In this document: in pieces, positions 1 through 64,000 of the stretch
Layout: each line of letters opens with the position of its first letter
How positions within the stretch are numbered: position 1 is the first letter of the stretch
NCBI RefSeq assembly: GCF_014764305.1
Contig: NZ_CP061703.1
Span: 1,392,800-1,456,799, forward strand
Direction of reading: 5' to 3'
DNA length: 64,000 nucleotides
From: Mesoflavibacter profundi
Lineage (GTDB): Bacteria > Bacteroidota > Bacteroidia > Flavobacteriales > Flavobacteriaceae
Notes under the pieces: model-generated
Databases searched by the model: none
Seen by the model: only the letters and a program-made list of their open reading frames with translations
What the model was told of the DNA's origin: nothing
Translations under genes and position numbers: made by a program

Positions 1-332
1 CTAATTTAAATATACTAATAGACGATGATGCTGCAACTATTACAGGAGAAGCTAAAGATCAAGCAACAAAAGAAAAAGTAGTTTTATTAGTAGGAAATAG
101 CGACGGTATTGCAACAGTAGATGATCAAATGACAGTTGCAGAAGCAGAAGTTGTAGAGCCAGAAGCTCAATTTCATACAGTAGTTAGTGGTGATACATTA
201 GGTAAAATTGCAAAGCACTATTATGGTAATGCAATGAAATATCCAGAAATTTTTGAAGCTAACAAACCAATGCTTACAGATCCAGACAAGATTTATCCTG
301 GACAAGTATTACGTATTCCTGCGTTAGATTAA
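1..332 (+). CDS. BON/LysM domain protein (YgaU/Kbp-like), 5' partial; the reading frame is open from window position 3
   Basis: The frame has no stop codon back to the window edge. The C-terminal sequence HTVVSGDTLGKIAKHYYGN...IYPGQVLRIP is a LysM motif, and the upstream DDDAATITGEAKDQATKEKV stretch looks like a BON domain. Confidence 0.6.
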   Translation, partial: NLNILIDDDAATITGEAKDQATKEKVVLLVGNSDGIATVDDQMTVAEAEVVEPEAQFHTVVSGDTLGKIAKHYYGNAMKYPEIFEANKPMLTDPDKIYPGQVLRIPALD

Positions 333-350
333 ACCAATAAATATAAAATT

Positions 351-386
351 AAACCCAATTTGTTAATTCAAATTGGGTTTTTTTGT
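351..386 (+). terminator. Rho-independent terminator (aacccaattt...aaattgggtt followed by a T-run)
   Basis: A GC-containing inverted repeat followed by tttttt sits directly after the stop of the LysM gene. Confidence 0.5.
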
Positions 387-496
387 AAGAAAACCTTTTT
401 AACTGTTAAAATAAAATGCATTATAACGAATAAATTATGTTTTATATCGATAATTAGATAATTTAATTCGATATAAACCTACTTAATTTTTTTATT

Positions 497-1090
497 ATGA
501 AAAATGTATCCCTTTATGCATTTGCATTTTTAACTTTCTTTTTAACAGTAAGTTGCGACAAAGATCAACCAATTAGTACTAATGCTGAGTTTAATAATAC
601 AGATCCAAATTTTAGGATAAGTACAGCAGATGTAAGTTTGCAAAGAGCATCTTACGATGAGCCTTGCATGGTAACAAATCTAATTGCAGGCCAACATCAT
701 ATTGCAGGAACAGTATCTGTAGATTTAGATGGAGATGATTTAGTGATCACCTATACTACAAATGAAAATTGGTCCATACAAGCAACACATTTAAGCATTG
801 GTAATTGTGAAGATAAAAGTATACCAACAACAGGATCTGGTAATCCTAAAGTTGGACATTTTGAGCATTCTACAACACATAACCCAGATGTAAATACAGT
901 ATCTTATTATTTAGATGCGTCTGTATTGCAAGAAAACTATTGTTTTGCTGCACATGCAGAAGTAAATGGACCAACTGGTGGAGAAACAGCTTGGGCAGAA
1001 GGTACAGATTTTGCGGGCAATAATTGGGCTATGTTTGTAGAAGCTTATTTATCCGATTGTAACGTAGATGATGCTCCTGTTGAAAAATAA
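497..1090 (+). CDS. Hypothetical lipoprotein (signal peptide, VSC lipobox)
   Basis: The protein has an N-terminal hydrophobic signal followed by a cysteine. I recognise no family. Confidence 0.5.
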   Translation: MKNVSLYAFAFLTFFLTVSCDKDQPISTNAEFNNTDPNFRISTADVSLQRASYDEPCMVTNLIAGQHHIAGTVSVDLDGDDLVITYTTNENWSIQATHLSIGNCEDKSIPTTGSGNPKVGHFEHSTTHNPDVNTVSYYLDASVLQENYCFAAHAEVNGPTGGETAWAEGTDFAGNNWAMFVEAYLSDCNVDDAPVEK

Positions 1091-1096
1091 GAATTA

Positions 1097-1127
1097 AAAA
1101 AGCCAACATTTAAGTTGGCTTTTTTTT
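1097..1127. terminator. Bidirectional rho-independent terminator between convergent genes
   Basis: The hairpin aaaaagccaac-attt-aagttggctttttttt is flanked by A-runs and T-runs on both sides. Confidence 0.55.
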
Positions 1128-1144
1128 ATAATAAATATCTAGTT

Positions 1145-1582
1145 TTAACTTTCAAATGTAGTGTTTAAGCTAATATCTACACTACTTAAAGCTTTGCTTA
1201 CAGGACAACCTTTTTTAGCACCTTCGGCAAGTTCTTTAAATTTTGCTTCGTCCATACCATCTACTTTTCCAGTAAGGTCTAATTGTATATGGGTAAAGGC
1301 AAAACCGCCATCTTGTTGCTCTACAGTAATTGTAGCATCTACGTCTAATTTGTTAGCTTCAAAACCTGCTTCTTGTATGGCAAAACTAAGTGCCATAGCA
1401 AAACAACCAGCATGTGCAGCTGCAATTAGTTCTTCTGGGTTTGTTCCAGCTTTACCGTCTTCGTTTTCAAAACGAGCTTTAAAATTATAAGGTGTATTGT
1501 CTAAAACGCCACTTGGTCCATTTAAAATACCTTTACCGTCTTTACCTGTACCTTGCCAAATGGCTGTTGCTTTTCTCTTCAT
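1145..1582 (-). CDS. OsmC/Ohr family peroxiredoxin-like protein
   Basis: Its size and sequence (HAGCFAMALSFA, two conserved Cys, ...KKGCPVSKAL) fit the OsmC fold. Confidence 0.8.
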   Translation of the reverse strand: MKRKATAIWQGTGKDGKGILNGPSGVLDNTPYNFKARFENEDGKAGTNPEELIAAAHAGCFAMALSFAIQEAGFEANKLDVDATITVEQQDGGFAFTHIQLDLTGKVDGMDEAKFKELAEGAKKGCPVSKALSSVDISLNTTFES

Positions 1583-1813
1583 AAAATAATTTAATTTTTG
1601 GTTTACTATAAAATTAAAGCTTTTACTAAAGAAATAGGGTTAAGGAAATTGTAAATGTTTTGGGAAGTTTTGATTAACGTATTTGTTTACGTTTTTTTGC
1701 GGAAAAAGTACGCAAGTCATTTTCCGATGTTTCGGAAAGATAATTAATAAGATTGAATTTCCGGTGAGGAAATTCAGCAGCAATGGAATATAACAGTTGT
1801 TATGTAAAGTTTT

Positions 1814-2785
1814 TTATATTTCAAGTTTTATTTTATGTATTCTATCATTTTTTCCAAAAGGTTTCCCATTAATAATTGGGATTTTAAGAACTATTTTGTC
1901 GTCAATTTTTAAAATGAGAGTGATTTCGTTCACTTTCTCTTTATCCCTAATTTCATTAAGTGACAAAATATTAAATACTGTTTCATAATCCTCTTCAATT
2001 TTATAATCTTTTTTGCTATTAGAAATTATATCTAATTCTGAATTAAACCAATCATGTTTTTTATTACCAAAGGTTTTAATTATGAATTTATCGGAATTAT
2101 CATATGCAAAGGTCAAAGTTCCACTATAGAAATCAGAGTTTTTCTCTTTTTGGTCAATTTCATAACCAACATAAAAGTCAATATTAGAATTCGGTATCAA
2201 ACTTGAAATGATTTTCAAATTTGATTTTACAATGGACTTATTACTATAATCATAAAATTCATAAGTGTCTTTTTCTAAACAACAACCAAATTGATATGTC
2301 TTATAAATTTTATTATCTAACTCGATTTGATGGCATTCTTTTTCAATATTATAGAGAACATTATTTGGCTTATCAAAATGACTTAATTCTATTTTTATAT
2401 TCTTTTTGGTTCCTTCGCTTTGGATAGATCCTTTAGTTTCAGTAATATATTTCGCAATAAAAACACCATTAGTATCATCAAGAGAAATATGTTTTATGCT
2501 ATAAGTTGTTTCTTTAGTAAAGTAGTTGCCAAAAAAAACTGAATCATGTGGAATTACTTTAAAGTAAGAGGTTCCTTCATCATATTTTTCTTTGTTAGTC
2601 CAAAATGTATCTTTCGTTTTCTTTTTCTCTAATTCCTTTTGGTATTGTTGAATGGAATCTATTAATGTTACATTATTCTTCTCTAACGTTGAAATTCTTT
2701 TGTTCAGTTCATTAAGCTTTGAATTATTACAAGAAGTATTAATTAAGGCAATTAATAAAATTAATATGACTTTCATTTTGTTCAA
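1814..2785 (-). CDS. Hypothetical lipoprotein
   Basis: It has a signal peptide plus a TSC lipobox and is lysine-rich. No family recognised. Confidence 0.45.
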   Translation of the reverse strand: MNKMKVILILLIALINTSCNNSKLNELNKRISTLEKNNVTLIDSIQQYQKELEKKKTKDTFWTNKEKYDEGTSYFKVIPHDSVFFGNYFTKETTYSIKHISLDDTNGVFIAKYITETKGSIQSEGTKKNIKIELSHFDKPNNVLYNIEKECHQIELDNKIYKTYQFGCCLEKDTYEFYDYSNKSIVKSNLKIISSLIPNSNIDFYVGYEIDQKEKNSDFYSGTLTFAYDNSDKFIIKTFGNKKHDWFNSELDIISNSKKDYKIEEDYETVFNILSLNEIRDKEKVNEITLILKIDDKIVLKIPIINGKPFGKNDRIHKIKLEI

Positions 2786-2881
2786 ATTGTACCTAATGTA
2801 ATGATAAAGCGAGTTTCCAATTTGTATTATCGGTTGTTAAACGAAATTAGCTGTAAAATTTGACAAAATCAAATGGATTTA

Positions 2882-3460
2882 TTACCTATAAAAATTCATT
2901 TGATCTAGATATTCCCAAACGTGTTCAGGTAATAATGGTTTTACGTTTTTACCTTCTTTTATTGCTTTTCTAACCATAGTAGAAGATAACTCTATAATTG
3001 GCGCATCTACACGTGTTATTTTTGGGTGATTGTTAAATTGTGTATCTACTTTACCTTCACTAATTCTTGGGTAAACATAAATGGAGTGATACTCTAAAAT
3101 GGTTTGGTAGTTTTTCCATTTATGGAAGCTTTTTAAATTATCCTCGCCCATAATTAAGGCAAAATCGTGATTAGGATATTTTTCGGTTAAATGGACTAAG
3201 GTATTAACAGTGTAGTTGGGTTGTGGTAAGTTAAACTCGATATCGCTTTCTTTTAAGGTATCGTATTCTTTTGTAGCCAAATAGACCATTTCTAAACGCT
3301 GGTAATTGTCTAAAAGCGTGCTTTTGTTTTTAAACGGATTATGTGGCGTTACGACAAACCAGATTTGGTCTAAATCGCTATTTTCTACCAATTGGTTGGC
3401 TATAATTAAATGCCCAATGTGTATTGGGTTAAAAGATCCAAAGTATAAGCCTATTTTCAT
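2882..3460 (-). CDS. nadD: Nicotinate-nucleotide adenylyltransferase
   Basis: The sequence GLYFGSFNPIHIGHL carries the (H/T)xGH nucleotidyltransferase motif. Length is 192 aa. Confidence 0.85.
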   Translation of the reverse strand: MKIGLYFGSFNPIHIGHLIIANQLVENSDLDQIWFVVTPHNPFKNKSTLLDNYQRLEMVYLATKEYDTLKESDIEFNLPQPNYTVNTLVHLTEKYPNHDFALIMGEDNLKSFHKWKNYQTILEYHSIYVYPRISEGKVDTQFNNHPKITRVDAPIIELSSTMVRKAIKEGKNVKPLLPEHVWEYLDQMNFYR

Positions 3461-3546
3461 GATTTTGATGTTCTCGATACAATTTTTTTTTACTTCGGCT
3501 ACACTTAGTAACCATTCAAAAAATCACTCGAACTGACGTTTGTTAA

Positions 3547-4134
3547 CTATTGTTTTACAAATGCACCAACTAAATTTTCTGCTTCTGTTAATGCTTTTTC
3601 TAGATTATCATTTTCTATAATAACATCAAAAAGCGGAGCTGTTGCAAGTTCTGCACTTGCTTTAGCGATACGCATATTTATCTTGTCTTCGCTTTCTGTT
3701 TTACGTTTTTTAAGTCGTATTTTAAGCTCGTCTATACTTGGTGGTTTTACAAAAACAGCAAGTGTTTGCTCTGGGAATTTTCTTTTAATACGCAATCCGC
3801 CAGATACATCTATATCAAAAATAACGTTTTTACCTAATGCCCAAAGACGCTCGACTTCACTTTTTAAAGTACCGTAAAAATTATCGCGGTAAACTTCTTC
3901 CCATTCTAAAAAATCGTCGTCTTTTATATGTTGTTTAAAGTCTTTTAATGATAAAAAGTAGTAGTCTTTACCATGCTCTTCTGTACCACGTTTTTCTCTG
4001 GAAGTTGCAGAAATTGAGAAGGCTAAATTTAAATTATCGTCTTTAAGTAAATGTCTTACAATGGTTGTTTTTCCTGATCCAGAAGGTGCAGAAAATACTA
4101 TTAATTTACCTTGTTTTGTGTTGTCTTTAGTCAA
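3547..4134 (-). CDS. gmk: Guanylate kinase
   Basis: It has a GSGKTT P-loop and ends ...REKRGTEEHGKDYYF. Length is 195 aa. Confidence 0.85.
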   Translation of the reverse strand: MTKDNTKQGKLIVFSAPSGSGKTTIVRHLLKDDNLNLAFSISATSREKRGTEEHGKDYYFLSLKDFKQHIKDDDFLEWEEVYRDNFYGTLKSEVERLWALGKNVIFDIDVSGGLRIKRKFPEQTLAVFVKPPSIDELKIRLKKRKTESEDKINMRIAKASAELATAPLFDVIIENDNLEKALTEAENLVGAFVKQ

Positions 4135-4191
4135 GTCTTTTATTTTAAGTACGCTTAGACAAGCTTAGCGTGACATATAGTTTTTAAATTA

Positions 4192-5055
4192 TTAAAGTAC
4201 GTTAAGTAATTGTTCTTTAATTTTTTCAAGTTCGTCTTTCATTTGTACGACCAATTGTTGCATTGGTGCGTAGTTACTTTTAGAACCAATCGTGTTTATT
4301 TCTCTACCAATTTCTTGGCTTATAAATCCTAGTTTTTTACCGTTGCTATCTGGGCTATTTATACTTTCTGTAAAATAATTTAAATGGTTGTTTAAACGTA
4401 CTTTTTCTTCGGTAATATCAAATTTTTCGATGTAGTAAACTAGTTCTTGTTCAAAACGATTTTCGTCGTACTTTTCTTTAAGTTCTTCAATCCCTTTTTT
4501 TAATCGTTCTCTAACACCTTCAATACGTTCTGGATCTATAGCTATTACTTGATTTAACAAGTCAGCGATGTTTTTTATACGGGCATTAAAATCTGCTTCT
4601 AACACTTTTCCTTCGTCTAAACGGTGTTCGTTTAAAGCGTTTATAGCAGTGTTAATTTCTGTGTTAATTTGCGACCATTCGTTTTCGTCAATTTCTTCTC
4701 TAACCGTATTTAAAGCATCAGGAAAACGAACTGCCATTTTTAGTAATTCGGTATCATCACCATTTACAACTTCCTTTAATTGTTGCATGTATTGTTTTAC
4801 AACTGGCGTGTTAATTTGTGTAGAAGTGTCGTCTGCAGTGGTTTCTACATAAATAGAAAAATCTACTTTACCACGAACCAATTTATTAGCAATGTTTTTT
4901 CGTACCTCAAGTTCTTTTTCTCTATAAATAGAAGGCATGCGTGCATTCAAATCTAGGTTTTTGCTGTTAAGCGATTTTAACTCGATTGTAATTTTTTTTG
5001 TTGGCAACTGTAAAACAGATTTACCATAACCTGTCATTGAATATATCATAAACAA
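4192..5055 (-). CDS. YicC family stress-induced protein
   Basis: The N-terminus MTGYG and a length near 290 aa are typical of YicC/YloC. It lies next to gmk, as in many bacteria. Confidence 0.75.
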   Translation of the reverse strand: MFMIYSMTGYGKSVLQLPTKKITIELKSLNSKNLDLNARMPSIYREKELEVRKNIANKLVRGKVDFSIYVETTADDTSTQINTPVVKQYMQQLKEVVNGDDTELLKMAVRFPDALNTVREEIDENEWSQINTEINTAINALNEHRLDEGKVLEADFNARIKNIADLLNQVIAIDPERIEGVRERLKKGIEELKEKYDENRFEQELVYYIEKFDITEEKVRLNNHLNYFTESINSPDSNGKKLGFISQEIGREINTIGSKSNYAPMQQLVVQMKDELEKIKEQLLNVL

Positions 5056-5186
5056 AATGAATTTATTAAGCGCAAAGGTAAGTAAAATGTTATCGCTACA
5101 GAAATTGAAATTTAACAGCTTATTTAGAAATTTTATTATGCATGCACAGTAAATAATTGTAGTTTTGACAATTAAACACTTTAAAT

Positions 5187-5666
5187 ATGTACAAAAAACA
5201 GTTTGAAATACGTTGGAGTGATATAGATGCTAATAGGCATTTAGCCAACTCTGCTTATATTAATTTTATGAGTCATACGCGTACAGCGTTTTTACATGAA
5301 CACGGATTTTCTTTATCAGAATTGGTAAAAGAAGGTCTTGGTCCAGTAGTTTTTCATGAGCATGTACATTATTTTAAAGAAACCTTTTTAGGTTATCCAG
5401 TAACCGTAACTCTTGAAGTTTCTGGTTTAAGTGAAGACGGAATGTTCTTTAAATTTGATCATAATTTTTACAATCATAAAGGTGAAAATCTTGCCTTTTG
5501 TGAAATTTTTGGAGCTTGGATAGATTTAAACTCTAGAAAATTAACTAATCTTCCAGACGATCTTTTAGAGTTAACAAAACATTTCCCTAAAACTGAAGAC
5601 TTTAGCATCTTAACCAAAGAAGATACTAGAAAACATAACAGAAAACCAAAAAACCTAAGCTTGTAG
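5187..5666 (+). CDS. Acyl-CoA thioesterase (hotdog fold, YbgC/4HBT-like)
   Basis: The N-terminal region (EIRWSDIDANRHLANSAY) matches a 4HBT thioesterase motif. Confidence 0.65.
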   Translation: MYKKQFEIRWSDIDANRHLANSAYINFMSHTRTAFLHEHGFSLSELVKEGLGPVVFHEHVHYFKETFLGYPVTVTLEVSGLSEDGMFFKFDHNFYNHKGENLAFCEIFGAWIDLNSRKLTNLPDDLLELTKHFPKTEDFSILTKEDTRKHNRKPKNLSL

Positions 5667-6551
5667 TTTAGGTTTTTTTGTAACCAAATACACGCCTAAA
5701 AATATTAATGCAGACGCTAACACTTTAACTGTTGTTAAAGCATCGCTTCCCATAATAATTGCAAAAATACCTGCGATTAATGGTTGCATATAAATAAATA
5801 CAGTTACTGTAGATGCGCGTAAGTGTCTTAAAGCTAAAGGGTTTAATAGGTAAGTCCCAAACGTTGCGCCAACAATTACAAATATTACCGAAAACCAAAT
5901 ATATGGTGTAAATGTACTTGTGTTGATTACCGTTAAATCTGAATATCCAAACGGTAAAACCATAAAAAAGCCAAACAAAAACAGCCATTTAATAAACGTA
6001 AATGGATGATATTTTTCGGTTAATCGCTTTATAATTATAATGTAAATACTATAGGATAATGCATTAATTAACACCATAATATTTCCTAATAAAACATTGT
6101 CTCCTGGATTTGGTGATTTACCATAAACAGTTAGTATCGCTGCGCCAGTAAATCCAAAAACAACACCTAAAACCTTAAGTTTTGTAATCTTTTCATTAAG
6201 ATAAAAAGAAGATAGTATTAATACGATAATAGGACTAGTAATCATTATTACCGATGCATGTATTGGTGTAGTAAGCTCTAAGCCTTTAAAGAAAAAAAGC
6301 ATGTTTACTACAACTCCAAAAATAGAAGCAAGTAAAAATGTTTTGTAGTCTTTTTTGTCAATTTTTTCTTTTGGTGCAAAAAGGCTAACAATCCAAAATA
6401 AAATAGTAGCTCCAGCTACACGAAGTACAATAAAACCAAAGGGTTTAATATGTCCATTTACCATGACATCTTTAGCAAATGTAAAGTTTAAGCCATACAA
6501 TAATTGCACAATAAATGCTGCAATTAAAGCAAGTATACGTAGTTTATTCAT
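5655..6551 (-). CDS. EamA/DMT superfamily transporter
   Basis: About ten predicted TM helices in 298 aa, with a duplicated EamA-like architecture. Confidence 0.7.
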   Translation of the reverse strand: MNKLRILALIAAFIVQLLYGLNFTFAKDVMVNGHIKPFGFIVLRVAGATILFWIVSLFAPKEKIDKKDYKTFLLASIFGVVVNMLFFFKGLELTTPIHASVIMITSPIIVLILSSFYLNEKITKLKVLGVVFGFTGAAILTVYGKSPNPGDNVLLGNIMVLINALSYSIYIIIIKRLTEKYHPFTFIKWLFLFGFFMVLPFGYSDLTVINTSTFTPYIWFSVIFVIVGATFGTYLLNPLALRHLRASTVTVFIYMQPLIAGIFAIIMGSDALTTVKVLASALIFLGVYLVTKKPKLQA

Positions 6552-6897
6552 TTAATGCTTGTTTAACCGCTTCAATATTTTTTTTACTACTACCAATAAA
6601 AATAGTATTGTTTATAATTATTACTGGTCTGCTTAAAAATGTATAATGTTCTAATAGATAATGTCTAAAATCTTTTTCGGTTAGATTTTGGTCTTTTAAA
6701 CCCATTTCTTTGTAAAGCTTAGCACGTTTGCTAAACAACGCTTCGTAACTTCCAGCTAATGTTGCTAACTCGTCAACTTGTTTTGCTGTTAAAGGTTCGT
6801 TTTTAATCTCTTGAAAGGTAAAAGTATTATCAAGATTTAAATCGTTAATAATTCTTGTACAGGTATTGCAAGTTTTAAGGAAGTATACTTTTTTCAT
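6544..6897 (-). CDS. ArsC/Spx family protein (YffB-like)
   Basis: A CxxC-like N-terminus (KTCNTCTR) and a length of 117 aa. Confidence 0.7.
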   Translation of the reverse strand: MKKVYFLKTCNTCTRIINDLNLDNTFTFQEIKNEPLTAKQVDELATLAGSYEALFSKRAKLYKEMGLKDQNLTEKDFRHYLLEHYTFLSRPVIIINNTIFIGSSKKNIEAVKQALNE

Positions 6898-7068
6898 TAG
6901 TTATGGTGTTTGTAGGCAAATTTCGATTTTTTTTGCAAAAGTTTAATGCTTTTTCTGGCAAAACTTCCGCGAAAGCGAATTATTAATTTCTTTTTTTATT
7001 CTTAAAATTGAACTGAAATTAGTTTAAAATTATTGAAATTTTTAATTTTATTGAAAATTGAAATTACT

Positions 7069-7524
7069 ATGGATTTTGCATTTGATACGACTTTAAAAAG
7101 TAGAAAATTTTTAAAAGGATTACTAGAAAATTTAACCTTAGAACAACTTAATAAAGTGCCTGAAGGTTTTAATAATAATATTATTTGGAATGTTGCTCAT
7201 ACCATTGTAACACAACAATTGTTGGTTTATAAATTATCAGGTATTCCTATGATTGTAAGTGATGAGTTGGTAGAAATGTATAGAAAAGGTACAAAAGTAG
7301 AACGTGATGTTACACAAGCAGAAGTTGATCTAATTAAGGGTTTACTGTTTAGTACTATAGAGAAAACTAAAGAAGATTATGATAACCGTATTTTTCAAAC
7401 CTATCACGAATACACGGTAACAACTAAAAGTACATTAACTAATGTAGATGAAGCGATTGCGTTTAACAACTTTCATGAAGGTATACATTTAGGTTATGTA
7501 TTGGCTTTAAAACGCGTTATTTAG
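7069..7524 (+). CDS. DinB/YfiT-like family protein; the real start is probably the ATG at 7069 inside the 7033 ORF
   Basis: The four-helix DinB_2 sequence pattern (NIIWNVAHTIV..., HEGIHLGY) is present. Confidence 0.55.
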   Translation: MDFAFDTTLKSRKFLKGLLENLTLEQLNKVPEGFNNNIIWNVAHTIVTQQLLVYKLSGIPMIVSDELVEMYRKGTKVERDVTQAEVDLIKGLLFSTIEKTKEDYDNRIFQTYHEYTVTTKSTLTNVDEAIAFNNFHEGIHLGYVLALKRVI

Positions 7525-8261
7525 TATTTTAAAAATGGGTTAGCAACTGTGTAAGGAATTGTAAATTCTACAGCGTCTTTACTTAATGCGCCAAACTCAA
7601 AATCATTATAAATTATTATTACACCATCGTCATTAAAGCCTATTGTTTCTGGAAGTTTAAAGTCTAGGTTTTTTGCTTGTAGACTTGTATGAACAGTCAT
7701 TAATTCTTTGTCGTAGTACTTTTTTACTAATGCGGTAAATTGGTCTATATCATTAATTAAATCTTTAGTTTTTAAAGATTTTCCTGTTGCTAGATCAAAA
7801 TTAAAAAACTTAAACACTAAGTTGTTATTAGCAGCATTTGTAATGACACTTCCTGTCATAGCAATGCTAACAATACTTTCGTTTTTATAAGAAATTTCTC
7901 CATCTACAAATGCTTCCCAATTAGGGAAATCGCCTTCAAATTCTTTAAGTATTAAAGCGTTAAAATCTTTGTAAGCATTGTTAAAAGCGATTATACTTTC
8001 TTCGATAGTTAATTTTTTTTCTTTAGCACTATCTATATTTAAAATATCGCAAGCAAACTTAGTAAGTGTATTATTTATTGTTGATGCAATATTAGAATCG
8101 CCATTTGCTTTAGGTATTACAACTTCTACCAAAGTTTCTTTTTCAGAAAAAATATTGATTTCAGAAAAAGAAATATTAGTTTCTTTTTTACATGAAACAC
8201 TACTTAAAAAGACTAAAATGATAAGTAAAAATGGCGATTTTAATTTCATAACGTTAAACAT
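7521..8261 (-). CDS. Lipoprotein, DUF3298/DUF4163-like
   Basis: Signal peptide with an SC lipobox. Its composition resembles RsiV-like DUF3298 proteins. Confidence 0.45.
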   Translation of the reverse strand: MFNVMKLKSPFLLIILVFLSSVSCKKETNISFSEINIFSEKETLVEVVIPKANGDSNIASTINNTLTKFACDILNIDSAKEKKLTIEESIIAFNNAYKDFNALILKEFEGDFPNWEAFVDGEISYKNESIVSIAMTGSVITNAANNNLVFKFFNFDLATGKSLKTKDLINDIDQFTALVKKYYDKELMTVHTSLQAKNLDFKLPETIGFNDDGVIIIYNDFEFGALSKDAVEFTIPYTVANPFLKY

Positions 8262-8310
8262 AATTTAAAGCAAGACGTGTAGTTTGAATACAACGAATTA
8301 AACGTTATTT

Positions 8311-9474
8311 TTGTTGCAATCAAAACAATTTACTATGAAATTTAATACAAAAACGATACATGGTGGACAAAAACATGACCCAGCTTATGGTGCTGTTATG
8401 CCTCCAATTTATCAAACTTCTACATACGCACAATCTACACCTGGTGGACATAAAGGTTTTGAATATTCTAGAACACACAATCCAACACGTCAAGCTTTAG
8501 AAAATGCGTTTGCTAGTATAGAAAACGGGCAATATGGTCTAGCGTTTGGATCTGGACTTGCTGCAATAGATGCTGTAATGAAGCTATTAAAACCTGGTGA
8601 CGAAGTAATAAGCACTAACGATTTATACGGTGGAACTTACAGATTATTTACCAAAATATTTGAAGATTTTGGGATCAAGTTTCATTTTATCGGTATGCAA
8701 AATGCTAGTAATATTGAAGATTATATAAATGATAATACCAAACTAATTTGGGTAGAAACACCAACAAACCCAATGATGAATATTATCGATATAAAAGCAA
8801 CTGCAGAGATTGCAAAAAAACACAATGTGCTTTTAGCGGTAGATAATACGTTTGCTACGCCATATTTACAACAACCATTAGATCTAGGAGCAGATTTAGT
8901 AATGCACTCGGCAACAAAATATATAGGTGGTCATAGTGATTTAGTCATGGGCGCACTAATTGTTAAAGATAAAGACTTAGCAGATCGTTTATATTTTATA
9001 CAAAATGCAAGTGGCGCTGTTTGTGGACCACAAGATTCTTTTTTAGCGCTTCGCGGAATTAAAACATTACATGTAAGAATGCAACGTCATTGTGAAAACG
9101 GAAAAGCGGTTGCAGAATATTTAGCATCACATCCAAAAATTGAAAAGGTGTATTGGCCAGGTTTTGAAAGTCATCCAAACCATGAAGTTGCTAAATCTCA
9201 AATGAAAGATTTTGGTGGTATGATAAGTTTCGTTACCAAAGGAAACAGTTATGAAGATGCTATTAGAATAGTAGAAAATCTTAAAGTATTTACATTAGCC
9301 GAATCTTTAGGTGGTGTAGAGTCTTTATGTGGTCATCCAGCAAGTATGACACATGCAAGTATACCAAAAGAAGAACGAGAAAAGACAGGCGTAGTAGATG
9401 CGTTAATTAGATTAAGTGTAGGAATAGAAGACGAAGAAGATTTAATTAATGATCTTAAACAAGCTATTGGATAA
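8311..9474 (+). CDS. Cys/Met-metabolism PLP-dependent enzyme (cystathionine gamma-synthase/lyase family)
   Basis: A PLP-lysine region (SATKYIGGHSD) is present, the length is 387 aa, and the N-terminal TIHGG motif fits the family. Confidence 0.8.
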   Translation: MLQSKQFTMKFNTKTIHGGQKHDPAYGAVMPPIYQTSTYAQSTPGGHKGFEYSRTHNPTRQALENAFASIENGQYGLAFGSGLAAIDAVMKLLKPGDEVISTNDLYGGTYRLFTKIFEDFGIKFHFIGMQNASNIEDYINDNTKLIWVETPTNPMMNIIDIKATAEIAKKHNVLLAVDNTFATPYLQQPLDLGADLVMHSATKYIGGHSDLVMGALIVKDKDLADRLYFIQNASGAVCGPQDSFLALRGIKTLHVRMQRHCENGKAVAEYLASHPKIEKVYWPGFESHPNHEVAKSQMKDFGGMISFVTKGNSYEDAIRIVENLKVFTLAESLGGVESLCGHPASMTHASIPKEEREKTGVVDALIRLSVGIEDEEDLINDLKQAIG

Positions 9475-9493
9475 TTATCTAAAAATAAAACAA

Positions 9494-9526
9494 AAAAGCC
9501 AACTGTAAAAGTTGGCTTTTTTTATG
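9494..9526. terminator. Bidirectional rho-independent terminator
   Basis: Hairpin aaaaagccaactgtaaaagttggcttttttt. Confidence 0.55.
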
Positions 9527-9541
9527 TTGTAAATTTAATTT

Positions 9542-10357
9542 TTAATCTAAATAATAGATATAACCAAAGTTTAGCCATACTAACCAATCGTTATATTTAT
9601 TAGAGTCTAATTGGTGATTTAAACCATCAATCCAATCGTTAGCAAAATATTGCCCACGTAAGTCTAGCATTAAATCTGAAACTACAGTAAGTTTATATCT
9701 TACACCAATACTAGATACAATAGACCAAGTACTTCCAGACGTTGGATCTACTGGTTTTTCAAAATCTTGATCTAAATTAGGATTTGTTGTATACCAAGGT
9801 GAATAAAAGTTATTCATATTAGCTACACTTTGGTCTCCATAATTTGTGTAAACTTTAGGATTGTACGACACATAATGTGCACCAAGACTTACAAATGGTG
9901 CAAATTTATAGCCAAAAGCCTGGAACGATCTAATACTTAAAGGAAAATACTCTAATTGCATACCTATATCTAAGTTATTAGCTTCACCAGAATGCGCTCT
10001 AAGTTTTTGAGCCTCGACACTAGTTCTATACGGTTGTACCCATTCACCTAAATGATTTAGCTTGGTTTTATTCCAAGATATTTCTGTTCTAAGTTTAAAG
10101 TGATCGTTAAAATAGTTATCTGTAGTATAACAATTACAATCTGCTTGATAAGAAAAGTTAATGTAGTGAACAAGTCCAATACCAATACCAGAGTTACCAG
10201 CGTTAGTTTCGTAATCTAAACGTTCTCCAAAATCAGATTTAAAGGCAACAGGACCAGTTATAATACCAATTTCGTGCGAGAAGCCTAACTGAGAAAATGC
10301 AGTAGTACTAGTTAAAACGACTAGTAAAATCAACGTTAATTGTTTATGGTTAAGCAT
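9542..10357 (-). CDS. Predicted outer-membrane beta-barrel protein
   Basis: Signal peptide, alternating hydrophobic/aromatic pattern and a C-terminal aromatic residue. Confidence 0.4.
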   Translation of the reverse strand: MLNHKQLTLILLVVLTSTTAFSQLGFSHEIGIITGPVAFKSDFGERLDYETNAGNSGIGIGLVHYINFSYQADCNCYTTDNYFNDHFKLRTEISWNKTKLNHLGEWVQPYRTSVEAQKLRAHSGEANNLDIGMQLEYFPLSIRSFQAFGYKFAPFVSLGAHYVSYNPKVYTNYGDQSVANMNNFYSPWYTTNPNLDQDFEKPVDPTSGSTWSIVSSIGVRYKLTVVSDLMLDLRGQYFANDWIDGLNHQLDSNKYNDWLVWLNFGYIYYLD

Positions 10358-10526
10358 AATAAGGCTTTAGTTTTAGAGGCTAAATATCCAACAAATATAT
10401 AAAATCACGACTAACATACAAATAATACAGATAAAATGCGATAATTAATTTTAAAATATCAAAAAAGACAATAACTAAAACGTTTGCGAAAAGTTAAAAA
10501 AGTAGGCTAAATGTTTAAAGATAATG

Positions 10527-10534
10527 TATATTTG
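10527..10534 (+). promoter_or_regulatory. Candidate Bacteroidota sigma-A -7 element (TATATTTG) upstream of gdhA
   Basis: The sequence matches the TAnnTTTG consensus about 50 bp upstream of the gdhA start. Confidence 0.3.
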
Positions 10535-10584
10535 TACTGCAATTTGACACCAAAATTAAAAGTGTCATAATTTTTATTGTAATA

Positions 10585-11928
10585 ATGAAACAAAAAATAG
10601 AAGCATTTTTAGATCAAGTAAAAGCAAAAAATGGTCACGAACCAGAATTTTTACAAGCAGTACACGAAGTTGCAGAGACTGTAATTCCGTTTATTGAAGC
10701 TAATCCAAAGTACCAAGATAAATTATTATTAGAACGAATGGTAGAGCCAGAACGCACAATAATATTTAGAGTTCCTTGGATTGACGATAATGGAAAACCT
10801 CAAGTTAACAGAGGTTATCGAGTAGAATTTAACTCGGCAATTGGTCCTTACAAAGGTGGATTACGTTTTCATCCATCTGTAAACTTAAGTATCTTAAAGT
10901 TTTTAGGATTTGAGCAAGTATTTAAAAACTCTTTAACCACTTTACCAATGGGCGGAGGAAAAGGAGGAAGTGATTTTGATCCAAAAGGAAAAAGTGATAA
11001 CGAAGTAATGCGTTTTTGCCAATCTTTTATGTCAGAATTATACAGACATATTGGTGCAAATACAGATGTTCCTGCAGGAGATATTGGTGTAGGAGGAAGA
11101 GAAATAGGTTACATGTTTGGTCAATACAAGAGATTAAAAAACGAATTTACAGGCGTTTTAACAGGTAAGGGATTATCTTACGGTGGATCTTTAATAAGAC
11201 CAGAAGCAACAGGATATGGTTGTGTATATTTTGCTAAAAATATGTTAGCAACTAAAAACGATTCTTTTGAAGGAAAAACGGTTGTCATCTCTGGATCTGG
11301 TAACGTAGCACAATATGCTTGCGAAAAAGCAACACAATTAGGAGGAAAAGTAGTAACAATGTCTGATTCTTCAGGATATATTCATGATAAAGATGGTATA
11401 GATGAAGAAAAATTAGCATTTATTATGGAGCTTAAAAATGTAAAAAGAGGACGAATCCACGAGTATACAGAAAAGTATCCATCAGCTACCTTCCATGAAG
11501 GCGAAAGACCTTGGTCTGTAAATTGTGATGTAGCAATGCCATGTGCAACACAAAATGAATTAAATAAAGAAGAAGCTGAAGCTTTAGTAAACAATAAAGT
11601 AATAGCAGTTGCAGAAGGTGCTAATATGCCAACTACACCAGAAGCTATTGAAGTGTTACAAATAGCAAAAGTATTATTCTCTCCAGGAAAAGCATCTAAC
11701 GCTGGTGGAGTAGCAACTTCTGGTTTAGAAATGAGTCAAAACTCTTTACGTTATAATTGGACTAGAGAAGAAGTAGACGCTAAATTAAATCAAATCATGG
11801 ACGATATTCATGCTTCATGTGTAGAATATGGTAAGAATGAAGATGGTTCTATAGATTACGTAAAAGGCGCTAATGTTGCTGGTTTTGTTAAAGTAGCAGA
11901 CGCTATGTTAGCACAAGGATTAGTATAA
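10585..11928 (+). CDS. gdhA: NADP-specific glutamate dehydrogenase
   Basis: The classic GGGKGG active-site glycine-rich motif, the [14 protein letters not shown](P)-binding motif and a length of 447 aa. Confidence 0.9.
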
Positions 11929-11950
11929 ATCTAATCTTATCAAATATTTA

Positions 11951-11980
11951 AAAAACCGCTTATTTAAGCGGTTTTTTTAT
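11951..11980. terminator. Rho-independent terminator
   Basis: Hairpin aaaaaccgcttatttaagcggttttttt. Confidence 0.55.
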
Positions 11981-13044
11981 TTTAAAGTAGCTCTACTTAA
12001 ATAATCTAAGTTTCTCTCAGCGATTTCAAGAATTACGATATCAGGATTATGTTTGTTAATATGTGATTTTGCCACATTAAAATCTCTGATTAAAATAACA
12101 TTATTAAATGTTTGGTTTAAAAAAGGTGTTAATGCATTTGTAAAAGAATCTCTGTACATTAAAAGGTTTAATGTTTTAGAATTATTTTTAAAATGTAAGT
12201 AGTTTTGGTCGTCTAACACAACGTCTATTTTATTTGGTGATTTTGGTTCTAAATTCACGAAATTAACCTCATGTTTAAGGTTTGTCATCTTTGTATTATC
12301 TCCAATTGTTTTTAAGCTTGTTGTAATGTTAAAATCGTCTTTATTTAAAGATGTAATTGCAAAATCTTTTTCTAATTCCTGCATAAGTGTTTTGTAGCCA
12401 TAAAACGCACCTAAATTATCCCAGTGAGAATCGGTTTTATAATAAATTTGGTGTTGTTCTTTTTTATCTAATAAGCTTTTATGTAAATCAATAAATTTTA
12501 CATGACTAGAATTTAAGCTTGCATTTTGTTTTACAAGATTTAATAATGTAGTGCCTTGCGGTAAAGTGTAAGGTAGATATTCTTTATAAATTTGATGTTT
12601 ATCAGGAACTACAACCACATAAAATTTAATGTTTTGGTTGGATAAATATTGATTAACTGTATTTAAATAGCTTAATATTTTTGATGGTTTTTCAGACGGA
12701 ATAACTCCAAAAGTATTTTTAAACACATTATTATATTGGTTTCCTAGAAAATACCAATTGTCTTTACCTGTTACCATATAATTTGGTAAAGGATCTTCTT
12801 TTAGAATAGCTCTTTTAAAGTAAATGTATTGATTTACAGCTGTTTTTTTTAAGCCAAAATTACCAGTATAAAAACTGTTTATTGCAGATAGTGTTTTGGT
12901 AGGTTTATTAATTTCGATTTTAGGAAAAGTAGCATGTTTTAAATTTTCATTAGTTTCCAAGTTAGATTCTAAACCAAAAAGTAAAACTACGTTTGGAATT
13001 AGTAATAAAACTAAAAATACGGTTATAAACAATCTAGCTTTCAT
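11977..13044 (-). CDS. AlgX/AlgJ-like SGNH-type O-acetyltransferase partner; start probably at the ATG at 13044, not 13080
   Basis: N-terminal membrane anchor and a periplasmic domain. It sits immediately downstream of an MBOAT gene, with its start 1 bp after that gene's stop. Confidence 0.5.
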   Translation of the reverse strand: MKARLFITVFLVLLLIPNVVLLFGLESNLETNENLKHATFPKIEINKPTKTLSAINSFYTGNFGLKKTAVNQYIYFKRAILKEDPLPNYMVTGKDNWYFLGNQYNNVFKNTFGVIPSEKPSKILSYLNTVNQYLSNQNIKFYVVVVPDKHQIYKEYLPYTLPQGTTLLNLVKQNASLNSSHVKFIDLHKSLLDKKEQHQIYYKTDSHWDNLGAFYGYKTLMQELEKDFAITSLNKDDFNITTSLKTIGDNTKMTNLKHEVNFVNLEPKSPNKIDVVLDDQNYLHFKNNSKTLNLLMYRDSFTNALTPFLNQTFNNVILIRDFNVAKSHINKHNPDIVILEIAERNLDYLSRATLK

Positions 13045-13045
13045 C

Positions 13046-14458
13046 TTAAAATCTAAAATAAATAAATGGGTTATAAGCATCTGTAGCTATATAATAAAAG
13101 CAGAAAACAAATAATAGAATCAATCCAATATCATAAGAAAGTTTAGCGATTTTTATAGTTTTTATGTTGTTAGATTTAATAATAATCGTTTTTAAATTTT
13201 CGAGTAGTTTAGTTGAAAAGATTGCACCTAATATTAAAGCAATACAAACTTCAGTTGTCAAGTAAAATGCTAAAAATTCGTAATTTATTTTAGCCGAAAA
13301 ATTAAAAAGAGACTTAAAATAGTTGGCAGCATAATCAATATTTTCACTTCTAAATATTACAAACCCAAAAAGAATAACTAAAAGTGTATACAGATGTGAA
13401 AATATAACTTGTTTATTTAAAAATTTGCTTAATCCAAAGCGTTCCAAAACAATAAACAGTCCATGAAAGATTCCCCAAATAATAAAATTCCAACTTGCGC
13501 CATGCCATAAACCTGTTAGTAAAAAAACAATAAACAAGTTTAAATATGTACGTGAGTTGCTTAATCTATTTCCGCCTAAAGGAATGTATAAGTAATCTTT
13601 AAACCATTGGGATAAAGTCATGTGCCAACGTTGCCAATACTCTCTAATAGATTTTGATATGTAAGGAAAATTAAAGTTTTCTGGAAAATTAAAACCAAAC
13701 ATTTTACCTAATCCAATCGCCATATCCGAATAACCAGAAAAATCAAAATAAATCTGTAGTGTATAGGCAATAATCCCTATCCAACTTATTAATGCTGAAG
13801 ATTGTGAACCAGTAAGACTAAAGGCTGCATCTGCAAAAATTGCACAATTATTAGCAATAATCATTTTTTTTGCTAATCCAATTATAAAGCGTTGTATTCC
13901 TTGGTTAAAAGTGTTTAAAGAAATACTTCTTTGTTTTAATTCTGTTTCAATTTCTGAATATCTAACAATAGGTCCTGCAATTAATTGCGGAAATAACGTA
14001 ACGTAGGTTGCAAAATCTATAAAATTTCTATTCGCCTTAACATGACCTCTATACACGTCAATCGTGTAAGACATAGTTTGAAAGGTGTAAAAACTTATTC
14101 CAATAGGTAGTATTACAGATTTAAAGTAAAATACATTTAAATTAAAATACTCTAACACAGCATTAATATTGGTTAGAGCAAAATTGGCATATTTAAAATA
14201 GGCTAAAATCCCAAGATTAAAACATATAGAAAGATATAGTCCGGCTTTTTTTTTGCCTGAAGCAATAATTAATCCCGCAAAATAGTCTGTAAAAGCAGAT
14301 AAAATAATTAATACTACTAATTGTTTTTCTCCCCAAGTATAAAACCCTAAACTAAGAAGTAATAAAAGTAAATTTTTATACCGTTTAGGAGTAACATAAT
14401 ATACCAATAAAGAAAAAGGTAAAAATAAAAATAGAAAAACCGGGCTACTAAATAACAC
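13046..14458 (-). CDS. MBOAT family O-acyltransferase (AlgI/DltB-like)
   Basis: A multi-TM protein containing WHMTLSQWFKDYLYIPLGGNR, which includes the MBOAT catalytic His. Confidence 0.8.
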   Translation of the reverse strand: MLFSSPVFLFLFLPFSLLVYYVTPKRYKNLLLLLLSLGFYTWGEKQLVVLIILSAFTDYFAGLIIASGKKKAGLYLSICFNLGILAYFKYANFALTNINAVLEYFNLNVFYFKSVILPIGISFYTFQTMSYTIDVYRGHVKANRNFIDFATYVTLFPQLIAGPIVRYSEIETELKQRSISLNTFNQGIQRFIIGLAKKMIIANNCAIFADAAFSLTGSQSSALISWIGIIAYTLQIYFDFSGYSDMAIGLGKMFGFNFPENFNFPYISKSIREYWQRWHMTLSQWFKDYLYIPLGGNRLSNSRTYLNLFIVFLLTGLWHGASWNFIIWGIFHGLFIVLERFGLSKFLNKQVIFSHLYTLLVILFGFVIFRSENIDYAANYFKSLFNFSAKINYEFLAFYLTTEVCIALILGAIFSTKLLENLKTIIIKSNNIKTIKIAKLSYDIGLILLFVFCFYYIATDAYNPFIYFRF

Positions 14459-14537
14459 AAGCTATAAATTATTGAGGCCTAAAATACAATAAAATATAGT
14501 ATTTTTGGGTTTTATTATAGCAACAAAACACATGTAA

Positions 14538-16895
14538 ATGACTTGTTTAAAGACAAACTTTATTTTTTTCTTTTTAATTGTAGTTAGTCAAGCTTTTGGG
14601 CAAGAATTTTCTGATGCTTGGAAAGGTCATTATTCTTATTTGGAAATAAAAGACATTACAAATGGGACAGATAAATTTTATGCAGCAGCAGAAAATGCAT
14701 TATTTACTTACGATGTAAATACTAATGTGATGGAAACTATATCTACTATAGAAGGTATTTCTGGAGAAGTAATTAGTAGTATTTTATATATAGAAGATGA
14801 AAGTTTAGTATTAATAGGTTTTGAAAACGGATTAATGCAAGTCTATGACGAAGCTAATAGAAGCTTTTTAACTGTTGTAGACATAATAGAAAAACCAACA
14901 ATACCACCAAATGATAAAAAAATAAATCATTTTACAAGAGATGGAGATTTGGTTTATATTGCTACAGATTATGGCATTTCGGTATATAATATAAATTCTT
15001 TAGAATTTGGAGACACATATTATATTGGACCAAACGGATCTCAATTAAAAGTAACACAAACTACAATTTTTGAAGGTAATCTTTACGCCTCAACAGAGCA
15101 AAGTTTATATAGAGCAGATCTATTAAACCCTAATCTTATAGACTACAATCAATGGGAATCCTTTAGACCAGGAAATTGGGTTGGTATTCAAGCAGTTGCA
15201 GACAAAATTTATGTTGCTAGAAGTAATAGAAGGGTTTACGAGTTAAATAATATTGCTATATCTCAAGTTGCTGCATATACTAGAGACATAACTGGATTTA
15301 AAAATATAGAAGATAATTTAGTAGTTACTACACTTCTAGAGGCAAATGCATATACAAGTGATTTTATACCGATAATAAACGCCACTACAAATAGTGAATT
15401 TGATAGTAATTTTAGTAAAAGTATTTATTTAAATGACCATTTATATATTGGTACCAATCGTATAGAAAATACTGGTAAACCAGCTTATGGTGTTTTAAAA
15501 ACATCTTTAATTACACCCGAAGATTTTGAAGAAATTCATCCAGAAAGTCCATTAAGGAATCGTTTTTTTAAAATAAAATACCAAGAAGGACAAATTTGGG
15601 GAACACATGGTGGTTTTTCTGTAACCTATAATTTTAATGGAGGAAATAGAAGAACAGGTATTAGTCATTTTATTGAAGATGAATGGCGAAACATAGTTTA
15701 TGATACTTTAGAAGAAAACATATTTAGACCATGGTATTTATCAAACATTTCTATTAATCCATTTGATTCTGGAAATGTCTATATAGGTTCATATTATTCT
15801 GGATTAATTGAATTCCAAGATAACGAAATTTCAAATTTTTATAACCAAGACAATAGCACGATTTTTCCTTTTGCTGGTAATCTTCACCTATTATTAGCAT
15901 CAAATTTTGATAAAGATGGTAATCTATATGTACATAATGGAAGGATTGATGAAACTTTAAATAGAAAATCAGAATCTGGTCAATGGACATCATACAGTTA
16001 TCAATCCTTAATAGATCCAGCAACTAGTAATTTAGGATTTTCTTCTATAGTTTTTGACGATAATGGTACGATATTTTCTGGAAGTCATGGTTATGGATTA
16101 GTTGCTTATAAACCAAACGGAAGTAATCCAACTCTTGTAAATATAAGAGAAGAAGTACAAGGCATGCCATCACCTTCTGTAAAAACTATAGCTATAGATA
16201 GACAAGGACAATTATGGTTAGGTACAGATAAAGGTATACGTGTTGTTTATAATACTACGCAGTTTTTAACTAACCCAGAAGTAGATAACATTATTGTGTT
16301 AGATAACGGTGAAGCAAGTGAACTTTTATTTCAGCAGTATGTGACAGATATTGAAGTAGATGGATCTAATAACAAGTGGATTGCAACCTTAGATACTGGA
16401 TTGTATTATTTTTCTTCAGATGGTCAAGAAACTATTTTTCATTTTACTAAAGATAATTCTCCTTTACCAACCAATGGTGTTTTAGATGTTGCACTAGATG
16501 AAGTAAATGGAGTTGTTTATATTGCTACAGAAAAAGGCTTACTTTCATTCAAATCAGATGCTTCAAAACCAAAAACAACATTAGAAGATGCTTTTGTGTT
16601 TCCTAATCCAGTAAGACCTAATTACGATATTGCAACCAATAAAATTAAAATTAGAGATATCTCTGAAAACGTTAATATTAAAATTACCGACATAGAAGGT
16701 AATCTTGTTGCAGAAGCACAATCTAAAACTAATGCAAGATTTAAAGGTTATAACCTAGAAATTGATGGCGGAACAGCATTGTGGAATGGTAAAAACTTAG
16801 TTGGAGATACTGTAGCTTCAGGAGTTTACCTTGTTATGCTTAACGATTTAGATACTTTAGAAACTAAAGTTTTAAAACTAATGGTTATAAGGTAA
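14538..16895 (+). CDS. T9SS C-terminal-sorted beta-propeller protein (PorZ-like)
   Basis: Signal peptide, repeated propeller-like blades, and a C-terminal type-A T9SS sorting domain (FPNPV...GVYLVML...). Confidence 0.5.
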   Translation: MTCLKTNFIFFFLIVVSQAFGQEFSDAWKGHYSYLEIKDITNGTDKFYAAAENALFTYDVNTNVMETISTIEGISGEVISSILYIEDESLVLIGFENGLMQVYDEANRSFLTVVDIIEKPTIPPNDKKINHFTRDGDLVYIATDYGISVYNINSLEFGDTYYIGPNGSQLKVTQTTIFEGNLYASTEQSLYRADLLNPNLIDYNQWESFRPGNWVGIQAVADKIYVARSNRRVYELNNIAISQVAAYTRDITGFKNIEDNLVVTTLLEANAYTSDFIPIINATTNSEFDSNFSKSIYLNDHLYIGTNRIENTGKPAYGVLKTSLITPEDFEEIHPESPLRNRFFKIKYQEGQIWGTHGGFSVTYNFNGGNRRTGISHFIEDEWRNIVYDTLEENIFRPWYLSNISINPFDSGNVYIGSYYSGLIEFQDNEISNFYNQDNSTIFPFAGNLHLLLASNFDKDGNLYVHNGRIDETLNRKSESGQWTSYSYQSLIDPATSNLGFSSIVFDDNGTIFSGSHGYGLVAYKPNGSNPTLVNIREEVQGMPSPSVKTIAIDRQGQLWLGTDKGIRVVYNTTQFLTNPEVDNIIVLDNGEASELLFQQYVTDIEVDGSNNKWIATLDTGLYYFSSDGQETIFHFTKDNSPLPTNGVLDVALDEVNGVVYIATEKGLLSFKSDASKPKTTLEDAFVFPNPVRPNYDIATNKIKIRDISENVNIKITDIEGNLVAEAQSKTNARFKGYNLEIDGGTALWNGKNLVGDTVASGVYLVMLNDLDTLETKVLKLMVIR

Positions 16896-17614
16896 TGTTA
16901 ATTACTACTAATGCTATAGTTTTAACCAAAATTAGATTTAATGATAATGATCTAATTGTTAAATGTTATACCAACGATAAAGGGATAACTAGTTACATTT
17001 TAAAAGGAATTTTAAAATCTAAAAAGAATAATAAAAAGATTGCATATTTTCAACCATTGTCTCAACTTCAATTAGAGACAGATTATAAAGAGAATCGATC
17101 TTTACAATACATTAAAGATTTAAAATCTAATTTCTTATATACAAGTTTACACACTAATATTTTAAAAAGTGCTATAGCAATGTTTATTGCCGAAATTTTA
17201 GCACAAGCTTTAAAAGAAGAAGAACAAAACGTATCACTTTTTAATTATCTGCAAACATCTTTACAATGGTTAGATACGCATCATAATTTTGCTAACTTTC
17301 ATCTGTTGTTTTTATTAGAGCTTACAAAATATCTAGGATTTTATCCAGATACAAGTGATATAGATTGTGAATATTTTAATTTATATGAAGGTCAGTTTCA
17401 AGAAATTAATACGTCCAAATATTGTATAGGTGATCAAAATTTAACACTTTTAAAATCTTTATTAGGTATAAATTTTGATGCTTTAGATTCAATAAAAATT
17501 AATGCAAAACAAAGACAAGCATTTTTAACAATGTTATTGACGTATTTTGAGTTACATTTGGGCAATTTTAAATCTCCAAAATCACTGCAAATTTTAAATG
17601 AAGTATTCAGTTAA
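16895..17614 (+). CDS. recO: DNA repair protein RecO
   Basis: N-terminal OB-fold sequence (AIVLTKIRFNDNDLIV) and 239 aa. The start overlaps the upstream stop. Confidence 0.75.
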   Translation: MLITTNAIVLTKIRFNDNDLIVKCYTNDKGITSYILKGILKSKKNNKKIAYFQPLSQLQLETDYKENRSLQYIKDLKSNFLYTSLHTNILKSAIAMFIAEILAQALKEEEQNVSLFNYLQTSLQWLDTHHNFANFHLLFLLELTKYLGFYPDTSDIDCEYFNLYEGQFQEINTSKYCIGDQNLTLLKSLLGINFDALDSIKINAKQRQAFLTMLLTYFELHLGNFKSPKSLQILNEVFS

Positions 17615-20015
17615 ACATACCCTTTTAATATTATTACTACTTGTTTCTTCAGTTTTATCTGCTCAAAATATTAAGATTTTAGATACTAACACTAACTTAC
17701 CAATAGTTGGCGTTGCTTTATATAATAAAGCACAAACAAAAACAGCTATTTCAAATTTAGACGGAATAGTTAGTATAACTAATTTTAATGCTAAGGAGAC
17801 CATTTACTTTCAGCATATTGCTTATCAATTAAAAAGCTTAAAAAAAAATAGTATTAAAAATGAAATTGTCTATTTAATAGACAACCAATTAGGGTTAGAA
17901 GAAGTTGTGTTGTCGGCTTCAAATTTTAAACAAAATTTAAAAGATATACCCAAAAAAATATTAGCGGTAAGTCAAGACCAGATTACTATAAATAATCCTC
18001 AAACTAGTGCAGATTTATTAGAAAGTACAGGGCAGGTTTATGTGCAAAAAAGTCAATTAGGTGGCGGAAGTCCTATGATTAGAGGATTTTCTACTAATCG
18101 GTTATTAATTACAGTAGATGGTGTTAGAATGAATAATGCCATTTTTAGAGGCGGAAATTTACAAAACGTAATCTCTATAGATCCATTATCCATAGATAAA
18201 ACCGAAGTTTTGCTTGGAGCAGGATCTACAATTTATGGTAGCGATGCAATTGGTGGCGTAATGAGTTTTTACACTAAAAAACCAGAATTGTCTTATTCAG
18301 ATTCCTTACAAGTAACAGCAAATACATTAGTACGATATTCTACAGCAAATCAAGAAAAAACTGGCCATTTTGATCTTAATTTTGGTTTAAAAAAATGGGC
18401 GTTTTTAACCAATATAACGTATACAGATTTTGAAGATTTAAGAATGGGATCTAATGGTCCAAACGAGTATTTAAGACCAGAGTATATAATCACAAACAAT
18501 AATGAAGATTATATAATAAGCAATTACAATCCTAAAATACAAAAGTTTACAGGATACAATCAATTAAATTTAATGCAGAAAATTAAATTTATTCCTAAAG
18601 ATAATTTAGATTTTGATTTTGGACTTTTTTATACCACAACCTCTAATTATCCTAGATATGACAGATTGATAAGATATAGAGCTAATACACTTAGATCTGC
18701 AGTATGGGATTATGGACCGCAAAGATGGTTAATGTCTAATTTAAAAATTACCAAAAAAAATAGTAATTCTTCGTTATATGATAATGTAAAGACAACAGTA
18801 GCGTACCAATTTTTTGAAGAAAGTAGACTAGATAGAGATTACCAATCTATTTTTAAAAATGTTAGAGAAGAGCAAGTAAATGCAATCTCTTTTAACCTTG
18901 ATCTTGAAAAAGATTTAAGTGAAGCTTCCTATTTATTTTATGGATTAGAGTATATCTATAATAAAATTAATTCTAAAGGATTTACATTAAATATAGAAGA
19001 TAATTCCACAACCAATACTGTGTCAAGATATCCAGACGGAGCAACTTGGCAAAGTGCTGCTGCTTATGTGAATTATAAATATAAACCAACTAAAAAATTT
19101 GTTTTACAAACAGGTTTAAGATATAATCATATAGCTCAAAATTCAGATTTTACGTCTAATAATCAGTATTTAAACTTACCGTTTAACACAGCAAACATAG
19201 ATGCCGACGCATTAACAGCATCAGCAGGAATAACGTGGTTACCAAATCAAATATTAGAATGGAAATTTAATTTATCTACAGCATTTAGAGCGCCAAATAT
19301 AGATGATGTAGGAAAGGTTTTTGACTCAGAACCAGGATCTGTAGTTGTACCAAATAATAATTTAAAATCTGAGTATGCATATAACGGAGAATTAGGTTTA
19401 AAACTAAATTTTAATAAGACTTTTGTTTTAGATATGGCGACGTATTACACCTATTTAGATAATGCATTGGTTAGAAGAAATGGTGATTTAAACGGTGAAA
19501 CAGAAATTATATATGATGGCGAATTAAGTAATGTACAATCTATACAAAATGCCTCAAAATCTTGGATCTATGGATTTGAAATTGGAGCGTTATTAAAGCT
19601 TTCAAATTCGGTAAAATTAACGTCAAACTACAATTTTATTGGTGGTACAGAAACAACAGATGGTATAGAAGTGCCTGTTAGGCATGTTGCTCCAAGTTTT
19701 GGCAACACACATATTATTTTTTCAAAAGATAAAATAAAAATAGATGGATTTGTAAATTACAATAATGCATTGTCTTTTTCTCAATTGGCACCATCTGAAG
19801 CAAGTAAAGATTACATTTATGCTTTAGATGAAAACGGTAATCCTTACTCACCTTCTTGGTACACACTTAATTTAAGAACGCAATATAATTTAACGCCTAA
19901 AGCTTTACTTACTGCAGCTTTAGAAAATATAACAGATCAACGTTATAAAATGTATTCTTCAGGTATTGCAGCACCAGGAAGAAATCTAATAGTATCTTTA
20001 AAATATACACTATAA
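17598..20015 (+). CDS. TonB-dependent receptor with N-terminal carboxypeptidase-regulatory-like domain
   Basis: Signal peptide, plug region, 805 aa, and a C-terminal aromatic-ending barrel. Confidence 0.8.
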   Translation: MKYSVKHTLLILLLLVSSVLSAQNIKILDTNTNLPIVGVALYNKAQTKTAISNLDGIVSITNFNAKETIYFQHIAYQLKSLKKNSIKNEIVYLIDNQLGLEEVVLSASNFKQNLKDIPKKILAVSQDQITINNPQTSADLLESTGQVYVQKSQLGGGSPMIRGFSTNRLLITVDGVRMNNAIFRGGNLQNVISIDPLSIDKTEVLLGAGSTIYGSDAIGGVMSFYTKKPELSYSDSLQVTANTLVRYSTANQEKTGHFDLNFGLKKWAFLTNITYTDFEDLRMGSNGPNEYLRPEYIITNNNEDYIISNYNPKIQKFTGYNQLNLMQKIKFIPKDNLDFDFGLFYTTTSNYPRYDRLIRYRANTLRSAVWDYGPQRWLMSNLKITKKNSNSSLYDNVKTTVAYQFFEESRLDRDYQSIFKNVREEQVNAISFNLDLEKDLSEASYLFYGLEYIYNKINSKGFTLNIEDNSTTNTVSRYPDGATWQSAAAYVNYKYKPTKKFVLQTGLRYNHIAQNSDFTSNNQYLNLPFNTANIDADALTASAGITWLPNQILEWKFNLSTAFRAPNIDDVGKVFDSEPGSVVVPNNNLKSEYAYNGELGLKLNFNKTFVLDMATYYTYLDNALVRRNGDLNGETEIIYDGELSNVQSIQNASKSWIYGFEIGALLKLSNSVKLTSNYNFIGGTETTDGIEVPVRHVAPSFGNTHIIFSKDKIKIDGFVNYNNALSFSQLAPSEASKDYIYALDENGNPYSPSWYTLNLRTQYNLTPKALLTAALENITDQRYKMYSSGIAAPGRNLIVSLKYTL

Positions 20016-20024
20016 AAAAAGGGA

Positions 20025-20055
20025 ATCTTTTTAGATTCCCTTTTTTAAAGCGTTA
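20025..20055. terminator. Bidirectional rho-independent terminator
   Basis: Hairpin aaaaaagggaatctttttagattcccttttttaaa. Confidence 0.55.
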
Positions 20056-20064
20056 GTATTAAAA

Positions 20065-23000
20065 TTACTTTTTAATAAATTTCTTAGTTACAATTTGTTT
20101 GTTTGAAAGTTCAATCTCAGCTAAATAAACAGCTTGACTAATATTGTTTAATTGATATGTTTCGGTGTTTTCTTGACCTTTAAGTTTGATTATTTTGCGT
20201 CCTAAAGCATCGTAAATAGTAACATTTTTAATTTTTAAATGTTTTGGTGCTGTGACTTTAATTTCATCGTTAGGAAGTGATATAATAGATGTGTTTTCGT
20301 TGTTTAATGTAAATTCATCTATACTTAAAGCAGGATTTGTAAAAACAATCTCAAATCGGTTATTAAATTCTCCTTGATCTGAAGTAAACACATAATCAGA
20401 ATTAGTTAAGTTATGATGTGTGTTTAATAAATTATCCTTTAAATACGCTGTATTGTTTAATAAGAAATCACCTTGTAAATGATCTATAGAAATCGTGAAA
20501 ATAGAAGGAATTTCTATGTTATTTATAAAGCCTAAATAGATAACTTCAGATAGATTAATGTCTTGAGGTGATTTACCTTGTATTGCTAATTTTTTATCGT
20601 TATTTGGTATTAGCGAATATAAAGCAATATCCGAAAGAATAGCTCCAGATTTTTTTGCGTCATAAAATTCACCATCATTATCTGCAGTAGCACCATTAAC
20701 ATAAGCAACAGCAATTTGATTATGTACACCTAAATCTGAAGTTAGATTAACCCAAATTTTATTATCTATTCCATTTTGATTAGCTGTTCTAAAAAATTGA
20801 TCGTTATTAGAGTTAACACGCATTGCATTATTAAATCTAACGTTACCAGATGTAGAAGCTGGCGAATTAGAATAAGTAACAAAAAACCCTTGTCCTGAAG
20901 GGATAAATCTGTCAGGTGTTATTAAATCTCCTCCAGCAACTTCGGCAGCACCATTAATCACCGCATAATCGTTATTACTAAAATTTAAAACTTCATTTCC
21001 GTTAGTTGTTGCAGAAGGTGGCGTTGCTTGAGACCATAAATAAATAGCACCATCTAACTTACCATCTGTTGGATTTGTAGCAAAATTATTTTCGGTAAAA
21101 AATAGATCTGCATCTATTGCAGATGGATAAGGATTACCAATTAAATTCCAATTTGTATCTCCAAGTTCTGTGTCATTTCTTTCTACAGATACAACTATAG
21201 TTCCAGTATTTAAAGGTCCTCTAAATGAATAGTTGTAATTATTAGGTCCAGAAAATGCTGCGATTGAATGCGTAGCCGCATAACCAACACCAGGCGTTAA
21301 TACATCTGTGCCAGCCATTAATTGCCAATCATTTCCATCGTCATCAATATCGTCTATTCCTGCTCCAATAGTTGCAGTGTTGTCATTGTTAGTCTCGTAG
21401 GTAGAGTCTATAAAATTAGCAGCATTAAAACTAAATCTTCTAGATGGACTAGATTGGAAAAGTGCATTGCCAAAAGTTTCACCAGACACAGGACTACTCC
21501 AATAGGTATATTCATACCAAGCGTCAAGTGTTGAGGTTAATTTTTCTACTGTTGTAGGAGATCCTAATGCGCTACCAGAATCGTCATATATTCCTGCGTC
21601 ATCAATTTGTACTACAGAACCTTGATGCTGAACAATTAAACCACCATTGTTATAAATGCTATATTGAACTGTAGCATATGAGTTTGCAGATACAGTTAAT
21701 GTATTTCCAGTATTAATGTAAAGGTTACATGCTTCTATATTTCCGTTTGTTCCAGTATTATAAGTGTCATTAATTATTGCTACTGTAGTTAAATTAGGTA
21801 CGCCATTATCCCAAGTTCCTGCAGACCAAGTCGTAGTAACCATGCTAACTTGAGCTGCATTTGTTGCTTGTCCACAACTTCCATCTTCTGTAACTTCTGC
21901 GTAAAATTGATAGCCATCTAAATCAAACCCATTTATTGTTAATGTGTTTGTGTTTTCTCCAGTAACAGATCCTGGTAAAAAGCTTGTACTTGTTACGGTA
22001 GACCATGTTGGAGAAACGCCATCATTGTAATACCATGCATAAGTTAAAGTCCCAGAATTTCCAGCAGTTGCTGTAAAGTTAAAAGTAACACCAGTACAAC
22101 CAGAAACGTCGCTTATTGGAGACGCTGTAGGTAAGCTAGTAGGTAAAACAAATGCACCTAAATCTGCACAACTTTCAGTTAAATTTGTTGTCCAATCACC
22201 AGCTGTAAAAGTTGTTGATGGACCTGTTGCAACAGAGTTTCTTAAAATAGAATATCCAGTTTCATTAGGGCAATGTACCACATCATGTTGCAATCCATTT
22301 TTAGTTAATCTAATTTCATCATTAGCATTAATACCTGCATTTAATTCTGTAAAATCATAAGTGATAGTAGAACATGGATTAGGCGTAGCACTTCCTATTC
22401 TTAAAGTAAACACAGAATAGGCAGCAACTGTACCTGTTAAATCTATAGTTCTTGATGGTGCAGCATCGCCAATATCTGCATAGCGTTCAATTTCAAAATC
22501 TGTTCCTACAGCATCTAAGTCTATTGCTGTTGCAGTAGGATTATATAATTCCATGTACCAACCGTTTCCAGAATCAGAATCATATACTTCAGTAATTATT
22601 AAATCGGTAAAACTTGTTCCTCCAGAACAAGATCCAAAAGCATCTATAATTGTAAAGTTTGACGAAGAATTTACAGGACAACCACTTTCGGTTACAGTAA
22701 TAACACCAGTTGTAGCACCGCTTGGTACTTCTACAACTAATTCGGTAGCAGTTTGACTTAAGATTGTTGCGCTAGTACCATTAAAATCTACAGTTGAAGA
22801 TCCTGAAAAGCCAGTACCTGTTATTGTTACTATACTTTCTGTTGGTCCAGAAGTAGGTGTGAAGCTAACAATAGTTTGTGTAGGTATACAAGCATTAATC
22901 ACTTCTATGGTGTAATCTTCTGTAGAACCGTAAGTAAATGTGCCGCAAGGCGAAACAGTTCCAGTAGAACCGCCTTCTTCTTGTACAATACGCATTCTAT

Positions 23001-24777
23001 AATTACCTACAGGTTGTAAAGCAGGAACATTAATGGTTATATTTTCTATTACATTTCCGCCACTTACTGCAACATCTAAAGTTGTAATAGTTTCATTTAA
23101 ATCGTCAAAATCGCCATCGCCATTCCAATCGATCCAAACTCCACCAGCACCGTTATATTGTGTACCATTATCACAATCTCCAAACTCTACAATTACAGTA
23201 TATGATCCACCAACATTTAAATCGGCACTCATCGCAGTATAATCATTAACACCAGTTGTACATACATCTGTAGTATTATTTGATATTGTATTATTTTCTC
23301 CAACTAGCGTTACATTTTCTATTTCCGAATCTAAAGCACTTGTAGCACCTGATGTACAATAGGCAAATACAGATGTGCAAGAGACTTCTACGCCATTAGA
23401 CCATTCTAAATCGTTTCTTGTAAAAACTTTATAGGTGTAAGTAGTACCATTGGTTAAGCCTATTATGGTTTCAGTAGTTCCTGTTCCCTTGTAAACACAA
23501 AATCCACCATCAAAAGCAGTACCAGCTCCAAAAGTTGTACTAGCTGTGTATGTACCACCATTTCCAGTTGGTGTAGCTGTAGAAAAAGATGTGTCTGTTG
23601 CAAACACTAAAATATTATCATAACAATCTGTTGGTAAAGTCCAATCTACAGTAGTAGTATTATTTTCACATAAAGAAGTTGTTAATCCTGTAACGTTGCT
23701 TGGTGTTGCAGTTTGTATAGTATGTGTATCACTATCGTAAGCTGTTCCTGTTACACTTCCAGCAGAAACAAAGGTTAAATCTGTAGTTAATAAAGCGCTT
23801 ACTTGTATTGTGTTACCATTGGTTGAAGTACATGGTATATCTGTAGTAATAAATAAATAGCCAGTACTTCCATTAGAAATTAATTGGCTAAATCCAGTAA
23901 ATGTATGTGTGCCTGGTCCTAATGTTGTTGTTATATTATCAAGTAAAGTATCTGTACCTGCATTAAAAGTTGCATCTGCAGAGTAGTATAATTTAAAATT
24001 TGTGATGTTTGAAGCTGCATATGTACCTGTTGTTGTAAAAGACACATCTGTTAAGGTCGCATTGGCTGTGGATACTGTTAAATCAAATGCGTAGATTGGA
24101 GTATCGTCTGCAGCTTGAATAATATTTGTAGCAGCAGTTGCAGGATTAGCAGAGTTTAATATTATGTCTGGTGGAGTAACGCTTCCACAAGATGCAGGAG
24201 CATCTCCAAATCCTGTCATAGTTGATCCATCTGCGATTTGAGTAAATCTTGTGCTAGGATCAGACCAACCATCAATATCACCATCACATAAACCATCTAA
24301 TACTTGTAGGTTATTGTTAGCAGTGCTTACACCACTTCCTGACCAACTTGATCCTGGATCTGTACCGCACAGACCAAACATATCTTGAATAGTTCCTCCT
24401 AAATATAATGATAACGCATCATCTCCATTAAATGAAAATGCATACGTTGTTGTTCCAGAAAGATTTGTACCATTTGTGGTTGCATAAGTCGTTAAGTTAG
24501 AAGTTCCAATTACCCAAACTTGATCTGCAAGTAGTGTTCCGCTTGTGATATTAATACCTGTCAGTAGATTACATGCTCCACCATTTGTTCCTTGATAAAC
24601 TTGAAGATTATTAGTTGCAGAAAAAGTTATATCAGCTCCTGAGACATTAAATATTTCTATTCCTTTTGGTATAGTCCCAGAATCGGCTTCAATGTATTGA
24701 CTAATTATAATATCAGATTGCCCAAAAGAAACACAAACAGTAAGTGTCAAAATTATTGATAGTATTAGTTTTTTCAT
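20065..24777 (-). CDS. Large T9SS-secreted surface protein (lamin-tail domain, IPT/TIG-like and Ig-like repeats)
   Basis: Signal peptide, an LTD-like N-terminal region, an IPT-like segment (SFTPTSGPTESIVTITGTGF) and a type-A T9SS C-terminal domain. 1570 aa. Confidence 0.6.
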   Translation of the reverse strand: MKKLILSIILTLTVCVSFGQSDIIISQYIEADSGTIPKGIEIFNVSGADITFSATNNLQVYQGTNGGACNLLTGINITSGTLLADQVWVIGTSNLTTYATTNGTNLSGTTTYAFSFNGDDALSLYLGGTIQDMFGLCGTDPGSSWSGSGVSTANNNLQVLDGLCDGDIDGWSDPSTRFTQIADGSTMTGFGDAPASCGSVTPPDIILNSANPATAATNIIQAADDTPIYAFDLTVSTANATLTDVSFTTTGTYAASNITNFKLYYSADATFNAGTDTLLDNITTTLGPGTHTFTGFSQLISNGSTGYLFITTDIPCTSTNGNTIQVSALLTTDLTFVSAGSVTGTAYDSDTHTIQTATPSNVTGLTTSLCENNTTTVDWTLPTDCYDNILVFATDTSFSTATPTGNGGTYTASTTFGAGTAFDGGFCVYKGTGTTETIIGLTNGTTYTYKVFTRNDLEWSNGVEVSCTSVFAYCTSGATSALDSEIENVTLVGENNTISNNTTDVCTTGVNDYTAMSADLNVGGSYTVIVEFGDCDNGTQYNGAGGVWIDWNGDGDFDDLNETITTLDVAVSGGNVIENITINVPALQPVGNYRMRIVQEEGGSTGTVSPCGTFTYGSTEDYTIEVINACIPTQTIVSFTPTSGPTESIVTITGTGFSGSSTVDFNGTSATILSQTATELVVEVPSGATTGVITVTESGCPVNSSSNFTIIDAFGSCSGGTSFTDLIITEVYDSDSGNGWYMELYNPTATAIDLDAVGTDFEIERYADIGDAAPSRTIDLTGTVAAYSVFTLRIGSATPNPCSTITYDFTELNAGINANDEIRLTKNGLQHDVVHCPNETGYSILRNSVATGPSTTFTAGDWTTNLTESCADLGAFVLPTSLPTASPISDVSGCTGVTFNFTATAGNSGTLTYAWYYNDGVSPTWSTVTSTSFLPGSVTGENTNTLTINGFDLDGYQFYAEVTEDGSCGQATNAAQVSMVTTTWSAGTWDNGVPNLTTVAIINDTYNTGTNGNIEACNLYINTGNTLTVSANSYATVQYSIYNNGGLIVQHQGSVVQIDDAGIYDDSGSALGSPTTVEKLTSTLDAWYEYTYWSSPVSGETFGNALFQSSPSRRFSFNAANFIDSTYETNNDNTATIGAGIDDIDDDGNDWQLMAGTDVLTPGVGYAATHSIAAFSGPNNYNYSFRGPLNTGTIVVSVERNDTELGDTNWNLIGNPYPSAIDADLFFTENNFATNPTDGKLDGAIYLWSQATPPSATTNGNEVLNFSNNDYAVINGAAEVAGGDLITPDRFIPSGQGFFVTYSNSPASTSGNVRFNNAMRVNSNNDQFFRTANQNGIDNKIWVNLTSDLGVHNQIAVAYVNGATADNDGEFYDAKKSGAILSDIALYSLIPNNDKKLAIQGKSPQDINLSEVIYLGFINNIEIPSIFTISIDHLQGDFLLNNTAYLKDNLLNTHHNLTNSDYVFTSDQGEFNNRFEIVFTNPALSIDEFTLNNENTSIISLPNDEIKVTAPKHLKIKNVTIYDALGRKIIKLKGQENTETYQLNNISQAVYLAEIELSNKQIVTKKFIKK

Positions 24778-24944
24778 TATAATTGGTTTTTTAAAAAATG
24801 ACCAGAAGCAAATATAGGTAAACTGTAGGGTAAAATCCGTAATAATTCGATGAACGACAACATTTTATAGTGATATTTAATTAAAACTTAATATTTGTCC
24901 TACTTTTTTAATATTTATTTAATTATGTGTTTTATTATTGAAAT

Positions 24945-25412
24945 ATGAATAATTCTTATACGGTAGAAGACGCTAAAAGAAAATTAGAACATTATTGTGC
25001 TTACCAAGAGCGATGCCATAAAGATGTGTATACTAAATTGTTAAGTATGAAGATGATTCCTGAAGCTATAGATGTAATAATTGTTCATTTAATCGATAAT
25101 AATTTTTTAAATGAAGAACGTTTTGCAAAAGCATTTGTTAGCGGAAAGTTTAATATTAAAAAATGGGGAAAACGTCGTTTGGAATTAGAATTAAAACGAA
25201 GAGATATTTCCTCTTACAATATTAATCAAGCTTTAAAGACGATTACGGATGAAGATTATTATAACGCAATAGATCAATTAGCAAGAAAAAGATGTAATGC
25301 ACTTAAAGAAACCGATACTTTTAAGAAGAAAAAAAAGTTAGTAGACTACTTACTTTATCGCGGTTGGGAAACACATTTAGTATATGATAAGGTAAATGAG
25401 TTAATTCCATAA
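24945..25412 (+). CDS. recX: Regulatory protein RecX
   Basis: 155 aa three-helix-repeat protein. The N-terminus (AKRKLEHYCAYQERCHKDV) is typical of RecX. Confidence 0.75.
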   Translation: MNNSYTVEDAKRKLEHYCAYQERCHKDVYTKLLSMKMIPEAIDVIIVHLIDNNFLNEERFAKAFVSGKFNIKKWGKRRLELELKRRDISSYNINQALKTITDEDYYNAIDQLARKRCNALKETDTFKKKKKLVDYLLYRGWETHLVYDKVNELIP

Positions 25413-25413
25413 A

Positions 25414-25452
25414 AAAAGCCTTTCAATTAGTAAATTTGAAAGGCTTTAATTT
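25414..25452. terminator. Rho-independent terminator
   Basis: Hairpin aaagcctttcaa...ttgaaaggcttt followed by a T-run. Confidence 0.5.
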
Positions 25453-25466
25453 TATAAAGTACTGAA

Positions 25467-25958
25467 CTATAAATTAAATACAGCTCCAATATTTGCAGTA
25501 AATTGATTGTGAATTTTTTCAGCAGGACTTAATCTTCCTGATTTATATTTGGCAAAAGTGGTACCAAATTCTGAGAAGATTCCAAATCCATCAGAAAAGA
25601 AATAACGCATACCTAAATGACCACCAAAGTTTTTTAACCCTAAATTTATTCCAGGATACACATCAAAATTATCGCTAATGTTTAATACGTTACCAAGGTT
25701 GGCATTAAATCTAGCTTTTAAATCTATTCTGTTATCAAAATCTGCTTCTAAACCGTTGTTAAGATTTAAAGCATAACCTGTAACTAAACCTACAGAAATG
25801 TTTTCGCCTAAACCGTAATCGTAAGTGATTACAATACCGTTTACATTATCTTGAAAATTTGCACCAATTTGTAATTTTTGATCGTCTTTTCCGCTAAAAG
25901 ACTGTGCTGACATAAAACTTGTGATTAGACAAGTAAGTATAAGTAATCCGTTTTTCAT
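25467..25958 (-). CDS. Small outer-membrane beta-barrel protein
   Basis: Signal peptide, glycine/aromatic-rich beta strands and a C-terminal ...VFNL. Confidence 0.4.
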   Translation of the reverse strand: MKNGLLILTCLITSFMSAQSFSGKDDQKLQIGANFQDNVNGIVITYDYGLGENISVGLVTGYALNLNNGLEADFDNRIDLKARFNANLGNVLNISDNFDVYPGINLGLKNFGGHLGMRYFFSDGFGIFSEFGTTFAKYKSGRLSPAEKIHNQFTANIGAVFNL

Positions 25959-25964
25959 TTGTAA

Positions 25965-26825
25965 TTATTTGCTTAAAAATTTGTTTGTATTTGTAATGGC
26001 TTTTTGGTTTTTCCAATCTATCCATTTTTGACCTTTAATACGTCGCATGACGTTATCAATGCTTCGCATGATAAATACGTTATAAATAGCTTTTCCTAAG
26101 TTTTTCGGGTTTCGTGCTATAGCACGTAAACTCATAGAAAATCCTGGAGTAAGATAACGCATGTAATGCCAATAGCCTTCTGGCATATAAAGTACTTCTC
26201 CATGATTTAAATTACAAACCCAACCATTAGCATTTTTTAATGCTGGCCATTTGGTATAATCTGGATTTGCAAAGTCTATATCTTCTCTGGTTATAAGCGA
26301 ATGTGGTATTTTATATAAATGTTTATTTTGCTTTTGGTCAAATAATATACATTGTTTTTTACCTTCAAAATGAAAATGAAAAATGTTAGCTAAATCTATA
26401 TCATAATGCATAAATGTATAGCTCTCACGACCGCCAAAAAATAGCATTGGTAACCCTTTCATTAACCTTAACCCAAAATCTGGATATTTAAAATCTTTTT
26501 GTAACTGCGGGACTTCTTTTAAGATATTCCAAAGAAAAATACGGTATTTTGTAGGTTCTTTTTTTAAAAGATCTACATAATCTTTCATTTTCATTTTGGC
26601 ATGAGGCTCGTTAAAACCATCTTTGTAATCTACTGGTCTATCGTCGTATAACGGTACAGTTTTTTCACCAGCAATGTCTTTCATGTAGTCTAAACTCCAT
26701 TTAGAGTAAGCTGGCCAATCTGTAATAAACTCTTCGATCACAACAGGAAGCTGTGGCTTAAAATAATTTTTTAAAAAAGCTTCCTTAGTTATGGTTTTAA
26801 CTCTTGGTATATCTTTTAGATCCAA
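25965..26825 (-). CDS. Cupin-like (JmjC-type) domain protein
   Basis: A HxD...H-like metal-site arrangement (HYDIDLANIFHFH ... HGEVLYMPEGYWHY) typical of cupin_8/JmjC. Confidence 0.55.
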   Translation of the reverse strand: MDLKDIPRVKTITKEAFLKNYFKPQLPVVIEEFITDWPAYSKWSLDYMKDIAGEKTVPLYDDRPVDYKDGFNEPHAKMKMKDYVDLLKKEPTKYRIFLWNILKEVPQLQKDFKYPDFGLRLMKGLPMLFFGGRESYTFMHYDIDLANIFHFHFEGKKQCILFDQKQNKHLYKIPHSLITREDIDFANPDYTKWPALKNANGWVCNLNHGEVLYMPEGYWHYMRYLTPGFSMSLRAIARNPKNLGKAIYNVFIMRSIDNVMRRIKGQKWIDWKNQKAITNTNKFLSK

Positions 26826-26900
26826 ATTAAACAGTTAACAAATTAATTAGCAAAGTTAATAAAACGTTACCAAATGTACTATAGTTAGCTGTCTTATAGA

Positions 26901-28721
26901 TTAGTTAAAGTTATATCGTAGTCCAAAAAGCACATTGCTTGGTGGCATTGGTACAAAACCTGCTTCTATATATTCTGCATTAAAAATATTGCTAGCAGTA
27001 GCGGTTAGTGTAAATTGTTTTAATCTAGCCTCTAAAGATGCATCCCAAACATTATAACTTTGACCAGTTGTACGCTCTGCATGTTTATAAACAATATTTT
27101 GAGTAATATTTTTAAATAATTGAGTGCTTAAACGTGATGTAAAGTGGTGTTTTAATGTATTTAAAGAATAACGAGATAACTCTTTATTTTGATCAATAAT
27201 ATTATCTTCTAAAAAGTTATAAGCTACTGCAAAAGTTTGCTTGTAATTATTAATGTTGAAATTATAGTTTGCTTCAACTTCAAAACCTTTAGTGTTTACT
27301 TTAGCAATGTTAGACGCTATAAATTTAGGTGCATCTACAGTTGGTTTTATAAAATCAATAAGATTTTCTGAATCTCTATTATATACTGCTGCAGAAGCAG
27401 AAAACTTTGAAGAGTTATATTTTAACCCAATTTCTTGAGCAAAAGCTTTTTCTGGTTCTAAATTCTCGTTTCCTTCTGTGCTTGGATCGTTGTAAAATAA
27501 ATCTGTATAAGTTGGTATTCTATAAGTGTAACCAATATTACCGTAAGCTTTAAGGTTGTTAGTTACTTTAACACCAAGATCTAAACCAGGAAACGCATAA
27601 AATTTAAAATCTGAAAAATACGTTACTGCAACTCCAGGTGTAACATCTACAACATTATTAAATAATTTAAACTGATGTTCTAAAAATAACGTAGACATAA
27701 AACGTTGTCTGTTACCTAAATTATTACTTCTAATATACACTTTAGATACATCTACACCAAAACCAGTAACACCAAGGTTAGAAGTGTAAGACGCGTTAAC
27801 TTCTGTTCCTATTTTATCTGTAATGTGTAAATTTCTATAAACTGTTGGATTGTTACGTATGTAAATGTATTCATCTTGATTACGCTTCCAATATACACGT
27901 GGTTTTATAGTAAGATTTTCGGTTTTAAATTGTGTTGAAAATGCTAGTAAACTATTTTGAGTTTCTTCGTATTGATCTATTGCACTTTCGCGAGCATAAA
28001 ATCCATTAGCTCCAAATTTTCGCTCTTGAAACGTTGCAATCATTTCAATTGCTTTTTTCTTCTTATTAAAAACACTTTTTACAAAATAATTGCTGTTATC
28101 GTAATCTGTGTTATAGCGGTAACCTTCAGACGTCATTTTGTCTATATGTACAATATGTGAAGAGGTTTCTAAATCTGCACCAACTGTAACGCCAGCATTA
28201 AATTGTCCAAAACTACCAGCTTCTAACTTTGCAGATACCGTATTTTTTAAACTGTTTTTAGTTACAATATTTATAGCACCAGTAAAAGCGTTTTGTCCAA
28301 AAACACGAGCTGCAGGACCTTTAATAATCTCTATACGTTCTATCACTTCTAATGGTAAAGCCGCATTCATGGTGTGATGTCCTGTTTGTGCATCGTCCAT
28401 TTTAATACCATCAATTAGTAATAATGTTTGGTCAAATCCGCCACCACGAATATATAAATCTGCTTGGCTACCTGCAGTTCCACGACGTCTAATGTCTACA
28501 CCAGCAAATTGTTGTAACACATCTGCAACATTGGTAGCAGCACTATTTTTAATATCTGTTGAAGAAATCACAGTGATAGTTCTAGAGTTTTCTTCAAACG
28601 GTAAATCTATTCTGGTAGAAGAGATAACAACCGAGTCTAATTGTTGTTCTTTTTGTAAATCTTGCGCTTGTAAACTTGTTGTTAAAACGCTTAGCCCGAT
28701 AAAAAAACGAGTCAATTTCAT
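26901..28721 (-). CDS. TonB-dependent receptor (plug plus barrel)
   Basis: Signal peptide, a plug region (IEIIKGPAARVFGQNAFTGAINIV) and a C-terminal RYNFN. Confidence 0.8.
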   Translation of the reverse strand: MKLTRFFIGLSVLTTSLQAQDLQKEQQLDSVVISSTRIDLPFEENSRTITVISSTDIKNSAATNVADVLQQFAGVDIRRRGTAGSQADLYIRGGGFDQTLLLIDGIKMDDAQTGHHTMNAALPLEVIERIEIIKGPAARVFGQNAFTGAINIVTKNSLKNTVSAKLEAGSFGQFNAGVTVGADLETSSHIVHIDKMTSEGYRYNTDYDNSNYFVKSVFNKKKKAIEMIATFQERKFGANGFYARESAIDQYEETQNSLLAFSTQFKTENLTIKPRVYWKRNQDEYIYIRNNPTVYRNLHITDKIGTEVNASYTSNLGVTGFGVDVSKVYIRSNNLGNRQRFMSTLFLEHQFKLFNNVVDVTPGVAVTYFSDFKFYAFPGLDLGVKVTNNLKAYGNIGYTYRIPTYTDLFYNDPSTEGNENLEPEKAFAQEIGLKYNSSKFSASAAVYNRDSENLIDFIKPTVDAPKFIASNIAKVNTKGFEVEANYNFNINNYKQTFAVAYNFLEDNIIDQNKELSRYSLNTLKHHFTSRLSTQLFKNITQNIVYKHAERTTGQSYNVWDASLEARLKQFTLTATASNIFNAEYIEAGFVPMPPSNVLFGLRYNFN

Positions 28722-28799
28722 AATAAATTTTTAATGTGATTTTTGAAGCTGCAAAATTCGTAACTTTCCGGATTAGTAAACTAGTCCAGTTTTAAAACA

Positions 28800-30293
28800 A
28801 TGAATAGTCCGGTTGAAGACATATTATTAACATTAACAGCTTTAGATAATACATCTGTTTCGCCCAAGTACATTCAAATTGCACAGCAAGTTATAAATGC
28901 TATACAACGTGGTTATTTAACAGAAGGAACTAAGTTGCCAGGAACCAGAAAATTTGGCGAATTGCTTGGTGTAAATCGCAATACAGTAGTTGCAGTTTAT
29001 GATGAATTAGCATCACAAGGTTGGGTAGATATAGTTGCAAATAAAGGGACTTTTGTTTTAATGCCTGAAAAGAAAACAGCAGCAATTAAAGGTGCTACAC
29101 AAGGATTAGAAAAATTAAAAACGTATCCAGAAACAGCAGGGTTTTCATTTCAATCTTCATTTAATTTAGCATCTACAGAAGAAAATTCTGAATGTGCATA
29201 TGTGCTAAACGATGGGCAACCGGATTTAAGATTGCATCCAACGCATCAATTTTCGCGTTGGTATAGTGCGTCTATGAAACGTCCAACTTTAGTGTCTAAA
29301 TGGAATCAAATCCAAGATCAATTCTATTCTATATTTAATAAACAACTGTGTAATTATTTAAATGCAACACGCGGTTTTTACATAATGCCGCATAATATTT
29401 TAAGTACACGAAGTACAGAGATGAGTTTGTATATCGTATCGCAATTACTTATTAAAAAAAACGATGTGGTATTGGTTGCGCAATTAAGTCCTTATAAATC
29501 AAATATGATTTTTCAGCAAGCTGGTGCAAATTTAATTACCATACCTGTTGATCATAACGGAATAGATGTAGATTTTATAGAACAGCATTTTACCAAAAAC
29601 AGTATTAGATGTGTTTATGTTTGTGCGCATAGGCAATACCCAACAACAGTAACGTTGTCTGCCGAAAGACGTGTTAAATTACTACAACTAGCTAAAGCTT
29701 ATAATTTTGCTATAATTGAAGACGATTTTGATTACGATTTTCAATTTAATGGATCGGCAATGTTGCCTATGGCAAGTGCAGATAGTGAAGGCGTTGTAAT
29801 CTATCTAGGACGTTTAGGACAATCTTTTTTTCCTAGTTTTCAAATAGGATTTTTAATCGCGCCGCAAAACGTAATTAAAGAAGCTAATAATTACCTTCAG
29901 CTATTAGACAAACAAGGCGATTTAATACAAAAACAAATGTTGTCTGAGCTTATTGCAGAAGGTGAAATTAACCGATTAATCAAGAAAAATATTACGGTTT
30001 ATAAACAACGCAGAGATTATTTGTCCAAATGTTTAACTATCCATTTTAAAGATATAGCTACATGGAAAATCCCTGATGGTGGATTAGCTATATGGTTAGA
30101 ATTTAAAACGAGTATATCTTTATTTCAATTAGCCGAAAAAGCAAAAGCAAACAATTTATTTTTACCAAAAACCATATTGTATCAAAATAAATCACTTTGT
30201 GCTATGCGATTAGGTTTTGGTCACTTAAATGAAGATGAAATTAAAACCGTAGTTAAAATTTTGAAGCAGTCTTTTGATGCGGTTAAAGTTTAG
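28800..30293 (+). CDS. MocR/GabR-type regulator (GntR HTH fused to a class I aminotransferase-like domain)
   Basis: An N-terminal winged HTH (LPGTRKFGELLGVNRNTVVAVYDEL) is followed by a PLP-fold domain of about 350 aa. Confidence 0.8.
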   Translation: MNSPVEDILLTLTALDNTSVSPKYIQIAQQVINAIQRGYLTEGTKLPGTRKFGELLGVNRNTVVAVYDELASQGWVDIVANKGTFVLMPEKKTAAIKGATQGLEKLKTYPETAGFSFQSSFNLASTEENSECAYVLNDGQPDLRLHPTHQFSRWYSASMKRPTLVSKWNQIQDQFYSIFNKQLCNYLNATRGFYIMPHNILSTRSTEMSLYIVSQLLIKKNDVVLVAQLSPYKSNMIFQQAGANLITIPVDHNGIDVDFIEQHFTKNSIRCVYVCAHRQYPTTVTLSAERRVKLLQLAKAYNFAIIEDDFDYDFQFNGSAMLPMASADSEGVVIYLGRLGQSFFPSFQIGFLIAPQNVIKEANNYLQLLDKQGDLIQKQMLSELIAEGEINRLIKKNITVYKQRRDYLSKCLTIHFKDIATWKIPDGGLAIWLEFKTSISLFQLAEKAKANNLFLPKTILYQNKSLCAMRLGFGHLNEDEIKTVVKILKQSFDAVKV

Positions 30294-30294
30294 T

Positions 30295-30825
30295 TTATTC
30301 GTAAACAAATTCGCCTTTTTCACGATAGGCATCTTTGTTCATCCATTTAAAATCACCAGTTTCAGTAGCATCTAATAAGTCAGCGTCAAGTGCATCTGCC
30401 AGATGTAAGCCAATATCAAAAGCTTCTTTTTCTTGATATACCGTTGTCGCTTCAATTTTATTTTTAGTATTATAAAATAGATTGATAGCATATTTGCTTT
30501 CAGAAATATTTGTAGAGGCTGAAGATACCCAAACTTTGGTGTTAAATGTTGCTGCAAAAACAGAAACGTAGTCAATGTCTGGAATTGACTGCCACTTACC
30601 AATTTTAAAACCAAGAATTGAAAACACTTTTCTGTAGGTTTTTGATTCTAAATCAATCTCTGTGCCTTCAGTTTTTAATAATAAATAGCTGAAAGCTAAA
30701 GGAACGATTGTGGCTATATTTCCTGATGTTACTAAGTTAAAGATGGTAAAAACTATTATTGCAACGCCTAAAATAGTTCGCCATAATGGTATTTTTTCTA
30801 TATAACTAATGGTATATTTATTCAT
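30295..30825 (-). CDS. Hypothetical membrane protein
   Basis: Two N-terminal TM helices. No family recognised. Confidence 0.4.
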   Translation of the reverse strand: MNKYTISYIEKIPLWRTILGVAIIVFTIFNLVTSGNIATIVPLAFSYLLLKTEGTEIDLESKTYRKVFSILGFKIGKWQSIPDIDYVSVFAATFNTKVWVSSASTNISESKYAINLFYNTKNKIEATTVYQEKEAFDIGLHLADALDADLLDATETGDFKWMNKDAYREKGEFVYE

Positions 30826-31240
30826 TTATTTTTATATCAAATTCAGTTTTACAATCATTACATCTATATTTATCCTTAGCATAAAAGGGAAGTGTGCCAA
30901 ATAAAAAGCCAACCATAAAAGAAAAAAAAGATTTAAAATCTTTAATAGTAGAAAACATAGCTACTTTGCTGCTGTTACAATTAGGACATTGTATAGCGTT
31001 GCCATTATCATCTACCGAGTATTTATTAATAGTTTCTAAAATATGTTGTGCTTTTAAAGCATCTTTAGCTAATACTTTAAGTTTAACGCCACCAATAGCA
31101 TTACTTACCAAAGGATCTGTATCTATGGTCAAGTGGTCGCTTAAAAACACTTCGATACCTTCAGATTCTAAACGACCTTTTATAATCTGCGCCTCTGCAG
31201 AATACTGAAATTTTGCTATAGTTTTAAAGGTTGTTGACAT
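30818..31240 (-). CDS. DUF2007-like putative signal-transducing protein with a C-terminal Cys-rich/membrane tail
   Basis: The N-terminal about 70 aa resemble DUF2007. The C-terminus has a CPNC...CNDC Cys pair pattern. Confidence 0.4.
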   Translation of the reverse strand: MSTTFKTIAKFQYSAEAQIIKGRLESEGIEVFLSDHLTIDTDPLVSNAIGGVKLKVLAKDALKAQHILETINKYSVDDNGNAIQCPNCNSSKVAMFSTIKDFKSFFSFMVGFLFGTLPFYAKDKYRCNDCKTEFDIKINE

Positions 31241-31292
31241 GACTGAAAATTAAAAAGGTTTCGGTTAAATATTAACCGAAACCTTTAGTGTT

Positions 31293-32708
31293 TTATTTGT
31301 TATCGGTTTCATTATTAGAAGTGTCTTTTACTTCTTCTACATTTTTTCCTTTTAAATATTCTGGTAATTCCATACCAGCCATATTAAACATATCTTGTAA
31401 TGGCGGTACAGATTTATACATGCCAGATAAGAAATTTGCAGTAGAAGATTTACCGTCTTGACTATTACCACTATCCCAAACGGTAACTTTATCAATTTTT
31501 ATGTTTTTAATGGCTTCGGCTTGCGTTTTTACTAATTCAGGAAGTTTATCGGCAATTAGCAATAATACTGCGTCTTTAGAGTTGTTTCCGGCTGCTTTAA
31601 CAATTTCGTCAAGACCAGCTGCTTGTTTTGTTAATACTTCGTATAAACCTTGTGCTTCTGCTTGTGCTTTAAATAAAATAGCGTCTGCTTCACCTTTTGC
31701 TTTACGTCTTATGCGTTCTGCTTCAGCTTCTGCGTCTATTTCGACTTTCTTTTTATCAATTTCGGCAGGTACAATAACATCTGCCATTTGAGAAGAGCGT
31801 TCTCTTTCTGCTCTTGCTGTTTCGGCTTCTTTTTCTGCTGCATAAGATTCTTCTAATGCTTTTGCAGATTGTACTTTTTCTGATGCAATTGCTACACGTT
31901 CTGCTTCTGCTTCACGTTGACGACGTAATGAATCTGAGTTTGCTACAGATATTTTTGCGGTATTTTCTCCTTCTACAGCTCTTGCGTTTGCTGCTGCTAC
32001 TTGTGTGCGTTCATCTTGTAAAGCATTTGCTTCACCAATAGATCCATCTCTGTTTTTTTCGGCTACAGATTTACGTGCTGCGTTTATTGCATGCGCTGCA
32101 GCTTCTTTACCTAGCGCTTCAATGTAGCCAGACTCGTCTACAATATCTGTAATGTTTACGTTGATTAGTTTAAGACCAACTTTCTTTAATTCAGACTCTA
32201 CGCTTTCAGATATATTAGATAAAAATTTATCGCGGTCGCTGTTAATTTCTTCTATATCCATAGAAGCTACAACTAAGCGTAATTGACCAAAGATAATTTC
32301 TTGTGCTAATTCTTGAATTTCATTTTGACCTAAACCTAATAATCGTTCTGCTGCATTTTGCATTATACCTGGTTCTGTAGAGATACCAATGGTAAAGCGT
32401 GAAGGTACATTTACACGAATATTTTGTTTTGATAACGCATTTACTAGATTAACTTCTATAGAAATTGGTGTTAAATCCAAGTACTCGTAATCTTGAATAA
32501 CCGGTAAGATAAATGCAGCACCACCATGTATACATTTTGCCGATTGCCCGCCGCCAACTTTACCATATACCACAAGAATACGGTCTGAAGGACAACGCTT
32601 ATAACGTTTTATAAGCACGATTAAGAATAAGAAAATGAAAAGTACTGCGGCTATTACAGCTGCAGGAAAGCCTAAATTAAAGGCATCTTGTGTGGTTAGT
32701 GTTATCAT
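31293..32708 (-). CDS. Flotillin / SPFH (band 7) domain protein (YqiK-like)
   Basis: N-terminal TM helix, an SPFH domain, and a long Ala/Glu-rich coiled coil. Confidence 0.8.
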   Translation of the reverse strand: MITLTTQDAFNLGFPAAVIAAVLFIFLFLIVLIKRYKRCPSDRILVVYGKVGGGQSAKCIHGGAAFILPVIQDYEYLDLTPISIEVNLVNALSKQNIRVNVPSRFTIGISTEPGIMQNAAERLLGLGQNEIQELAQEIIFGQLRLVVASMDIEEINSDRDKFLSNISESVESELKKVGLKLINVNITDIVDESGYIEALGKEAAAHAINAARKSVAEKNRDGSIGEANALQDERTQVAAANARAVEGENTAKISVANSDSLRRQREAEAERVAIASEKVQSAKALEESYAAEKEAETARAERERSSQMADVIVPAEIDKKKVEIDAEAEAERIRRKAKGEADAILFKAQAEAQGLYEVLTKQAAGLDEIVKAAGNNSKDAVLLLIADKLPELVKTQAEAIKNIKIDKVTVWDSGNSQDGKSSTANFLSGMYKSVPPLQDMFNMAGMELPEYLKGKNVEEVKDTSNNETDNK

Positions 32709-32713
32709 ATTGA

Positions 32714-33289
32714 TTAATTATTTAATTTTTCGATGATTAATATCCCGTTAGGAGTAACAGAGGTGACTTTTATTACGGTACCAGTTTTAAGATCTGTTTC
32801 AGAGTCGGTTAGCGCTTCCAATTCGCGTAAAGCACCTTGTATGCGCACATGTGCTTTTCCTATTTTAGAGCGATTAGCACCAACTGTTAAATACACTTCT
32901 CCAATTTGATCTAATGCATTTTTATAGTCTAAAGTACCGCTATCACTAAGTTTTCTCATATAGTAAAACATTGCAGCCATAATAGCCATCATAATTAGTC
33001 CGCAGATTAAAGATATGATTATGGTTGTTGGTTTAGAAAATCCTTCGTCTATACAAGCTATACCTGACCAACCAAATATGGTAAAAAATCCAACTAGATT
33101 TTTATAAGTTATAAACTGAAAACCAATACCTGTGTCTCCATCTATTTCAGCATCTACATCACTTAATTCGTCAGCATCGCCACCTATTAAAGACATAACT
33201 ATTGATACTATAAAATTTAATGATGCTATAATAGCTATAGCCCAATATATTTTAGGAAACCATTCTAAAGTAGAAAACCAATCTAACAT
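32714..33289 (-). CDS. NfeD/YqiJ-like membrane protein (flotillin partner)
   Basis: TM helices plus a C-terminal OB-like domain. It sits immediately upstream of the flotillin gene. Confidence 0.6.
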   Translation of the reverse strand: MLDWFSTLEWFPKIYWAIAIIASLNFIVSIVMSLIGGDADELSDVDAEIDGDTGIGFQFITYKNLVGFFTIFGWSGIACIDEGFSKPTTIIISLICGLIMMAIMAAMFYYMRKLSDSGTLDYKNALDQIGEVYLTVGANRSKIGKAHVRIQGALRELEALTDSETDLKTGTVIKVTSVTPNGILIIEKLNN

Positions 33290-33501
33290 AATGTGTAAGT
33301 TTTAAAGATGAAATATAGTGTGTTTGAACTTTTTAGGCAATATAAAAATATATTCAATTAACTATTTGCTATAGATTAGTGAGTATATAATCGGTTTTGT
33401 TACACTTTGTAAGAAAATATTTATTTTTAAATATAAATTTTAACATTCTTCAAGATAAAAAATGCATTATAAATTCAAACATATTGTTTAATTTTACACA
33501 T

Positions 33502-34761
33502 ATGTTTGCATTAGTAGATTGTAATAATTTTTATGCCTCTTGTGAGCGCGTATTTAACCCAAATCTTAACGGTAAACCAGTTGCTATACTTAGCAATAAT
33601 GATGGTTGTATCATTGCGCGTAGTGACGAGTGTAAAGCGTTAAATATACCAATGGGCGCACCAATTTTTAAATGGGATACATATTGTAAAGCGCACAATG
33701 TACATGTATTATCTTCAAATTATCCATTGTATGGCGATATGAGTAGTCGTGTTATGTCTATATTAAAACAATTTACACCAGATGTAGAAGTATATAGTAT
33801 AGACGAATCCTTTTTGCAATTTAAAGGATTTGAAAATTACAATCTAAACGATTATGGACAACAAATAAGACAACGTGTTTTAAAATGGACAGGCATACCA
33901 ACCTGTGTAGGCATAGCAACCACAAAAGGGTTAAGTAAGGTCGCTAATAAGATCGCTAGAAAATATCCTAATCAAACAAAAGGCGTTTACGTAATAGATA
34001 CAGAATATAAGCGATTAAAAGCCCTAAAATGGTTGAAAATAGATGATATTTGGGGTATAGGTAGACAGCTATCAAAACGCTTACTTACAAAAGGATGTAA
34101 AACAGCATTAGATTTTGCTAATTTACCAGAAGATTGGGTAAAAGCCAATTTTTCTGTAGTAGAAGCACGGCTACATCGTGATTTAAACGGCGTACCAACA
34201 TTAACATTAGAAGAATATAACCAACCCAAAAAAGCAATAGCAACAACCAGAAGTTTTGATTACACGTATTCAGATATAAATTACATAAAAGAACGCGTAG
34301 CAACCTTTGCAGTAACCTGTGCCGAAAAACTACGCAAACAACACTCGAGTTGTCATACAATAATTGTGTTTTTAAAAAGCGATAAGCATAAAAAAGAACA
34401 ACCGCAATACTCAAAAAGTGTAGCAGTACATTTACCCTATGCAACAAACTCGTCCCTCATTATAAGTAATACAGCAGTAAACACAGCAATACAAATATTT
34501 AAAAAAGGCATACAATATAAAAAAGCAGGCGTAATGGTAACCGGTTTAGTACCAACAGATAATTATCAATTAAACATTTTTGAAAACGAAAACCCAAAAC
34601 ACCAACCGCTAATGCAAACAATAGACAAAATAAATTCAAAATATCACTCAAATAAGATTAAATTAGCAAACCAAGACCTACAACGCACATGGAAGATGCG
34701 TCAAGAACGATTATCACCACGGTATACAACAAATTTTAAAGACATTATCGTAGTAAAGTAA
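33502..34761 (+). CDS. umuC: Y-family translesion DNA polymerase (UmuC-like); start at the in-frame ATG at 33502
   Basis: MFALVDCNNFYASCERVFNP is the canonical Y-family N-terminus carrying the catalytic Asp. Confidence 0.8.
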   Translation: MFALVDCNNFYASCERVFNPNLNGKPVAILSNNDGCIIARSDECKALNIPMGAPIFKWDTYCKAHNVHVLSSNYPLYGDMSSRVMSILKQFTPDVEVYSIDESFLQFKGFENYNLNDYGQQIRQRVLKWTGIPTCVGIATTKGLSKVANKIARKYPNQTKGVYVIDTEYKRLKALKWLKIDDIWGIGRQLSKRLLTKGCKTALDFANLPEDWVKANFSVVEARLHRDLNGVPTLTLEEYNQPKKAIATTRSFDYTYSDINYIKERVATFAVTCAEKLRKQHSSCHTIIVFLKSDKHKKEQPQYSKSVAVHLPYATNSSLIISNTAVNTAIQIFKKGIQYKKAGVMVTGLVPTDNYQLNIFENENPKHQPLMQTIDKINSKYHSNKIKLANQDLQRTWKMRQERLSPRYTTNFKDIIVVK

Positions 34762-34897
34762 AATGAAACAAAGTAAGCAACATACAATTTGGGCGTTACC
34801 GCAAAACGGTCGGGCTTTCGGTAGTCGCAATCAAAGATGTGCTTCAACAATACCTCAATCCCTAACGCGCACATTTGCCAACTAAACGACTAGACCT

Positions 34898-35338
34898 ATG
34901 ATTAAGCACAAATCAGGAAGTTTAACCTTCTTTACGCCAGATGTAAATCTAGACGCATCTGCACATTATTTTGACACAGGTATATCTGCAGGATTTCCAT
35001 CGCCAGCAGACGATTTTAAAGAACATAGATTATCCTTAGACGAAGAGTTAGTAAAAAATAAAGAAGCCACTTTTTATGCACGCGTAAGCGGTCAATCTAT
35101 GATAGGAGCAGGATTAGAAGACAACGATTTGTTAGTTATAGATCGTAGTTTAGAACCAACAAACAACAAAATAGCAGTTTGTTTTTTAGATGGCGAGTTT
35201 ACCGTAAAACGTTTACGTGTAGAAAAAGACGAAGTTTGGCTACAGCCAGAAAATCCTAATTATCCTATAATTAGAATAACCGAAGACAATAACTTTTTAA
35301 TCTGGGGCATTGTTACCAACGTGATTAAAAAAGTATAA
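34898..35338 (+). CDS. umuD: S24 peptidase (UmuD-like SOS mutagenesis protein)
   Basis: A GQSM Ser nucleophile and a VKRL Lys make a LexA/UmuD-type dyad. 146 aa. Confidence 0.75.
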   Translation: MIKHKSGSLTFFTPDVNLDASAHYFDTGISAGFPSPADDFKEHRLSLDEELVKNKEATFYARVSGQSMIGAGLEDNDLLVIDRSLEPTNNKIAVCFLDGEFTVKRLRVEKDEVWLQPENPNYPIIRITEDNNFLIWGIVTNVIKKV

Positions 35339-35350
35339 TAATTATAAACT

Positions 35351-35383
35351 AAAAACGCGAAGCATATGCTTCGCGTTTTTTAT
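35351..35383. terminator. Bidirectional rho-independent terminator
   Basis: Hairpin aaaaacgcgaagcatatgcttcgcgtttttt. Confidence 0.6.
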
Positions 35384-35404
35384 GATTAAATAAATTGTAA
35401 AGTC

Positions 35405-35683
35405 TTAATCAGCCAATACAATTACTTTATTGTCCTTCATTTCTATTGTACCAGAATTAATGCTTAACAAAGTAGTATTTTTATCGCCTTTAGTAAAGCG
35501 ATCTTCTACAGCTTCATCTAACTCTATATTACCAGTAATTTTAACAGTACCTTCTTTTAATATAGAGACAATAGGAGCGTGATTGTTTAACATCTCAAAG
35601 TCTCCGTTTAAACCAGGTACGGTAACACTAGTTACTTCTCCGCTAAATAAAGTAGCTTCTGGTGATACAATTTCTAAATACAT
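35405..35683 (-). CDS. atpC: F0F1 ATP synthase epsilon subunit
   Basis: 92 aa protein (LEIVSPEATLFSGEV...) lying downstream of atpD. Confidence 0.85.
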   Translation of the reverse strand: MYLEIVSPEATLFSGEVTSVTVPGLNGDFEMLNNHAPIVSILKEGTVKITGNIELDEAVEDRFTKGDKNTTLLSINSGTIEMKDNKVIVLAD

Positions 35684-35760
35684 ATTTTTCTAGTTTGCAG
35701 TTTACTGTCTAAGGTTTGCAGTCGCATTAAGGACTGAATACTTAATACAGCTAACTGATT

Positions 35761-37272
<1,512 letters not shown>

Positions 37273-37385
37273 TTATCTATTTAATATTATGGTATTTAAT
37301 TGAATGAAAACTACTTCTGTTTTCGCGTGCAAAGATAGGTGTTTTTATTTAAAATAAAAGTCCTTTTTTTCTTTTTTGAATATAA

Positions 37386-37418
37386 AAAAACACCTTAGGT
37401 TATAAGGTGTTTTTTATT
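37386..37418. terminator. Rho-independent terminator
   Basis: Hairpin aaaaaacaccttaggttataaggtgtttttt. Confidence 0.5.
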
Positions 37419-37435
37419 TAATATTATTTATTTAC

Positions 37436-38905
37436 TTATTGTAGTGTTGCAGAATAAGTAGTATTATAATTGCTAATATCTACTAGGTTACCAGACGCTT
37501 CAAAATTTGATCCATATTTAGCGTCTATTGCCTTAAGAAACTCATTTGCTATTAATGCATATCCTCTAGAATTTGGATGTACTCCATCTAATGAAAATGC
37601 ACCACCTGTTACAAGATCTGCAGTTAAAATGTATCCGTTTGAAGGTATACCTCCATTAGCTAACTGATTTAATAACGTATTAGCATCTACAATAGCTAAA
37701 CCTGCATTGTTTGCTGCCGATTCTATTGTAGCATTAAAACTTGCTGTTGCAGTTGCAATTTCTGACTGCTCTTCAGGTGTTAATGCCCATCTGTCTTCTA
37801 GTGGGATTTGAGTTCCATAACCTTGTGGAATTAAAGAAGATAGAGGTAATACAAATAAGTCTGCAGCTGTTGCTTGTCTATAATTTGGTATACCAAAACC
37901 AGTTAAGTTTGTTAAATTCTCATCTACTAACACCATAGCATTGTTTTCTCCAGCTGAGAAAGTAATTGTTCTTCTATCTACTTCTTCTTGAGTTAATAAA
38001 TTATTAGCTAAAGCGAATTGTAAACCAGCGTTGTAATTAAGATACCCTTGATTAAGAGCAGTAGCAGTATCTTGATCTAACGGTACTGGATTGTAAGGTA
38101 CAGTTGTAAAATGAGGTATTGAAGTTACATCAGGAATGTTTGCTACAACACCTTGAGAAGTTCCTGAAGTTAAGGTACTTATTAGTGTTGAATATGCAAA
38201 ATCAAAAGTTGTTTGATCTGTAATAGGATCTGAACCATCACCACCAGATAAAGCATAACCAAGTACATCATTATTTCCTATCCATAATGAGAAAAACGTT
38301 GGTGATTGAGCCATAGCATCTGCAATTACAGATGTATTTGTTGAACTAGCCATTCTTACAAAATATGGATTTGCAGTAGCAGGTGAAGTAAATAATCCAT
38401 TTAAATCTCCATAACCTGGTGCTAATAGATGAAAACTTTTAGCTCCTGGTACACCCATATTATTAAACGGTCCGGTAGGATTGTTTAACACAATATCTGT
38501 AGTAATTGTAGCCATAGGATTAAGATCTGTTAAAGATACTGGTCCAGAACCATCAAACACTAATCTAGGACCAAATCCTGGAAGTTGATTTCCTCCAGCT
38601 AATAATCCACCAGTATTATCGTTAGTTAATGGCTGCGTAAAACTACCTCCACCAACTAAAGAAAATTGTGAAGATAAAATATTTGGCATTGAGTTTTCTT
38701 GAGATATTCTATATAATGCACCATCAGAAAATCCAGCAGTTAATGAGTTTCCTAAAGAAACATAAGTTGAAAAGTTGGCACTACCAGCATTTAATTCTGG
38801 TAATGGTTCTGACATTTCTTCTGTATTATTATCATCATCACTACAAGCTGTTAAACTTATAGCAGCAGCGATAAACCATATATATTTTAATTTTTTCATT
38901 TTCAT
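37436..38905 (-). CDS. SGNH/GDSL-hydrolase-like lipoprotein
   Basis: Signal peptide with a cysteine, and a GNSLTAGFSDG GDSL-type motif. It is co-oriented downstream of a TonB-dependent receptor. Confidence 0.5.
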   Translation of the reverse strand: MKMKKLKYIWFIAAAISLTACSDDDNNTEEMSEPLPELNAGSANFSTYVSLGNSLTAGFSDGALYRISQENSMPNILSSQFSLVGGGSFTQPLTNDNTGGLLAGGNQLPGFGPRLVFDGSGPVSLTDLNPMATITTDIVLNNPTGPFNNMGVPGAKSFHLLAPGYGDLNGLFTSPATANPYFVRMASSTNTSVIADAMAQSPTFFSLWIGNNDVLGYALSGGDGSDPITDQTTFDFAYSTLISTLTSGTSQGVVANIPDVTSIPHFTTVPYNPVPLDQDTATALNQGYLNYNAGLQFALANNLLTQEEVDRRTITFSAGENNAMVLVDENLTNLTGFGIPNYRQATAADLFVLPLSSLIPQGYGTQIPLEDRWALTPEEQSEIATATASFNATIESAANNAGLAIVDANTLLNQLANGGIPSNGYILTADLVTGGAFSLDGVHPNSRGYALIANEFLKAIDAKYGSNFEASGNLVDISNYNTTYSATLQ

Positions 38906-38910
38906 TAATT

Positions 38911-41673
38911 TTATAAGTTATTTATAGTCCAAGATAAATAGTATTGAGATCCTATAAATCCTGTACCAAATGCTGTGAAGTATTCATCACCTAAAATGTT
39001 TGTTGCACCAGCCTTAAAAGTAGATTTAATACTAGGAACTCTGTAGTTTATTTGTGCATCAATTGTGTGGTAAGCAGGGATTTCTCCATCACCAAAAGAA
39101 GCTTCCCAGAAATAAGCATCGCTCCATCTCCAAGCTAAATTAAATCCAAAGTTTTTAAATAATTCAGTATTACCGAAACTTGCTTTTACTTTATGTTCTG
39201 GTGTGTTAAAATTAGTTCTAAAATCAGGATTAGCTTCCGTATCAAAGTCTAACTTAGCATAAGTATAGTTAAATCCTAAATCAAAATCTCCAAGAACTTT
39301 AGTGTTTACACCCAATGCTGCACCATAAGAATTAACATTTGCATCTGAATTAGTATAAGTTTGATAGGCTTGATAATCTCCGTTTTGAATAGCTAGTAAC
39401 GATAATGAATTATCTCCAACTGTTCCATAGAAAGGTGCTATTACTGTTTCATTAGCTAAAAAATCTTTGTATGTGTTATAGTATGCACTTACATCTAAGA
39501 TCACTTTATTAAGCTTACCTCTATACCCTAATTCAAATGAAGTTACTTGTTCTGGTTGAGCAAAATTTGAATTTCCAACTTTTAAGTCTGCCGGATTTGT
39601 TGAAGCTGCAAAATCTTGAACTGAATTTGCTAGGTATGAATTTGTGTATGCATTTAAACCTGAGAATTGTATGCTACTAGAACCAGTAAATGTTTGTCCT
39701 GCAGGACTTACATCATAAGTATCTACATATCTTTGAGGATTGTCAGGAGCACTTCCAACTAGTACAGCTCTTCCAACATCTAAACCAATATATAAATCTT
39801 GAGTTGTTGGATTTCTGAATCCAGTTTGTACTGACGCACGTATGTTGTGGTCTTTATTAACTGTAAAACCTAATGATAATCTTGGAGAGAAGAAGCCGTC
39901 AAACAGTTCTGATTTATCGTATCTTACTGATCCTGTTGCTTTTAATTCTACACTTTCGCTTAAATCAAATTCCTTCTGGATTTGAGTATATACACCAACT
40001 TCTGAGTAATCTATAGGACCATCGTTATCTGTATAAATTGTACCGAAAGAGTTTAACTTATACTTTCTGTAAGATCCTCCTACTTGTATTTCAGCAAATT
40101 TAATTATATCGCTAAAGTTATAATTCGCATCTGCATGATATATTTTTGAGTTATCTTGAAATTTTGATCCTGTACTTAAATCTGGATCTCTTGTAACTTT
40201 GTTAAAAGCATTTTTAAATTGTGGAGTTCCAGGTAAATATCTTCCTGTATCAGCAGCTGCTCTTGCAGCGTCATGTTTTTGTTGTTCTGATAAACCTAAA
40301 GGGTTACCACTTAGCTCTATTCCAGCATAAGTAGCTATATAATCTCCAAACCAATCTGCATCACTTTTCCAAAATCTGTTAATATTAATACCGGTAAAGA
40401 CCATATCATAAGAGTCTCCCGCTTTATCTTCAGTTACATAACCTCTTACAAAGAAATTTTTATCTCTAATTTCTAGTTTATGTTGCTGTAAAAAGAAGTT
40501 ATTAATATTGTATCTGTTAGCACCTTGATAAATAGTGTTACCAGATCCTACTTTACCTACATAAGCAATTTCAAAATCACTATCCTTAATTGGTCTATAA
40601 TATACTCCCCAATCTGCTTTTACGCTTTCTGCATTATAGTTAGTTAAGTCACGCTCATTATAACCTGTTCTACTAACTGTAACATCAGGTATGATTCCAA
40701 GACCAGAAGCGGCTCTAATATTTGTAGATACTTCATCACCATAAACATTTATTCCATCATAGTCATAATCTGCTCTTGTAAGACCTCTATTTAATTTGTC
40801 TTTTTCACTTGTAGCTGCCCAATCTGTTCCTTTTAAATATCCAAAGTTTACTTTAACTGCAAATTTATCTGAAAACTTATGAGCCATTCTTATTCCTAAA
40901 TCAGTTAAAGTGTTGTCTCCAGCTGCTTCTTGAGATGTAATACCTCTTTTTATGTAACCACTAATTCCTTCATGGTCAAATGGGCTTTTACTTCTCATAA
41001 AAAGTATACCGTTAAATGCATTTGCACCGTAAAGCGCAGATGAAGCACCTGGTAATAATTCTACACTTTGAACATCTGTTTCTGTCATACCTAATAAGTT
41101 ACCTAAAGGGAAGTTTAAGGCAGGAGCAGAGTTGTCCATTCCGTCTACTAATTGCATGAAACGAGTATTTGCAAATGTTGCAAAACCACGAGTATTTATA
41201 GATTTAAAAGTTAAACTATTGGTGTTAATGTCTACACCTTTTAAATTTTCTAAACCATCATAAAAATCTACAGAAGCTGTGTTTTTTATTTCTTTTAAAC
41301 CAAAACGTTCTACGGTTACTGGAGATTCAAAAATACGTTCTGGAGTTCTTGATGCTGAAATAACAACTTCATCTAAAGATGTTCCTTCGGTTAGAACGAT
41401 ATTTATTGTTTGATTGTTTGAAGTAATTTCTGCATCCTTACTTGTAAACCCAACACTACTTACTTGAATTGTAAATGGTGGTGTTTGATCTGTTGTTAAT
41501 GAGAAATTTCCATCAAAGTCGGTTACTGTACCTTCTGATGTACCGACTATAATAACATTGGCGCTAGGTATTGGTTGATTACTTACATCATCTACCACTG
41601 TACCTGTTATTGTTGTTTGTGCAAATGATACTACACAAAAAAACAACATTACAATTTTTAGGGTTGTTTTCAT
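38911..41673 (-). CDS. TonB-dependent receptor with CarbopepD_reg-like N-terminus
   Basis: 920 aa with signal peptide, plug and barrel. Confidence 0.8.
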   Translation of the reverse strand: MKTTLKIVMLFFCVVSFAQTTITGTVVDDVSNQPIPSANVIIVGTSEGTVTDFDGNFSLTTDQTPPFTIQVSSVGFTSKDAEITSNNQTINIVLTEGTSLDEVVISASRTPERIFESPVTVERFGLKEIKNTASVDFYDGLENLKGVDINTNSLTFKSINTRGFATFANTRFMQLVDGMDNSAPALNFPLGNLLGMTETDVQSVELLPGASSALYGANAFNGILFMRSKSPFDHEGISGYIKRGITSQEAAGDNTLTDLGIRMAHKFSDKFAVKVNFGYLKGTDWAATSEKDKLNRGLTRADYDYDGINVYGDEVSTNIRAASGLGIIPDVTVSRTGYNERDLTNYNAESVKADWGVYYRPIKDSDFEIAYVGKVGSGNTIYQGANRYNINNFFLQQHKLEIRDKNFFVRGYVTEDKAGDSYDMVFTGININRFWKSDADWFGDYIATYAGIELSGNPLGLSEQQKHDAARAAADTGRYLPGTPQFKNAFNKVTRDPDLSTGSKFQDNSKIYHADANYNFSDIIKFAEIQVGGSYRKYKLNSFGTIYTDNDGPIDYSEVGVYTQIQKEFDLSESVELKATGSVRYDKSELFDGFFSPRLSLGFTVNKDHNIRASVQTGFRNPTTQDLYIGLDVGRAVLVGSAPDNPQRYVDTYDVSPAGQTFTGSSSIQFSGLNAYTNSYLANSVQDFAASTNPADLKVGNSNFAQPEQVTSFELGYRGKLNKVILDVSAYYNTYKDFLANETVIAPFYGTVGDNSLSLLAIQNGDYQAYQTYTNSDANVNSYGAALGVNTKVLGDFDLGFNYTYAKLDFDTEANPDFRTNFNTPEHKVKASFGNTELFKNFGFNLAWRWSDAYFWEASFGDGEIPAYHTIDAQINYRVPSIKSTFKAGATNILGDEYFTAFGTGFIGSQYYLSWTINNL

Positions 41674-41820
41674 TTTCTAGATTTAGTTAAATTATGCAGG
41701 CAATATACGTTTTTTAACTATATCTTAAAAAAAAGTGAAAGAAAATTATGCGTGCATAATATGTTTTTATGAAAAAAATAAGCTTCAAAATCAATTATTC
41801 TTAAAAACCAAAGGTCATTT

Positions 41821-42219
41821 TTGAATAATTTAAACTTTGAAGCTTTTCTTGAATGTATATTGATTTTTTATTCAACCGTAACGGAATGTTCTCCAACGGG
41901 ACAACACTCAGCACCTATTAAACCTATATACTCACTTAATATGTCTGTAAGTTTATCATCATCTAATCTATGGACATCAACTTACAGTCCATATCAGCAA
42001 GAACTTTTTGATATCATAAGTAAGTTTCATGAGAAAGATGGATGGAACTTTAAACAGATATCGGATTGGTTGATTGAGAACAATTATAAAACACCTAGAG
42101 GTAAGACGTTCACTCACACGCATTGTTGGAGTATTTATAAGAAGAAGAGCAAAAGCATTCAGAGGTTCAGTCGAGAGTTCGAACCTACAATAACGGATGT
42201 AAAGATTAATCAGATTTAA
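41821..42219 (+). pseudogene. Duplicated 3' fragment of the recombinase-domain ORF at 57328..57999 (last about 114 codons identical, unique 18-codon TTG-initiated N-terminus)
   Basis: The protein is identical to the C-terminus of the 223-aa ORF from VTECSPTGQ... onward. Confidence 0.6.
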
Positions 42220-42840
42220 TTAGGCAGAAAGATTAGTTGTCATGGCATTCTTTACCTTATATATGTAGTTAGGTGAGCATTCAACGATTCGACTAATCTT
42301 TCTGATTCCTATATCTTCATTAAGTAAGGTCATTATCTTTTGAACTTTTGGTTTAGATAAGAAGGTCTCAACACTTTCTGTACTACCGATTTTTCGTCCT
42401 TTATATTTACCATCTAATTTAGCACGTTCAATTCCTGCTAATGTTTTTTCTCTAGTCTGGTGGTATTGGAACTCACTAATCGAGCTTAATATATTAATAA
42501 GCAAGTTAGACATCACGCTCTCTTTACCATCAATAAGAGTAGTTATACCCTCATTTTGCGATGTGATAGGCACATTATAGCTATGGATAGTTTTAATGGT
42601 TTTAAGTATGTCCTCTAGGTCTCTTCCAAGACGGTCGATACGAAGGACTATCACTTGATTAATCTTACCGTTTGCAATATCCTCAATAAGTCGCTTACCA
42701 CTTGGACGTTCGAGGAATGGGATACGACCGCTGACACCTTTATCTTCATACACCTTCCAACCATCTTCAATTTTATCAATTTGAGTTCCGATGTTTTGAA
42801 GGTAGTGAGATGTTCTTAGGTAGTATCCAATATTGCTCAT
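42220..42840 (-). CDS. Serine recombinase, resolvase/invertase family (copy 1)
   Basis: 206 aa with a presumed Ser nucleophile in YLRTSH, the motif VLRIDRLGRD and a C-terminal HTH. It is 100% identical to the copy at 56707..57327. Confidence 0.85.
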   Translation of the reverse strand: MSNIGYYLRTSHYLQNIGTQIDKIEDGWKVYEDKGVSGRIPFLERPSGKRLIEDIANGKINQVIVLRIDRLGRDLEDILKTIKTIHSYNVPITSQNEGITTLIDGKESVMSNLLINILSSISEFQYHQTREKTLAGIERAKLDGKYKGRKIGSTESVETFLSKPKVQKIMTLLNEDIGIRKISRIVECSPNYIYKVKNAMTTNLSA

Positions 42841-42970
42841 AAATGTTATTAATTTAGGTTGTATTAAATAATAACACTAATATAGTGATAATTCCCTGAC
42901 AAGTGTATGTTTACGGCAATTATCTTATCGTGATTATGTATATTGAATAGATTAGACTTTTAAATAATAA

Positions 42971-43039
42971 CATTACAAATTTTGACCTGTGATAGAACTT
43001 TAATTAGTAATCTAAAAGTACAGGTCAAAATTTGTAATG
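42971..43039. promoter_or_regulatory. Perfect 20-bp inverted repeat (cattacaaattttgacctgt / acaggtcaaaatttgtaatg) with a 29-bp spacer, upstream of the recombinase gene; candidate recombination or operator site
   Basis: The dyad symmetry is read directly from the sequence. A mirrored copy lies at 56508..56576. Confidence 0.4.
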
Positions 43040-43182
43040 CAAGTGTCTGGTTTAACTTTTAATAAAGAGTTTTGTGACTATTATATAATTGGTATGACAT
43101 TGCCAAAATTAAAATGGATAGTTTGGTATAATGTTTATCGGGTTTTTCATATATTTAAGTGTAAATAATAACATATAAATAT

Positions 43183-43671
43183 TTGAGTAAAACAAACAAA
43201 AAAATCCTATACATTGACATGGACAATGTATTGGTAGACTTCCGTTCTGCATTCCCTTTTTTAGACAATAGTATAAAAGAGAAATATAAAGATAACATGG
43301 ATGAAATAGAGGGAATTTTTTCTCTTATGAAGCCGATGAAAGATTCAATAAATTCCTTTGAAATACTTTCAAAACATTTTGATGTATACATACTTTCCAC
43401 TAGTCCTTGGGATAACCCAACCGCAGCATCTGAAAAAGTATCATGGGTAAAAAAATATTTACCTGAATTAGCCTATAAAAGATTGATTTTATCTCATAAC
43501 AAACATTTGAACCATGGCGATTACATTATTGACGATAGGCTCGCAAATGGGGTTGACCGTTTTTCAGGCGAACATATCCATTTTGGACAAGAGAACTTCA
43601 AAGATTGGCATTCGGTCGTGAAGTATTTATTAATTAAAGAAAGAATTAATGAACCAGAGTTTGAAAAATAA
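43183..43671 (+). CDS. HAD-superfamily 5'(3')-deoxyribonucleotidase (NT5C family)
   Basis: YIDMDNVLVDF is a DxDxV HAD motif I, and size and spacing match NT5C-like nucleotidases. Confidence 0.55.
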   Translation: MSKTNKKILYIDMDNVLVDFRSAFPFLDNSIKEKYKDNMDEIEGIFSLMKPMKDSINSFEILSKHFDVYILSTSPWDNPTAASEKVSWVKKYLPELAYKRLILSHNKHLNHGDYIIDDRLANGVDRFSGEHIHFGQENFKDWHSVVKYLLIKERINEPEFEK

Positions 43672-43999
43672 GATTTTAGAAAAACAAATTTTTGAAGGAC
43701 TTACAAATTTGAATACAGGTTGGGATGCTCCGACAATAGCATATTTCTCTGAAACTGATTTTAAAACTGTTCTAGAGAGAATTGAAAAGATGAATTTCGG
43801 AATTTACGGAATAGAACCATGGACTGAGGATAATCACTATTTTGATGTAAAGTTATTTGATGATTATTCAAACAAACCAAATGACCCATTGTGGTATAAC
43901 AAAGCTTTTAGTGAGTTTAGAAAAACAGGTGAAGAACTAAAGTATTCAGCTAGTTATTATGTCCCAGAAGAGCTGTTAATTTTTGATTTAAATTTTTAA
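43649..43999 (+). CDS. Hypothetical protein (overlaps the previous gene by 23 bp)
   Basis: Only ORF-level evidence. Confidence 0.35.
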   Translation: MNQSLKNKILEKQIFEGLTNLNTGWDAPTIAYFSETDFKTVLERIEKMNFGIYGIEPWTEDNHYFDVKLFDDYSNKPNDPLWYNKAFSEFRKTGEELKYSASYYVPEELLIFDLNF

Positions 44000-44001
44000 C
44001 A

Positions 44002-45108
44002 TTATAAACTTAATGATTCAAAAAAATCATCTACGAGATATTTAATTGGCATGAGTAATTCCTTATCAGATTCCATAATCAATTTAGCAAAAGGTTTTTT
44101 ATAATCATCACCAATTTTATATAAAATAATAAGTGCTTCCAATTTAGTAAACCCAAATTTTTCTAACCTATCTTCGGTAAAATCACTTTTAATCGATAAA
44201 CTTATTTTTGCATCATCAATTACTATATTAGTTAAATCTCTTTTTTCTAACCATTCATTCTTTTTAGCTTGTTTCCAAAAGAATTCAGAAAGCAAATCTT
44301 CAATTACAGTAGAAAAAGTAATTCCCTTTTTTTTAATAGATTTTAATATAGGAGAATATTTAGCACTACATTTTCTAATAATAAATGTTTTAGATTCAGC
44401 TGAGTTTATATCGATAAGATTTCTAAGTTTTTCAATCGAATCTTTCCCTGCTTTATCATCATCAAATAAACCGATTGCTTTTAAATATTTATTATCATTT
44501 GTTTTTATGGCTAATTGTTTCCCCCAAATAAATAACTGTCTCTCAACCCAAGAAGCTCCTCCTCCAAACTTTAAAGTATCAATGAATAATAACTTCTCTT
44601 TTTTAGGGTAAAACTTAGAAATAGTAGACTTAATTATTTTCTTATCAGTTGTTCCCTCTACAAATAAGGTTTCTATTTTTTCAACATTTATTCGAGATTT
44701 AACAAGACTTATATGAAATATTAAATCTCTTAAACTTTCTTTCCATTTTTCTTCACTAGCATCATAATACCAAACATTCCAAACATTTTTTAAATCTTTT
44801 TTTAACTCAATGAACTGAGTTAAACCTATAATATACATTGGAACATTTGCCTTAGTTTTTCTTCTGTATAAACTTCTAACTAATGATTCTCCGCCTGAAT
44901 CATCAGGAGAATCATCATGTTTAATAGGCATTTTTAAGTCTGTAATTAAAAGATGAAATTCTTTTCTTTGTAAATACTCAATTGCTTCTTGAACGCAAGA
45001 TGCTTGATTTATAGATAAAGTTTCTGAAATTGTTTCTTTTATTGCATTTATAATCGATGTGATTTTTTTTAAGTCATCATCAACTATGAGTATACTTATA
45101 AAACTCAT
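44002..45108 (-). CDS. Response-regulator receiver domain fused to a Toprim-like effector domain (DtcC-like)
   Basis: An N-terminal REC (ILIVDDD ... LLITDLKMP) and a C-terminal domain with LFVEGTTDKKII ... GLFDDDKAGK, a Toprim-type E...DxD pattern. A 4-bp overlap with the upstream gene. Confidence 0.6.
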   Translation of the reverse strand: MSFISILIVDDDLKKITSIINAIKETISETLSINQASCVQEAIEYLQRKEFHLLITDLKMPIKHDDSPDDSGGESLVRSLYRRKTKANVPMYIIGLTQFIELKKDLKNVWNVWYYDASEEKWKESLRDLIFHISLVKSRINVEKIETLFVEGTTDKKIIKSTISKFYPKKEKLLFIDTLKFGGGASWVERQLFIWGKQLAIKTNDNKYLKAIGLFDDDKAGKDSIEKLRNLIDINSAESKTFIIRKCSAKYSPILKSIKKKGITFSTVIEDLLSEFFWKQAKKNEWLEKRDLTNIVIDDAKISLSIKSDFTEDRLEKFGFTKLEALIILYKIGDDYKKPFAKLIMESDKELLMPIKYLVDDFFESLSL

Positions 45109-45560
45109 TTTTTTATTTCGATTATCAATTTATCTAGTTTCTCAATCCAATTATCTTCATTAGTCTTAAAAAGAACTGCTCCAATATAAAATTCTTCAAA
45201 TTCCTTGTTATATTTTTGATTCAATTCTTTAAATGTCAATGCTCCATCATTAGTTGGAAATACATCAAACATTGTAAAGAGAATAGTAGGTAGGAATAAA
45301 TTTTTTCGTTTCATTTCTCTTAGAACTTTCTCTCCTCCAAATTGTTCATAATTTCCCCCCAAATCATTATTACCCTTCCCCCACAAAGGTATAGTCATAT
45401 CTAAAATCAGAAAATCATATTCTCTGAAATTTTTCTTTAACTCGGATACACCACTTTGATAGGATTCTTTTAAAGTAATAGAGTCACTACTAAAAAATTC
45501 TTTTAGACGAGCAATTTTAGTTATATCATCCTCAATAATTAATACTTTATTCATCTTCAT
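45105..45560 (-). CDS. Stand-alone receiver (REC) domain protein (DtcB-like)
   Basis: VLIIEDD and FLILDMTIP motifs in 151 aa with no output domain. A 14-bp overlap with the upstream kinase gene. Confidence 0.6.
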   Translation of the reverse strand: MKMNKVLIIEDDITKIARLKEFFSSDSITLKESYQSGVSELKKNFREYDFLILDMTIPLWGKGNNDLGGNYEQFGGEKVLREMKRKNLFLPTILFTMFDVFPTNDGALTFKELNQKYNKEFEEFYIGAVLFKTNEDNWIEKLDKLIIEIKK

Positions 45561-48500
45561 TTAATTTTACAAAAGGAAAAAATAATTCAACTGTTAAGTT
45601 ATTTTCGGAAAATGAAAAGTCAAACATGTCTGTTTTAGCAGAGGTTTCATAAATTAGAATCCTTTTAATTTTATCAAAACCACTTTTATCCTCTTTATTT
45701 GACCTATCAATATTGGAATGGTCGTTCCAATTTTGCTTTACTTCTTCAAGTCTTTTTCTGTTTTCAGAATAATCTTCATTTTCCTTTAAATTATTACAAA
45801 ATGCAATTTTTACATATTTATCAAGATGTAAATCGATACTAATATGAATCTTAACCTCGTTAGGTGTCAGTTTAGAATGAGAAATGATATTATTTAATAA
45901 TATATTAAAAACAAATATTGTACTTGAATAAACACCAAAAGGAGCTATATTATTTTGAATAGTAGGTTTTATGAGAAAATTAGGATTAATTCGATTAGTA
46001 AGAACAATACTGGCTTCAATTACAGTATCTATACTGAGAAGTGATGTAGAGTTTGTAGTGTTTAAATAAAACCAGTCTGATATAACCTCTAACTCTTTTT
46101 GTATTTCAGTGCCAGATTTAATTAAATTAGGTATAAGTTCACAATCTGAAGTTAAATTAAATTCTCGTACTTCTTCTATACAATTATCAATAATTTCTTG
46201 AAAATTAGTCCTAATATCACCTTTAAATTTATTTACTATTTTTTTCTGTAATGATATAAGAGTGTGCTCAACTAAATTTGTAAGCAACATATCTATAATA
46301 GTTTCAGTAGTATCAAATTTTTCTCTATTTCTTTCAAAAAAATCATATAATATATCATCATTTGTGAAAAACCCAAAAATACCATAATCCTTTTCTTTTG
46401 TCTTTTCTGTTTTAATCTGGATTAGTTTATCTACTATGAAAATAATATATTCGTCAATTTCAGATGAGAATTTCTTTAGAGCTTTTTGTACTCTAATATT
46501 TTCTACGAAATAACCACTGAGTTGTTGCGCCCATACATCATTATCCTTATATTCATTATTAAGTTTTGATGTTACCAAATTAAGTTTCTCAAAAACACTT
46601 CGGATATGGTTTTTCAAAGCACCGTGTCGAATTCTGGTGCTTAAGCAGCTGTCTAAACCATGCTCTTTACTAAATAAAAAATTCTCTCTAGATTCTAAAT
46701 AAATATTTTTAAAAGCCAAATATTCTGCGGAATTATATGAGTCAATTTTTGATGAACTAATAGATAGTAATTCATCCCAGTTTTGCTTGTTAGATGGATT
46801 AAAACTAATTAATTTTTGCGCTGATGAAGATTGTTCTATTTCTTTAAATCTTTTAAAATCATCCTTAAACTTTTTAATTTGTTTTTTTTTAAGATTGTCT
46901 ACATCAATATACAGTCTACCTTCATCTACCTCTTTTAAAACTTTTCTAACTGAATTGGTTCTTAATATCTCATTTATTTCTTTTTCATATTCGGTTTTTG
47001 AATCATTATTTAATTTTATTAGAATATTAAGAATCATTACCCTATCTTCTTCGACTTCACTAATAGAACCATAATCTGAGGAATATTTAATTGTGTCAAT
47101 GGTTGATACATTTTCAAGGAAATAAATAGTCTTACTTAAACCAAAGCGATGAACAAAAGAATCAATATCTAAATTTTTTAGGTCTTCAATATTATTTGCG
47201 AATAAAAAATCATCATAAGCTTCATATAGGTCAAACTCTTTACTGTGTAATGACATAACGATAGGAAACTCAATATGCACCTCAAAACCTTGCTTGTTTT
47301 TACACTCTTTAATTTTATTAAATAAAAGGGATGTGTTAATTTTCCTTGAACTAAAATTCTCATCAAAAAAAACAAGTCCATATAATTTTAATGCTTTGGA
47401 TAGTAAATTTTGATGAAGGTAAGAGTGGAATAATAAACTTATTTTTCTTTCTCTGTAATAATTGATTGTATCAAGTTTTGAGTCATTTTCTAACAATTCT
47501 ATTACTTCAGGATATTCCTTTTTATTATAATATCTTATAGCTTCAAAAGTTTTGTTTTGTCTATAATCTTTAGAAATTGGTTTTTTTAGATTTGTTGTTA
47601 GACCTAATTTGTATTCAGCAACTTGAAAAGAAAAATTGTTTCTAACAGGGGTAAGATTTTTTATAATACATTCTCTCGTATTATGAAAGAAAAGAAACTT
47701 GCTAGTTGTGTAGCTAGAAGAAAACAAGCCTCTTATGTAGTGTTTTTCTAAATTTGCTTCAATTTCAGATATTAAACTGAATACTTGTTTTCCAAAACTT
47801 GTATTCATATATCTTAACGCTGTAGTTAATAAGAAATCAAAATGCTCTTGTTCATCATTTTTGAAACTAAATACCTGAAATACACTAAAAAGAATTTTAT
47901 CGATAGCTCTACTGATGCCTGTTTTAATAAAATCAGACTCTAAATTAATTAAAGATTTACAATAAAATTCGTAATATTCAAATTCTAAAGGGTTTTCTTT
48001 TAACCCTTCTAACGAAAACTTAAGTGTTTTTTTAAACAACCCCTTATAGTAAGAGTTGGAACAATTAAAAAACAATTCATTATCATTGGCTGTATCGTAG
48101 TCATCCTTAATATTTAATAAATTATAAAGATTTATTAATCTACTGTCGTTATGAATAATTTTTTTAGCTTTTTTAAGAAAGACTTGATAGAACCTATCAT
48201 GCTTATTGATTTTATTAGTGTTATATATTATAGCATCAATTAAAATCAAATATTGGTCTACTATAGAAAGTGTGTTTGCTACATAGTAAACGCTTTCTAA
48301 ATTTTTATAAGAATAATCGTAATTGGGGTAATTAAAATTTTTGAACACCAAAAAATCTTCAATAACTCCATCTGCATTGATGGTGTCTATGTCATTTTGA
48401 AAATGATTTAAAAAGCTCTCAAAACTCATTTTAGATTCAACTCTTTTACTACTTGAATTAATAATGAATTCATAAAGAGGAGTTTTAATCTTAGTAAGGT

Positions 48501-48957
48501 AGTCACTTAGTAAATTCCAATTAGCTTCAGTCCCATTTATATTATCTTCCACAAATAAATGAGCCTCAATGCTCCATAGGCTAATTCCAAATTTGTCTTC
48601 TATTTCTAAAACTATTAATCTCGCTTCATCATAATTATCCAACATTAATAATGTCTCGAAATTATTTTTCAATTTCATGAAATCATTAATTTCTGAGAAA
48701 TAATCTTCTAAAATATTAGTTAGCCATCTAAACTCAATCTTTAAGTTTTGAGAAAAATTAAACGGTTCTTTCAGATGTATATCCTCAATTGAATTAAAAT
48801 AGGGGGTTTTGTGCAAAAAGTTTTTGAATAAAGAATGAAGTGAAAGAGCTTCTTTAAATTGACCTGAATTTACGTTATGCTTAATTTGGTCAATTTTCTG
48901 TGGTAGAGATGTGTCTCTATTTCTTAAAATTTCAACAATTTTTTTTCTATACTGCAT
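45547..48957 (-). CDS. Large sensor protein with C-terminal histidine-kinase-like ATPase domain (DtcA-like)
   Basis: 1136 aa. The C-terminal roughly 200 aa have a GHKL-ATPase-like pattern, and a putative H-box (LSTRIRHGALKNHI) precedes it. Confidence 0.55.
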   Translation of the reverse strand: MQYRKKIVEILRNRDTSLPQKIDQIKHNVNSGQFKEALSLHSLFKNFLHKTPYFNSIEDIHLKEPFNFSQNLKIEFRWLTNILEDYFSEINDFMKLKNNFETLLMLDNYDEARLIVLEIEDKFGISLWSIEAHLFVEDNINGTEANWNLLSDYLTKIKTPLYEFIINSSSKRVESKMSFESFLNHFQNDIDTINADGVIEDFLVFKNFNYPNYDYSYKNLESVYYVANTLSIVDQYLILIDAIIYNTNKINKHDRFYQVFLKKAKKIIHNDSRLINLYNLLNIKDDYDTANDNELFFNCSNSYYKGLFKKTLKFSLEGLKENPLEFEYYEFYCKSLINLESDFIKTGISRAIDKILFSVFQVFSFKNDEQEHFDFLLTTALRYMNTSFGKQVFSLISEIEANLEKHYIRGLFSSSYTTSKFLFFHNTRECIIKNLTPVRNNFSFQVAEYKLGLTTNLKKPISKDYRQNKTFEAIRYYNKKEYPEVIELLENDSKLDTINYYRERKISLLFHSYLHQNLLSKALKLYGLVFFDENFSSRKINTSLLFNKIKECKNKQGFEVHIEFPIVMSLHSKEFDLYEAYDDFLFANNIEDLKNLDIDSFVHRFGLSKTIYFLENVSTIDTIKYSSDYGSISEVEEDRVMILNILIKLNNDSKTEYEKEINEILRTNSVRKVLKEVDEGRLYIDVDNLKKKQIKKFKDDFKRFKEIEQSSSAQKLISFNPSNKQNWDELLSISSSKIDSYNSAEYLAFKNIYLESRENFLFSKEHGLDSCLSTRIRHGALKNHIRSVFEKLNLVTSKLNNEYKDNDVWAQQLSGYFVENIRVQKALKKFSSEIDEYIIFIVDKLIQIKTEKTKEKDYGIFGFFTNDDILYDFFERNREKFDTTETIIDMLLTNLVEHTLISLQKKIVNKFKGDIRTNFQEIIDNCIEEVREFNLTSDCELIPNLIKSGTEIQKELEVISDWFYLNTTNSTSLLSIDTVIEASIVLTNRINPNFLIKPTIQNNIAPFGVYSSTIFVFNILLNNIISHSKLTPNEVKIHISIDLHLDKYVKIAFCNNLKENEDYSENRKRLEEVKQNWNDHSNIDRSNKEDKSGFDKIKRILIYETSAKTDMFDFSFSENNLTVELFFPFVKLNEDE

Positions 48958-49358
48958 TTTCTCTATACTTATTTTAACAACATAGTTCTTTTACTTTTAT
49001 CATCCAGTTCTTTATATATTCAAAATCAATATTTTCAATATGTTTTGTTATCGTTTCCCGTCTTGATTCTTCTGGTAACTGAAAATAAGTGTCATCCTTG
49101 GCTTCTTCTCTATAGTAGCCCTCTCTTTACATAATGGTTTCAACTACTTCTTCAAATTAATATGTTGGCAGAATCCCCCAATCAAAATTCTAATGTAGTT
49201 AATGTTAACTTATTTTTTGACATAAAATATTTTAGTTTATTCACGAGTTTAACTATGTCATTTACTTAATAGAAATAACATAGCTATAAAAAAATTAAGG
49301 GAGAGTTAAAGATATAATTTATTACTTAAAAGGAGATTTTTAAGTAAAAAAATATTGG

Positions 49359-49625
49359 TTAAGGTTTTTTATCAAAAACTAACAATTCTGAAGTGGTTAA
49401 ATCAAAAGCAGTTGCTATACGTTTTAACATAGAAATCTTCATCTCTTGCCTTCCTAATTCATATTTTCTTAGGTTCTGAGCATCAATTTCGGCTTTGAAA
49501 GCAATTTCTTCAATTGATAAACCTCTTTCTTTTCTCAAAGTTCTTAGGTGTTTTCCTAGTTCAATACAAAACAAGGAAACCTCGTTTTTACGTTCTCTTT
49601 TGGTCATATTCAAATTTGAGAACAA
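49359..49625 (-). CDS. XRE-family HTH transcriptional regulator
   Basis: Classic HTH_3 sequence (LGKHLRTLRKERGLSIEEIAFKAEIDAQNLRKYELG). The start may be the internal Met at 49607. Confidence 0.7.
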   Translation of the reverse strand: MFSNLNMTKRERKNEVSLFCIELGKHLRTLRKERGLSIEEIAFKAEIDAQNLRKYELGRQEMKISMLKRIATAFDLTTSELLVFDKKP

Positions 49626-49781
49626 TTAGGTATTATCAACCAATTGCAAATAACAGGTTGTTTACAACCTTTTTTGTTTTACATTTGTAAGAAAATTACA
49701 GTCATTAAGGAAAACCGTAAAGCTTTCAGAAGCTTCTGAAATATCTTTAGTGATTTTCAAATATTAATCAATCTAAATACA

Positions 49782-50219
49782 ATGAAAAACACCCGAATTA
49801 TTTTTTATTCATCATTATTAGCAACAAGTCTATTTATATCCTCATGCTCTAGTGATGATTCTTCAGAACAAAGAACAGAACCTACTACTACACAATTAGA
49901 CCTATTAAAAGGTACATGGGAAGAAAGCAATGTTACCCATGATGGCGTTGACAGTGAAACTCAAATTATTTGCAATAATGAAAGAGAACAATATGTCTTT
50001 AATGAAGATAACTCTTTTACGGAAAGATATTTTGACGATTACTGCGATGAAGACTTTGATAATGGCGAGTTTGAATTATCTGAATCTTCTCTAACATTGA
50101 ATTTTGACGATTCATCAACAGATGTATATCAAATAGTAGAATTAAATGATACGACATTAAAAATTAGCTTTGATGATGGTGGAGTATTAGTTGAAGAAAC
50201 TTATGTTAAAATAAATTAG
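49782..50219 (+). CDS. Lipocalin-like lipoprotein
   Basis: Signal peptide with an SSC lipobox and a LKGTWEE lipocalin-like start. Confidence 0.5.
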   Translation: MKNTRIIFYSSLLATSLFISSCSSDDSSEQRTEPTTTQLDLLKGTWEESNVTHDGVDSETQIICNNEREQYVFNEDNSFTERYFDDYCDEDFDNGEFELSESSLTLNFDDSSTDVYQIVELNDTTLKISFDDGGVLVEETYVKIN

Positions 50220-50230
50220 AAGATTTAAAG

Positions 50231-51274
50231 ATGAGAAAAACAAATTTTTTAATAGTACTAGCTATACTAAATTGTATGCTTTCTTTCAGTCAAGAAACAT
50301 TCAAATTTCGTGATATAAGTAGATATAGCATTTATACCGTAAGAGAAGGAACATGGTTTGTGCCAGATTATGAAGCTGAAGTAAAAAATCCAATGTATGA
50401 TGGGTTTTATAACGATGCAGTGAAAGAGTTTATTGAGGATTATGAAGTTATTTCAAAAAAATTAAGTGAATCTGAAAATGTAAAAGGTAAAGAAGGAAGG
50501 AAACTTAGAAAGTCTCTTAGCGCTCAAAGAATTGAAATTTTAACTAAATATCAACCGTACTTTAGTGGATTAAAATCTAAATGGTCTGGGACAGTACACT
50601 TTGAAGGTATTGATATTAATAGTCCAAACTTACTAGAAGAAAGTAAAAAAGTATTAAAAGAATTAGAAGGGACTAATTTGGTGATTAAGGATTTAAACGA
50701 AAAAGACCTTTTAAACAAAGTACCTAAAAAAAGTTTAACATTCAAAAAACTTATGTATTTAGGAGACAATACAAATATTAAAGGAGAATATTTTTTAGCT
50801 GGAAAAATAAAGGTTTCATACTCTTATAATGTAAATGATGGAACTTATGAAGACCAAGTGTTAGAAGGGGACAAAAATTATTCAAGATATTCTACTTATA
50901 ATTTTTTTAAAAGTGTAGATGGTTCTGGTACTGATTTTTATAATAGCAATATTGATATATATGACCCATATGCAGTAGAAAGAAAACCTAAAAAACTTAA
51001 CGCAGATGAAAAAAAAATTGTAAGTAAGATGAAAACTTACAAAGCTGAAATAACTAGTTTATTAGATAAAATTGCTCAGTATAGAAGTAAAACGAAAGCT
51101 GCTTACGAAGCAACAAAAAAAGGACAAGCTCTTCAGAAAAAAGTACAAGCATTATATGATAATAACGATGACAAATACTATGATTTCATGCAGCTATTAG
51201 ACATGGAAACAAAAGAAGTCATGGTCGAATTTAATCAAGTTTTAAAAGGGGCTGTAATTATATTTGGCTTATAG
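50231..51274 (+). CDS. Hypothetical secreted protein
   Basis: Signal peptide and a coiled-coil C-terminus. Confidence 0.45.
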   Translation: MRKTNFLIVLAILNCMLSFSQETFKFRDISRYSIYTVREGTWFVPDYEAEVKNPMYDGFYNDAVKEFIEDYEVISKKLSESENVKGKEGRKLRKSLSAQRIEILTKYQPYFSGLKSKWSGTVHFEGIDINSPNLLEESKKVLKELEGTNLVIKDLNEKDLLNKVPKKSLTFKKLMYLGDNTNIKGEYFLAGKIKVSYSYNVNDGTYEDQVLEGDKNYSRYSTYNFFKSVDGSGTDFYNSNIDIYDPYAVERKPKKLNADEKKIVSKMKTYKAEITSLLDKIAQYRSKTKAAYEATKKGQALQKKVQALYDNNDDKYYDFMQLLDMETKEVMVEFNQVLKGAVIIFGL

Positions 51275-51298
51275 TTTTAGCATTAAATAATAGAATAA

Positions 51299-51335
51299 AA
51301 AACCACTCAGTATTTGAGTGGTTTTTCATTTTTTA
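51299..51335. terminator. Bidirectional rho-independent terminator
   Basis: Hairpin aaaaaccactcagtatttgagtggtttttcatttttt. Confidence 0.55.
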
Positions 51336-51341
51336 TTCTTC

Positions 51342-51830
51342 CTAAATATCTTCTCCCCACCAATCCACAATCGTCTTAGCTTTTATCTTATCAATAGATT
51401 CTAAATTTTCACAATTTAGTATATCATCTGCTTCTATTTGATAGCAATTCCAATATCCAGAGAAAAAATCATCCATTACCTTTAACTCAGAATGTGGTGT
51501 ATCCTTCCCATCTACTATAATAAGAACATATTTTACAGCTCCTTTATGAAATATCGTAATATGTGGAACAAATAATAATTTTCCTCTATCAAAATCTGGT
51601 TTAAACCATTCAAGATAATCTACATATTGTTCATCCCTTTCATTGTAAGGAATAATACCTTTAGATTCTTCAAAATAATAAGAGTTATCAGATTCATAAA
51701 AAGGTAAATCTTTATAAACACCATAATTTCGTTTCCAATGGAATTGTGCTATTTCCGAAGAATCACCAGACATGTCTTCTTTCCTTAATATTTTAAATAA
51801 TTTTTCTTTTGCTTTTTCTATTTTATTCAT
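51342..51830 (-). CDS. Hypothetical protein
   Basis: ORF only. Confidence 0.4.
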   Translation of the reverse strand: MNKIEKAKEKLFKILRKEDMSGDSSEIAQFHWKRNYGVYKDLPFYESDNSYYFEESKGIIPYNERDEQYVDYLEWFKPDFDRGKLLFVPHITIFHKGAVKYVLIIVDGKDTPHSELKVMDDFFSGYWNCYQIEADDILNCENLESIDKIKAKTIVDWWGEDI

Positions 51831-51834
51831 TTTT

Positions 51835-52005
51835 TTAGTTTTTTACTTTTTCTAGAAATTCCTTTAATTGACCTTGAGATATTCTTACAGTATTATCGAT
51901 TTTATAACTTTTTAAATCCCCTTTTTTTATCCAATTATCTATTGTGAATATGGATACTGAAAAATAAGACTGAAGTTCTTTACGTGTGTATAACCTTTCT
52001 TCCAT
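51835..52005 (-). CDS. Small Xis/AlpA-like HTH DNA-binding protein (56 aa; not in the supplied ORF track)
   Basis: My manual translation gives MEERLYTRKELQSYFSVSIFTIDNWIKKGDLKSYKIDNTVRISQGQLKEFLEKVKN. This is the HTH_17-type pattern common in Bacteroidota mobile elements. Confidence 0.5.
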   Translation of the reverse strand: MEERLYTRKELQSYFSVSIFTIDNWIKKGDLKSYKIDNTVRISQGQLKEFLEKVKN

Positions 52006-52198
52006 GTTTGTTTAATTTCTTATTGCTTTATACTATATATATACTTTAAGCTAATATGATTTAGTAGTAAGCAGATAAGTTTAGATATAAAAATCAATTA
52101 TTAGTGAGTACCTATATTTTCAAAATATTACTTTAGCAAGGGGTGAATTTTGGAAGTATTCATGAAAGTAATCCTTAAATTTTTACAACAATATAAAT

Positions 52199-55100
52199 AT
52201 GACACATAAGAGCATTCAATTTAAAATAACATCAGTTGAAAAAAATCAAAATGGGTATACACCTCTTGATTATGATAAAAAATACTTTACGGACTACAAT
52301 GCTAGATTCAGTATAGGTAGTAAGGATTATGGTCGTAAAGTGTTATTCTACGGAAGAACTTCTCTTAAATATAGATTTCAGTCCGAAATAGAGGAGGCTA
52401 AAAGAGCTGAACTATCCATTTTCGAACATGAAGAAAAGTCAAAAACACCTAGAAGTATAAACGAAAAGGATTATCATGTTGATGGAATATATGCACATTA
52501 CAGTACTAATGAACTTATTATTGCTTTAAATGCATTTTCTGCCCAAAATATTTCTTCCCATTATTCTATGAAAATGGAATTGAAAGACCTTAAGAAGAAA
52601 TCCATTGAACAAGGTATTGAATTTGAAATACCTTCAAGATATAATTACAAAGCTAAGGGATTAGTTATTTCAAAACGATTAATGAAAGGAGGGATAAGTA
52701 CACAGTATAATTCTATTTGTCAGGGTTCTCCATTTTTGTTTTTTGATGTAGATGTAAAGCCAGAAGAAAACCCAAGATTATATACAGATGATGGGATTCC
52801 TAATAAGTTAAATACCGAAGTGTTTGAATATTTAAAAAAAATCGCTCTAATAACAGCTAGGTCAGCAAGTGGACTTGGTATTTGTGGTGTTATATATGTT
52901 CCTAGTTTAGCGAATGAAACTGATAATAGACTTCATAAAAGTATGGGGATGGCAGTTTATGATTACATTAATAATAAACTAGACCTACCTTGTAAAATTA
53001 AATTTGATGAAGCTCAAGCTCAATTTACTCAAGGACGTTCGTTTCCTGTTCAGTTTTATAGTAACAATGACAGATATAATTGGGATAAAATAGAATTAAA
53101 TAAAGATGCTATCGAATTTAAAATTGAGTCTATTGAAGTTGATAAAGAACTAAATGAAGTTAGATATGAAAATAAAAGAGAGGAATCAACATACACATAC
53201 ACATACACTGATGATGATTATAATCAAGAATATAACAATCAACCATTAATTAAAAAATATAACATGGAACATTTCTGTTATGAAATATTCATGAACAATG
53301 GATATGAAATAACTAAAGAAGAAAATTCTCAAGGATATTCTAAACTATCAAAAGTAGGTAAGAGAAATGATTCCATATCATTATCAAGTAATAACACATT
53401 TAAATGTTTTACGAGTAGCCTAAAGGGTTTTACCCCATTTGATTTATTATCTCAACTTGAATTTAATGGCGATTCCAGAGAGGCTTATAATTATGTTAAG
53501 AGTATTTATGAAGAAAAAAATAACAAAGAAATATTTGATACAAAATCTGTTCTGAATAATTGGGAATTGCTTGATGATGAAGATAAATTTTATGACCATC
53601 CAATGGAGAGTCTTGAAAAAACTTACTCATTAGTAGAGTTAAATGAAGTCATTGGTTCAAATACAATTTTTAACTCTTTTAAAATTGACGATAATGGTAA
53701 ATTTGAAGTTGTAGATACTACTGCAAAAGATTTATTAGGAATAACAGAACGAGATATTGAATTATCTCTTCATAGAACATACAAATCCACAGGTTACGAA
53801 TATCCTGTTCTTGACATAATTAAAAATACTGATATATGCACAACTTTAAAGGTTGAGGGATTTCTAACAACAGATTTAATCATTAAGAATTGTACATCAT
53901 ATATAAACTATATATATGCAGGTTGTGGATTAGGAAAAACAACAACCTTTCTGGGTAAAAACAATCCTAATATAGATGGCTTAACGAAAGATTTTAGTGT
54001 CTTATTTATAGTACCTCGTAAAATGATGGTAGAACAACAAGCTCTAACAGCAAATGGTTTATGTCAAATAGTTGCATCTACTGGAGATAAAATAATTAAA
54101 ACTAATGATGGCATTGAATATATTCAGTCAATTGGTAACAATTCTGAAAAATTATATGATGATAAAAATAATCTTAAATCTGTAATTTTAACCTATGACC
54201 AATTCGTTCATCTTCCAAATGATTTAGTTTCTAAATATGATTACATTGTTTTTGACGAAGCTCACTTATTAACTTCAGATTCTTATAGAGAAGCAATTCC
54301 AAAATCATTTTTAAAAATTGAAGAAGTTAAAAAAGAAAACTCAAAGGCAAAATTTATTTTATTATCTGCAACTCCTAGTATAGAATTATTGACAATATCT
54401 AAATATCATAAAAATGATTTTAAACTTTTAAACATTGTTAAATCTCACAAGGAGACTCCATCTTTATACGTGCATAATTTTATTCATACCGATAGAGTAA
54501 AAAAAGATATCCAAATATTTGAGCAAGTAGTATCTGATTTAGACCAAGGAAAGAAAGTTGTAATTTTTTGTGAAAATAAAAATCAAATAAATTTACAATG
54601 GAACAAGTTAGAGGAATACTGCAATGATATGGGGATTAAGCCTCCATCAAGAAGTTATGTTTCATCAGAATCAAAAGAGCTAGACCTTTATAAAGAATTA
54701 GTAAAAAATGAAAATCTTAATGTAGATTTAATGTATAGTACCTCTGTATTAAATGTTGGTGTAAATATATCATCAGGGGTAGAGAAAGGGGTAAGTTTTA
54801 TTTTTGATTATAGTTCTAATAATGGCTATGACACAGCTATAGGGCAAATTCAATTATTATTTAGAAACCGTTCTAGATTAACTGAAATACATTGTTTCTC
54901 TAATTTGATGGATACTTCAAATCCTAATTTGTTCAAAATTAATAAACCTGCAATCAAAAACGATGAAGTCAATTCTATCTTTGACAAGAACAAATTAGAT
55001 AAAACTTATGAAAATAAAACGCTAGCAAAAAGCACTAAATATAGTGATGTGAGTTTTAGTCATTTTGAAGAAGTATCAGATTGTGCAACAGCTACATTTG

Positions 55101-56407
55101 AACTAAACGAGCAGTTAATCACAGAGCAAAAGAGATTGGATACCTTTATTAAACAAGCAGTAACTCATGACTGTAAGGTTTATTATGTTTTGAATTCAGA
55201 TACAGGAAACTCAAAATTGAAAACAGGAGATTTATCAAACGAGTTCTCATTGAATGTCATTAATGAATTACTAACTTTAGATACAGGTCAAAGAATTTAT
55301 TTTGAAAAAGGAATACAATCAACTGCTGATAAAATAGAGCCTACATTTAGTTTAGACCAGAATAGCCTACAAATAAGAGACGAAATCAGGTATTATCAAT
55401 GTGCGTATCATTCTGCTTTTCATCCATTATTACAAAAATTAAGAAGGAGTTATAACACCTTAATGTATTATTACAGGGAAAAAGATAAACTTAAAGACGT
55501 TTTCAATTTTATTATTAACACATCAAGTAAAAAAGCAATAGACAAAAGAATTGTAGATTATATTAACACTTATAAAACCATTCATGAAGATAGCATAATT
55601 ACACAAATGACAGACAGTGTTATTAGTTCAAAAGGAGATTGTATTGATAAGATAACTTTAAAAAACATCCTTAATTCAATTATACCAAATGAAATAAGCT
55701 CTCATTTTTCAAAGAATCTTTCTGATGAATTAATAAAAGGCAATTATCAAAATGTTAAGGTTATAAGTGAACCACAATTTCAACATTTTTTTAAAGAACA
55801 TATTATCAATAAAGTTAATGACTCTTTTCTAAAATTATATAAAACTTCTACCTCAAAGACAGATAGTGAAGAGTTAGAAATAGAGAGTTTGAAAATTTTA
55901 GAGAGTAATAGGAAAATTGAGTCAGATGTCAATGATTCCCCTATTTTAAGTTTTTTAGGGTTTGATATGAATATTAACTCTTTAAATAATGCAGATTTAT
56001 TTGAAAAACTTCTTAAGGAGCTTTCTGATAAATACCCTAGAGAAGGGTTGAATCAACATATATTAGTTGATTATAACATAGAAAAGGATAACTTTAATTC
56101 TAAAAAAACCATATCCATTAGTATAAACGATTTTTATTTAAAATACGATAATGAATTGTCTGTTTTTAGAGAAAAACCTGAAAATAGAAGAAGTAAATTT
56201 TGTTATGCAATTATTGACAACGGAACTGAAGAAGTGATAATTGAAAAAAGCATGAAATTATTACATTCAACGTTAAGTGAAAAAGGTATTTTATCTAAAA
56301 TGGTGAGTCCTCAAAATTACAACTTTGAAAAACTGAATAATTTTAATAAAACAGATAAGTTAAATTCTTGTAGGAATTATACGGTAATCAAAAAGATTCC
56401 TATATAA
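52199..56407 (+). CDS. Large primase-like (DxD) N-terminus fused to an SF2 DEAH-box helicase
   Basis: FFDVDVK is an AEP-primase-like motif in the N-terminal third. Walker A (AGCGLGKTT), DEAH (IVFDEAHLL) and SAT (LLSATP) helicase motifs follow. 1402 aa. Confidence 0.55.
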   Translation: MTHKSIQFKITSVEKNQNGYTPLDYDKKYFTDYNARFSIGSKDYGRKVLFYGRTSLKYRFQSEIEEAKRAELSIFEHEEKSKTPRSINEKDYHVDGIYAHYSTNELIIALNAFSAQNISSHYSMKMELKDLKKKSIEQGIEFEIPSRYNYKAKGLVISKRLMKGGISTQYNSICQGSPFLFFDVDVKPEENPRLYTDDGIPNKLNTEVFEYLKKIALITARSASGLGICGVIYVPSLANETDNRLHKSMGMAVYDYINNKLDLPCKIKFDEAQAQFTQGRSFPVQFYSNNDRYNWDKIELNKDAIEFKIESIEVDKELNEVRYENKREESTYTYTYTDDDYNQEYNNQPLIKKYNMEHFCYEIFMNNGYEITKEENSQGYSKLSKVGKRNDSISLSSNNTFKCFTSSLKGFTPFDLLSQLEFNGDSREAYNYVKSIYEEKNNKEIFDTKSVLNNWELLDDEDKFYDHPMESLEKTYSLVELNEVIGSNTIFNSFKIDDNGKFEVVDTTAKDLLGITERDIELSLHRTYKSTGYEYPVLDIIKNTDICTTLKVEGFLTTDLIIKNCTSYINYIYAGCGLGKTTTFLGKNNPNIDGLTKDFSVLFIVPRKMMVEQQALTANGLCQIVASTGDKIIKTNDGIEYIQSIGNNSEKLYDDKNNLKSVILTYDQFVHLPNDLVSKYDYIVFDEAHLLTSDSYREAIPKSFLKIEEVKKENSKAKFILLSATPSIELLTISKYHKNDFKLLNIVKSHKETPSLYVHNFIHTDRVKKDIQIFEQVVSDLDQGKKVVIFCENKNQINLQWNKLEEYCNDMGIKPPSRSYVSSESKELDLYKELVKNENLNVDLMYSTSVLNVGVNISSGVEKGVSFIFDYSSNNGYDTAIGQIQLLFRNRSRLTEIHCFSNLMDTSNPNLFKINKPAIKNDEVNSIFDKNKLDKTYENKTLAKSTKYSDVSFSHFEEVSDCATATFELNEQLITEQKRLDTFIKQAVTHDCKVYYVLNSDTGNSKLKTGDLSNEFSLNVINELLTLDTGQRIYFEKGIQSTADKIEPTFSLDQNSLQIRDEIRYYQCAYHSAFHPLLQKLRRSYNTLMYYYREKDKLKDVFNFIINTSSKKAIDKRIVDYINTYKTIHEDSIITQMTDSVISSKGDCIDKITLKNILNSIIPNEISSHFSKNLSDELIKGNYQNVKVISEPQFQHFFKEHIINKVNDSFLKLYKTSTSKTDSEELEIESLKILESNRKIESDVNDSPILSFLGFDMNINSLNNADLFEKLLKELSDKYPREGLNQHILVDYNIEKDNFNSKKTISISINDFYLKYDNELSVFREKPENRRSKFCYAIIDNGTEEVIIEKSMKLLHSTLSEKGILSKMVSPQNYNFEKLNNFNKTDKLNSCRNYTVIKKIPI

Positions 56408-56419
56408 TTTAATTAATTG

Positions 56420-57672
56420 ACCAAACTATCCATTTTAATTTTGGCAATGTCATACCAATTATATAATAGTCACAAAACTCTTTATTAAAAGTTAAACCAG
56501 ACACTTGCATTACAAATTTTGACCTGTACTTTTAGATTACTAATTAAAGTTCTATCACAGGTCAAAATTTGTAATGTTATTATTTAAAAGTCTAATCTAT
56601 TCAATATACATAATCACGATAAGATAATTGCCGTAAACATACACTTGTCAGGGAATTATCACTATATTAGTGTTATTATTTAATACAACCTAAATTAATA
56701 ACATTTATGAGCAATATTGGATACTACCTAAGAACATCTCACTACCTTCAAAACATCGGAACTCAAATTGATAAAATTGAAGATGGTTGGAAGGTGTATG
56801 AAGATAAAGGTGTCAGCGGTCGTATCCCATTCCTCGAACGTCCAAGTGGTAAGCGACTTATTGAGGATATTGCAAACGGTAAGATTAATCAAGTGATAGT
56901 CCTTCGTATCGACCGTCTTGGAAGAGACCTAGAGGACATACTTAAAACCATTAAAACTATCCATAGCTATAATGTGCCTATCACATCGCAAAATGAGGGT
57001 ATAACTACTCTTATTGATGGTAAAGAGAGCGTGATGTCTAACTTGCTTATTAATATATTAAGCTCGATTAGTGAGTTCCAATACCACCAGACTAGAGAAA
57101 AAACATTAGCAGGAATTGAACGTGCTAAATTAGATGGTAAATATAAAGGACGAAAAATCGGTAGTACAGAAAGTGTTGAGACCTTCTTATCTAAACCAAA
57201 AGTTCAAAAGATAATGACCTTACTTAATGAAGATATAGGAATCAGAAAGATTAGTCGAATCGTTGAATGCTCACCTAACTACATATATAAGGTAAAGAAT
57301 GCCATGACAACTAATCTTTCTGCCTAATTAAATCTGATTAATCTTTACATCCGTTATTGTAGGTTCGAACTCTCGACTGAACCTCTGAATGCTTTTGCTC
57401 TTCTTCTTATAAATACTCCAACAATGCGTGTGAGTGAACGTCTTACCTCTAGGTGTTTTATAATTGTTCTCAATCAACCAATCCGATATCTGTTTAAAGT
57501 TCCATCCATCTTTCTCATGAAACTTACTTATGATATCAAAAAGTTCTTGCTGATATGGACTGTAAGTTGATGTCCATAGATTAGATGATGATAAACTTAC
57601 AGACATATTAAGTGAGTATATAGGTTTAATAGGTGCTGAGTGTTGTCCCGTTGGAGAACATTCCGTTACGGT
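56420..57672. repeat. Right arm of the perfect 1253-bp inverted repeat
   Basis: See the left arm. Confidence 0.9.
56707..57327 (+). CDS. Serine recombinase, resolvase/invertase family (copy 2, identical)
   Basis: The protein sequence is identical to 42220..42840. Confidence 0.85.
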   Translation: MSNIGYYLRTSHYLQNIGTQIDKIEDGWKVYEDKGVSGRIPFLERPSGKRLIEDIANGKINQVIVLRIDRLGRDLEDILKTIKTIHSYNVPITSQNEGITTLIDGKESVMSNLLINILSSISEFQYHQTREKTLAGIERAKLDGKYKGRKIGSTESVETFLSKPKVQKIMTLLNEDIGIRKISRIVECSPNYIYKVKNAMTTNLSA

Positions 57673-57999
57673 GGAGTAGTCACGAACGGGGGTGAGTTGA
57701 TTTAACTTTTTACGACCTCGTTTAACTGGCATAATAGATATTTGGGTTCCGTTTTCGGAACCCTTTTCTTTTTCTAATACGACAGGTATTTTAAAATTAA
57801 TATTTAAAAGGTGCAGTTTATTCTCATTATCATAGTTCACTGTTATTTTATCTATTATAACCTTGAGAAACTCCTTTTTCATCTCGTCTGAAATATTGGT
57901 TTGAGTTTTGATATGTTCTGAGAAATTGTCAATCCAGTCAAACCATTTCTGTTCAGTTCCTAATTGCCTTAGTTTACTTCTCAAACCTTCAATCTTCAA
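57328..57999 (-). CDS. Recombinase-domain protein (large-serine-recombinase-like 'recombinase' motif at C-terminus); TTG start, possibly a truncated remnant
   Basis: The C-terminus (LIENNYKTPRGKTFTHTHCWSIYKK) fits the G-x-W...IL pattern of the recombinase domain. I found no ATG or GTG in the 43 in-frame codons upstream before a stop at 58129..58131. Confidence 0.45.
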   Translation of the reverse strand: MKIEGLRSKLRQLGTEQKWFDWIDNFSEHIKTQTNISDEMKKEFLKVIIDKITVNYDNENKLHLLNINFKIPVVLEKEKGSENGTQISIMPVKRGRKKLNQLTPVRDYSTVTECSPTGQHSAPIKPIYSLNMSVSLSSSNLWTSTYSPYQQELFDIISKFHEKDGWNFKQISDWLIENNYKTPRGKTFTHTHCWSIYKKKSKSIQRFSREFEPTITDVKINQI

Positions 58000-58140
58000 T
58001 TTGACTTGTTTAAGCTTTATGGCGAGGTCTTTTTTTAAAAGTTTATAAACCTGTTCAGAAGAAAACTCTTGTAATATATTCCGTGATTCGATTTCTACTA
58101 AACCTCTTTCAATAGTTGTCTTAGTTTTTTAATGTAATCT

Positions 58141-61100
58141 CTATAAAGATTTACGTAACATTTCTTTTACCATATTAAAAACCATTGTATTAAACTCCTC
58201 TTTAGCTTCTTCGTTGTCATTAATGACTTTATAAAAATCAAAATTTGTTGTTACGTGTTTCAGTAATTCGTCTTGTGCTAATTTATCACTTGTAATTCTT
58301 GCATTCTGTTCGTCAGAATGCTCGATAGAATTTAGCATATCTTTGTTTTTAGCCACTCCATTTACAACACTTTCAGCCATTTGCCTAACCTTATCAGCAT
58401 CTTCAAATTCAGTTCCATAGCGGTCATTAAAAGTTTTAATAATATTAGATAATTGGTCAATTTCAGGGTCAGATGTTCCGCCTCTCATTTCTGTAGGAAT
58501 AGGTTGTAAATCTTCTCCCTGTTCCATTGCTATATTTGTGGTGGCTTCCAATTGTAGGCGGTAACTATCCATATCTATATTATCTAAAACACCTTGTGAA
58601 AAATCAGGTTCAGCATCAGTTCCTAATTTGCTTTGTAAATGATTTAAGAAAATATACAGACGCTCTAAATATGCATTTTCAAAATCTACAATTTGAGATA
58701 AGAATATATACAAACGTACATAAGTCTTTACTTTTGCTCTAAAATCCGCTTGTTGCTCTTCTTCTAAATCTTCTCTAAAAACAACACTTGACTGGTCTAA
58801 AATGTCGTGTAACTGGTCTACTGTTACATTTGCTAATATTTTATTTGAAAACTTTTCTACTTGCTCTCTAGAATAGACTTGATAACTGTCTAAAGCATCT
58901 TGTAAGTCAAATAATTTATTTGGGTCTGTAGCCTCTCCTAAAATAGTATTTTCAAAATATGGTTTAAATGCTTTTTCTATATCCTCAGAAGAATTGGCAA
59001 AATCTAAAACAAAAGTATCTGTTTTTAACGGATGACTTCTATTTAGTCGGGATAAGGTCTGTACCGCATTTACACCACCTAATTTCTTATCTACATACAT
59101 TGTATGAAGCAGTGGTTGGTCAAAACCTGTCTGAAACTTATTAGCTACTAATAAAAATTTGTATTCATCTTTTTCAAATTCTTCAGGTATGTTACCGCTT
59201 GGAAAACCATTTAAACTTGATTCAGTTTCTCCATCTATTTCCCCAGAAAAACCAACAATTGCTTTGTATGGACTATTAATAGATTTTAGATAAGCATCAA
59301 AAGCGTGTTTGTATTGTACCGCTTTAGCTCTGCTACTTGTAACCATCATAGCTTTTGCCTTGTTACCCATTTTATTCTTCTTAACTACATTATCTATAAA
59401 ATGGTTAATCATTAAAATGGATTTCTTTTTGATAGCATGGTCATGACCTTCGACATAGGCTTTCAGTTTTTTTTGAGCCTTTTTCTTATCGTACTCTGGG
59501 TCGTCTTCTATCTTTTTCAGTAAAGCATAAAAGCTTTGGTATGTTGTATAATTAAGCAATACATCTTTAATAAAACCTTCTTCTATGGCTTGTTTCATTG
59601 AGTACAAATGAAATGCTTTGTATTTGGTTTTTCCATCCTGTTCAAATGGTTCGCCAAATAATTCTAAGGTTTTGTTTTTTGGCGTAGCTGTAAAAGCAAA
59701 ATAACTTGCATTAGGTAAGAGTTTACGAGCTTTAACTATTGCCCTTATAAAATCTTCACCTGTTACTTCATTATCTTCTGTTTCATCATAGTTTTCTAAA
59801 TCACTTTGAAGCTGTTCTTCGTCTGAAACTTTGGCTAGTGTTTCGTTTAATTTACGAGCCATTTGTCCACTTAAACTACTATGTGCTTCGTCTATAATGA
59901 TTCCAAAATTATTGCTTGGTAAATCACCAATATCCTCGACAATATGGGGGAATTTTTGAATGGTAGTAATTATTATTTTTTTTCCTTCTTCTAATGCAGT
60001 TTTTAATTGCTTACTTCCATCTGTAATAGCTTGTACAACACCTTTGACTTGTTGGTATTGTTTTATGTTCTCTCGTATTTGCTTATCTAAAACTCTTCGG
60101 TCTGTGATGACAATAACGGTATCAAAAATTGTTTTAGAACCTGATTTATCATGTAAACCAACCAGTTGGTGAGCCAACCAAGAAATGGAGTTACTTTTAC
60201 CTGAACCTGCCGAATGTTGTATCAAATATTTTTGACCTGCCCCTTTTTCTTGCGCATCTGCTAATAATCGGGAAACAGCGTTTAATTGATGAAAACGAGG
60301 AAATATAAGTTTTTTAGTTTTTTTTACTTTTTTCTTACCCTTAGCGTCTATATACTCTTTGTCTTCTGTGATTAATTTAGCATAGTTTTGAAGGATATTG
60401 GTAAGAGTATCTTTAGTTAAAATCTCTTTCCACAGGTAATCTGTTTTTATACCACCATTAGGTTCATTTCCTGCTCCGTTTTTATTTCCTTTATTGAAAG
60501 GTAAAAAATAAGAGCTGTCGCCTTCTAGCTTTGTACACATCCATACTTCTTCTGTGTCTACAGCAAAATTAACAACCATCCTGCCTAAACGAAATAACTC
60601 TTCGTTTGGGTCACGGTCAGTTTTGTATTGTTTTATGGCATGTTTTACATTTTGATTGGTAAGCTCGTTTTTAAGCTCAAAGCTGATAATTGGCATACCA
60701 TTAATAAACGTAACAATGTCTAAAGATTTTTTGTTTTTTGGCGAAAAATAGACTTGACGCATCACCGAAAAAATATTGGCTTGGTAATAGTCATTTGCTT
60801 TTTTGTTGAATACAGAAACTGGTTTGTCATAAAACAAGCGTAGCTTGGTATCTGTAAAGCCATCTACAATACCTTTACGCAAAACTTCTATAATGCCCTT
60901 TTGTTTTATTTGGTCGTTTAAACGCTTTACTATTTTTTGTTTGTAAAGGTCTTTATGGTAACGTTTTAATTTGTCTAATACTTTGGCTTGTGTTTTTTCT
61001 AAAAACTGAAACAGCAAATCTTCATCAATACAATTGATATTATTGTAATTGCTGTTTGCTCTTTCTACATAGTTGTTGCTATTAACTAAATAATCAACAA

Positions 61101-61146
61101 TATGCTTTTCAAAGCCATTTTCTTTTGTATTGGTGTTTTTACTCAT
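58141..61146 (-). CDS. hsdR: Type I restriction enzyme R subunit
   Basis: An HsdR-type N-terminal nuclease region, SF2 motifs including GIIIDEAHSS, and 1001 aa. Confidence 0.85.
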   Translation of the reverse strand: MSKNTNTKENGFEKHIVDYLVNSNNYVERANSNYNNINCIDEDLLFQFLEKTQAKVLDKLKRYHKDLYKQKIVKRLNDQIKQKGIIEVLRKGIVDGFTDTKLRLFYDKPVSVFNKKANDYYQANIFSVMRQVYFSPKNKKSLDIVTFINGMPIISFELKNELTNQNVKHAIKQYKTDRDPNEELFRLGRMVVNFAVDTEEVWMCTKLEGDSSYFLPFNKGNKNGAGNEPNGGIKTDYLWKEILTKDTLTNILQNYAKLITEDKEYIDAKGKKKVKKTKKLIFPRFHQLNAVSRLLADAQEKGAGQKYLIQHSAGSGKSNSISWLAHQLVGLHDKSGSKTIFDTVIVITDRRVLDKQIRENIKQYQQVKGVVQAITDGSKQLKTALEEGKKIIITTIQKFPHIVEDIGDLPSNNFGIIIDEAHSSLSGQMARKLNETLAKVSDEEQLQSDLENYDETEDNEVTGEDFIRAIVKARKLLPNASYFAFTATPKNKTLELFGEPFEQDGKTKYKAFHLYSMKQAIEEGFIKDVLLNYTTYQSFYALLKKIEDDPEYDKKKAQKKLKAYVEGHDHAIKKKSILMINHFIDNVVKKNKMGNKAKAMMVTSSRAKAVQYKHAFDAYLKSINSPYKAIVGFSGEIDGETESSLNGFPSGNIPEEFEKDEYKFLLVANKFQTGFDQPLLHTMYVDKKLGGVNAVQTLSRLNRSHPLKTDTFVLDFANSSEDIEKAFKPYFENTILGEATDPNKLFDLQDALDSYQVYSREQVEKFSNKILANVTVDQLHDILDQSSVVFREDLEEEQQADFRAKVKTYVRLYIFLSQIVDFENAYLERLYIFLNHLQSKLGTDAEPDFSQGVLDNIDMDSYRLQLEATTNIAMEQGEDLQPIPTEMRGGTSDPEIDQLSNIIKTFNDRYGTEFEDADKVRQMAESVVNGVAKNKDMLNSIEHSDEQNARITSDKLAQDELLKHVTTNFDFYKVINDNEEAKEEFNTMVFNMVKEMLRKSL

Positions 61147-61148
61147 AG

Positions 61149-63116
61149 TTAATTCAAATTGTGGTCATGAAAATAATCATTTAGCAATACCATTATTTTT
61201 TCAAAATGTTCTTTTGCTTTTTCATCATTCCAAACATCTTCATTATATATTAAATCTGATTTTAAGCTATCTATACTTCCTTTTACTTTTTTATTTTCAA
61301 ACATACTGCGTTTAACACCATATGCTTTGTCACTGTATTCTGAATTTATACTTCTAGTAACCAGCACTAAATTGCCCATTGTATCTAAGGTTTCAATACA
61401 AACCTTGTCTCTAGGGTCTCTTGGGTTTTGCGGGCCTATATGTTCAATTGAGTTTCTTGCTGTCATTTTATAATTACTCCATTCATCTTCTTTATCCAAT
61501 TGACCTCTATAATACCAGAGTATAAATTCTATTTTATAAAACCAATAGTGTGGAAAGCTAACACCTGAATTATTTAAATTCTCCAGAGTACCGAAAACTG
61601 TTTCTGCATCACATTCTACATCTAAAAAATCTTCCATAGAATTAATAGTTCTTTCTGGTAAAGAAATATGCTCCGTATTTGAACTAAATAAGGTATTGTC
61701 TAATTGTCTTAACCAGTAATAGGCATCATTAAATGATGGTTTTTCATCAATCATCCAATATAAAAAAGGTGTCAACCAGTATTGAGTCGTGTTTTGTTGA
61801 GAATGGTATAATATGCTTTGTAGCAATGCCATTCCGTTCAAACTGTCTTTATTCAATCTTCTCAAATAATAAGTCCAGCCTCCTTTTTTTTGGTTTTGTT
61901 TATAAATGTCCTTAATACCGTGTTCTTCTTTGTCTTCTAAAACAGTAATCCACTTTATTACATATCTGTCAAAGCAATATCTAACTTTAAACAATGTTTT
62001 AAAGAATTTAACTACAAATTTTTCGTTGATAATTTCAGACTTCAATAAGTGCTTATCAAAAGTTTCTAAAAGCTCTTTTTCATTGATACGTAAAATATCC
62101 TCATCATCATTTTTGAATAGAAAAATACGTAATGTATGTAGCAAAAGTTGAGGAAAAGAGAGAATACTCCTCACTGGTTCAAACTCATCTTCATTTGATT
62201 CAGGATGATGAGTAATATTGTCTTTAATTGAAGTTGCAATATCCTCGTATTGTTCAGGATGTTCTAACACATCGCTTAGCATAAGAGTGGTTTGAGGATT
62301 TGAACTTTCGAATAAATTTAAAACATCATTAATGTGAAATCCATTATGATAAATATGAGCTACATCCTTTGAAGAGCCAATTTCTAAGGCAATAACACGT
62401 TCTAAATAATTATCCATTACAGAACATACTTGCCATAGTTTGGCATATTGATTCCTCTTTTCTACATTTTTAATGTAGTTAAGTAGCCTAGCTTTAAGTA
62501 TCTCGTGATGTGCCAACTGCTCACCTCTGTTGTTTAAGGCTTCAAACAATTTGTTAAGGTCAGTAGTTTTTGGCACATCGGTTAATACCATTTTTACTTT
62601 TTCAAAAATATAATTTGAGAATTTTATTTTTTCTTCCTCATCTTCTAAGTGTTGTAAAATCAATTGGTTAATTTGATTTCGAGCTTTCCCTATTTTTAAT
62701 AAATCAGAATAGTCTTTTGAATCATTTGATGAAGAATGTTCTGCATTACCTATATTATTGAAATAGTCTGTTACATTTTGACGTATGGCAAACTTTAACC
62801 TAAGTTCTCCATTTTTATAGGTGAATGGCTCAAGATTACCTCCTAATTCATTGGATAATAACCATAGTGTGGTAAATCGCTGCTGCCCATCTACCAGGTC
62901 ATACAACTTGTCGCTATTTTCATTATTTACAGTTATGACTCCACCTATGTAGTATATGTCCTTATCTGCTTTATATGCTGTAAGTAAATCTTCAAATAAG
63001 GTTTTTACTTGCTCTTCTGTCCAAACATACAATCGCTGATAGATAGGAATATTGAACTCAAATTCTTGAGCTACAATTGATTTTATATCTGTTAAATTTG
63101 ATACTATGCTATCCAT
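61149..63116 (-). CDS. GmrSD-family type IV restriction enzyme (DUF262 + DUF1524)
   Basis: An N-terminal DGQQR motif (LVDGQQRFTTL) typical of DUF262, and a C-terminal SIEHIGPQNP His-Me finger typical of DUF1524. Confidence 0.8.
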   Translation of the reverse strand: MDSIVSNLTDIKSIVAQEFEFNIPIYQRLYVWTEEQVKTLFEDLLTAYKADKDIYYIGGVITVNNENSDKLYDLVDGQQRFTTLWLLSNELGGNLEPFTYKNGELRLKFAIRQNVTDYFNNIGNAEHSSSNDSKDYSDLLKIGKARNQINQLILQHLEDEEEKIKFSNYIFEKVKMVLTDVPKTTDLNKLFEALNNRGEQLAHHEILKARLLNYIKNVEKRNQYAKLWQVCSVMDNYLERVIALEIGSSKDVAHIYHNGFHINDVLNLFESSNPQTTLMLSDVLEHPEQYEDIATSIKDNITHHPESNEDEFEPVRSILSFPQLLLHTLRIFLFKNDDEDILRINEKELLETFDKHLLKSEIINEKFVVKFFKTLFKVRYCFDRYVIKWITVLEDKEEHGIKDIYKQNQKKGGWTYYLRRLNKDSLNGMALLQSILYHSQQNTTQYWLTPFLYWMIDEKPSFNDAYYWLRQLDNTLFSSNTEHISLPERTINSMEDFLDVECDAETVFGTLENLNNSGVSFPHYWFYKIEFILWYYRGQLDKEDEWSNYKMTARNSIEHIGPQNPRDPRDKVCIETLDTMGNLVLVTRSINSEYSDKAYGVKRSMFENKKVKGSIDSLKSDLIYNEDVWNDEKAKEHFEKIMVLLNDYFHDHNLN

Positions 63117-64000
63117 TGCTTTCGGCTCTTTACTTCAATTAATCTATTATCAACATCCTTATTATAATACTCACATAACCTTTCTATATATCGGTCTATT
63201 ACATTGTTTTTTACTTCTTTTTTTCCATTTAAGAACCCATTATTGATATAGATGTTTTCAGTAGGTTTTGCTTGATTAATAAAACTAAACACTTCATTAG
63301 GCAAATAAGCACTGCATATTACATCCAATAAGCTATTAGACGCATTTTTTAAACTGTTTTTTATGGCTTCTTGACGCACATAATATTTCTCTAACCTAAT
63401 GGCTCCTAAATAATAATCGAAATACTGTATGGCTTTAAAGAACTGTTCTTCCTTAAAATTGTCATAGTAGGCTACTAAACACATTTGCATATAATAACGT
63501 AAATACTCCGACATATCTTTGGTGTACAAAGCATTATAAAAAAGCAATGCTTTTTCTATTTCAAGAGACTTCTGTTCTTTGGTGTTAAAAAGAAAACGAA
63601 ATATGGCGTGATACTTATCTGTATAATCAAAAAAGTTCTGTCCTTTATAGATGGGTTGCCTTATAGCAAAAGGATAGTCTTTTTTAGCTAAAGGTTTTTC
63701 TGCTGATACCAGTAGTACACCATTCTCTGTATATTCTAATTGGTGATAACGCATATTGTTATTATTAGGAAATAAACGAAAAGCGTTTTTAGTCTCTGTA
63801 CTGTACGTGTTTTTTTGAAACTCTGTTAACACTTCCGTTTTATTAGGATACGGGAAATGCGATTGCCCTTTCCATTGTCTCACCTTAAACAATATTTCAT
63901 TGAATAAATGTTTGAGGTCTAGCAAATGGTTATCTTCTTTTCTGGCTTTAAAGGTAATATCTTCCCAAGATTTTGCTTTTTGCTCTTGTAGTTTTTCGGG
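63104..64000 (-). CDS. Hypothetical protein, 5' end beyond the window (frame stays open to position 64000)
   Basis: The ORF is co-oriented with the defence genes and overlaps them by 13 bp. The open frame continues upstream of the TTG the ORF track used as a start. Confidence 0.4.
   Translation of the reverse strand, partial: PEKLQEQKAKSWEDITFKARKEDNHLLDLKHLFNEILFKVRQWKGQSHFPYPNKTEVLTEFQKNTYSTETKNAFRLFPNNNNMRYHQLEYTENGVLLVSAEKPLAKKDYPFAIRQPIYKGQNFFDYTDKYHAIFRFLFNTKEQKSLEIEKALLFYNALYTKDMSEYLRYYMQMCLVAYYDNFKEEQFFKAIQYFDYYLGAIRLEKYYVRQEAIKNSLKNASNSLLDVICSAYLPNEVFSFINQAKPTENIYINNGFLNGKKEVKNNVIDRYIERLCEYYNKDVDNRLIEVKSRKQWIA

Follow-up and report, generated by a model that had tools for sequence, protein, structure and literature searches.

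Closest described systems

The large serine recombinases (LSRs) of elements and prophages such as phiC31, Bxb1, TP901-1 and SPbeta (SprA) combine a resolvase-type catalytic domain, a recombinase domain and a zinc-ribbon/coiled-coil domain. Elements of the phiC31 type use short att sites with a core of a few bases, and their insertion leaves the 3' end of a conserved gene restored. The locus that we describe here shares all these traits. It differs in that attP lies in the coding sequence of the recombinase itself, in that integration removes the C-terminal domain of the enzyme, and in that the element contains, in inverted orientation, a spare copy of the LSR 3' end. No description of a self-splitting LSR with an inverted spare 3' copy was found in the literature that we searched.

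A comparable disposition is known from archaea, wherein "suicidal" integrases of the SSV type, which are tyrosine recombinases, have their att site inside the integrase gene; integration splits the gene into inactive halves, and this class is stated to be exclusive to archaea (PMC8371274). As in SSV1, pTN3 and pT26-2, the attachment site at our locus is situated within the integrase gene, which integration disrupts. Here, in contrast, the enzyme is a serine recombinase encoded in a Bacteroidota genome, it loses no more than its C-terminal domain, and the element carries a spare cassette.

Two inverted resolvase-type genes around an invertible segment are found in pSM19035 and in the bin system of pI524/Tn552, as they are here. 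The former serve resolution in plasmids and transposons of Firmicutes and have defined res/six sites, and in pSM19035 the beta recombinase gene lies inside the long repeats. Our repeat, by contrast, is defined by an LSR att module and belongs to a chromosomal island of Bacteroidota. Hin, Gin and Cin are likewise small serine recombinases with a C-terminal HTH acting on a segment flanked by inverted repeats, but they rely on 26-34-bp crossover sites and a single recombinase gene, as compared with arms of 1,253 bp and two gene copies at our locus. Eventually, the yeast 2-micron plasmid and chloroplast genomes are circles with two inverted repeats, two unique regions and an identity kept by recombination, a likeness that concerns only the circular form inferred below and involves no sequence relationship.

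A perfect inverted repeat carrying the end of an LSR gene

The window, that is, the whole 64,000-nucleotide stretch of Mesoflavibacter profundi DNA analysed, contains two segments (41875-43127 and 56420-57672) that an exact base-by-base walk showed to be 100% reverse-complementary over 1,253 bp. They are 13,292 bp apart and without a single mismatch, just as the initial annotation had stated; a repeat search of the window returned arms at 41869-43127 and 56420-57678. Chance cannot account for a perfect repeat of this length. Each arm comprises the last ~114-115 codons of an ORF, a 206-aa Resolvase + HTH_7 gene and 287 bp of DNA upstream of it (Table 1). Matches to Pfam Resolvase (5e-26) and HTH_7 and to a PHROG DNA invertase family (1.5e-33) bore out the reading of this gene as a resolvase-type serine recombinase, whose nearest solved full-length relative is PDB 2r0q, a chain deposited as Tn552 DNA-invertase bin3.

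The ORF end, initially ascribed to a neighbouring gene, is indeed present in the arms, but it is the 3' end of a 660-aa LSR gene, the integrase of the island. The 5' part of this gene is ~11 kb to the right, outside the window. Its N-terminal 406 aa, encoded at the far end of contig JBHTCN010000008.1, match Pfam PF00239 (Resolvase) and PF07508 (Recombinase), as is the rule for LSR integrative elements, and joining them in frame to window positions 58090 to 57328 gives the 660 aa. In-frame stop codons stand directly past 58128, and the listed 223-aa ORF at 57328-57999 is the open part of the spare 3' copy. The 132-aa ORF at 41821-42219 begins within the chromosomal flank; homologues of ~130 aa spanning only this C-terminal part are common and have unrelated host genes as neighbours.

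An AlphaFold model of a 62%-identical homologue (P0077) contains all the domains, that is, catalytic, recombinase and zinc-ribbon/coiled-coil; in it, residues 510-558 form a disordered linker, after which comes a folded domain (pLDDT 86-93). The LSR C-terminal domain modelled alone gave a mean pLDDT of 83. Integration cuts the LSR in the disordered linker and takes away a folded C-terminal domain of ~100 aa. The truncated LSR retains all canonical domains and may be fully active; if so, some other reason must be sought for the spare copy. The C-terminal sequence of truncated relatives, YSTVTD(F/L)A(K/R)FLG, is what the glmS 3' end encodes when read antisense, and the YSTV motif is common to full-length relatives.

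Table 1. Features of the island and its left flank in window coordinates.
Feature	Position	Strand	Evidence or location
Chromosomal flank B'	41674-41874		former intergenic DNA between glmS and the TonB-receptor gene
Left "a" arm, attL half of the element	41875-43127		perfect identity with 56420-57672; junction with the glmS downstream flank
Core ACCGT of attB, attP, attL	41875-41879	+	site comparison
Orphan LSR 3' end, residues 547-660 (C-terminal domain)	41875-42219	+	ORF comparison, reconstruction
Small serine recombinase, resolvase/invertase type, 206 aa, copy 1	42220-42840	-	Pfam, PHROG
Palindrome, 20-bp perfect arms, 29-nt spacer	42971-43039; second copy 56508-56576		upstream of the resolvase gene
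Loop 1, 13,292 bp	43128-56419		between the "a" arms
NT5C	43183-43671		loop 1
Detocs-like PDC-M60 C/B/A operon	44002-48957	-	loop 1
HTH_3 gene	49359-49625		loop 1
Lipocalin-like gene	49782-50219		loop 1
Xis-like HTH_17 gene	51835-52005	-	loop 1
SF2 helicase, 1402 aa	52199-56407		loop 1
Right "a" arm, inverted, in the internal intact attP cassette	56420-57672		perfect identity with 41875-43127
Small serine recombinase, copy 2, identical to copy 1	56707-57327	+
Spare promoterless LSR 3' copy, residues 395-660, uninterrupted attP	57328-58128	-	in-frame join to the N-terminal part
Intact attP-like site (plus strand TCCGTTACGGTGGAGTAG)	57650-57690	-	site comparison
"c" arm, 457 nt, LSR codons 395-546	57673-58129		one half of a second inverted repeat
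Loop 2, start (~11.1 kb in total, ends with the LSR 5' part)	58130-64000	-
Type I restriction R subunit	58141-61146		loop 2
GmrSD	61149-63116		loop 2
GmrSD_N/DUF7834 gene	63104 to past window end		loop 2

Attachment sites and layout of the island

The island is flanked by glmS on one side and by a TonB-receptor gene on the other. Comparison with related genomes revealed an empty site in two strains (CP049773.1 and JBESAD010000009.1), in which glmS is beside the TonB-receptor gene, 195 nt away from it, and which are 99.5-99.8% identical to the window up to position 41879. Homology between island-free strains and the window ends in the 5-nt core ACCGT, within the last codons of glmS. Thus, the left arm is attL, and the right one falls within an internal attP cassette that is uninterrupted. 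The LSR crosses over at the outer edge of the repeat, and identity between the arms stops at 41875 because chromosomal DNA begins there; on its minus strand, the flank includes TGAATAA, the final 7 nt of glmS.

In the LSR sense, the core is common to attB (TTCA-ACCGT-TACCG), attP (CTCC-ACCGT-AACGG) and attL (TTCA-ACCGT-AACGG). In Olleya marilimosa CAM030, attL and attP have only the stretch GTAAC in common, and a contig of this strain (L107) terminates exactly at the core. Since GT is the only dinucleotide in the shared att stretches of both strains, it is the probable crossover dinucleotide, at 41878-41879 and, in attP, at 57668-57669 on the minus strand. The attP site lies within the LSR's own gene, near codon 548 of 660. 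The plus strand of the attP-like site encodes SVTVE-stop, mimicking the glmS 3' end.

Taken from the TonB side, with O for the crossover core, a for the DNA downstream of it and c for the 457 nt of LSR coding DNA upstream, the layout reads B'-O-a, loop 1 (13.3 kb), a'-O-c', loop 2 (11.1 kb), c-O-B (glmS). Two points had escaped the initial annotation: the right arm functionally reaches 58129, as the second arm of another inverted repeat, and the 13.3 kb are one of two loops in an integrative element of ~27.8 kb. The contig graph, CAM030 and the relatives indicate that the partner of the "c" arm would adjoin glmS beyond the window, fused there to the LSR 5' part. Indeed, window positions 58091-58129 were found inverted at both termini of contig L012, and complete "c"-type arms are present in relatives. 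The right end of the island (attR, c-O-glmS) is placed outside the window on the basis of the contig graph, L012, L107 and relatives.

Recurrence of the layout in relatives

An inverted spare copy of the LSR 3' end was present at 47 of 58 evaluable loci whose LSR is at least 44% identical, as compared with 1 of 18 below 44%; the other 11 of the 58 had no inverted copy within the available upstream DNA. In the recurring layout, a truncated LSR reads into glmS, and directly upstream of the LSR start is an inverted LSR 3' copy. The resolvase gene is convergent with the LSR 3' end across the family. Repeats around the LSR 5' part were 297 nt in L020 and L022, 332 nt in L024 and L025, 323 nt in L032, 341 nt in L055 and 391 nt in L057, and a perfect one of 358 nt was found in a 1.1-Mb contig (L015). 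A second repeat, around cargo, was seen in L024, L026 and L063, with the resolvase gene inside the arm in L063 and outside it in L024. L026, which lacks a glmS flank, closes as a circle of 7.7 kb that contains two inverted repeats of 1.3 kb, a closure that may be a graph walk chosen by the assembler.

The arms of the spare copies in relatives are 96-100% identical. Elements whose recombinases are only 46-62% identical at the protein level each have arms of their own that are 96.5-100% identical, which favours ongoing gene conversion over a recent duplication. Both had been proposed at the outset; the very recent duplication does not hold, as the duplication is a conserved trait of the family.

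We consider it likely that the repeat is a structural consequence of how a ~28-kb defence island, inserted by the LSR at the end of glmS, is built. The free form would be a circle in which two inverted 1.7-kb modules, each made of c-O-a and the resolvase gene, separate two unique loops. Integration via the attP of a complete LSR gene would then produce the observed structure, and gene conversion between the arms would maintain their identity. Either loop could be flipped by recombination between its arms, through host homologous recombination or the small resolvase. If loop 2 were flipped, the LSR 5' part would be joined again to the spare cassette and a full-length enzyme restored; inversion of the 13.3-kb loop, which had been suggested to occur by homologous or site-specific recombination and still appears possible, would be a by-product of the spare cassette and not a dedicated gene switch. 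The spare copy may have been retained so that inversion can restore the integrase, or because the circular form would have two attP sites. In none of the long contigs does a full-length LSR adjoin glmS, as it would in the flipped state, and all 13 clusters of full-length LSR proteins come from contigs shorter than 7 kb. An LSR reading away from glmS occurs in L034, L037, L048 and L050, in short-read graphs of ambiguous orientation.

Alternative explanations

Perfect identity could betray an assembly artefact or a meaningless one-off inverted duplication of recent date, the more so as repeats of 1.25 kb are unresolvable by short-read assemblies and the orientation in the window may be arbitrary. 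Yet in an independent short-read assembly of the same strain (GCA_042665575.1), whose contigs match the window at 100% identity, the breaks fall at the inner edge of the repeat (43127/56420) and at its outer left edge (41875). Its 13,370-bp cargo contig has the same 39-mer at both ends in inverted orientation, and the repeat forms a separate contig of 1,111 bp. Therefore, two inverted copies must flank the cargo, and a scaffolding artefact is excluded, although the orientation of the cargo is undecidable from short reads. An 11.2-kb contig of the same assembly also has one 39-mer at both ends, inverted. Moreover, the same architecture recurs with very different sequences in the 1.1-Mb contig and in dozens of metagenome loci, and metagenome relatives have, at 95% identity, the same junction of HsdR with the inner edge of the "c" arm. 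We hold artefact or one-off event to be very improbable. As to the composite-transposon-like mobility initially envisaged, or two independent insertions of one mobile unit, accessory genes are indeed flanked by two identical inverted copies. But the 206-aa resolvase is the only complete gene of an arm, and the unit has neither transposase nor terminal inverted repeats; no target-site duplications were found. One end falls in the middle of an ORF, exactly at the att core and LSR crossover in the glmS 3' end, the right copy runs unbroken into further LSR coding DNA, and no similar DNA or LSR was found in plasmid or phage collections. We give such an origin practically no credence.

The presence in each arm of an identical resolvase/invertase-type gene with its upstream region, and the family-wide convergence of this gene with the LSR 3' end, would suit a dedicated switch in which the enzyme flips the 13.3-kb segment and changes cargo expression, as with Hin, Gin or the staphylococcal bin. 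The enzyme is of the Hin/Gin kind, a small serine recombinase with a C-terminal HTH, and in two metagenome contigs (L013 and L014) the copy on the HsdR side is linked to the other end of the cargo, that of NT5C, though possibly through an arbitrary graph walk. Against this, what sets the position of the arms is the LSR 3' module together with the att crossover rather than short crossover sites: nothing hix-like was recognised in the 1,253-bp arms, and no resolvase recombination site emerged from the palindrome or from comparison of the arms with relatives. Nor is the palindrome ahead of the resolvase gene conserved, since in CAM030 and two metagenome relatives a 127-nt stretch containing it is swapped for ~360 nt of TGGCA-rich DNA. 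The inner edges are intergenic, with no promoter or split gene there, and in L024 the resolvase gene is outside the arm. A dedicated switch thus seems to us unlikely. We are similarly doubtful of a scheme like that of the 2-micron plasmid or pSM19035, in which the repeats would serve the free circle, the recombinase flipping its halves during replication to amplify copy number or switch between replication modes; what is seen after integration would be only a footprint. Each of the two long inverted repeats of the inferred circle would contain a small serine recombinase gene, the elements have genes of replication type (a helicase here, a primase-helicase in L024), and the title of a paper cited in PMC2441792 reports inversion by the pSM19035 beta recombinase between inversely oriented six sites. 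However, no origin of replication was identified, no replicating circle was observed, and the resolvase gene is outside the repeat in some relatives. This reading also leaves unexplained why the repeat always corresponds to the LSR 3' part with attP.

Cargo of the two loops

The Detocs-like operon of loop 1 was recovered by PADLOC as PDC-M60A (2e-67), PDC-M60B (3.5e-31) and PDC-M60C (7e-17), in keeping with its first description. Receiver domains are present in its proteins, and its three genes encode a large sensor and two receiver-domain proteins, as in Detocs/PDC-M60 systems; no effector domain was recognised in the third protein. Domain searches also supported the NT5C nucleotidase and the Xis-like HTH_17 gene, whereas the supposed primase-helicase has SF2 helicase domains only. 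Past the window, loop 2 continues with hsdS, hsdM, an HTH gene and the LSR 5' part. Identity of the element to its CAM030 counterpart is 95-99.6%, as compared with 81-87% for the chromosomal flanks, a difference that counts toward mobility of the island.

The inverted repeat is genuine and belongs to a nested structure

A repeat-finding tool returned only one long inverted repeat in the window, with arms at 41869-43127 and 56420-57678. Walking along it base by base, we found exact complementarity over 1253 bp, between 41875-43127 and 56420-57672; the arms are 13,292 bp apart. The perfect repeat described in the initial annotation was thus confirmed to the base. Each arm is made up of the final 115 codons of an ORF, a gene for a 206-aa protein with Pfam Resolvase (5e-26) and HTH_7 domains, and 287 bp of DNA upstream of that gene.

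A possibility was that the repeat reflected an assembly artefact. The short-read assembly GCA_042665575.1, 100% identical to the window across all contigs retrieved, argued against this. Its contigs stop in or at the repeat, and the cargo and right-hand contigs each carry a 39-mer, inverted, at both ends (see table). Since a segment with both ends joined to the same repeat end must sit between two inverted repeat copies, the contig graph forces two such copies and yields two nested structures, arm-13.3 kb-arm and arm-11.1 kb-arm; in the short-read graph each loop could point either way. The repeat contig broke at 57530 (equivalent to 42017), 142 nt before the outer end of the repeat, possibly because of an extra assembly-graph branch or population heterogeneity.

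Features of the element, with its parts numbered from the TonB side, contigs of GCA_042665575.1 and repeats in related loci (B and B', chromosomal flanks on the glmS and TonB-receptor sides; O, crossover core; a, arm downstream of O; c, 457 nt of integrase coding DNA)
Feature	Window position	Length	Arm identity	Remarks
Element part 1, B'-O-a	41875-43127			
Element part 2, loop 1	43128-56419			
Element part 3, a'-O-c'	56420-58129			
Element part 4, loop 2	58130 to ~69261			
Element part 5, c-O-B (glmS)				
TonB-side contig	ends at 41913	39,201 bp		enters repeat by 39 nt
Repeat contig	56420-57530, also 42017-43127 inverted	1,111 bp		matches both arms
Cargo contig	43089-56458	13,370 bp		one shared 39-mer, inverted, at both ends
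Right-hand contig	starts at 58091	11,210 bp		39-mer 58091-58129, inverted, at both ends
L015 arms (1.1-Mb contig)		358 nt	100%	1323 nt between, LSR 5' part
L020/L022 arms		297 nt	100%	1413 nt between
L024/L025 arms		332 nt	98%	1349 nt between
L032 arms		323 nt	100%	~1.4 kb between
L055 arms		341 nt	98%	~1.4 kb between
L057 arms		391 nt	96.7%	~2.3 kb between
L058 arms		198 nt	96.5%	~9 kb between
L024 second repeat		100 nt visible		locus ends there
L063 second repeat		2484 nt	perfect	~1.4 kb spans crossover through resolvase gene

The repeat includes part of a large serine recombinase gene

The end of the 11.2-kb right-hand contig encodes the first 406 codons of a gene with Pfam Resolvase and Recombinase domains, which exits the contig through the shared 39-mer. 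Joined to the window from 58090 down to 57328, it gave an uninterrupted large serine recombinase (LSR) of 660 aa. This indicated that the 223-aa ORF at 57328-57999 corresponds to the open portion of a second copy of LSR residues 395-660. In the window, this copy adjoins a type I restriction R gene at the latter's 3' end and lacks any LSR part upstream; stop codons lie immediately beyond 58128. The left arm holds residues 547-660 only. This spare cassette is probably not expressed as a separate protein: a conserved start is lacking from its ORF, which in the window begins at a TTG inside the repeat, with stop codons just outside. For annotation, the 130-aa and 220-aa "hypothetical proteins" of the LSR family are integrase fragments, not genes.

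Integration into glmS truncates the enzyme

Two strains with an empty site, CP049773.1 and JBESAD010000009.1, matched the TonB side of the window at 99.5-99.8% identity; homology ended at 41879, and both have glmS 195 nt upstream of the TonB-receptor gene. The empty attB reads glmS ...ACGGTTGAATAA; in glmS sense it is ...AAATCGGTAACGGT followed by TGAATAA, encoding KSVTVE-stop. The left junction reads ...CATTCCGTTACGGT followed by TGAATAA, and the right copy ...CATTCCGTTACGGT followed by GGAGTAG. This comparison identified the left arm as attL and the right copy as an intact attP that imitates, on its antisense strand, how glmS ends; repeat identity stops at 41875 because chromosomal DNA begins there. 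The predicted attR would restore glmS as ...ACGGTGGAGTAG. In CAM030, an Olleya marilimosa strain with the same element at the same site, attL and attP have in common only GTAAC. From the junction sequences, we infer that crossover takes place at the dinucleotide GT (41878-41879), the only one within the shared stretches of both strains. Natural attB/attP pairs of this kind make these serine integrases candidate genome-engineering tools, and the locus shows that defence islands of Flavobacteriia and related Bacteroidota integrate at a hot spot, the 3' end of glmS. We found no report of glmS-targeting serine integrases in the literature searched.

When 20 family members were aligned, chromosomal LSR forms of 552-569 aa ended in YSTVTD(F/L)A(K/R)FLG, which is the glmS 3' end read antisense, and forms of 650-694 aa carried the same YSTV motif followed by a conserved C-terminal region. 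The AlphaFold model of P0077, an LSR homologue at 62% identity, showed canonical domains, then a disordered linker containing YSTV (510-558, pLDDT <50) and a folded domain (558-655, pLDDT 86-93); modelled alone, this C-terminal domain had a mean pLDDT of 83. A fold search with it gave only non-significant matches (E ≥0.39), to three-helix DNA-binding domains and LSR recombinase domains.

According to a 2021 review (PMC8371274), recombinases disrupting their own gene are exclusive to archaea; those are tyrosine enzymes. The bacterial serine family described here shares with these archaeal "suicidal" integrases the splitting of its own gene on integration, and adds a conserved spare cassette. 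A bacterial serine recombinase carrying attP within its own gene did not appear in the literature we searched.

The spare cassette is conserved among relatives

We surveyed 80 metagenome loci plus four further loci. Of the 58 evaluable loci whose LSR was ≥44% identical, 47 had an inverted copy; below 44%, 1 of 18 did. L015 illustrates the arrangement: glmS is followed by an opposite-strand 556-aa LSR overlapping the glmS end, then by a divergent 240-aa copy of the LSR C-terminus. Dozens of contigs ended 57-127 nt into an arm, which is a collapsed-repeat signature, and the repeat design explains why many assemblies break inside recombinase genes of this family. A full-length member at 46% identity (L045, Ga0206130_10006178, 4988-6955) has 5 kb of upstream DNA without an inverted copy and may represent a simpler form of the element.

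A second repeat around the cargo, analogous to the 1253-bp arms, was seen in three loci, L024, L026 and L063. The part of the L063 repeat outside the ~1.4 kb may reflect the assembler walking outward from the cargo both ways. The resolvase gene, convergent with the LSR 3' end, was nearly always present in the surveyed loci. In loci L016-L018, from one lineage, a conserved 129-aa ORF (~10721-11110) separates the LSR C-terminal fragment from the resolvase gene; L024, L021 and L022 have a similar ORF of 129 aa.

The repeat is neither a transposon nor a resolvase-centred switch

The initial annotation had proposed composite-transposon-like mobility; a composite transposon or an IS was rejected as there was no transposase, no termini and no target duplication. 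It had also taken perfect identity as a sign of very recent duplication or ongoing gene conversion. Arms were 96.5-100% identical within each element and greatly different between lineages, a pattern of concerted evolution rather than of recent duplication. The 20-bp palindrome upstream of the resolvase gene was rejected as the resolvase crossover site: it is not conserved, being replaced by ~360 nt of different DNA in CAM030 and two metagenome relatives. Scanning the resolvase upstream regions of eight relatives gave no shared dyad, and no resolvase crossover site was found. Other genomes have homologues of the resolvase at 60-75% identity (L003-L006), none of them adjoining this LSR. Other origins were also set aside: there is no tRNA in the window to serve as integration target, and a known plasmid or phage module was discarded, with no DNA or protein match among 72,556 plasmids and 50,697 phages and no related recombinase in the phage and plasmid records searched. 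The repeat is real, and is not a resolvase-centred switch or a transposon. What the window shows of it is one half of a design with two inverted repeats, centred on a serine integrase whose own gene holds the attachment site; this structural reading is well supported.

The palindrome lies in a variable stretch upstream of the resolvase gene, 127 nt in the window (42976-43102, 56445-56571); the ~360 nt found in CAM030 and the two relatives are rich in TGGCA/GCCA motifs (L002 1-390; L013 7540-7898). The inner edge of the arm is marked by the conserved motif AACTATCC(A/G)TTTTAATTTTGG.

A possible role for the spare cassette

On long chromosomal contigs, the LSR read into glmS, in its truncated form, in every case, and full-length LSR protein clusters were on contigs <7 kb (13 of 13). 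Viewed from the glmS side, 13 contigs had the LSR reading into glmS and 4 away from it (L034, L037, L048, L050). These were not counted as proof of flipping, since the orientation of a segment flanked by inverted arms that exceed k is lost in a de Bruijn graph; the same caveat holds for L013 and L014, where the HsdR-side copy is linked to the NT5C cargo end, opposite to the window. L026 (6,564 nt) starts and stops inside one repeat; when closed, it forms a circle of 7.7 kb that contains two inverted repeats of 1.3 kb and lacks a glmS flank. It could be a free circular form with two attP sites or, alternatively, a graph walk.

The spare cassette may allow the integrase to be restored by inversion, or it may serve a two-attP circle. 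A fuller scheme, which we regard as possible rather than probable, is that this widespread Bacteroidota family of glmS-targeting integrases reprogrammes itself. Integration would cut off the C-terminal DNA-binding-like domain; gene conversion would keep the silent inverted cassette identical; rare inversion would rebuild the full-length LSR from it and thereby gate excision; when free, the element would be circular and carry two attP sites in inverted orientation. Flanking of the 13.3-kb cargo by inverted repeats would then be a by-product of this device. If true, bacteria would have solved the "suicidal integrase" paradox with a serine recombinase. The conserved cassette suggests how self-splitting elements escape chromosomal trapping.

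Cargo and transfer of the element

With the portion past 64000 taken from the 11.2-kb contig (L012), the element would total ~27.8 kb. Loop 1 encodes NT5C, a Detocs-like operon, HTH_3, a lipocalin-like protein, an excisionase-like HTH_17 protein of 56 aa and a 1402-aa SF2 helicase. PADLOC supported the earlier Detocs-like assignment (PDC-M60A 2e-67, B 3.5e-31, C 7e-17); the "primase-helicase" reported with it had helicase but no primase domains. Loop 2 holds hsdM, hsdS and hsdR of a type I restriction-modification system (window 58141-64000 and L012 1377-8152), with two GmrSD-family genes (475 aa with DUF7834; 655 aa) sitting between hsdS and hsdR and a small HTH gene upstream; the 5' part of the LSR gene also lies in this loop. 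The window showed neither capsid nor tail genes; IMG/VR lists L063 and the CAM030 loop-2 contig (L107) as viral.

The element was 95-99.6% identical between the window strain and CAM030, versus 81-87% for the chromosomal flanks, TonB receptor and atpD (L002 and L107 against 35761-42972 and 57665-64000). Judged from these identities, the element appears to have been recently transferred horizontally between lineages, into the same glmS site. About 1 kb of hsdS departs from this high identity (L107 7054-8136 against L012), suggesting a swapped target-recognition domain.

What the first reader, a model, noticed from the sequence alone, without database searches (positions are those of the whole stretch)
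44002..48957. Detocs-like three-gene phosphorelay with a Toprim-like effector instead of PNP
Three co-directional genes have overlapping junctions (14 bp and 4 bp). They encode a 1136-aa protein ending in a histidine-kinase-like ATPase domain, a 151-aa receiver-only protein, and a 368-aa receiver fused to an effector domain. This hybrid-kinase, buffer-receiver, receiver-effector layout is the defining layout of the Detocs antiphage system. Here the effector is not a purine nucleoside phosphorylase. It carries LFVEGTTD...GLFDDDKAG, an E...DxD arrangement typical of Toprim/OLD-like nucleases, which would be a nuclease-armed variant. An XRE regulator lies 400 bp upstream.
Basis: partly seen in the sequence, partly recalled or inferred. 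Interest (0 to 1): 0.85.

Follow-up and report, generated by a model that had tools for sequence, protein, structure and literature searches.

The report
Known Detocs defence operon, TOPRIM-nuclease type

Summary
Three co-directional, overlapping minus-strand genes encode proteins of 1136, 151 and 368 aa.

- **DtcA:** The 1136-aa protein has a TPR-like N-terminal part and a divergent histidine-kinase C-terminal part. It has no Pfam HK hit. Its fold matches solved histidine kinases, and H778 is invariant.
- **DtcB:** It is a stand-alone receiver.
- **DtcC:** It is a receiver fused to a nuclease module homologous to the C-terminal part of OLD-family ATPase-nucleases. All residues that match the OLD two-metal site are invariant.
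- **Not new:** Rousset et al. 2023 (Fig. S8B, Table S5) list an "OLD-like TOPRIM nuclease" class of Detocs in ten Bacteroidetes genomes. One of them is Olleya marilimosa CAM030. Its operon is 80% (DtcA), 79% (DtcB) and 87% (DtcC) identical to this one.
- **XRE gene:** It is real but is shared only with Olleya, so it is not a core part.
- **Still open:** The TOPRIM subtype appears never to have been tested experimentally. Its substrate (DNA or tRNA) and the way phosphorylation switches on a nuclease that lacks an ATPase are unknown.
- **Side observation:** The operon lies in a 13.3-kb low-GC cargo segment. Two 1259-nt inverted repeats bracket this segment, and each carries an identical serine recombinase gene.

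The parts
45547..48957 (-). dtcA: 1136-aa sensor kinase-like protein. Residues 1 to about 650 form a TPR-like helical array. Residues about 744-1136 form a divergent histidine-kinase module: invariant H778 (codon 46624-46626), N-box N1023, and the E1089/G1093/K1096 motif.
   Evidence: PADLOC PDC-M60A 2e-67 over 50-1119. Homologues carry PF27260 'Y4jQ'. AF2 pLDDT 86. Foldseek PDB top hits are histidine-kinase cytoplasmic modules plus TPR scaffolds. H778, N1023, N1055, E1089, G1093 and K1096 are invariant across TOPRIM-type and PNP-type DtcA.
45105..45560 (-). dtcB: stand-alone receiver of 151 aa (or 149 aa from the ATG at 45554). Acidic pocket E10/D11/D12; phospho-acceptor D54 (codon 45399-45401).
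   Evidence: PADLOC PDC-M60B 3.5e-31 over the full length. Pfam Response_reg 6.5e-4. Residues. Conserved in 22 loci.
44692..45108 (-). dtcC receiver domain (residues 1-139). D10/D11/D12; phospho-acceptor D57 (codon 44938-44940); T97.
   Evidence: Response_reg 9.6e-7. PDC-M60C 7e-17 over residues 5-141 only. Invariant columns. Foldseek hits to receiver domains, probability 1.0.
44005..44691 (-). dtcC effector domain (residues 140-368): OLD-like Toprim nuclease core plus a C-terminal helical region. E151 (44656-44658), D155, D216-x-D218 (44455-44463), G221, K256, E270, R290, K337.
   Evidence: 42 of 73 family members hit PF20469 OLD-like_TOPRIM (best 3.9e-5) and 25 hit Toprim_2. BLASTP 3e-18 to the C-terminal part of an AAA_15/AAA_21 OLD-type protein. 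Invariant residues. Beta-alpha-beta order from AF2. Profile search finds mostly OLD-ATPase fusions.
49359..49625 (-). XRE-family HTH gene (88-aa ORF; NCBI aa), 400 bp upstream on the same strand. A neighbour, not a core component.
   Evidence: HTH_3 5e-11. PADLOC HTH_VI and capH-like hits. Found next to the operon only in Olleya (81% identical) and in none of the other loci.
41869..43127 (.). Left arm of the 1259-nt inverted repeat (context). It holds a truncated Recombinase-domain ORF, a 206-aa serine recombinase (42220-42840, minus strand) and a 69-nt palindrome.
56420..57678 (.). Right arm of the inverted repeat (context). It holds an identical serine recombinase (56707-57327, plus strand).
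   Evidence: An independent assembly's 13,370-nt contig ends 39 nt inside the left arm.

Best explanation
This is a Detocs (defensive two-component system) operon of the already catalogued 'OLD-like TOPRIM nuclease' subtype, carried on a horizontally acquired cargo segment in a flavobacterium (closest match Corallibacter sp.). The proposed mechanism has four steps. (1) The TPR-like N-terminal part of DtcA detects a phage cue. (2) The divergent kinase module of DtcA autophosphorylates on H778. (3) The phosphate passes to D57 of DtcC; DtcB (D54) acts as a phosphate sink that absorbs leaky signalling and so prevents self-killing. (4) Phosphorylation of the DtcC receiver releases or dimerises the C-terminal OLD-type two-metal Toprim nuclease, which nicks or degrades nucleic acid (most likely DNA) and stops phage replication, probably by abortive infection. 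The gene anatomy, the homologies, the folds, the conserved residues and the membership in the catalogued subtype are shown here by computation. The phosphotransfer order, the buffering role of DtcB and the defence phenotype are inferred from the experimentally tested Vibrio alginolyticus PNP-type system. The nuclease activity and its substrate are inferred from OLD-family biochemistry.
For: Gene anatomy. PADLOC PDC-M60A and PDC-M60B match over their full length, and PDC-M60C matches the receiver only. Rousset et al. 2023 describe Detocs effector swapping, including TOPRIM PF20469, and list ten 'OLD-like TOPRIM nuclease' systems, all in Bacteroidetes. Olleya marilimosa CAM030, which is on that list, has the same 1136/149/368-aa operon at 80/79/87% identity. 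Sphingobacterium DSM 18850, also listed, has it at about 50%. The DtcA fold matches ZraS, KinB, WalK, ThkA, HK853 and EnvZ plus TPR scaffolds. DtcA aligns with the large proteins of Sinorhizobium, Klebsiella and Bacillus operons that end in REC+PNP_UDP_1, with H778, N1023, E1089, G1093 and K1096 invariant. Effector: PF20469 hits in 42 of 73 homologues; 3e-18 to an OLD-type ATPase-nuclease that sits between hsdS and hsdM; the profile search gives 313 representatives, mostly AAA_15/AAA_21 fusions and one Mrr+NB-ARC STAND fusion. The invariant residues map onto the OLD two-metal site described in PMC7049728: E151/D216/D218 correspond to metal A; D155 (E+4) and E270 correspond to metal B; K256/R290/K337 are candidates for the essential basic residue. 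Context: low-GC cargo next to HsdR and GmrSD genes.
Against: No experiment exists for any TOPRIM-type Detocs in the searchable literature. This DtcC itself gives no PF20469 hit even at E <= 10; only its relatives do. No solved OLD or GajA structure is reached by sequence profile. The fold searches could not be focused on the effector half, so the Toprim fold rests on secondary-structure order and sequence homology rather than a scored structural match. The kinase module lacks a canonical G1-box Asp (N1055 instead). The invariant His lies about 100 residues upstream of the DHp-like hairpin that pairs with the ATPase domain in the model, so H778 as phospho-site is an inference. The canonical receiver Lys after beta-5 is not evident in DtcC.
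Confidence: 0.85

Rival explanations
1. The architecture is the same, but the Toprim effector cuts RNA (for example tRNA, as the PARIS AriB Toprim nuclease does) rather than DNA, so defence works by shutting down translation.
For: AriB is a Toprim nuclease that cleaves tRNA (PMC12409363, listed). The effector is too distant from solved DNA-cutting OLD and GajA enzymes to be reached by sequence profile. It has a family-specific C-terminal helical region with invariant K256, R290 and K337.
Against: Its closest relatives over the whole domain are C-terminal modules of AAA_15/AAA_21 OLD-type proteins, whose characterised members nick or degrade DNA. The Pfam signal is to PF20469 and Toprim_2.
Confidence: 0.15
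2. The operon is a stabilisation or exclusion module of the mobile cargo segment, acting against competing plasmids or other elements or as an addiction system, rather than a dedicated anti-phage system.
For: It lies in a 13.3-kb low-GC cargo bracketed by recombinase-bearing inverted repeats, together with a 1402-aa helicase and an HTH_17 gene. PNP-type relatives are common on conjugative plasmids.
Against: The tested Detocs systems protect against phages. The operon occurs in many unrelated contexts without this cargo. The flanking genes are restriction-type defence genes.
Confidence: 0.08
3. It is an ordinary regulatory two-component system, and the C-terminal domain of the 368-aa protein is a non-catalytic or metal-binding (EF-hand-like) output.
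For: Profile searches against PDB sequences return centrin and calmodulin EF-hands through the motif LKAxGLFDDDxxGK (E down to 4e-6). The Pfam receiver hits are weak.
Against: The centrin match covers only about 35 residues. In the AF2 model residues 211-217 form a beta-strand, not an EF-hand entering helix. The whole 220-residue domain is homologous to OLD-type nuclease modules. There is no DNA-binding output domain. A full set of candidate catalytic residues is invariant.
Confidence: 0.02

Closest known systems
Detocs, 'OLD-like TOPRIM nuclease' subtype (Rousset et al. 2023, bioRxiv 10.1101/2023.01.24.525353, Fig. S8B and Table S5), for example Olleya marilimosa CAM030
   Same: Same three genes in the same order with the same lengths (1136/149/368 aa), at 80/79/87% protein identity. 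The flanking genes are also shared, and the DNA is 75-81% identical over window 43103-51335.
   Different: Nothing of substance: the host species differs, and here the full chromosomal context is visible. The subtype was catalogued by HMM search and manual inspection. It has not been tested experimentally.
Canonical Detocs with PNP (ATP nucleosidase) effector, Vibrio alginolyticus UCD-32C (experimentally tested)
   Same: TPR plus kinase-like DtcA, buffer receiver DtcB and receiver-effector DtcC. DtcA is homologous end to end to the large proteins of PNP-type operons and shares the same invariant His and ATP-binding motifs.
   Different: The effector is a Toprim nuclease instead of PNP_UDP_1, so the predicted outcome is nucleic-acid cleavage rather than ATP/dATP depletion. 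DtcA identity to the PNP-type proteins is only 20-26%.
OLD-family nucleases (P2 Old; Class 1 Ts OLD; Class 2 Bp OLD; GajA of Gabija)
   Same: The C-terminal nuclease module is homologous. The E...DxD metal-A triad, the acidic residue at E+4 and the downstream T-x-E-type glutamate for metal B are all conserved.
   Different: There is no N-terminal ABC ATPase; a phospho-receiver domain takes its place. Solved OLD and GajA structures are not reached by sequence profile.
PARIS AriB and retron-Eco2 Toprim effectors
   Same: They are Toprim nuclease effectors released by an upstream sensor in an abortive-infection system.
   Different: The sensors differ (ATPase AriA; reverse transcriptase with msDNA). 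AriB cuts tRNA. No specific sequence relationship to them was detected here.

Membership tests
Detocs (DtcABC) | DtcA: large sensor protein with TPR-like repeats and a histidine-kinase module carrying a conserved phosphorylatable His | tested here: met
   Foldseek hits to histidine kinases and TPR scaffolds. Invariant H778 and ATP-binding motifs are shared with the DtcA of PNP-type operons. PDC-M60A 2e-67. No Pfam HisKA or HATPase_c hit, but PNP-type DtcA proteins lack one too.
Detocs (DtcABC) | DtcB: stand-alone receiver domain with a phospho-acceptor Asp | tested here: met
   151 aa, receiver only, D54. PDC-M60B 3.5e-31.
Detocs (DtcABC) | DtcC: receiver domain fused to a cell-killing effector in place of a DNA-binding output | tested here: met
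   Receiver at residues 1-139 with D57. OLD-like Toprim module at residues 140-368. No DNA-binding domain.
Detocs (DtcABC) | All three genes adjacent and co-directional (the authors' MacSyFinder rule allows at most one foreign gene between them) | tested here: met
   The ORFs overlap. The order is conserved in 21 of 24 loci.
Detocs (DtcABC) | Detected by the authors' own HMMs and curation | tested here: met
   Met indirectly. Olleya marilimosa CAM030 is listed in Table S5 as 'OLD-like TOPRIM nuclease', and its only matching locus is 79-87% identical to this operon. The authors' HMMs and DefenseFinder could not be run here.
Detocs (DtcABC) | Confers phage resistance that depends on the His, the Asp and the effector active site | not testable with these tools
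   This needs plaque assays. Published only for the PNP and hydrolase+TM types.
OLD-family nucleases | C-terminal Toprim domain with a two-metal catalytic set (E, DxD; acidic residue at E+4; S/T-x-E; basic residue) | tested here: met
   E151, D216, D218, D155, E270 and K256/R290/K337 are invariant, compared. The mapping is by sequence spacing, not by superposition. PF20469 is hit by 42 of 73 relatives but not by this protein itself.
OLD-family nucleases | N-terminal ABC-type ATPase domain | tested here: not met
   The N-terminus is a receiver domain. So this is not an OLD protein proper, only a carrier of its nuclease module.
Classical regulatory two-component system | Response regulator with a DNA-binding or other regulatory output | tested here: not met
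   No HTH, winged-helix or other regulatory output in either receiver protein.
EF-hand calcium-binding proteins | Helix-loop-helix with a 12-residue DxDxDG loop | tested here: not met
   Only a 35-residue motif match. The segment before the DDD is a beta-strand in the model. Loop position 12 is not acidic.

The most novel reading that the evidence does not exclude
Two readings are not excluded. (a) In this uncharacterised subtype, receiver phosphorylation replaces the ABC ATPase as the switch of an OLD-type nuclease, and the nuclease may target tRNA or other RNA rather than DNA. That would be a new regulatory logic for Toprim immune effectors. (b) The 13.3-kb defence cargo, bracketed by inverted copies of a serine recombinase gene, is a mobile or invertible defence cassette of a kind not yet described.
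Probability: 0.12. Interest if true: 0.55.

Novelty: already known. Interest (0 to 1): 0.2.

Why it matters
It adds nothing new to the catalogue: the subtype and a near-identical orthologue are already listed in the paper that defined Detocs. Its remaining value is as a well-delimited example of a subtype that seems never to have been tested. The predicted key residues are H778, D54, D57, E151, D155, D216, D218 and E270. The subtype could show how a phospho-receiver controls an OLD-type nuclease in the absence of the ATPase that normally gates it. The locus also shows a defence operon travelling inside a compositionally foreign cargo next to type I and type IV restriction genes.

Tried and rejected
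- **Foldseek with the full DtcC model:** Searches against PDB and BFVD viral structures were both dominated by receiver-domain hits and gave no usable score for the effector half. No structure or fold-search jobs remained for a domain-only model.
- **Profile searches against PDB sequences:** The full family and the effector-only profile returned only centrin and calmodulin EF-hands, through a 35-residue motif. I rejected this as convergence (see rivals). No OLD or GajA hit appeared.
- **DtcA profile against PDB sequences:** Only a weak TPR hit.
- **Permissive Pfam scan of DtcA relatives:** Only 2 of 27 hit HATPase_c_5 and 1 of 27 hit HATPase_c.
- **NCBIfam and PHROGs:** Nothing specific.
- **Promoter and terminator scan:** At chance level (44 found against 44 expected).
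- **Literature:** Searches for 'Detocs_TOPRIM' and 'PDC-M60' gave nothing useful.
- **Olleya contig end:** I tested whether it ends in the same repeat arm. Only about 25 nt of the arm's inner end are shared, and the sequence then diverges, so the result is inconclusive.
Full report
**Observation**

The overlaps are 14 bp and 4 bp. NCBI's gene call on an identical contig starts the middle gene two codons later, which gives 149 aa and an 8-bp overlap. These are real genes. The same three-gene order recurs in 21 of 24 related loci from species-representative genomes, at 27-87% protein identity.

**What the proteins are: sequence libraries**

Pfam sees only weak receiver domains in the 151-aa and 368-aa proteins and nothing kinase-like in the 1136-aa protein.

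PADLOC's candidate system PDC-M60 matches the large protein over nearly its full length (2e-67). It also matches the small receiver (3.5e-31). It matches the 368-aa protein only over residues 5-141, so the effector differs from the one in that model.

**The large protein (DtcA)**

- An AlphaFold model built on 46 homologues has pLDDT 86. It shows a long helical-repeat N-terminal part and a C-terminal alpha/beta domain preceded by long paired helices.
- Foldseek against the PDB returns cytoplasmic histidine-kinase modules as top hits: ZraS, KinB, WalK/YycG, ThkA, HK853, EnvZ and RetS. Probability is 1.0 over about 250 aligned columns, and TM-score relative to the target is up to 0.68 for the ATPase domain alone. 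TPR scaffolds (Cut9, Naa15, Ski3) match the N-terminal part.
- tblastn against plasmids found relatives in Sinorhizobium medicae pSMED03, a Klebsiella pneumoniae IncF plasmid and a Bacillus toyonensis plasmid. In each, the large gene is followed by a small receiver and then by a receiver fused to PNP_UDP_1, which is the canonical Detocs layout.
- Aligned together, the TOPRIM-type and PNP-type large proteins share an invariant 'LSxxxRHG' histidine (H778 here). They also share an N-box Asn (N1023), an Asn at the G1-box position (N1055) and an 'E-x-x-S-G-F/Y-x-K-I' motif (E1089-I1097).
- The PNP-type large proteins also lack Pfam kinase hits.
- The precomputed Pfam tag on all homologues is PF27260, 'Y4jQ'.

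**The effector domain of DtcC**

- Seventy-six homologues all have the same layout, a receiver plus a C-terminal domain of about 230 aa, and none has a Pfam assignment for that domain.
- The AlphaFold model (pLDDT 90) gives the order beta1-E151, helix, beta2, helix, beta3-D216/D217/D218, helix, beta4. This is the Toprim order. A helical region follows.
- In a permissive Pfam scan of all 73 aligned members, 42 hit PF20469 (OLD-like_TOPRIM, best 3.9e-5). Another 25 hit Toprim_2, 7 hit DUF3226 and 4 hit DUF4276. The window protein itself stays below detection.
- Two loci matched only the effector domain. There it forms the C-terminal part of an AAA_15/AAA_21 ABC-ATPase protein of about 590 aa, lying between hsdS-like and hsdM-like genes. 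That is an OLD-family architecture. The pairwise match covers DtcC residues 126-345 (E = 3e-18).
- An effector-only profile searched against 1.84 billion cluster representatives found only 313 proteins. They were mostly DtcC-like (about 365 aa) or OLD-ATPase fusions (about 580-630 aa). One was a Mrr+NB-ARC STAND fusion. The module is therefore an exchangeable immune effector.
- The invariant residues fit the two-metal site of OLD nucleases described in PMC7049728. E151, D216 and D218 correspond to metal A. D155, four residues after the Glu, and E270 correspond to metal B. K256, R290 and K337 are candidates for the essential basic residue. This mapping rests on spacing and conservation, not on a structural superposition.

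**Comparison with what is known**

The paper that defined Detocs states that 80% of operons carry PNP and that the rest carry other effectors. Its Fig. S8B names TOPRIM (PF20469).

Its Table S5 lists ten 'OLD-like TOPRIM nuclease' systems, all in Bacteroidetes. They include Olleya marilimosa CAM030 and Sphingobacterium composti DSM 18850. The genome scan found both:

- The Olleya locus has a 1136/149/368-aa operon with DtcA, DtcB and DtcC 80%, 79% and 87% identical to the window proteins. It shares the flanking genes, and its DNA is 75-81% identical over window 43103-51335.
- The Sphingobacterium operon is about 50% identical.

A 2025 retron paper also lists Detocs among Toprim-containing defence systems. 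The variant is therefore already known. I found no experimental study of it.

**Mechanism**

The Vibrio system has been tested: mutants in the His, the DtcC Asp and the effector site lose defence, and the DtcB Asp mutant is toxic. By analogy:

1. DtcA senses infection and phosphorylates H778.
2. The phosphate goes to D57 of DtcC.
3. DtcB (D54) buffers leaky signalling.
4. The activated OLD-type nuclease cuts nucleic acid and aborts infection.

DNA is the most likely substrate because the nearest relatives are OLD-type modules. The tRNA-cutting Toprim nuclease AriB keeps RNA open as an alternative.

Three features weaken confidence in the details:

- The G1-box Asp is replaced by Asn.
- H778 lies about 100 residues upstream of the hairpin that pairs with the ATPase domain in the model.
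- The canonical receiver Lys is not evident in DtcC.

**Context**

- The XRE gene is real but is shared only with Olleya.
- The operon sits in a 13,292-nt segment of 27.1% GC, against 31.5% for the rest of the window. Two 1259-nt inverted repeats, 99.84% identical, bracket this segment. Each carries an identical 206-aa serine recombinase gene.
- An independent assembly holds the same cargo as a 13,370-nt contig whose end lies 39 nt inside the left arm. This shows that the arms are genuine repeats.
- HsdR and GmrSD genes follow the right arm.

**Verdict**

Novelty is absent at the level of system type. Interest is low, apart from the unanswered biochemical questions about this untested subtype.

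Noticed in passing
window 41869-43127 and 56420-57678: A 1259-nt inverted repeat (99.84% identical; the two mismatches sit at the outer edge). Each arm holds an identical 206-aa serine recombinase (Resolvase + HTH_7) and a 69-nt palindrome with 20-nt stems (42971-43039 and 56508-56576). The arms bracket 13,292 nt of low-GC cargo (27.1% against 31.5%). An independent assembly (GCA_042665575.1) has the cargo as a 13,370-nt contig ending 39 nt inside the left arm. This could be a composite-transposon-like or invertible defence cassette.
   Followed up: partly
window 57328-57999 (-) and 41821-42219 (+): The 223-aa ORF at the right arm has a weak Recombinase-domain (PF07508) hit. Its C-terminal ~116 residues are duplicated in the left arm as the C-terminal part of a 132-aa ORF. 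So the left arm looks like a partial inverted duplication rather than a complete insertion sequence.
   Followed up: partly
window 58141-63116 (-): Immediately beyond the right arm lie a type I restriction R subunit (HSDR_N + SWI2_SNF2) and a GmrSD type IV restriction enzyme. The Detocs cargo is therefore inserted beside a restriction-type defence cluster.
   Followed up: partly
window 52199-56407 (+), with small ORFs at about 51342-52100: The cargo also carries a 1402-aa protein whose only recognisable domain is a central DEAD/ResIII helicase (residues about 570-730). It has no PHROG or NCBIfam identity. A 56-aa HTH_17 (excisionase/AlpA-like) gene is called next to it in the identical NCBI contig. 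This may be the replication or mobilisation machinery of the element.
   Followed up: no
window 43183-43999 (+): An NT5C-type 5'(3')-deoxyribonucleotidase gene (162 aa; PF06941 4e-16; phrog_2643) and an overlapping 116-aa ORF of unknown function converge on the 3' end of dtcC. They are conserved with the operon in Olleya but in no other locus.
   Followed up: partly
window 44440-44480 (DtcC residues about 208-231): The Toprim DxD loop and its flanks (YLKAIGLFDDDKAGKDSIEKL) mimic the centrin/calmodulin EF-hand closely enough to give E = 4e-6 in a profile search of PDB sequences. This is a trap for annotation by short motif.
   Followed up: yes
DtcA residues 744-1136 (window 45550-46728): In all DtcA proteins, both TOPRIM-type and PNP-type, the G1-box Asp of the GHKL ATPase is an Asn (N1055). 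The only invariant His (H778) lies well upstream of the helical hairpin that pairs with the ATPase domain in the model. The geometry of autophosphorylation in Detocs kinases may therefore be non-canonical.
   Followed up: partly
P0265 (1391 aa, from the representative library): The same OLD-like nuclease module sits at the C-terminus of a Mrr_cat + NB-ARC/STAND NTPase protein. This is a third sensor class using this effector.
   Followed up: no

Follow-up and report, generated by a model that had tools for sequence, protein, structure and literature searches.

A primase-like domain fused to a divergent SF2 helicase in a defence island of Mesoflavibacter profundi: a probable replication protein of small integrative elements

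Introduction

What is the role of a gene for a 1402-aa protein that lies between two sets of defence genes, and does it belong to a mobile element? The gene (52199..56407, plus strand, ATG start) is found in a 64,000-nt stretch of the Mesoflavibacter profundi genome (NZ_CP061703.1:1392800-1456799), here called the window; coordinates are counted from its first letter. An initial annotation had given the open reading frame (ORF) exactly these limits, and had read the product as a primase-like domain joined to a helicase, serving the replication or mobilization of an integrative element, with a defence function as the alternative. Below, the parts of the protein, its genomic partners and its relatives are used to judge these readings.

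Helicase core and C-terminal extension

The protein is made up of an AEP-like domain, a small second domain, an SF2 DEAH helicase and a C-terminal extension, and has five close homologues (37-94% identity). Its motifs are FFDVDVK (aa 181-187, nt 52739-52759), the Walker A sequence AGCGLGKTT (aa 574-582, nt 53918-53944), DEAH (aa 686-689, nt 54254-54265), SAT (aa 723-725, nt 54365-54373) and a motif-VI-like Q..RNR (aa 885-891); none of them varies across the six close homologues of alignment A1.

The helicase core spans aa ~560-900 (53876..54898, plus strand). Both Pfam DEAD (E 1.8e-13, 51 bits against a cut-off of 26) and ResIII (E 9e-11, 42.4 bits against 22.5) match aa 571-727, so that the first RecA domain carries Walker A, DEAH, SAT and the profile matches expected of SF2 DEAD/DEAH-box helicases. 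The Helicase_C match, corresponding to RecA2, is weak (E 0.0073, 17 bits against 23.5); in the same region, the motif V-like STSVLNVGVNI and the motif VI-like QIQLLFRNRSR are conserved in alignment A1. The top PDB sequence match of the core is a DEAD-box helicase (E 0.004). These motifs and profiles mark the middle part as a divergent SF2 DEAH helicase core. The helicase class given in the initial annotation is thus borne out by Pfam, but the domain occupies the middle third of the protein and not, as had been stated, its C-terminal half.

Beyond the core, an extension of ~470 aa (aa ~930-1402; 54987..56404, plus strand) has no domain match in a Pfam search. Local HMMs built from aa 930-1150 and aa 1150-1402 match only the ~1400-aa relatives (P0001-P0006, and P0011 partially), not the ~1000-aa family to be described below. 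The Pfam search detected no nuclease or other effector domain anywhere in the 1402-aa protein.

An AEP-like N-terminal domain

The N-terminal domain (aa ~85-310; 52451..53128, plus strand) is harder to place. None of the curated primase models in Pfam, NCBIfam and PHROG (BT4734-like_N, PriCT, Prim-Pol and others) matches the N-terminus even at E<=10; PF08800 (BT4734-like_N) matches neither the whole protein nor aa 1-560 at that threshold, PriCT-1 and PriCT-2 (PF08708 and PF08707) do not match the protein, and at the sequence level there is no PDB match. The primase likeness of the domain nevertheless appears to be real, but is visible only through family profiles and structure.

AEPs are recognized by motif I (D-h-D/E at the end of a beta-strand), motif II (s-x-H) and motif III (h-D/E). 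Motif I is present as F-F-D183-V-D185, invariant in 38-54 family members; aa 179-184 form a strand in the predicted model, and the motif aligns with the F-D-I-D of BT4734-like proteins. Motif III is present as an invariant D270 preceded by a nearly invariant F269 and followed by invariant Q273 and R280, and aligns with the BT4734-like L-D. Motif II is not: the corresponding block, S222-x-S224-G-x-G227-I-C229, has no His or Lys where one is expected, the C229 position is Ala in most relatives, and an invariant H246 lies 17 residues downstream. S222 and G227 are likewise invariant in the family, and S224 nearly so. The order of the family motifs (DxD, S-x-S-G-x-G, h-D plus Q/R) is AEP-like.

In the predicted model of the domain (pLDDT 83.9), DxD sits at the end of a beta-strand and SGxG between two beta-strands. 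A Foldseek search with this model ranks NrS-1 and poxvirus D5/E5 AEPs at the top, not significantly. Profile comparison by hhalign with BT4734-like_N proteins, for which the comparison set held only three sequences, gives a probability of 38% for the domain alone (E 3.3e-4, 126 columns), with all motifs in register, and 95.8% when the second domain is included (E 7.9e-9, 261 columns; the same limit of three sequences applies).

This second, small alpha/beta domain (aa ~345-440, FKCFTSSLKGFTPFDLL...; 53231..53518, plus strand) is defined by profile match and hhalign; its pLDDT is 70-86 (model 1), and a fold search with it was uninformative. In P0077 and P0079 it follows a true BT4734-like_N domain. 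P0077 has PF08800 at aa 58-176 and matches the profile at positions 326-431; it is the only one of 46 scanned proteins of the wider family with PF08800, which stands in place of the N-domain, not on it. P0080 has PriCT_2 where the 1402-aa protein has the second domain. Taken with the invariant motifs and hhalign, P0077 favours the earlier proposal of a remote relationship to BT4734-like AEP primases, of which the N-domain, by sequence, appears to be a far branch.

Two observations bear on its activity. With Cys or Ala replacing the motif-II His/Lys, the domain could be catalytically dead or serve otherwise; BT4734-like proteins are known to have lost this His, and one of them, AgaPP, is active as a primase-polymerase (PMC11724360). 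There is also a second architecture, which joins this N-domain to Zn_ribbon_16 and DUF6371; the latter may be a Toprim-type primase module, in which case a primase role of the N-domain would be redundant there.

The divergent upstream genes

A 56-aa gene missing from the ORF track had been proposed upstream on the opposite strand as an excisionase-type regulator (51835..52005, minus strand), and it proves to be real. The gene runs divergently from the large one, and its product, a predicted DNA-binding protein of Xis/AlpA/MerR-like type, matches Pfam HTH_17 (PF12728; E 9.5e-8, 32.6 bits, cut-off 27), phrog_66 'excisionase and transcriptional regulator' (E 2.3e-7) and, just under the cut-off of 28.8, TIGR01764 'excisionase' (E 2.8e-6, 27.6 bits); it also matches the MADS mad1 model (1.5e-7). 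It is 98% identical in the metagenomic contig L003 and 54% identical in L001, the locus of a 47% homologue of the large protein, and is homologous to the HTH_17 gene of related elements (E 6.3e-9 with the HMM of that gene), which sits between integrase and helicase, two genes downstream of the tyrosine integrase.

A conserved partner gene (162 aa; 51342..51830, minus strand), predicted to be co-transcribed with the HTH gene, has no family match in Pfam, NCBIfam, PADLOC or PHROG profile searches; its counterpart in L003 is 99% identical, and a 183-aa gene with 38% identity (E 1.6e-27) takes the corresponding place in L001. The AT-rich control region of 193 bp that separates the HTH gene from the large gene (52006..52198) contains short imperfect inverted repeats only, and no iterons.

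Relatives and their element backbone

The family, as defined by an exhaustive search, comprises 73 representatives of clusters formed at 50% identity, and most of them come from marine metagenomes. With an N-terminal domain that lies outside every curated model fused to an SF2 helicase, the family appears to be new. A tyrosine integrase of one conserved family occurs in 32 of the 52 loci of ~1000-aa relatives, and in 40 of them an HTH_17 gene on the same strand lies immediately, or almost immediately, upstream. The genes follow the order INT - c279 - HTH17 - (c98) - helicase and then variable cargo (metal-efflux, defence and other genes), and the 3' end of a tRNA gene faces the element in five of 19 loci checked. 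The integrase in L001 is of this conserved family as well (E 8e-122), and L001 also has the pair of 162/183-aa and HTH_17 genes. One distant member belongs to a genuine phage, in whose genome another DNA helicase is encoded beside it.

The expectation that homologues would be found in mobile elements therefore holds, the relatives being backbone genes of integrative elements and, in one case, phage-borne. The proposal of an element type that has no tyrosine integrase is not supported, as 32 of the 52 related loci and L001 carry one; it is only the window that has none within its 64 kb. The backbone of tyrosine integrase, c279, HTH_17, c98 and primase-helicase, which characterizes small tRNA-targeting islands of Flavobacteriia, is previously undescribed.

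The setting in the window

A block at 49140..56444 is shared with L003 at 95.8% nucleotide identity (blastn). It contains, in order, an XRE HTH gene (49359-49625, minus strand), a lipocalin-like gene (49782-50219, plus strand), a gene for a 347-aa protein (50231-51274, plus strand), the 162-aa gene, the HTH_17 gene and the large gene. The defence systems on its left differ between window and L003. In the window, the large gene is located between a PDC-M60 system (44002-48957) and hsdR/GmrSD (58141-63116). Of the four other loci examined that have close homologues, three likewise contain defence genes: type I restriction-modification (R-M) systems in L003 and L004, and two GmrSD genes in L001. 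In L002, the genes downstream are housekeeping genes.

Within the 64 kb there is no tyrosine integrase or integrase remnant, no c279 or c98 gene, no att site or tRNA, and no direct repeats flank an element. Since the window stops within the island, at 64000, there may be an integrase beyond its right end.

Interpretation

From the domain composition, the remote AEP homology and the conserved integrase-HTH-helicase module of the relatives, we infer catalytic activity, a part in replication and a role for the HTH protein. The large gene is probably the replication or maintenance primase-helicase of a lineage of small integrative elements in marine Flavobacteriia, and the window copy, as part of the same judgement, a remnant of such an element or a rearranged one in a defence island. 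The element would leave the chromosome as a circle, or stay in place, and the protein would then load on its DNA; the SF2 DEAH motor would unwind this DNA, and the N-terminal AEP-type domain, its invariant acidic triad D183/D185/D270 presumably binding metal, would make or extend a primer. The divergently encoded HTH_17 protein would be the Xis/AlpA-type regulator or recombination directionality factor of the element. The window copy belongs to a ~1400-aa subfamily with the 470-aa C-terminal extension. There is precedent for AEP domains fused to SF2-like helicases on mobile elements (PMC5862659). On the opposite side of the balance are the lack of a curated primase match, of the motif-II His/Lys, of an integrase, att site or tRNA in the window and of iterons beside the gene; the DUF6371 architecture; the defence genes in three of the four other close-homologue loci; and the finding that the PrimPol-helicase pair of Thermus ICETh2 is dispensable for element replication (PMC7693054).

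Could the gene belong to a mobile unit of another kind? The initial annotation had taken serine recombinases as the borders of the element, and a near-perfect 1259-nt inverted repeat does bracket 13.3 kb that includes the gene. Its left arm (41869..43127) holds a resolvase/invertase gene (42220-42840, minus strand) and a truncated Recombinase-domain ORF; its right arm (56420..57678), with the other resolvase/invertase gene (56707-57327, plus strand), begins 12 nt past the large gene's stop codon, at the junction where the L003 contig breaks. Each arm encodes a 206-aa enzyme with a C-terminal HTH_7 and has one 69-nt perfect-stem hairpin. That the segment between the identical resolvase genes is itself the mobile unit, be it a serine-recombinase composite element or a large invertible segment, whose replication/mobilisation protein the large gene would encode, is nonetheless very improbable. 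No target-site duplication is seen at the arms, and the outer arm boundary falls inside an ORF that is complete on the right only, the left copy truncating the neighbouring ORF; the repeat thus looks like a segmental inverted duplication, not an element with defined ends. Small resolvase/invertase-type enzymes use short sites, not 1.2-kb arms, the segment holds the unrelated PDC-M60 system, which is absent from L003, and the large gene's relatives use tyrosine integrases. It is also unlikely, if less so, that the N-domain is a relic of the AEP fold, non-catalytic but DNA-binding, and the protein an accessory factor or site-binding translocase that aids excision/integration or binds an origin or att site, together with HTH_17 and a recombinase and with no primer synthesis. 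The missing motif-II residue, the company of the possibly Toprim-like DUF6371 and a zinc ribbon, and the tight linkage of the relatives' gene to HTH_17 and integrase genes would fit such a role, as would the need of Bacteroides NBU1 and Tn4555 for extra element genes beyond integrase and RDF in excision (PMC5704250). However, D183, D185 and D270, plus Q273 and R280, are invariant across 38-54 divergent sequences, which speaks for an active site that has been conserved, not for a relic, and BT4734-like enzymes that have no His are active (PMC11724360).

The defence function offered earlier as the alternative is possible, and less well supported than a place in a mobile element. Here an ancestral mobile-element primase-helicase would have been co-opted as a helicase-based defence or DNA-interference effector that senses or processes invading DNA, with the HTH_17 and XRE genes as its regulators, by analogy with the Thermus ICETh2 PrimPol-helicase or the CRISPR- and DRT-associated VirEN PrimPols. 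The defence genes on both sides in the window and beside close homologues, the absence of an integrase from the window, the mad1 match of the HTH gene and the extension of the ~1400-aa relatives all favour it; BT4734-like PrimPols occur in defence systems (PMC11724360), and the ICETh2 PrimPol, instead of replicating its element, restricts foreign DNA uptake (PMC7693054). In the wider family, however, the gene is invariant backbone beside the integrase and not variable cargo, the usual seat of defence genes. Searches of PADLOC-DB v2 returned no significant full-length match to a defence-system protein, only weak matches to the helicase core (SngC, 2.7e-5; Cas3, 5.8e-5); no effector domain accompanies the core, and L002 continues into housekeeping genes. 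Integrative elements commonly carry defence genes as cargo, so their nearness does not separate defence from replication. We regard such an effector as a minor possibility. Marginally less probable again is its narrower form, in which the ~1400-aa subfamily alone is a domesticated primase-helicase, now a stand-alone defence or DNA-interference system that with its HTH_17 and 162-aa partners might act, for instance, by priming or unwinding incoming DNA so that it is marked or destroyed; this idea draws on the window's lack of an integrase, the gained 470-aa module and the R-M or GmrSD genes beside homologues in three of the four other loci. The 13.3-kb block between identical invertase genes could then possibly be a switchable (invertible) defence cassette.

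Comparison with known systems and significance

Among BT4734-like AEPs (VirE N-terminal, PF08800), such as AgaPP and the CAPP_B PrimPols, the order of the motifs K..P.I, F-D-I-D, S-x-S-G-x-G and h-D ... R-x-R-Y is shared with the 1402-aa protein and in register by hhalign; both groups lack the motif-II His and occur in Bacteroidota mobile elements. Unlike them, the 1402-aa protein falls below the Pfam model at any threshold, has Cys/Ala where they have Lys in motif II, has no PriCT domain and is partnered with an SF2 DEAH helicase, whereas their partner is a VirE/DUF3987-type P-loop ATPase. The All3500 family (UL9-like or pVOG9714 helicase domains; Kazlauskas et al. 2018, PMC5862659) likewise combines an AEP and a divergent SF2 helicase in one polypeptide, encoded on integrated elements with tyrosine integrases; its AEP is of the PrimPol-PV1 branch and not BT4734-related, the helicases may be likened only by class, and the second domain and the 470-aa extension are additional in the 1402-aa protein.

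Phage P4 alpha, pRN1 ORF904 and the staphylococcal island Pri-Rep also unite primase and helicase in one protein or operon, beside a small AlpA/Xis-type HTH gene and an integrase, and their presumed role, autonomous replication of the excised element, may by analogy extend to the present family. Their helicases are SF3, SF4 or AAA+ and not SF2, the primase of P4 alpha is of the Toprim type, and, in contrast to such systems, no origin or iterons were identified beside the large gene. The mobile element ICETh2 of Thermus thermophilus encodes a PrimPol together with a helicase, also in defence-rich surroundings, a likeness that may be no closer than analogy; they are separate genes there, and experiments assign them a role in limiting environmental DNA uptake, not in replication (PMC7693054).

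As a class, primase-helicase fusions on mobile elements are well known, and the present family leaves that principle unchanged. Its value is as a marker of the stereotyped backbone of small tRNA-targeting Flavobacteriia islands, and a profile of the N-domain would help to delimit mobile islands in Bacteroidota and their defence cargo. Of greater interest is the possible recruitment of the long, integrase-less subfamily for defence.

The large protein and its relatives

The open reading frame at 52199–56407 (forward strand; ATG start, 1402 aa) is present as initially annotated, and so are the motifs quoted for its product: FFDVDVK at residues 181–187, Walker A (AGCGLGKTT) at 574–582, DEAH at 686–689 and SAT at 723–725. 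These, together with a motif VI-like Q..RNR at residues 885–891, are all invariant in an alignment of six close homologues. Pfam recognizes a helicase at residues 571–727 (DEAD, E 1.8e-13; ResIII, 9e-11), with a weak Helicase_C match; the helicase had been placed in the C-terminal half, but it occupies the middle of the protein. Residues 930–1402 form a separate extension without annotation, and these C-terminal 470 residues are confined to the relatives of ~1400 aa. Beyond the helicase core, no match was obtained in Pfam, NCBIfam, PHROGs or PADLOC with the whole protein, in Pfam, NCBIfam or PHROGs with the N-terminal part, or in Pfam with the C-terminal part alone.

The large protein is rare: among 5.8 billion clusters, a word-indexed search returned five relatives (94, 47, 41, 37 and 38% identity), two from Tenacibaculum and the others metagenomic, and a genome-collection scan returned only the Tenacibaculum contig already among them. 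Searching annotated plasmids and phages with tblastn gave weak helicase-core matches only (Bernardetia plasmids and the helicase of Tenacibaculum phage PTm1). When 1.84 billion representatives were searched exhaustively by HMMER with a profile of residues 1–560, 73 proteins matched at E<=1e-3; they have in common a core corresponding to residues ~150–290. Most often these proteins are ~1000–1060 aa long and consist of the same N-terminal domain (N-domain, residues ~85–310) followed by an SF2 helicase; DEAD or ResIII is present in 30 of the 46 scanned.

A second architecture, in five proteins encoded outside the window (P0028, P0030, P0033, P0041 and P0059), combines Zn_ribbon_16, the N-domain, DUF6371 and sometimes DUF6965. 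Inspection by eye picks out the stretch VAIVESEKTA...LFPDLNG in the DUF6371 segment, and gives the impression that DUF6371 may resemble Toprim; searching the PDB by sequence profile with this segment returned no match. If the resemblance is real, AEP-like (archaeo-eukaryotic primase-like) and DnaG-like primase modules would occur together in one protein.

The N-terminal domain

In a comparison of 38–54 divergent members, the following positions are invariant or nearly so: D183, D185, K187, R221, S222, S224, G227, H246, D270, Q273, R280 and N301. The conserved residues form three blocks, PFLFFDIDVK, RSxSGxGI(A/C)G and FDxAQxKFRQxR, which follow one another as AEP motifs I, II and III do, except that the motif-II His is replaced by Ala or Cys. 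An AlphaFold model of the N-domain built from the family alignment is confident (pLDDT 83.9, pTM 0.80), and in it a beta-strand terminates in DxD and the SGxG lies between two beta-strands. Foldseek returned nothing significant for this model, the top ranks being the AEP domains of NrS-1 and poxvirus D5/E5. Against PDB sequences, the N-domain profile gave chance-level matches only, and the whole-family profile a single weak DEAD-box match. An earlier structure prediction of residues 1–560 from six sequences was too shallow (pLDDT 45), and the fold search on it was meaningless, so that it assigned no class to the second domain.

The link to a known primase family comes through P0077, a protein from the exhaustive search that matches only the second domain (residues ~345–440) and carries a Pfam-recognized BT4734-like_N domain exactly at the place corresponding to the N-domain. 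Word-indexed homologue searches with the N-domain alignment and with P0077 gave almost no matches. In profile–profile comparison with three proteins containing BT4734-like_N, the alignment of the N-domain family kept the three motif blocks in register (E 3.3e-4, probability 38%), and that of the close family's N-terminal region, comprising both domains, extended over 261 columns (E 7.9e-9, probability 95.8%). The BT4734-like family has its own motif pattern in which the motif-II His is substituted, and primase-polymerase activity is reported for one member, AgaPP (PMC11724360). On the basis of P0077, the profile–profile results and this published motif pattern, we take the N-domain to be a distant relative of the BT4734-like AEPs, on a branch without annotation, although it does not formally belong to PF08800. 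The description of the N-terminus as primase-like appears to hold at the level of a remote relation; none of the curated primase models (BT4734-like_N, PriCT, Prim-Pol and others) matches it, even at E<=10. The invariant acidic triad suggests that the domain may be catalytically competent. The second domain gives the impression that it may be a cysteine-less relic of a CHC2/DnaG-type zinc finger.

Gene neighborhoods of the shorter relatives

Loci of the ~1000-aa subfamily were fetched (79 metagenomic and 8 viral), and flanking ORFs were called and clustered in 52. The same-strand upstream neighbors are stereotyped across the 52 loci: a tyrosine integrase of ~438 aa (Arm-DNA-bind_5, SAM_5 and Phage_integrase; 32 loci), a ~279-aa protein (c279; 20 loci, for example L008:1699-2535), an HTH_17 protein of ~92 aa (40 loci) and often a ~98-aa protein (c98; 14 loci, for example L047:5333-5629), with the helicase gene closing the module. 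Both c279 and c98, neither with an assigned function, are conserved in this backbone (loci L006–L074); c279 has no Pfam match, and c98 none above threshold, only a weak sub-threshold one to TrmB. Genes 3' of the helicase are variable, and include HlyD/CusB-type efflux, PorP/SprF and a 2065-aa protein. Nineteen loci were checked for tRNA genes, and in 5 of them such a gene (Leu, Arg or Met) is oriented with its 3' end towards the element. This combination of a stereotyped upstream module, variable downstream genes and facing tRNA 3' ends is characteristic of a backbone gene in small integrative elements that target tRNA genes.

A distant member (28% identity, 1058 aa) is encoded in a real phage contig (at L086:7145-11537) that also has genes for tape measure, portal and head protease. 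The very next gene encodes a phrog_62 DNA helicase, so that one replication module contains two helicases.

The HTH_17 gene and the surrounding island

The unannotated 56-aa gene proposed at 51835–52005 on the reverse strand is real: its product matches HTH_17 above threshold in Pfam, falls just under the cut-off for the excisionase model TIGR01764 and matches phrog_66 (‘excisionase and transcriptional regulator’). It also matches the HMM of the related elements' HTH_17 cluster (6.3e-9), and it is conserved beside the large gene in two other loci. The divergent spacer between the two genes is 193 bp. No iterons or origin were found in the flanking intergenic regions, and a sigma-70 promoter scan gave background level with a model that is ill-suited to Bacteroidota.

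Positions 1 to ~41.7 kb are housekeeping, and a low-GC island begins at ~41.8 kb and occupies the rest of the window. The island contains, in order, a 206-aa resolvase, an NT5C-like gene, PDC-M60 C, B and A, a block from an XRE gene to the large gene, a second identical resolvase, hsdR, GmrSD and DUF7834. There is no tRNA in the 64-kb window and no homologue or remnant of the integrase (sought by HMM and tblastn), c279 or c98.

An inverted repeat of 1259 nt (41869–43127 and 56420–57678) brackets 13.3 kb, and its only two mismatches (41871 and 41874) are both at the outer edge. A resolvase/invertase gene of 206 aa, identical in the two arms, is accompanied in each by the final 117 codons of a ‘Recombinase’-domain ORF and by a 69-nt hairpin whose 20-nt stems are perfect (42971–43039 and 56508–56576). 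The complete copy of the ORF, on the right side only, encodes 223 aa (57328–57999, reverse strand) and is tail-to-tail with the right resolvase gene; it has a weak Pfam ‘Recombinase’ match and lacks a resolvase catalytic domain. Its left counterpart (41821–42219, forward strand) is truncated to 132 aa and differs at the N-terminus. The repeat has no target-site duplication and its outer edge interrupts this ORF; it looks like an inverted segmental duplication, not the ends of a discrete element. The 13.3-kb block could be invertible by homologous recombination. The right arm begins 12 nt past the large-gene stop, and the contig of the closest homologue (L003, 94% identity) breaks at the same junction; thus the repeat is probably present in that genome as well.

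Within the 43183–48957 region lies a candidate PDC-M60 defence system (A, 45547–48957, E 2e-67; B, 45105–45560; C, 44002–45108). Its B and C proteins have receiver-like N-termini; ahead of the system are an NT5C-type 5'-nucleotidase gene (43183–43671) and a 116-aa ORF. On the reverse strand, 58141–63925 is occupied by the type I restriction gene hsdR, 82% identical in nucleotide sequence to a Tenacibaculum contig, and upstream of it by a GmrSD-type gene (DUF262/DUF1524) and one with DUF7834; hsdM and hsdS presumably lie beyond the window end. Three genes (49359–51274) travel with the large gene; they encode an XRE-type HTH protein, a lipocalin-like lipoprotein and a protein of 347 aa that looks secreted. 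With the 162-aa gene (51342–51830, reverse strand), HTH_17 and the large gene, they make up the block common to the window and L003 (95.8% nucleotide identity to 49140–56444), where a type I restriction-modification system takes the place of PDC-M60.

Among the other close homologues, L001 (47% identity) shares the divergent pair, here a 183-aa gene with HTH_17, and has two GmrSD genes downstream, then an integrase of the family seen in the ~1000-aa relatives (HMM E 8e-122). In L004 (Tenacibaculum), the large gene is accompanied by type I restriction-modification and XRE genes, and immediately preceded by a gene for a 432-aa protein homologous to the 347-aa one. In L002, housekeeping genes follow downstream.

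Interpretation

We consider it fairly probable that the large protein serves a lineage of integrative elements as primase-helicase in replication or maintenance. In this reading the HTH_17 protein would act as an Xis/AlpA-type regulator of the element. The window copy belongs to a longer subfamily and is embedded in a defence island, its element probably being rearranged or decayed or having an integrase past coordinate 64000. Fusions of an AEP with an SF2-like helicase have been described on integrated elements (PMC5862659). The initial annotation had envisaged an element bounded by serine recombinases and without a tyrosine integrase; given that the supposed borders appear to be a segmental duplication, this idea is very improbable and the least supported of the readings.

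A role in defence or DNA interference is unlikely, though it has several points in its favor: the close subfamily has a defence neighborhood, the window has no integrase, and the protein carries the additional C-terminal module. There is also a precedent, in that the PrimPol-helicase of Thermus ICETh2 limits foreign DNA uptake and is dispensable for element replication (PMC7693054), and ‘VirEN’ domains are found on mobile elements and also in defence systems (PMC11724360). Against this, the wider family holds the gene at a backbone rather than a cargo position, the PADLOC matches are weak and to the helicase core only, and no effector domain was detected in the large protein. It would be the more interesting outcome if the long, integrase-less subfamily were a defence system. 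Less probable again is an AEP-like domain that is non-catalytic, in a protein acting as an excision or DNA-binding accessory, and the invariance of the acidic triad argues against it.

For the primase-helicase that we favor, the principle of such a protein on a mobile element with an adjoining Xis-like HTH gene is already known. What is new is a family of AEP-like domains without annotation (73 representatives), the fusion of this domain to an SF2 helicase, and the stereotyped element backbone that the family marks in marine Flavobacteriia.

What the first reader, a model, noticed from the sequence alone, without database searches (positions are those of the whole stretch)
58141..64000. Defence island: type I restriction R subunit without hsdM/hsdS in view, followed by GmrSD type IV enzyme and an unknown co-oriented gene
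hsdR (1001 aa) is immediately preceded on the same strand by a DUF262/DUF1524 GmrSD-like modification-dependent nuclease and a further overlapping ORF. No methylase or specificity subunit appears in 64 kb. Either hsdMS lie beyond the window, with defence genes inserted between them and hsdR as in enterobacterial hsd-mcr-mrr 'immigration control' loci, or hsdR is orphaned. This island abuts the recombinase-bounded cassette, so the whole 22 kb is a defence hotspot.
Basis: partly seen in the sequence, partly recalled or inferred. Interest (0 to 1): 0.55.

Follow-up and report, generated by a model that had tools for sequence, protein, structure and literature searches.

The report
Type I restriction operon with embedded TgvAB
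The "orphan" restriction gene is the last gene of a complete type I restriction-modification operon whose methylase and specificity genes lie just past the window edge. The two genes in front of it are a homologue of the two-protein anti-phage nuclease TgvAB, already characterised in Vibrio cholerae, so this is an ordinary new example of a known arrangement.

Summary
hsdR (58141-61146, -), a DUF262/DUF1524 GmrSD-family gene (61149-63116, -) and a third overlapping gene (63104 to the window edge, -) are all present, and the window holds no hsdM or hsdS.

An 11.2-kb contig of GCA_042665575.1 is 100% identical to window 58091-64000. Past the window end it continues with the rest of the third gene, then hsdS (533 bp beyond the edge), hsdM, a small HTH gene and a divergent large serine recombinase. 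So hsdR is not orphaned.

The third gene encodes a 475-aa DUF262+DUF7834 protein. It and the GmrSD gene match V. cholerae TgvA and TgvB (29% and 32% identity, reciprocal best). HsdM and HsdR are each 45% identical to their VPI-2 counterparts. Gene order hsdM-hsdS-tgvA-tgvB-hsdR is the same as VC1769-VC1765, a cluster shown by experiment to combine type I restriction-modification with a two-protein type IV enzyme against glucosyl-5hmC phages.

The TgvA/TgvB-like pair is an obligate gene couple: in 28 of 28 metagenome loci with room downstream, plus 6 looked-up contexts, the two genes are adjacent. It usually stands alone; embedding in a type I operon is the minority case.

Verdict: new member of a known kind, low interest. 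Side observations are inverted repeats bracketing both this module and the neighbouring PDC-M60 cassette.

The parts
58141..61146 (-). hsdR, type I restriction subunit (1001 aa), last gene of the operon
   Evidence: Pfam HSDR_N, SWI2_SNF2/ResIII, DEAD and T1R_D3-like. PADLOC REase_I E 4e-40. NCBIfam hsdR TIGR00348 E 7e-63, below its curated cut-off. 45% identical to V. cholerae VC1765 over 377 aa. Nuclease motif D143...E157-L-K159, QxxxY, GSGKS 314 and DEAH 419 are intact. K159 aligns with the ELK lysine mutated as HsdR[K172A] in PMC11411939.
61149..63116 (-). tgvB-like gene: DUF262 (GmrSD_N) + DUF1524 (GmrSD_C) nuclease subunit, 655 aa
   Evidence: Pfam. 32% identical to VC1766 (TgvB) over 414 aa, E 1e-47, and a better match to TgvB than to TgvA. 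YQR26, DGQQR76-80 and the His-Me finger E558-H559...N582...N591 are invariant among 5 homologues.
63104..64000 (-). 3' 897 nt (C-terminal 298 codons) of the tgvA-like gene. The full gene is 475 codons (DUF262 + DUF7834) and would run to window-equivalent position 64531
   Evidence: The frame is open to the window edge. DUF7834 E 6e-46. Full length is seen on L001 4770-6197, with GmrSD_N + DUF7834. 29% identical to VC1767 (TgvA) over 364 aa, E 1e-28. VC1767 itself hits DUF7834 at E 3e-38. The 13-nt overlap with tgvB-like suggests translational coupling.
57665..58129 (-). Context: 3' fragment of a large serine recombinase gene (no start, no catalytic domain), lying 11 nt after the hsdR stop. It is one arm of an inverted repeat that brackets the whole module
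   Evidence: The translation continues the 406-aa N-terminal recombinase ORF of L001 in frame. It is 99.4% identical to Olleya marilimosa CAM030 scaffold end L003 1-468. In CAM030 the 12.3-kb RM contig has perfect 465-bp terminal inverted repeats made of this sequence.

Best explanation
The finding is the distal half of one tightly packed six-gene operon on the minus strand: HTH regulator, hsdM, hsdS, tgvA-like, tgvB-like, hsdR. It sits in an Olleya (Flavobacteriaceae) chromosome.

It combines two restriction systems with opposite logic. HsdS (two target-recognition domains) and HsdM (NPPY N6-adenine methyltransferase) mark the host's bipartite target sites. With HsdR (PD-(D/E)xK nuclease plus SF2 translocase) they cut DNA that lacks the mark.

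The embedded pair is a two-protein type IV (modification-dependent) enzyme of the GmrSD family. Both proteins carry a DUF262 NTP-binding sensor domain. Only the second carries the His-Me finger nuclease (DUF1524). The first carries the helical DUF7834 domain instead. By homology to V. cholerae TgvAB, the two act together to cut phage DNA carrying hypermodified cytosine, covering phages that escape the type I enzyme through base modification.

Shown here: gene content, order, intact motifs, homology to the VPI-2 cluster, and conserved pairing. Inferred: activity, the need for both proteins, and the modification recognised.
For: - Continuation beyond the window. Contig JBHTCN010000008.1 (L001) is 100% identical to window 58091-64000. 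It carries HTH (67 aa), hsdM (603 aa; HsdM_N + N6_Mtase), hsdS (458 aa; Methylase_S), the DUF262+DUF7834 gene (475 aa), GmrSD and hsdR, with gaps or overlaps of 13 nt or less.
- Same strain. Two other contigs of that assembly are also 100% identical to the window (L002; L006 over 13,370 bp).
- hsdM and hsdS identity. PADLOC MTase_I E 7e-224 and Specificity_I E 3e-105. NPPY at residue 298.
- Same organisation in a relative. Olleya marilimosa CAM030, about 99% identical, has the same layout.
- Homology to VC1769-VC1765. Using sequences from Table S3 of PMC11411939: HsdM 45%, HsdR 45%, TgvA 29% (E 1e-28), TgvB 32% (E 1e-47), with reciprocal specificity.
- Shared architecture. VC1767 has the same DUF262+DUF7834 architecture.
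- Conserved pairing. A TgvB-type gene follows directly in Polaribacter, Chitinophaga, Peribacillus, two metagenome contigs, L012 and L014, and in 28 of 28 metagenome loci with room downstream.
- Motifs. DGQQR is invariant in both families and H...N...N is invariant in the TgvB-like family.
- Structure. The AlphaFold model of the TgvA-like protein (pLDDT 87.6) best matches SspE, DndI and BrxU.
- Experimental basis for function. TgvAB needs both genes, the DGQQR motifs and TgvB H571/N602, and it targets glucosyl-5hmC phages (PMC11411939; PMC11014532).
Against: - The window's own sequence past 64000 was not seen. The continuation rests on an identical contig from another assembly of the same strain.
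- Identity to TgvA and TgvB is only about 30%, and only the first ~400 residues of the Vibrio proteins were available, so TgvB's nuclease domain was compared by Pfam and motifs only.
- NCBIfam hsdM and hsdR hits fall below their curated cut-offs, and NCBIfam has no model that matches either Tgv-like protein.
- No expression, methylation or phage data exist for Olleya. Marine flavobacterial phages are not known to carry glucosyl-5hmC, so the substrate may differ.
Confidence: 0.88

Rival explanations
1. hsdR is an orphan or decaying remnant with no cognate methylase or specificity subunit.
For: No hsdM or hsdS lies inside the 64-kb window. A recombinase gene fragment and repeat elements sit directly downstream of hsdR, showing that the region has been rearranged.
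Against: The identical contig L001 carries intact hsdM and hsdS 0.5-3.7 kb past the window end, in the same operon. All HsdR catalytic motifs are intact. The same layout occurs in CAM030 and in L014.
Confidence: 0.02
2. The GmrSD gene is a self-sufficient single-protein type IV enzyme (like Eco94GmrSD, BrxU or HEC-06), and the upstream DUF262+DUF7834 gene is an unrelated or merely regulatory neighbour.
For: The 655-aa protein has the complete DUF262+DUF1524 architecture of single-chain GmrSD enzymes. Its best PADLOC models are the single-gene Orf5 and HEC-06 entries.
Against: The upstream gene overlaps it by 13 nt. The pair is kept together in every context examined, down to 25-35% identity and across Bacteroidota and Bacillota. 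In the characterised homologue neither gene protects alone, and the TgvA DGQQR motif is required (PMC11411939).
Confidence: 0.07
3. The embedded pair is not an independent system. It is a back-up effector held in check by the type I complex and released when a phage anti-restriction protein inhibits that complex, as PrrC is within EcoprrI (my own knowledge of the prr locus).
For: It occupies the same position, between hsdS and hsdR, as prrC and the C. jejuni rlo genes (PMC4619093). In E. coli the whole VPI-2 cluster protected 10-100 fold better than tgvAB alone (PMC11411939).
Against: tgvAB alone protects, and protection does not need HsdR nuclease activity; the authors attribute the difference to expression stoichiometry. 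Most homologous pairs stand alone, far from any type I genes: about 27 of 30 here, and 1,341 against 79 in PMC11411939.
Confidence: 0.05

Closest known systems
V. cholerae VPI-2 type I RM cluster with embedded TgvAB (VC1769-VC1765; Vizzarro et al. 2024, PMC11411939; Gomez & Waters 2024, PMC11014532)
   Same: Identical gene order hsdM-hsdS-tgvA-tgvB-hsdR. All five proteins are homologous (29-45% identity). TgvA is DUF262+DUF7834 and TgvB is DUF262+DUF1524. The DGQQR and His-Me motifs are conserved.
   Different: Different phylum (Flavobacteriaceae rather than Vibrio) and only about 30% identity for the Tgv proteins. There is an extra HTH gene at the operon's head and a divergent large serine recombinase. 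The module is bracketed by 465-bp inverted repeats. Substrate modification and activity are untested.
Five-gene clusters listed in Table S3 of PMC11411939 for Bacteroidota (Cytophaga hutchinsonii, Polaribacter pectinis)
   Same: C. hutchinsonii HsdS is 46% identical, TgvB 34% and TgvA 27%. The P. pectinis TgvA-like protein is 51% identical.
   Different: In P. pectinis the pair lies downstream of hsdR, separated from it by three genes, rather than between hsdS and hsdR.
Single-chain GmrSD-family type IV enzymes (Eco94GmrSD, BrxU, SspE, PADLOC HEC-06)
   Same: DUF262 NTPase/sensor plus DUF1524 His-Me nuclease. They are the best PADLOC, PDB and Foldseek matches. They also occur embedded in or next to other defence systems.
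   Different: Those act as single proteins. Here a conserved nuclease-less DUF262+DUF7834 partner is encoded upstream with an overlap.
RloF and other R-linked ORFs between hsdS and hsdR in Campylobacter jejuni; the general GmrSD / type I RM association (Machnicka et al. 2015, PMC4619093)
   Same: A DUF262 gene lies between hsdS and hsdR. Type I RM domains, DUF262 and HTH_19 are the most enriched neighbours of GmrSD genes.
   Different: RloF is described as a single DUF262 ORF. I made no sequence comparison with it here.
E. coli K-12 immigration control region (hsdRMS-mcrBC-mrr)
   Same: Type I and type IV restriction are encoded side by side.
   Different: The type IV enzymes there (McrBC, Mrr) belong to unrelated families and are separate transcription units, not embedded in the hsd operon. 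No McrB, McrC or Mrr domain was found here.

Membership tests
Type I restriction-modification system | HsdR with an N-terminal PD-(D/E)xK nuclease domain and an SF2 (DEAD/DEAH) translocase | tested here: met
   HSDR_N, SWI2_SNF2/ResIII and T1R_D3-like. D143, E157-x-K159, QxxxY, GSGKS and DEAH present. PADLOC REase_I.
Type I restriction-modification system | HsdM N6-adenine methyltransferase (HsdM_N + N6_Mtase, NPPY motif) in the same locus | tested here: met
   Not in the window. Present on the identical contig L001 1581-3392 (window-equivalent 65909-67720). Pfam, PADLOC MTase_I E 7e-224, NPPY298.
Type I restriction-modification system | HsdS with two target-recognition domains | tested here: met
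   L001 3392-4768 (window-equivalent 64533-65909). Methylase_S. Full-length match to PADLOC Specificity_I, E 3e-105. TRD1 differs and TRD2 is identical between this strain and CAM030.
Type I restriction-modification system | Sequence-specific m6A methylation and ATP-dependent restriction of unmethylated DNA | not testable with these tools
   Needs methylome sequencing and transformation or phage assays.
TgvAB two-protein type IV restriction system | TgvA: N-terminal DUF262 with QR/DGQQR/FxxxN motifs, and a non-nuclease C-terminal domain | tested here: met
   GmrSD_N + DUF7834 in both the Olleya protein and VC1767. 29% identity over 364 aa. YQR24, DGQQR74 and FDSQN153 are invariant or nearly so.
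TgvAB two-protein type IV restriction system | TgvB: DUF262 + DUF1524 with a His-Me finger H...N...H/N | tested here: met
   GmrSD_N + GmrSD_C. 32% identity to VC1766 over the first 414 aa. H559, N582 and N591 invariant. The C-terminal part of VC1766 was not available for direct alignment.
TgvAB two-protein type IV restriction system | tgvA immediately upstream of tgvB as one unit | tested here: met
   13-nt overlap. The same arrangement is seen, and in 28 of 28 metagenome loci.
TgvAB two-protein type IV restriction system | Embedded between hsdS and hsdR of a type I operon (the 'type I-embedded' form) | tested here: met
   L001 gene order. Also L014, L032 and L043.
TgvAB two-protein type IV restriction system | Both proteins required; restriction of DNA with glucosylated 5hmC | not testable with these tools
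   Known only for the V. cholerae system (PMC11411939, PMC11014532).
Enterobacterial hsd-mcr-mrr immigration control region | McrBC and/or Mrr type IV enzymes next to hsdRMS | tested here: not met
   No McrB, McrC or Mrr domain in the genes flanking hsdR. The type IV component belongs to the GmrSD family.

The most novel reading that the evidence does not exclude
The whole module (serine recombinase, HTH, hsdM, hsdS, tgvA, tgvB, hsdR; about 11 kb) lies between perfect inverted copies of the recombinase gene's own 3' end. These copies are 465 bp in CAM030. Both draft assemblies break exactly at them. The segment may therefore be a flip-flopping, recombinase-associated mobile defence cassette, rather than a fixed chromosomal operon with a fossil duplication. 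Separately, the Olleya TgvAB may sense a DNA modification other than glucosyl-5hmC.
Probability: 0.12. Interest if true: 0.4.

Novelty: new member of a known kind. Interest (0 to 1): 0.15.

Why it matters
It also names the "unknown" gene as a tgvA homologue.

It gives a well-documented flavobacterial example of the type I / TgvAB combination. It links the uncharacterised Pfam family DUF7834 to TgvA's C-terminal domain; no paper in the searchable library mentions DUF7834. And it independently confirms that the TgvA/TgvB pair is an obligate two-gene unit that only sometimes sits inside a type I operon. None of this changes current understanding.

Tried and rejected
- **39-bp inverted repeat as a recombination site.** I first read the 39-bp terminal inverted repeat of contig L001 as a defined inversion site that splits the recombinase gene. 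I rejected this. Contig L006 of the same assembly also overlaps its flanking repeat by exactly 39 bp at each end, so 39 bp is the assembler's overlap. In CAM030 the repeat is 465 bp.
- **Homology of DUF7834 to TgvB's linker or nuclease region.** Profile-profile comparison of the TgvA-like and TgvB-like families found only the DUF262 domain in common.
- **A solved TgvAB structure.** PDB sequence searches gave none; only weak matches to SspE and one DUF262 protein.
- **Curated names.** NCBIfam has no model for either Tgv-like protein. PADLOC 2.0 (2023) has no TgvAB model and gives only generic GmrSD-family hits.
- **Literature on DUF7834.** Zero papers.
- **tRNA integration site.** No tRNA gene in the window.
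- **Promoter and terminator scans.** Not run, because Bacteroidota promoters fall outside the tool's sigma-70 consensus.
Full report
**1. The observation**

The minus strand of 58141-64000 carries three tightly packed reading frames.

- 58141-61146 encodes a 1001-aa protein with HSDR_N, SWI2_SNF2/ResIII, DEAD and T1R_D3-like domains. It matches PADLOC REase_I at E 4e-40.
- 61149-63116 encodes a 655-aa protein with GmrSD_N (DUF262) and GmrSD_C (DUF1524).
- The third frame overlaps the GmrSD start by 13 nt. It is open all the way to base 64000, so the window truncates it. Its 298 visible codons are a DUF7834 domain (E 6e-46).

The window holds no relative of the cognate HsdM or HsdS (tblastn). 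No long open frame carries an amino-methyltransferase motif IV.

**2. What lies beyond the window**

An exact-protein look-up of the GmrSD protein returned contig JBHTCN010000008.1 of GCA_042665575.1 (L001, 11,210 bp). L001 5301-11210 is 100% identical to window 64000-58091. Two other contigs of that assembly are also 100% identical to the window: L002 (1,111 bp) and L006 (13,370 bp). The window therefore comes from the same strain.

L001 continues upstream with:
- the rest of the third gene (475 aa in all; GmrSD_N + DUF7834);
- hsdS (458 aa; Specificity_I E 3e-105);
- hsdM (603 aa; MTase_I E 7e-224, NPPY298);
- a 67-aa XRE-type HTH gene;
- a divergent large serine recombinase gene.

Converting with window = 69301 minus L001 position, hsdS would lie at 64533-65909 and hsdM at 65909-67720.

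A scan of species-representative genomes with a 39-mer from the hsdR-distal junction found the same module in Olleya marilimosa CAM030 at about 99% identity. That places the window in Olleya (Flavobacteriaceae).

**3. The embedded pair**

The 475-aa protein has 1,308 database relatives at E 1e-5 or better. Nearly all of the 120 listed carry both DUF262 and DUF7834, and most are about 470-490 aa.

- Each context I looked up has an overlapping GmrSD_N+GmrSD_C gene of 645-658 aa immediately downstream. These were Polaribacter pectinis (51% identity), Chitinophaga skermanii (39%), Peribacillus alkalitolerans (39%), metagenome contigs encoding one 35%-identical protein, and two closer relatives.
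- A metagenome scan followed by hmmsearch gave the same result for 28 of 28 TgvA-type ORFs with room downstream.
- Only about 3 of those 30 loci lie just after hsdM-hsdS.

So the pair is an obligate two-gene unit that is only sometimes embedded in a type I operon.

**4. Comparison with what is known**

A literature search led to Vizzarro et al. 2024 (PMC11411939) and Gomez & Waters 2024 (PMC11014532). In V. cholerae VPI-2 the type I operon hsdM-hsdS-hsdR (VC1769, VC1768, VC1765) is interrupted by tgvA (VC1767, DUF262 only) and tgvB (VC1766, DUF262+DUF1524).

Their experimental findings:
- Both genes are needed for protection.
- The DGQQR motifs of both proteins and TgvB H571/N602 are needed.
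- The target is T-even phage DNA carrying glucosylated 5hmC.
- Protection does not depend on HsdR nuclease activity.

Table S3 of the paper supplied the first ~400 residues of the Vibrio and Cytophaga proteins. BLASTP gave:

| Olleya protein | Vibrio counterpart | Identity | E-value |
|---|---|---|---|
| HsdM | VC1769 | 45% | 2e-112 |
| HsdR | VC1765 | 45% | 4e-96 |
| DUF262+DUF7834 protein | TgvA (VC1767) | 29% over 364 aa | 1e-28 |
| GmrSD protein | TgvB (VC1766) | 32% over 414 aa | 1e-47 |

Each Tgv-like protein matches its own counterpart better than the other one. VC1767 itself scores E 3e-38 on DUF7834, so DUF7834 is the TgvA C-terminal domain. Polaribacter pectinis, whose TgvA-like protein is 51% identical to the Olleya one, is listed among the paper's five-gene hits. 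Machnicka et al. 2015 had already noted that type I RM genes, further DUF262 genes and HTH_19 regulators are the commonest neighbours of GmrSD genes. They also noted that RloF sits between hsdS and hsdR in C. jejuni.

**5. Mechanism**

- Shown here: HsdR has intact nuclease and motor motifs (D143, E157-x-K159, QxxxY, GSGKS314, DEAH419). HsdM has NPPY. HsdS has two recognition domains. DGQQR and QR motifs are invariant in both Tgv-like families. The H559...N582...N591 His-Me finger is invariant in the TgvB-like family.
- The AlphaFold model of the TgvA-like protein (pLDDT 87.6) is a DUF262 fold followed by a mostly helical domain. Its best PDB matches are SspE, DndI and BrxU. No similarity between DUF7834 and the rest of TgvB was detected.
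- Inferred: HsdM2S methylates host sites and HsdR2M2S cuts unmarked DNA. TgvA-like and TgvB-like proteins act together as an NTP-regulated sensor-nuclease on hypermodified phage DNA, so the operon covers both unmodified and modified invaders. The HTH protein may control operon expression; it has only a weak PADLOC control-protein hit.
- Unknown: the modification recognised in Olleya.

**6. Surroundings**

*Recombinase fragment and inverted repeat.* Eleven nucleotides after the hsdR stop begins a fragment (58129 down to about 57665) identical in reading frame to the 3' part of the large serine recombinase gene. The 5' 406 codons of that gene lie at the far end of the module. In CAM030 the 12.3-kb module contig ends in perfect 465-bp inverted repeats of this sequence. 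One chromosome scaffold starts with the same 465 bp followed by the native stop codon.

The simplest reading is two inverted copies of the recombinase 3' end bracketing the module, so that the recombinase stays intact at the far end. The promoter region lies inside the segment, so flipping would not switch the operon off. The 39-bp inverted ends of L001 are only the assembler's overlap.

*Neighbouring cassette.* The recombinase fragment abuts a second structure: perfect 1,253-bp inverted repeats (41875-43127 and 56420-57672), each with a 206-aa resolvase gene. They enclose a 13.3-kb cassette with a three-gene match to the PADLOC candidate system PDC-M60 and a 1402-aa DEAD/ResIII protein. The 'defence hotspot' remark is therefore reasonable, though PDC-M60 is only a candidate system.

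**7. Verdict**

The locus is an uncharacterised flavobacterial member of an already described and experimentally characterised arrangement: a type I RM operon with embedded TgvAB. Novelty: new member of a known kind. Interest is low. The only loose end with some potential is whether the repeat-bracketed 11-kb module inverts or moves.

Noticed in passing
window 41875-43127 and 56420-57672: Perfect 1,253-bp inverted repeats, each carrying a 206-aa resolvase/invertase gene (42220-42840 minus strand, 56707-57327 plus strand). They enclose a 13.3-kb cassette. In the draft assembly the repeat is collapsed into a 1,111-bp contig (L002) that stops 142 bp short of the repeat's outer end, which suggests further copies or variants elsewhere in the genome.
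   Followed up: partly
window 44002-48957 (-): Three co-oriented genes (1136, 151 and 368 aa) match the PADLOC candidate system PDC-M60 A, B and C (E 2e-67, 4e-31, 7e-17). The two small proteins have receiver-like domains.
   Followed up: partly
window 52199-56407 (+): A 1402-aa protein with a central DEAD/ResIII helicase core and only weak PADLOC hits (SngC, Cas3). The rest of the protein is unassigned.
   Followed up: no
window 57665-58129 (-); L005 1-465 and L004 3877-4341: A 3' fragment of a large serine recombinase gene directly follows hsdR. In O. marilimosa CAM030 the same 465 bp forms perfect inverted repeats at both ends of the 12.3-kb RM contig. The whole recombinase + HTH + hsdMS + tgvAB + hsdR module is therefore bracketed by inverted copies of the recombinase's own 3' end. 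Both draft assemblies break there.
   Followed up: partly
window 57328-57999 (-): The listed 223-aa ORF is a chimera. Its first ~107 codons are the true recombinase C-terminus. From about 57678 it reads in frame into the resolvase repeat element, replacing the native last 8 codons (DFAKFRG in CAM030). That second part gives a weak Recombinase-domain hit.
   Followed up: partly
L005 3511-4593 compared with L001 3088-3888 (beyond the window): Between this strain and CAM030 (otherwise 95-99% identical), HsdS TRD1 is replaced while TRD2 is identical. HsdM is 603 aa here against 695 aa in CAM030, from a variable C-terminal insert. This implies different recognition half-sites in the two strains.
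   Followed up: partly
window 56508-56576 (and its copy at 42971-43039): A perfect 20-bp inverted repeat with a 29-nt spacer (CATTACAAATTTTGACCTGT / ACAGGTCAAAATTTGTAATG), lying 130 bp upstream of each resolvase gene. It could be a recombination site or an operator.
   Followed up: no
L014 3456-3812: In a relative whose TgvA-like protein is 94% identical to the Olleya one, an extra 118-aa PDDEXK_3 gene sits between hsdS and the tgvA-like gene. This slot in the operon appears to accept additional inserts.
   Followed up: no
L001 1377-1580 (window-equivalent 67721-67924): A 67-aa XRE-type HTH gene abuts the hsdM start codon and lies divergent from the recombinase gene. It may be a controller protein for the operon, which is unusual for type I systems. 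The PADLOC Control_protein hit is weak (E 5e-4).
   Followed up: no
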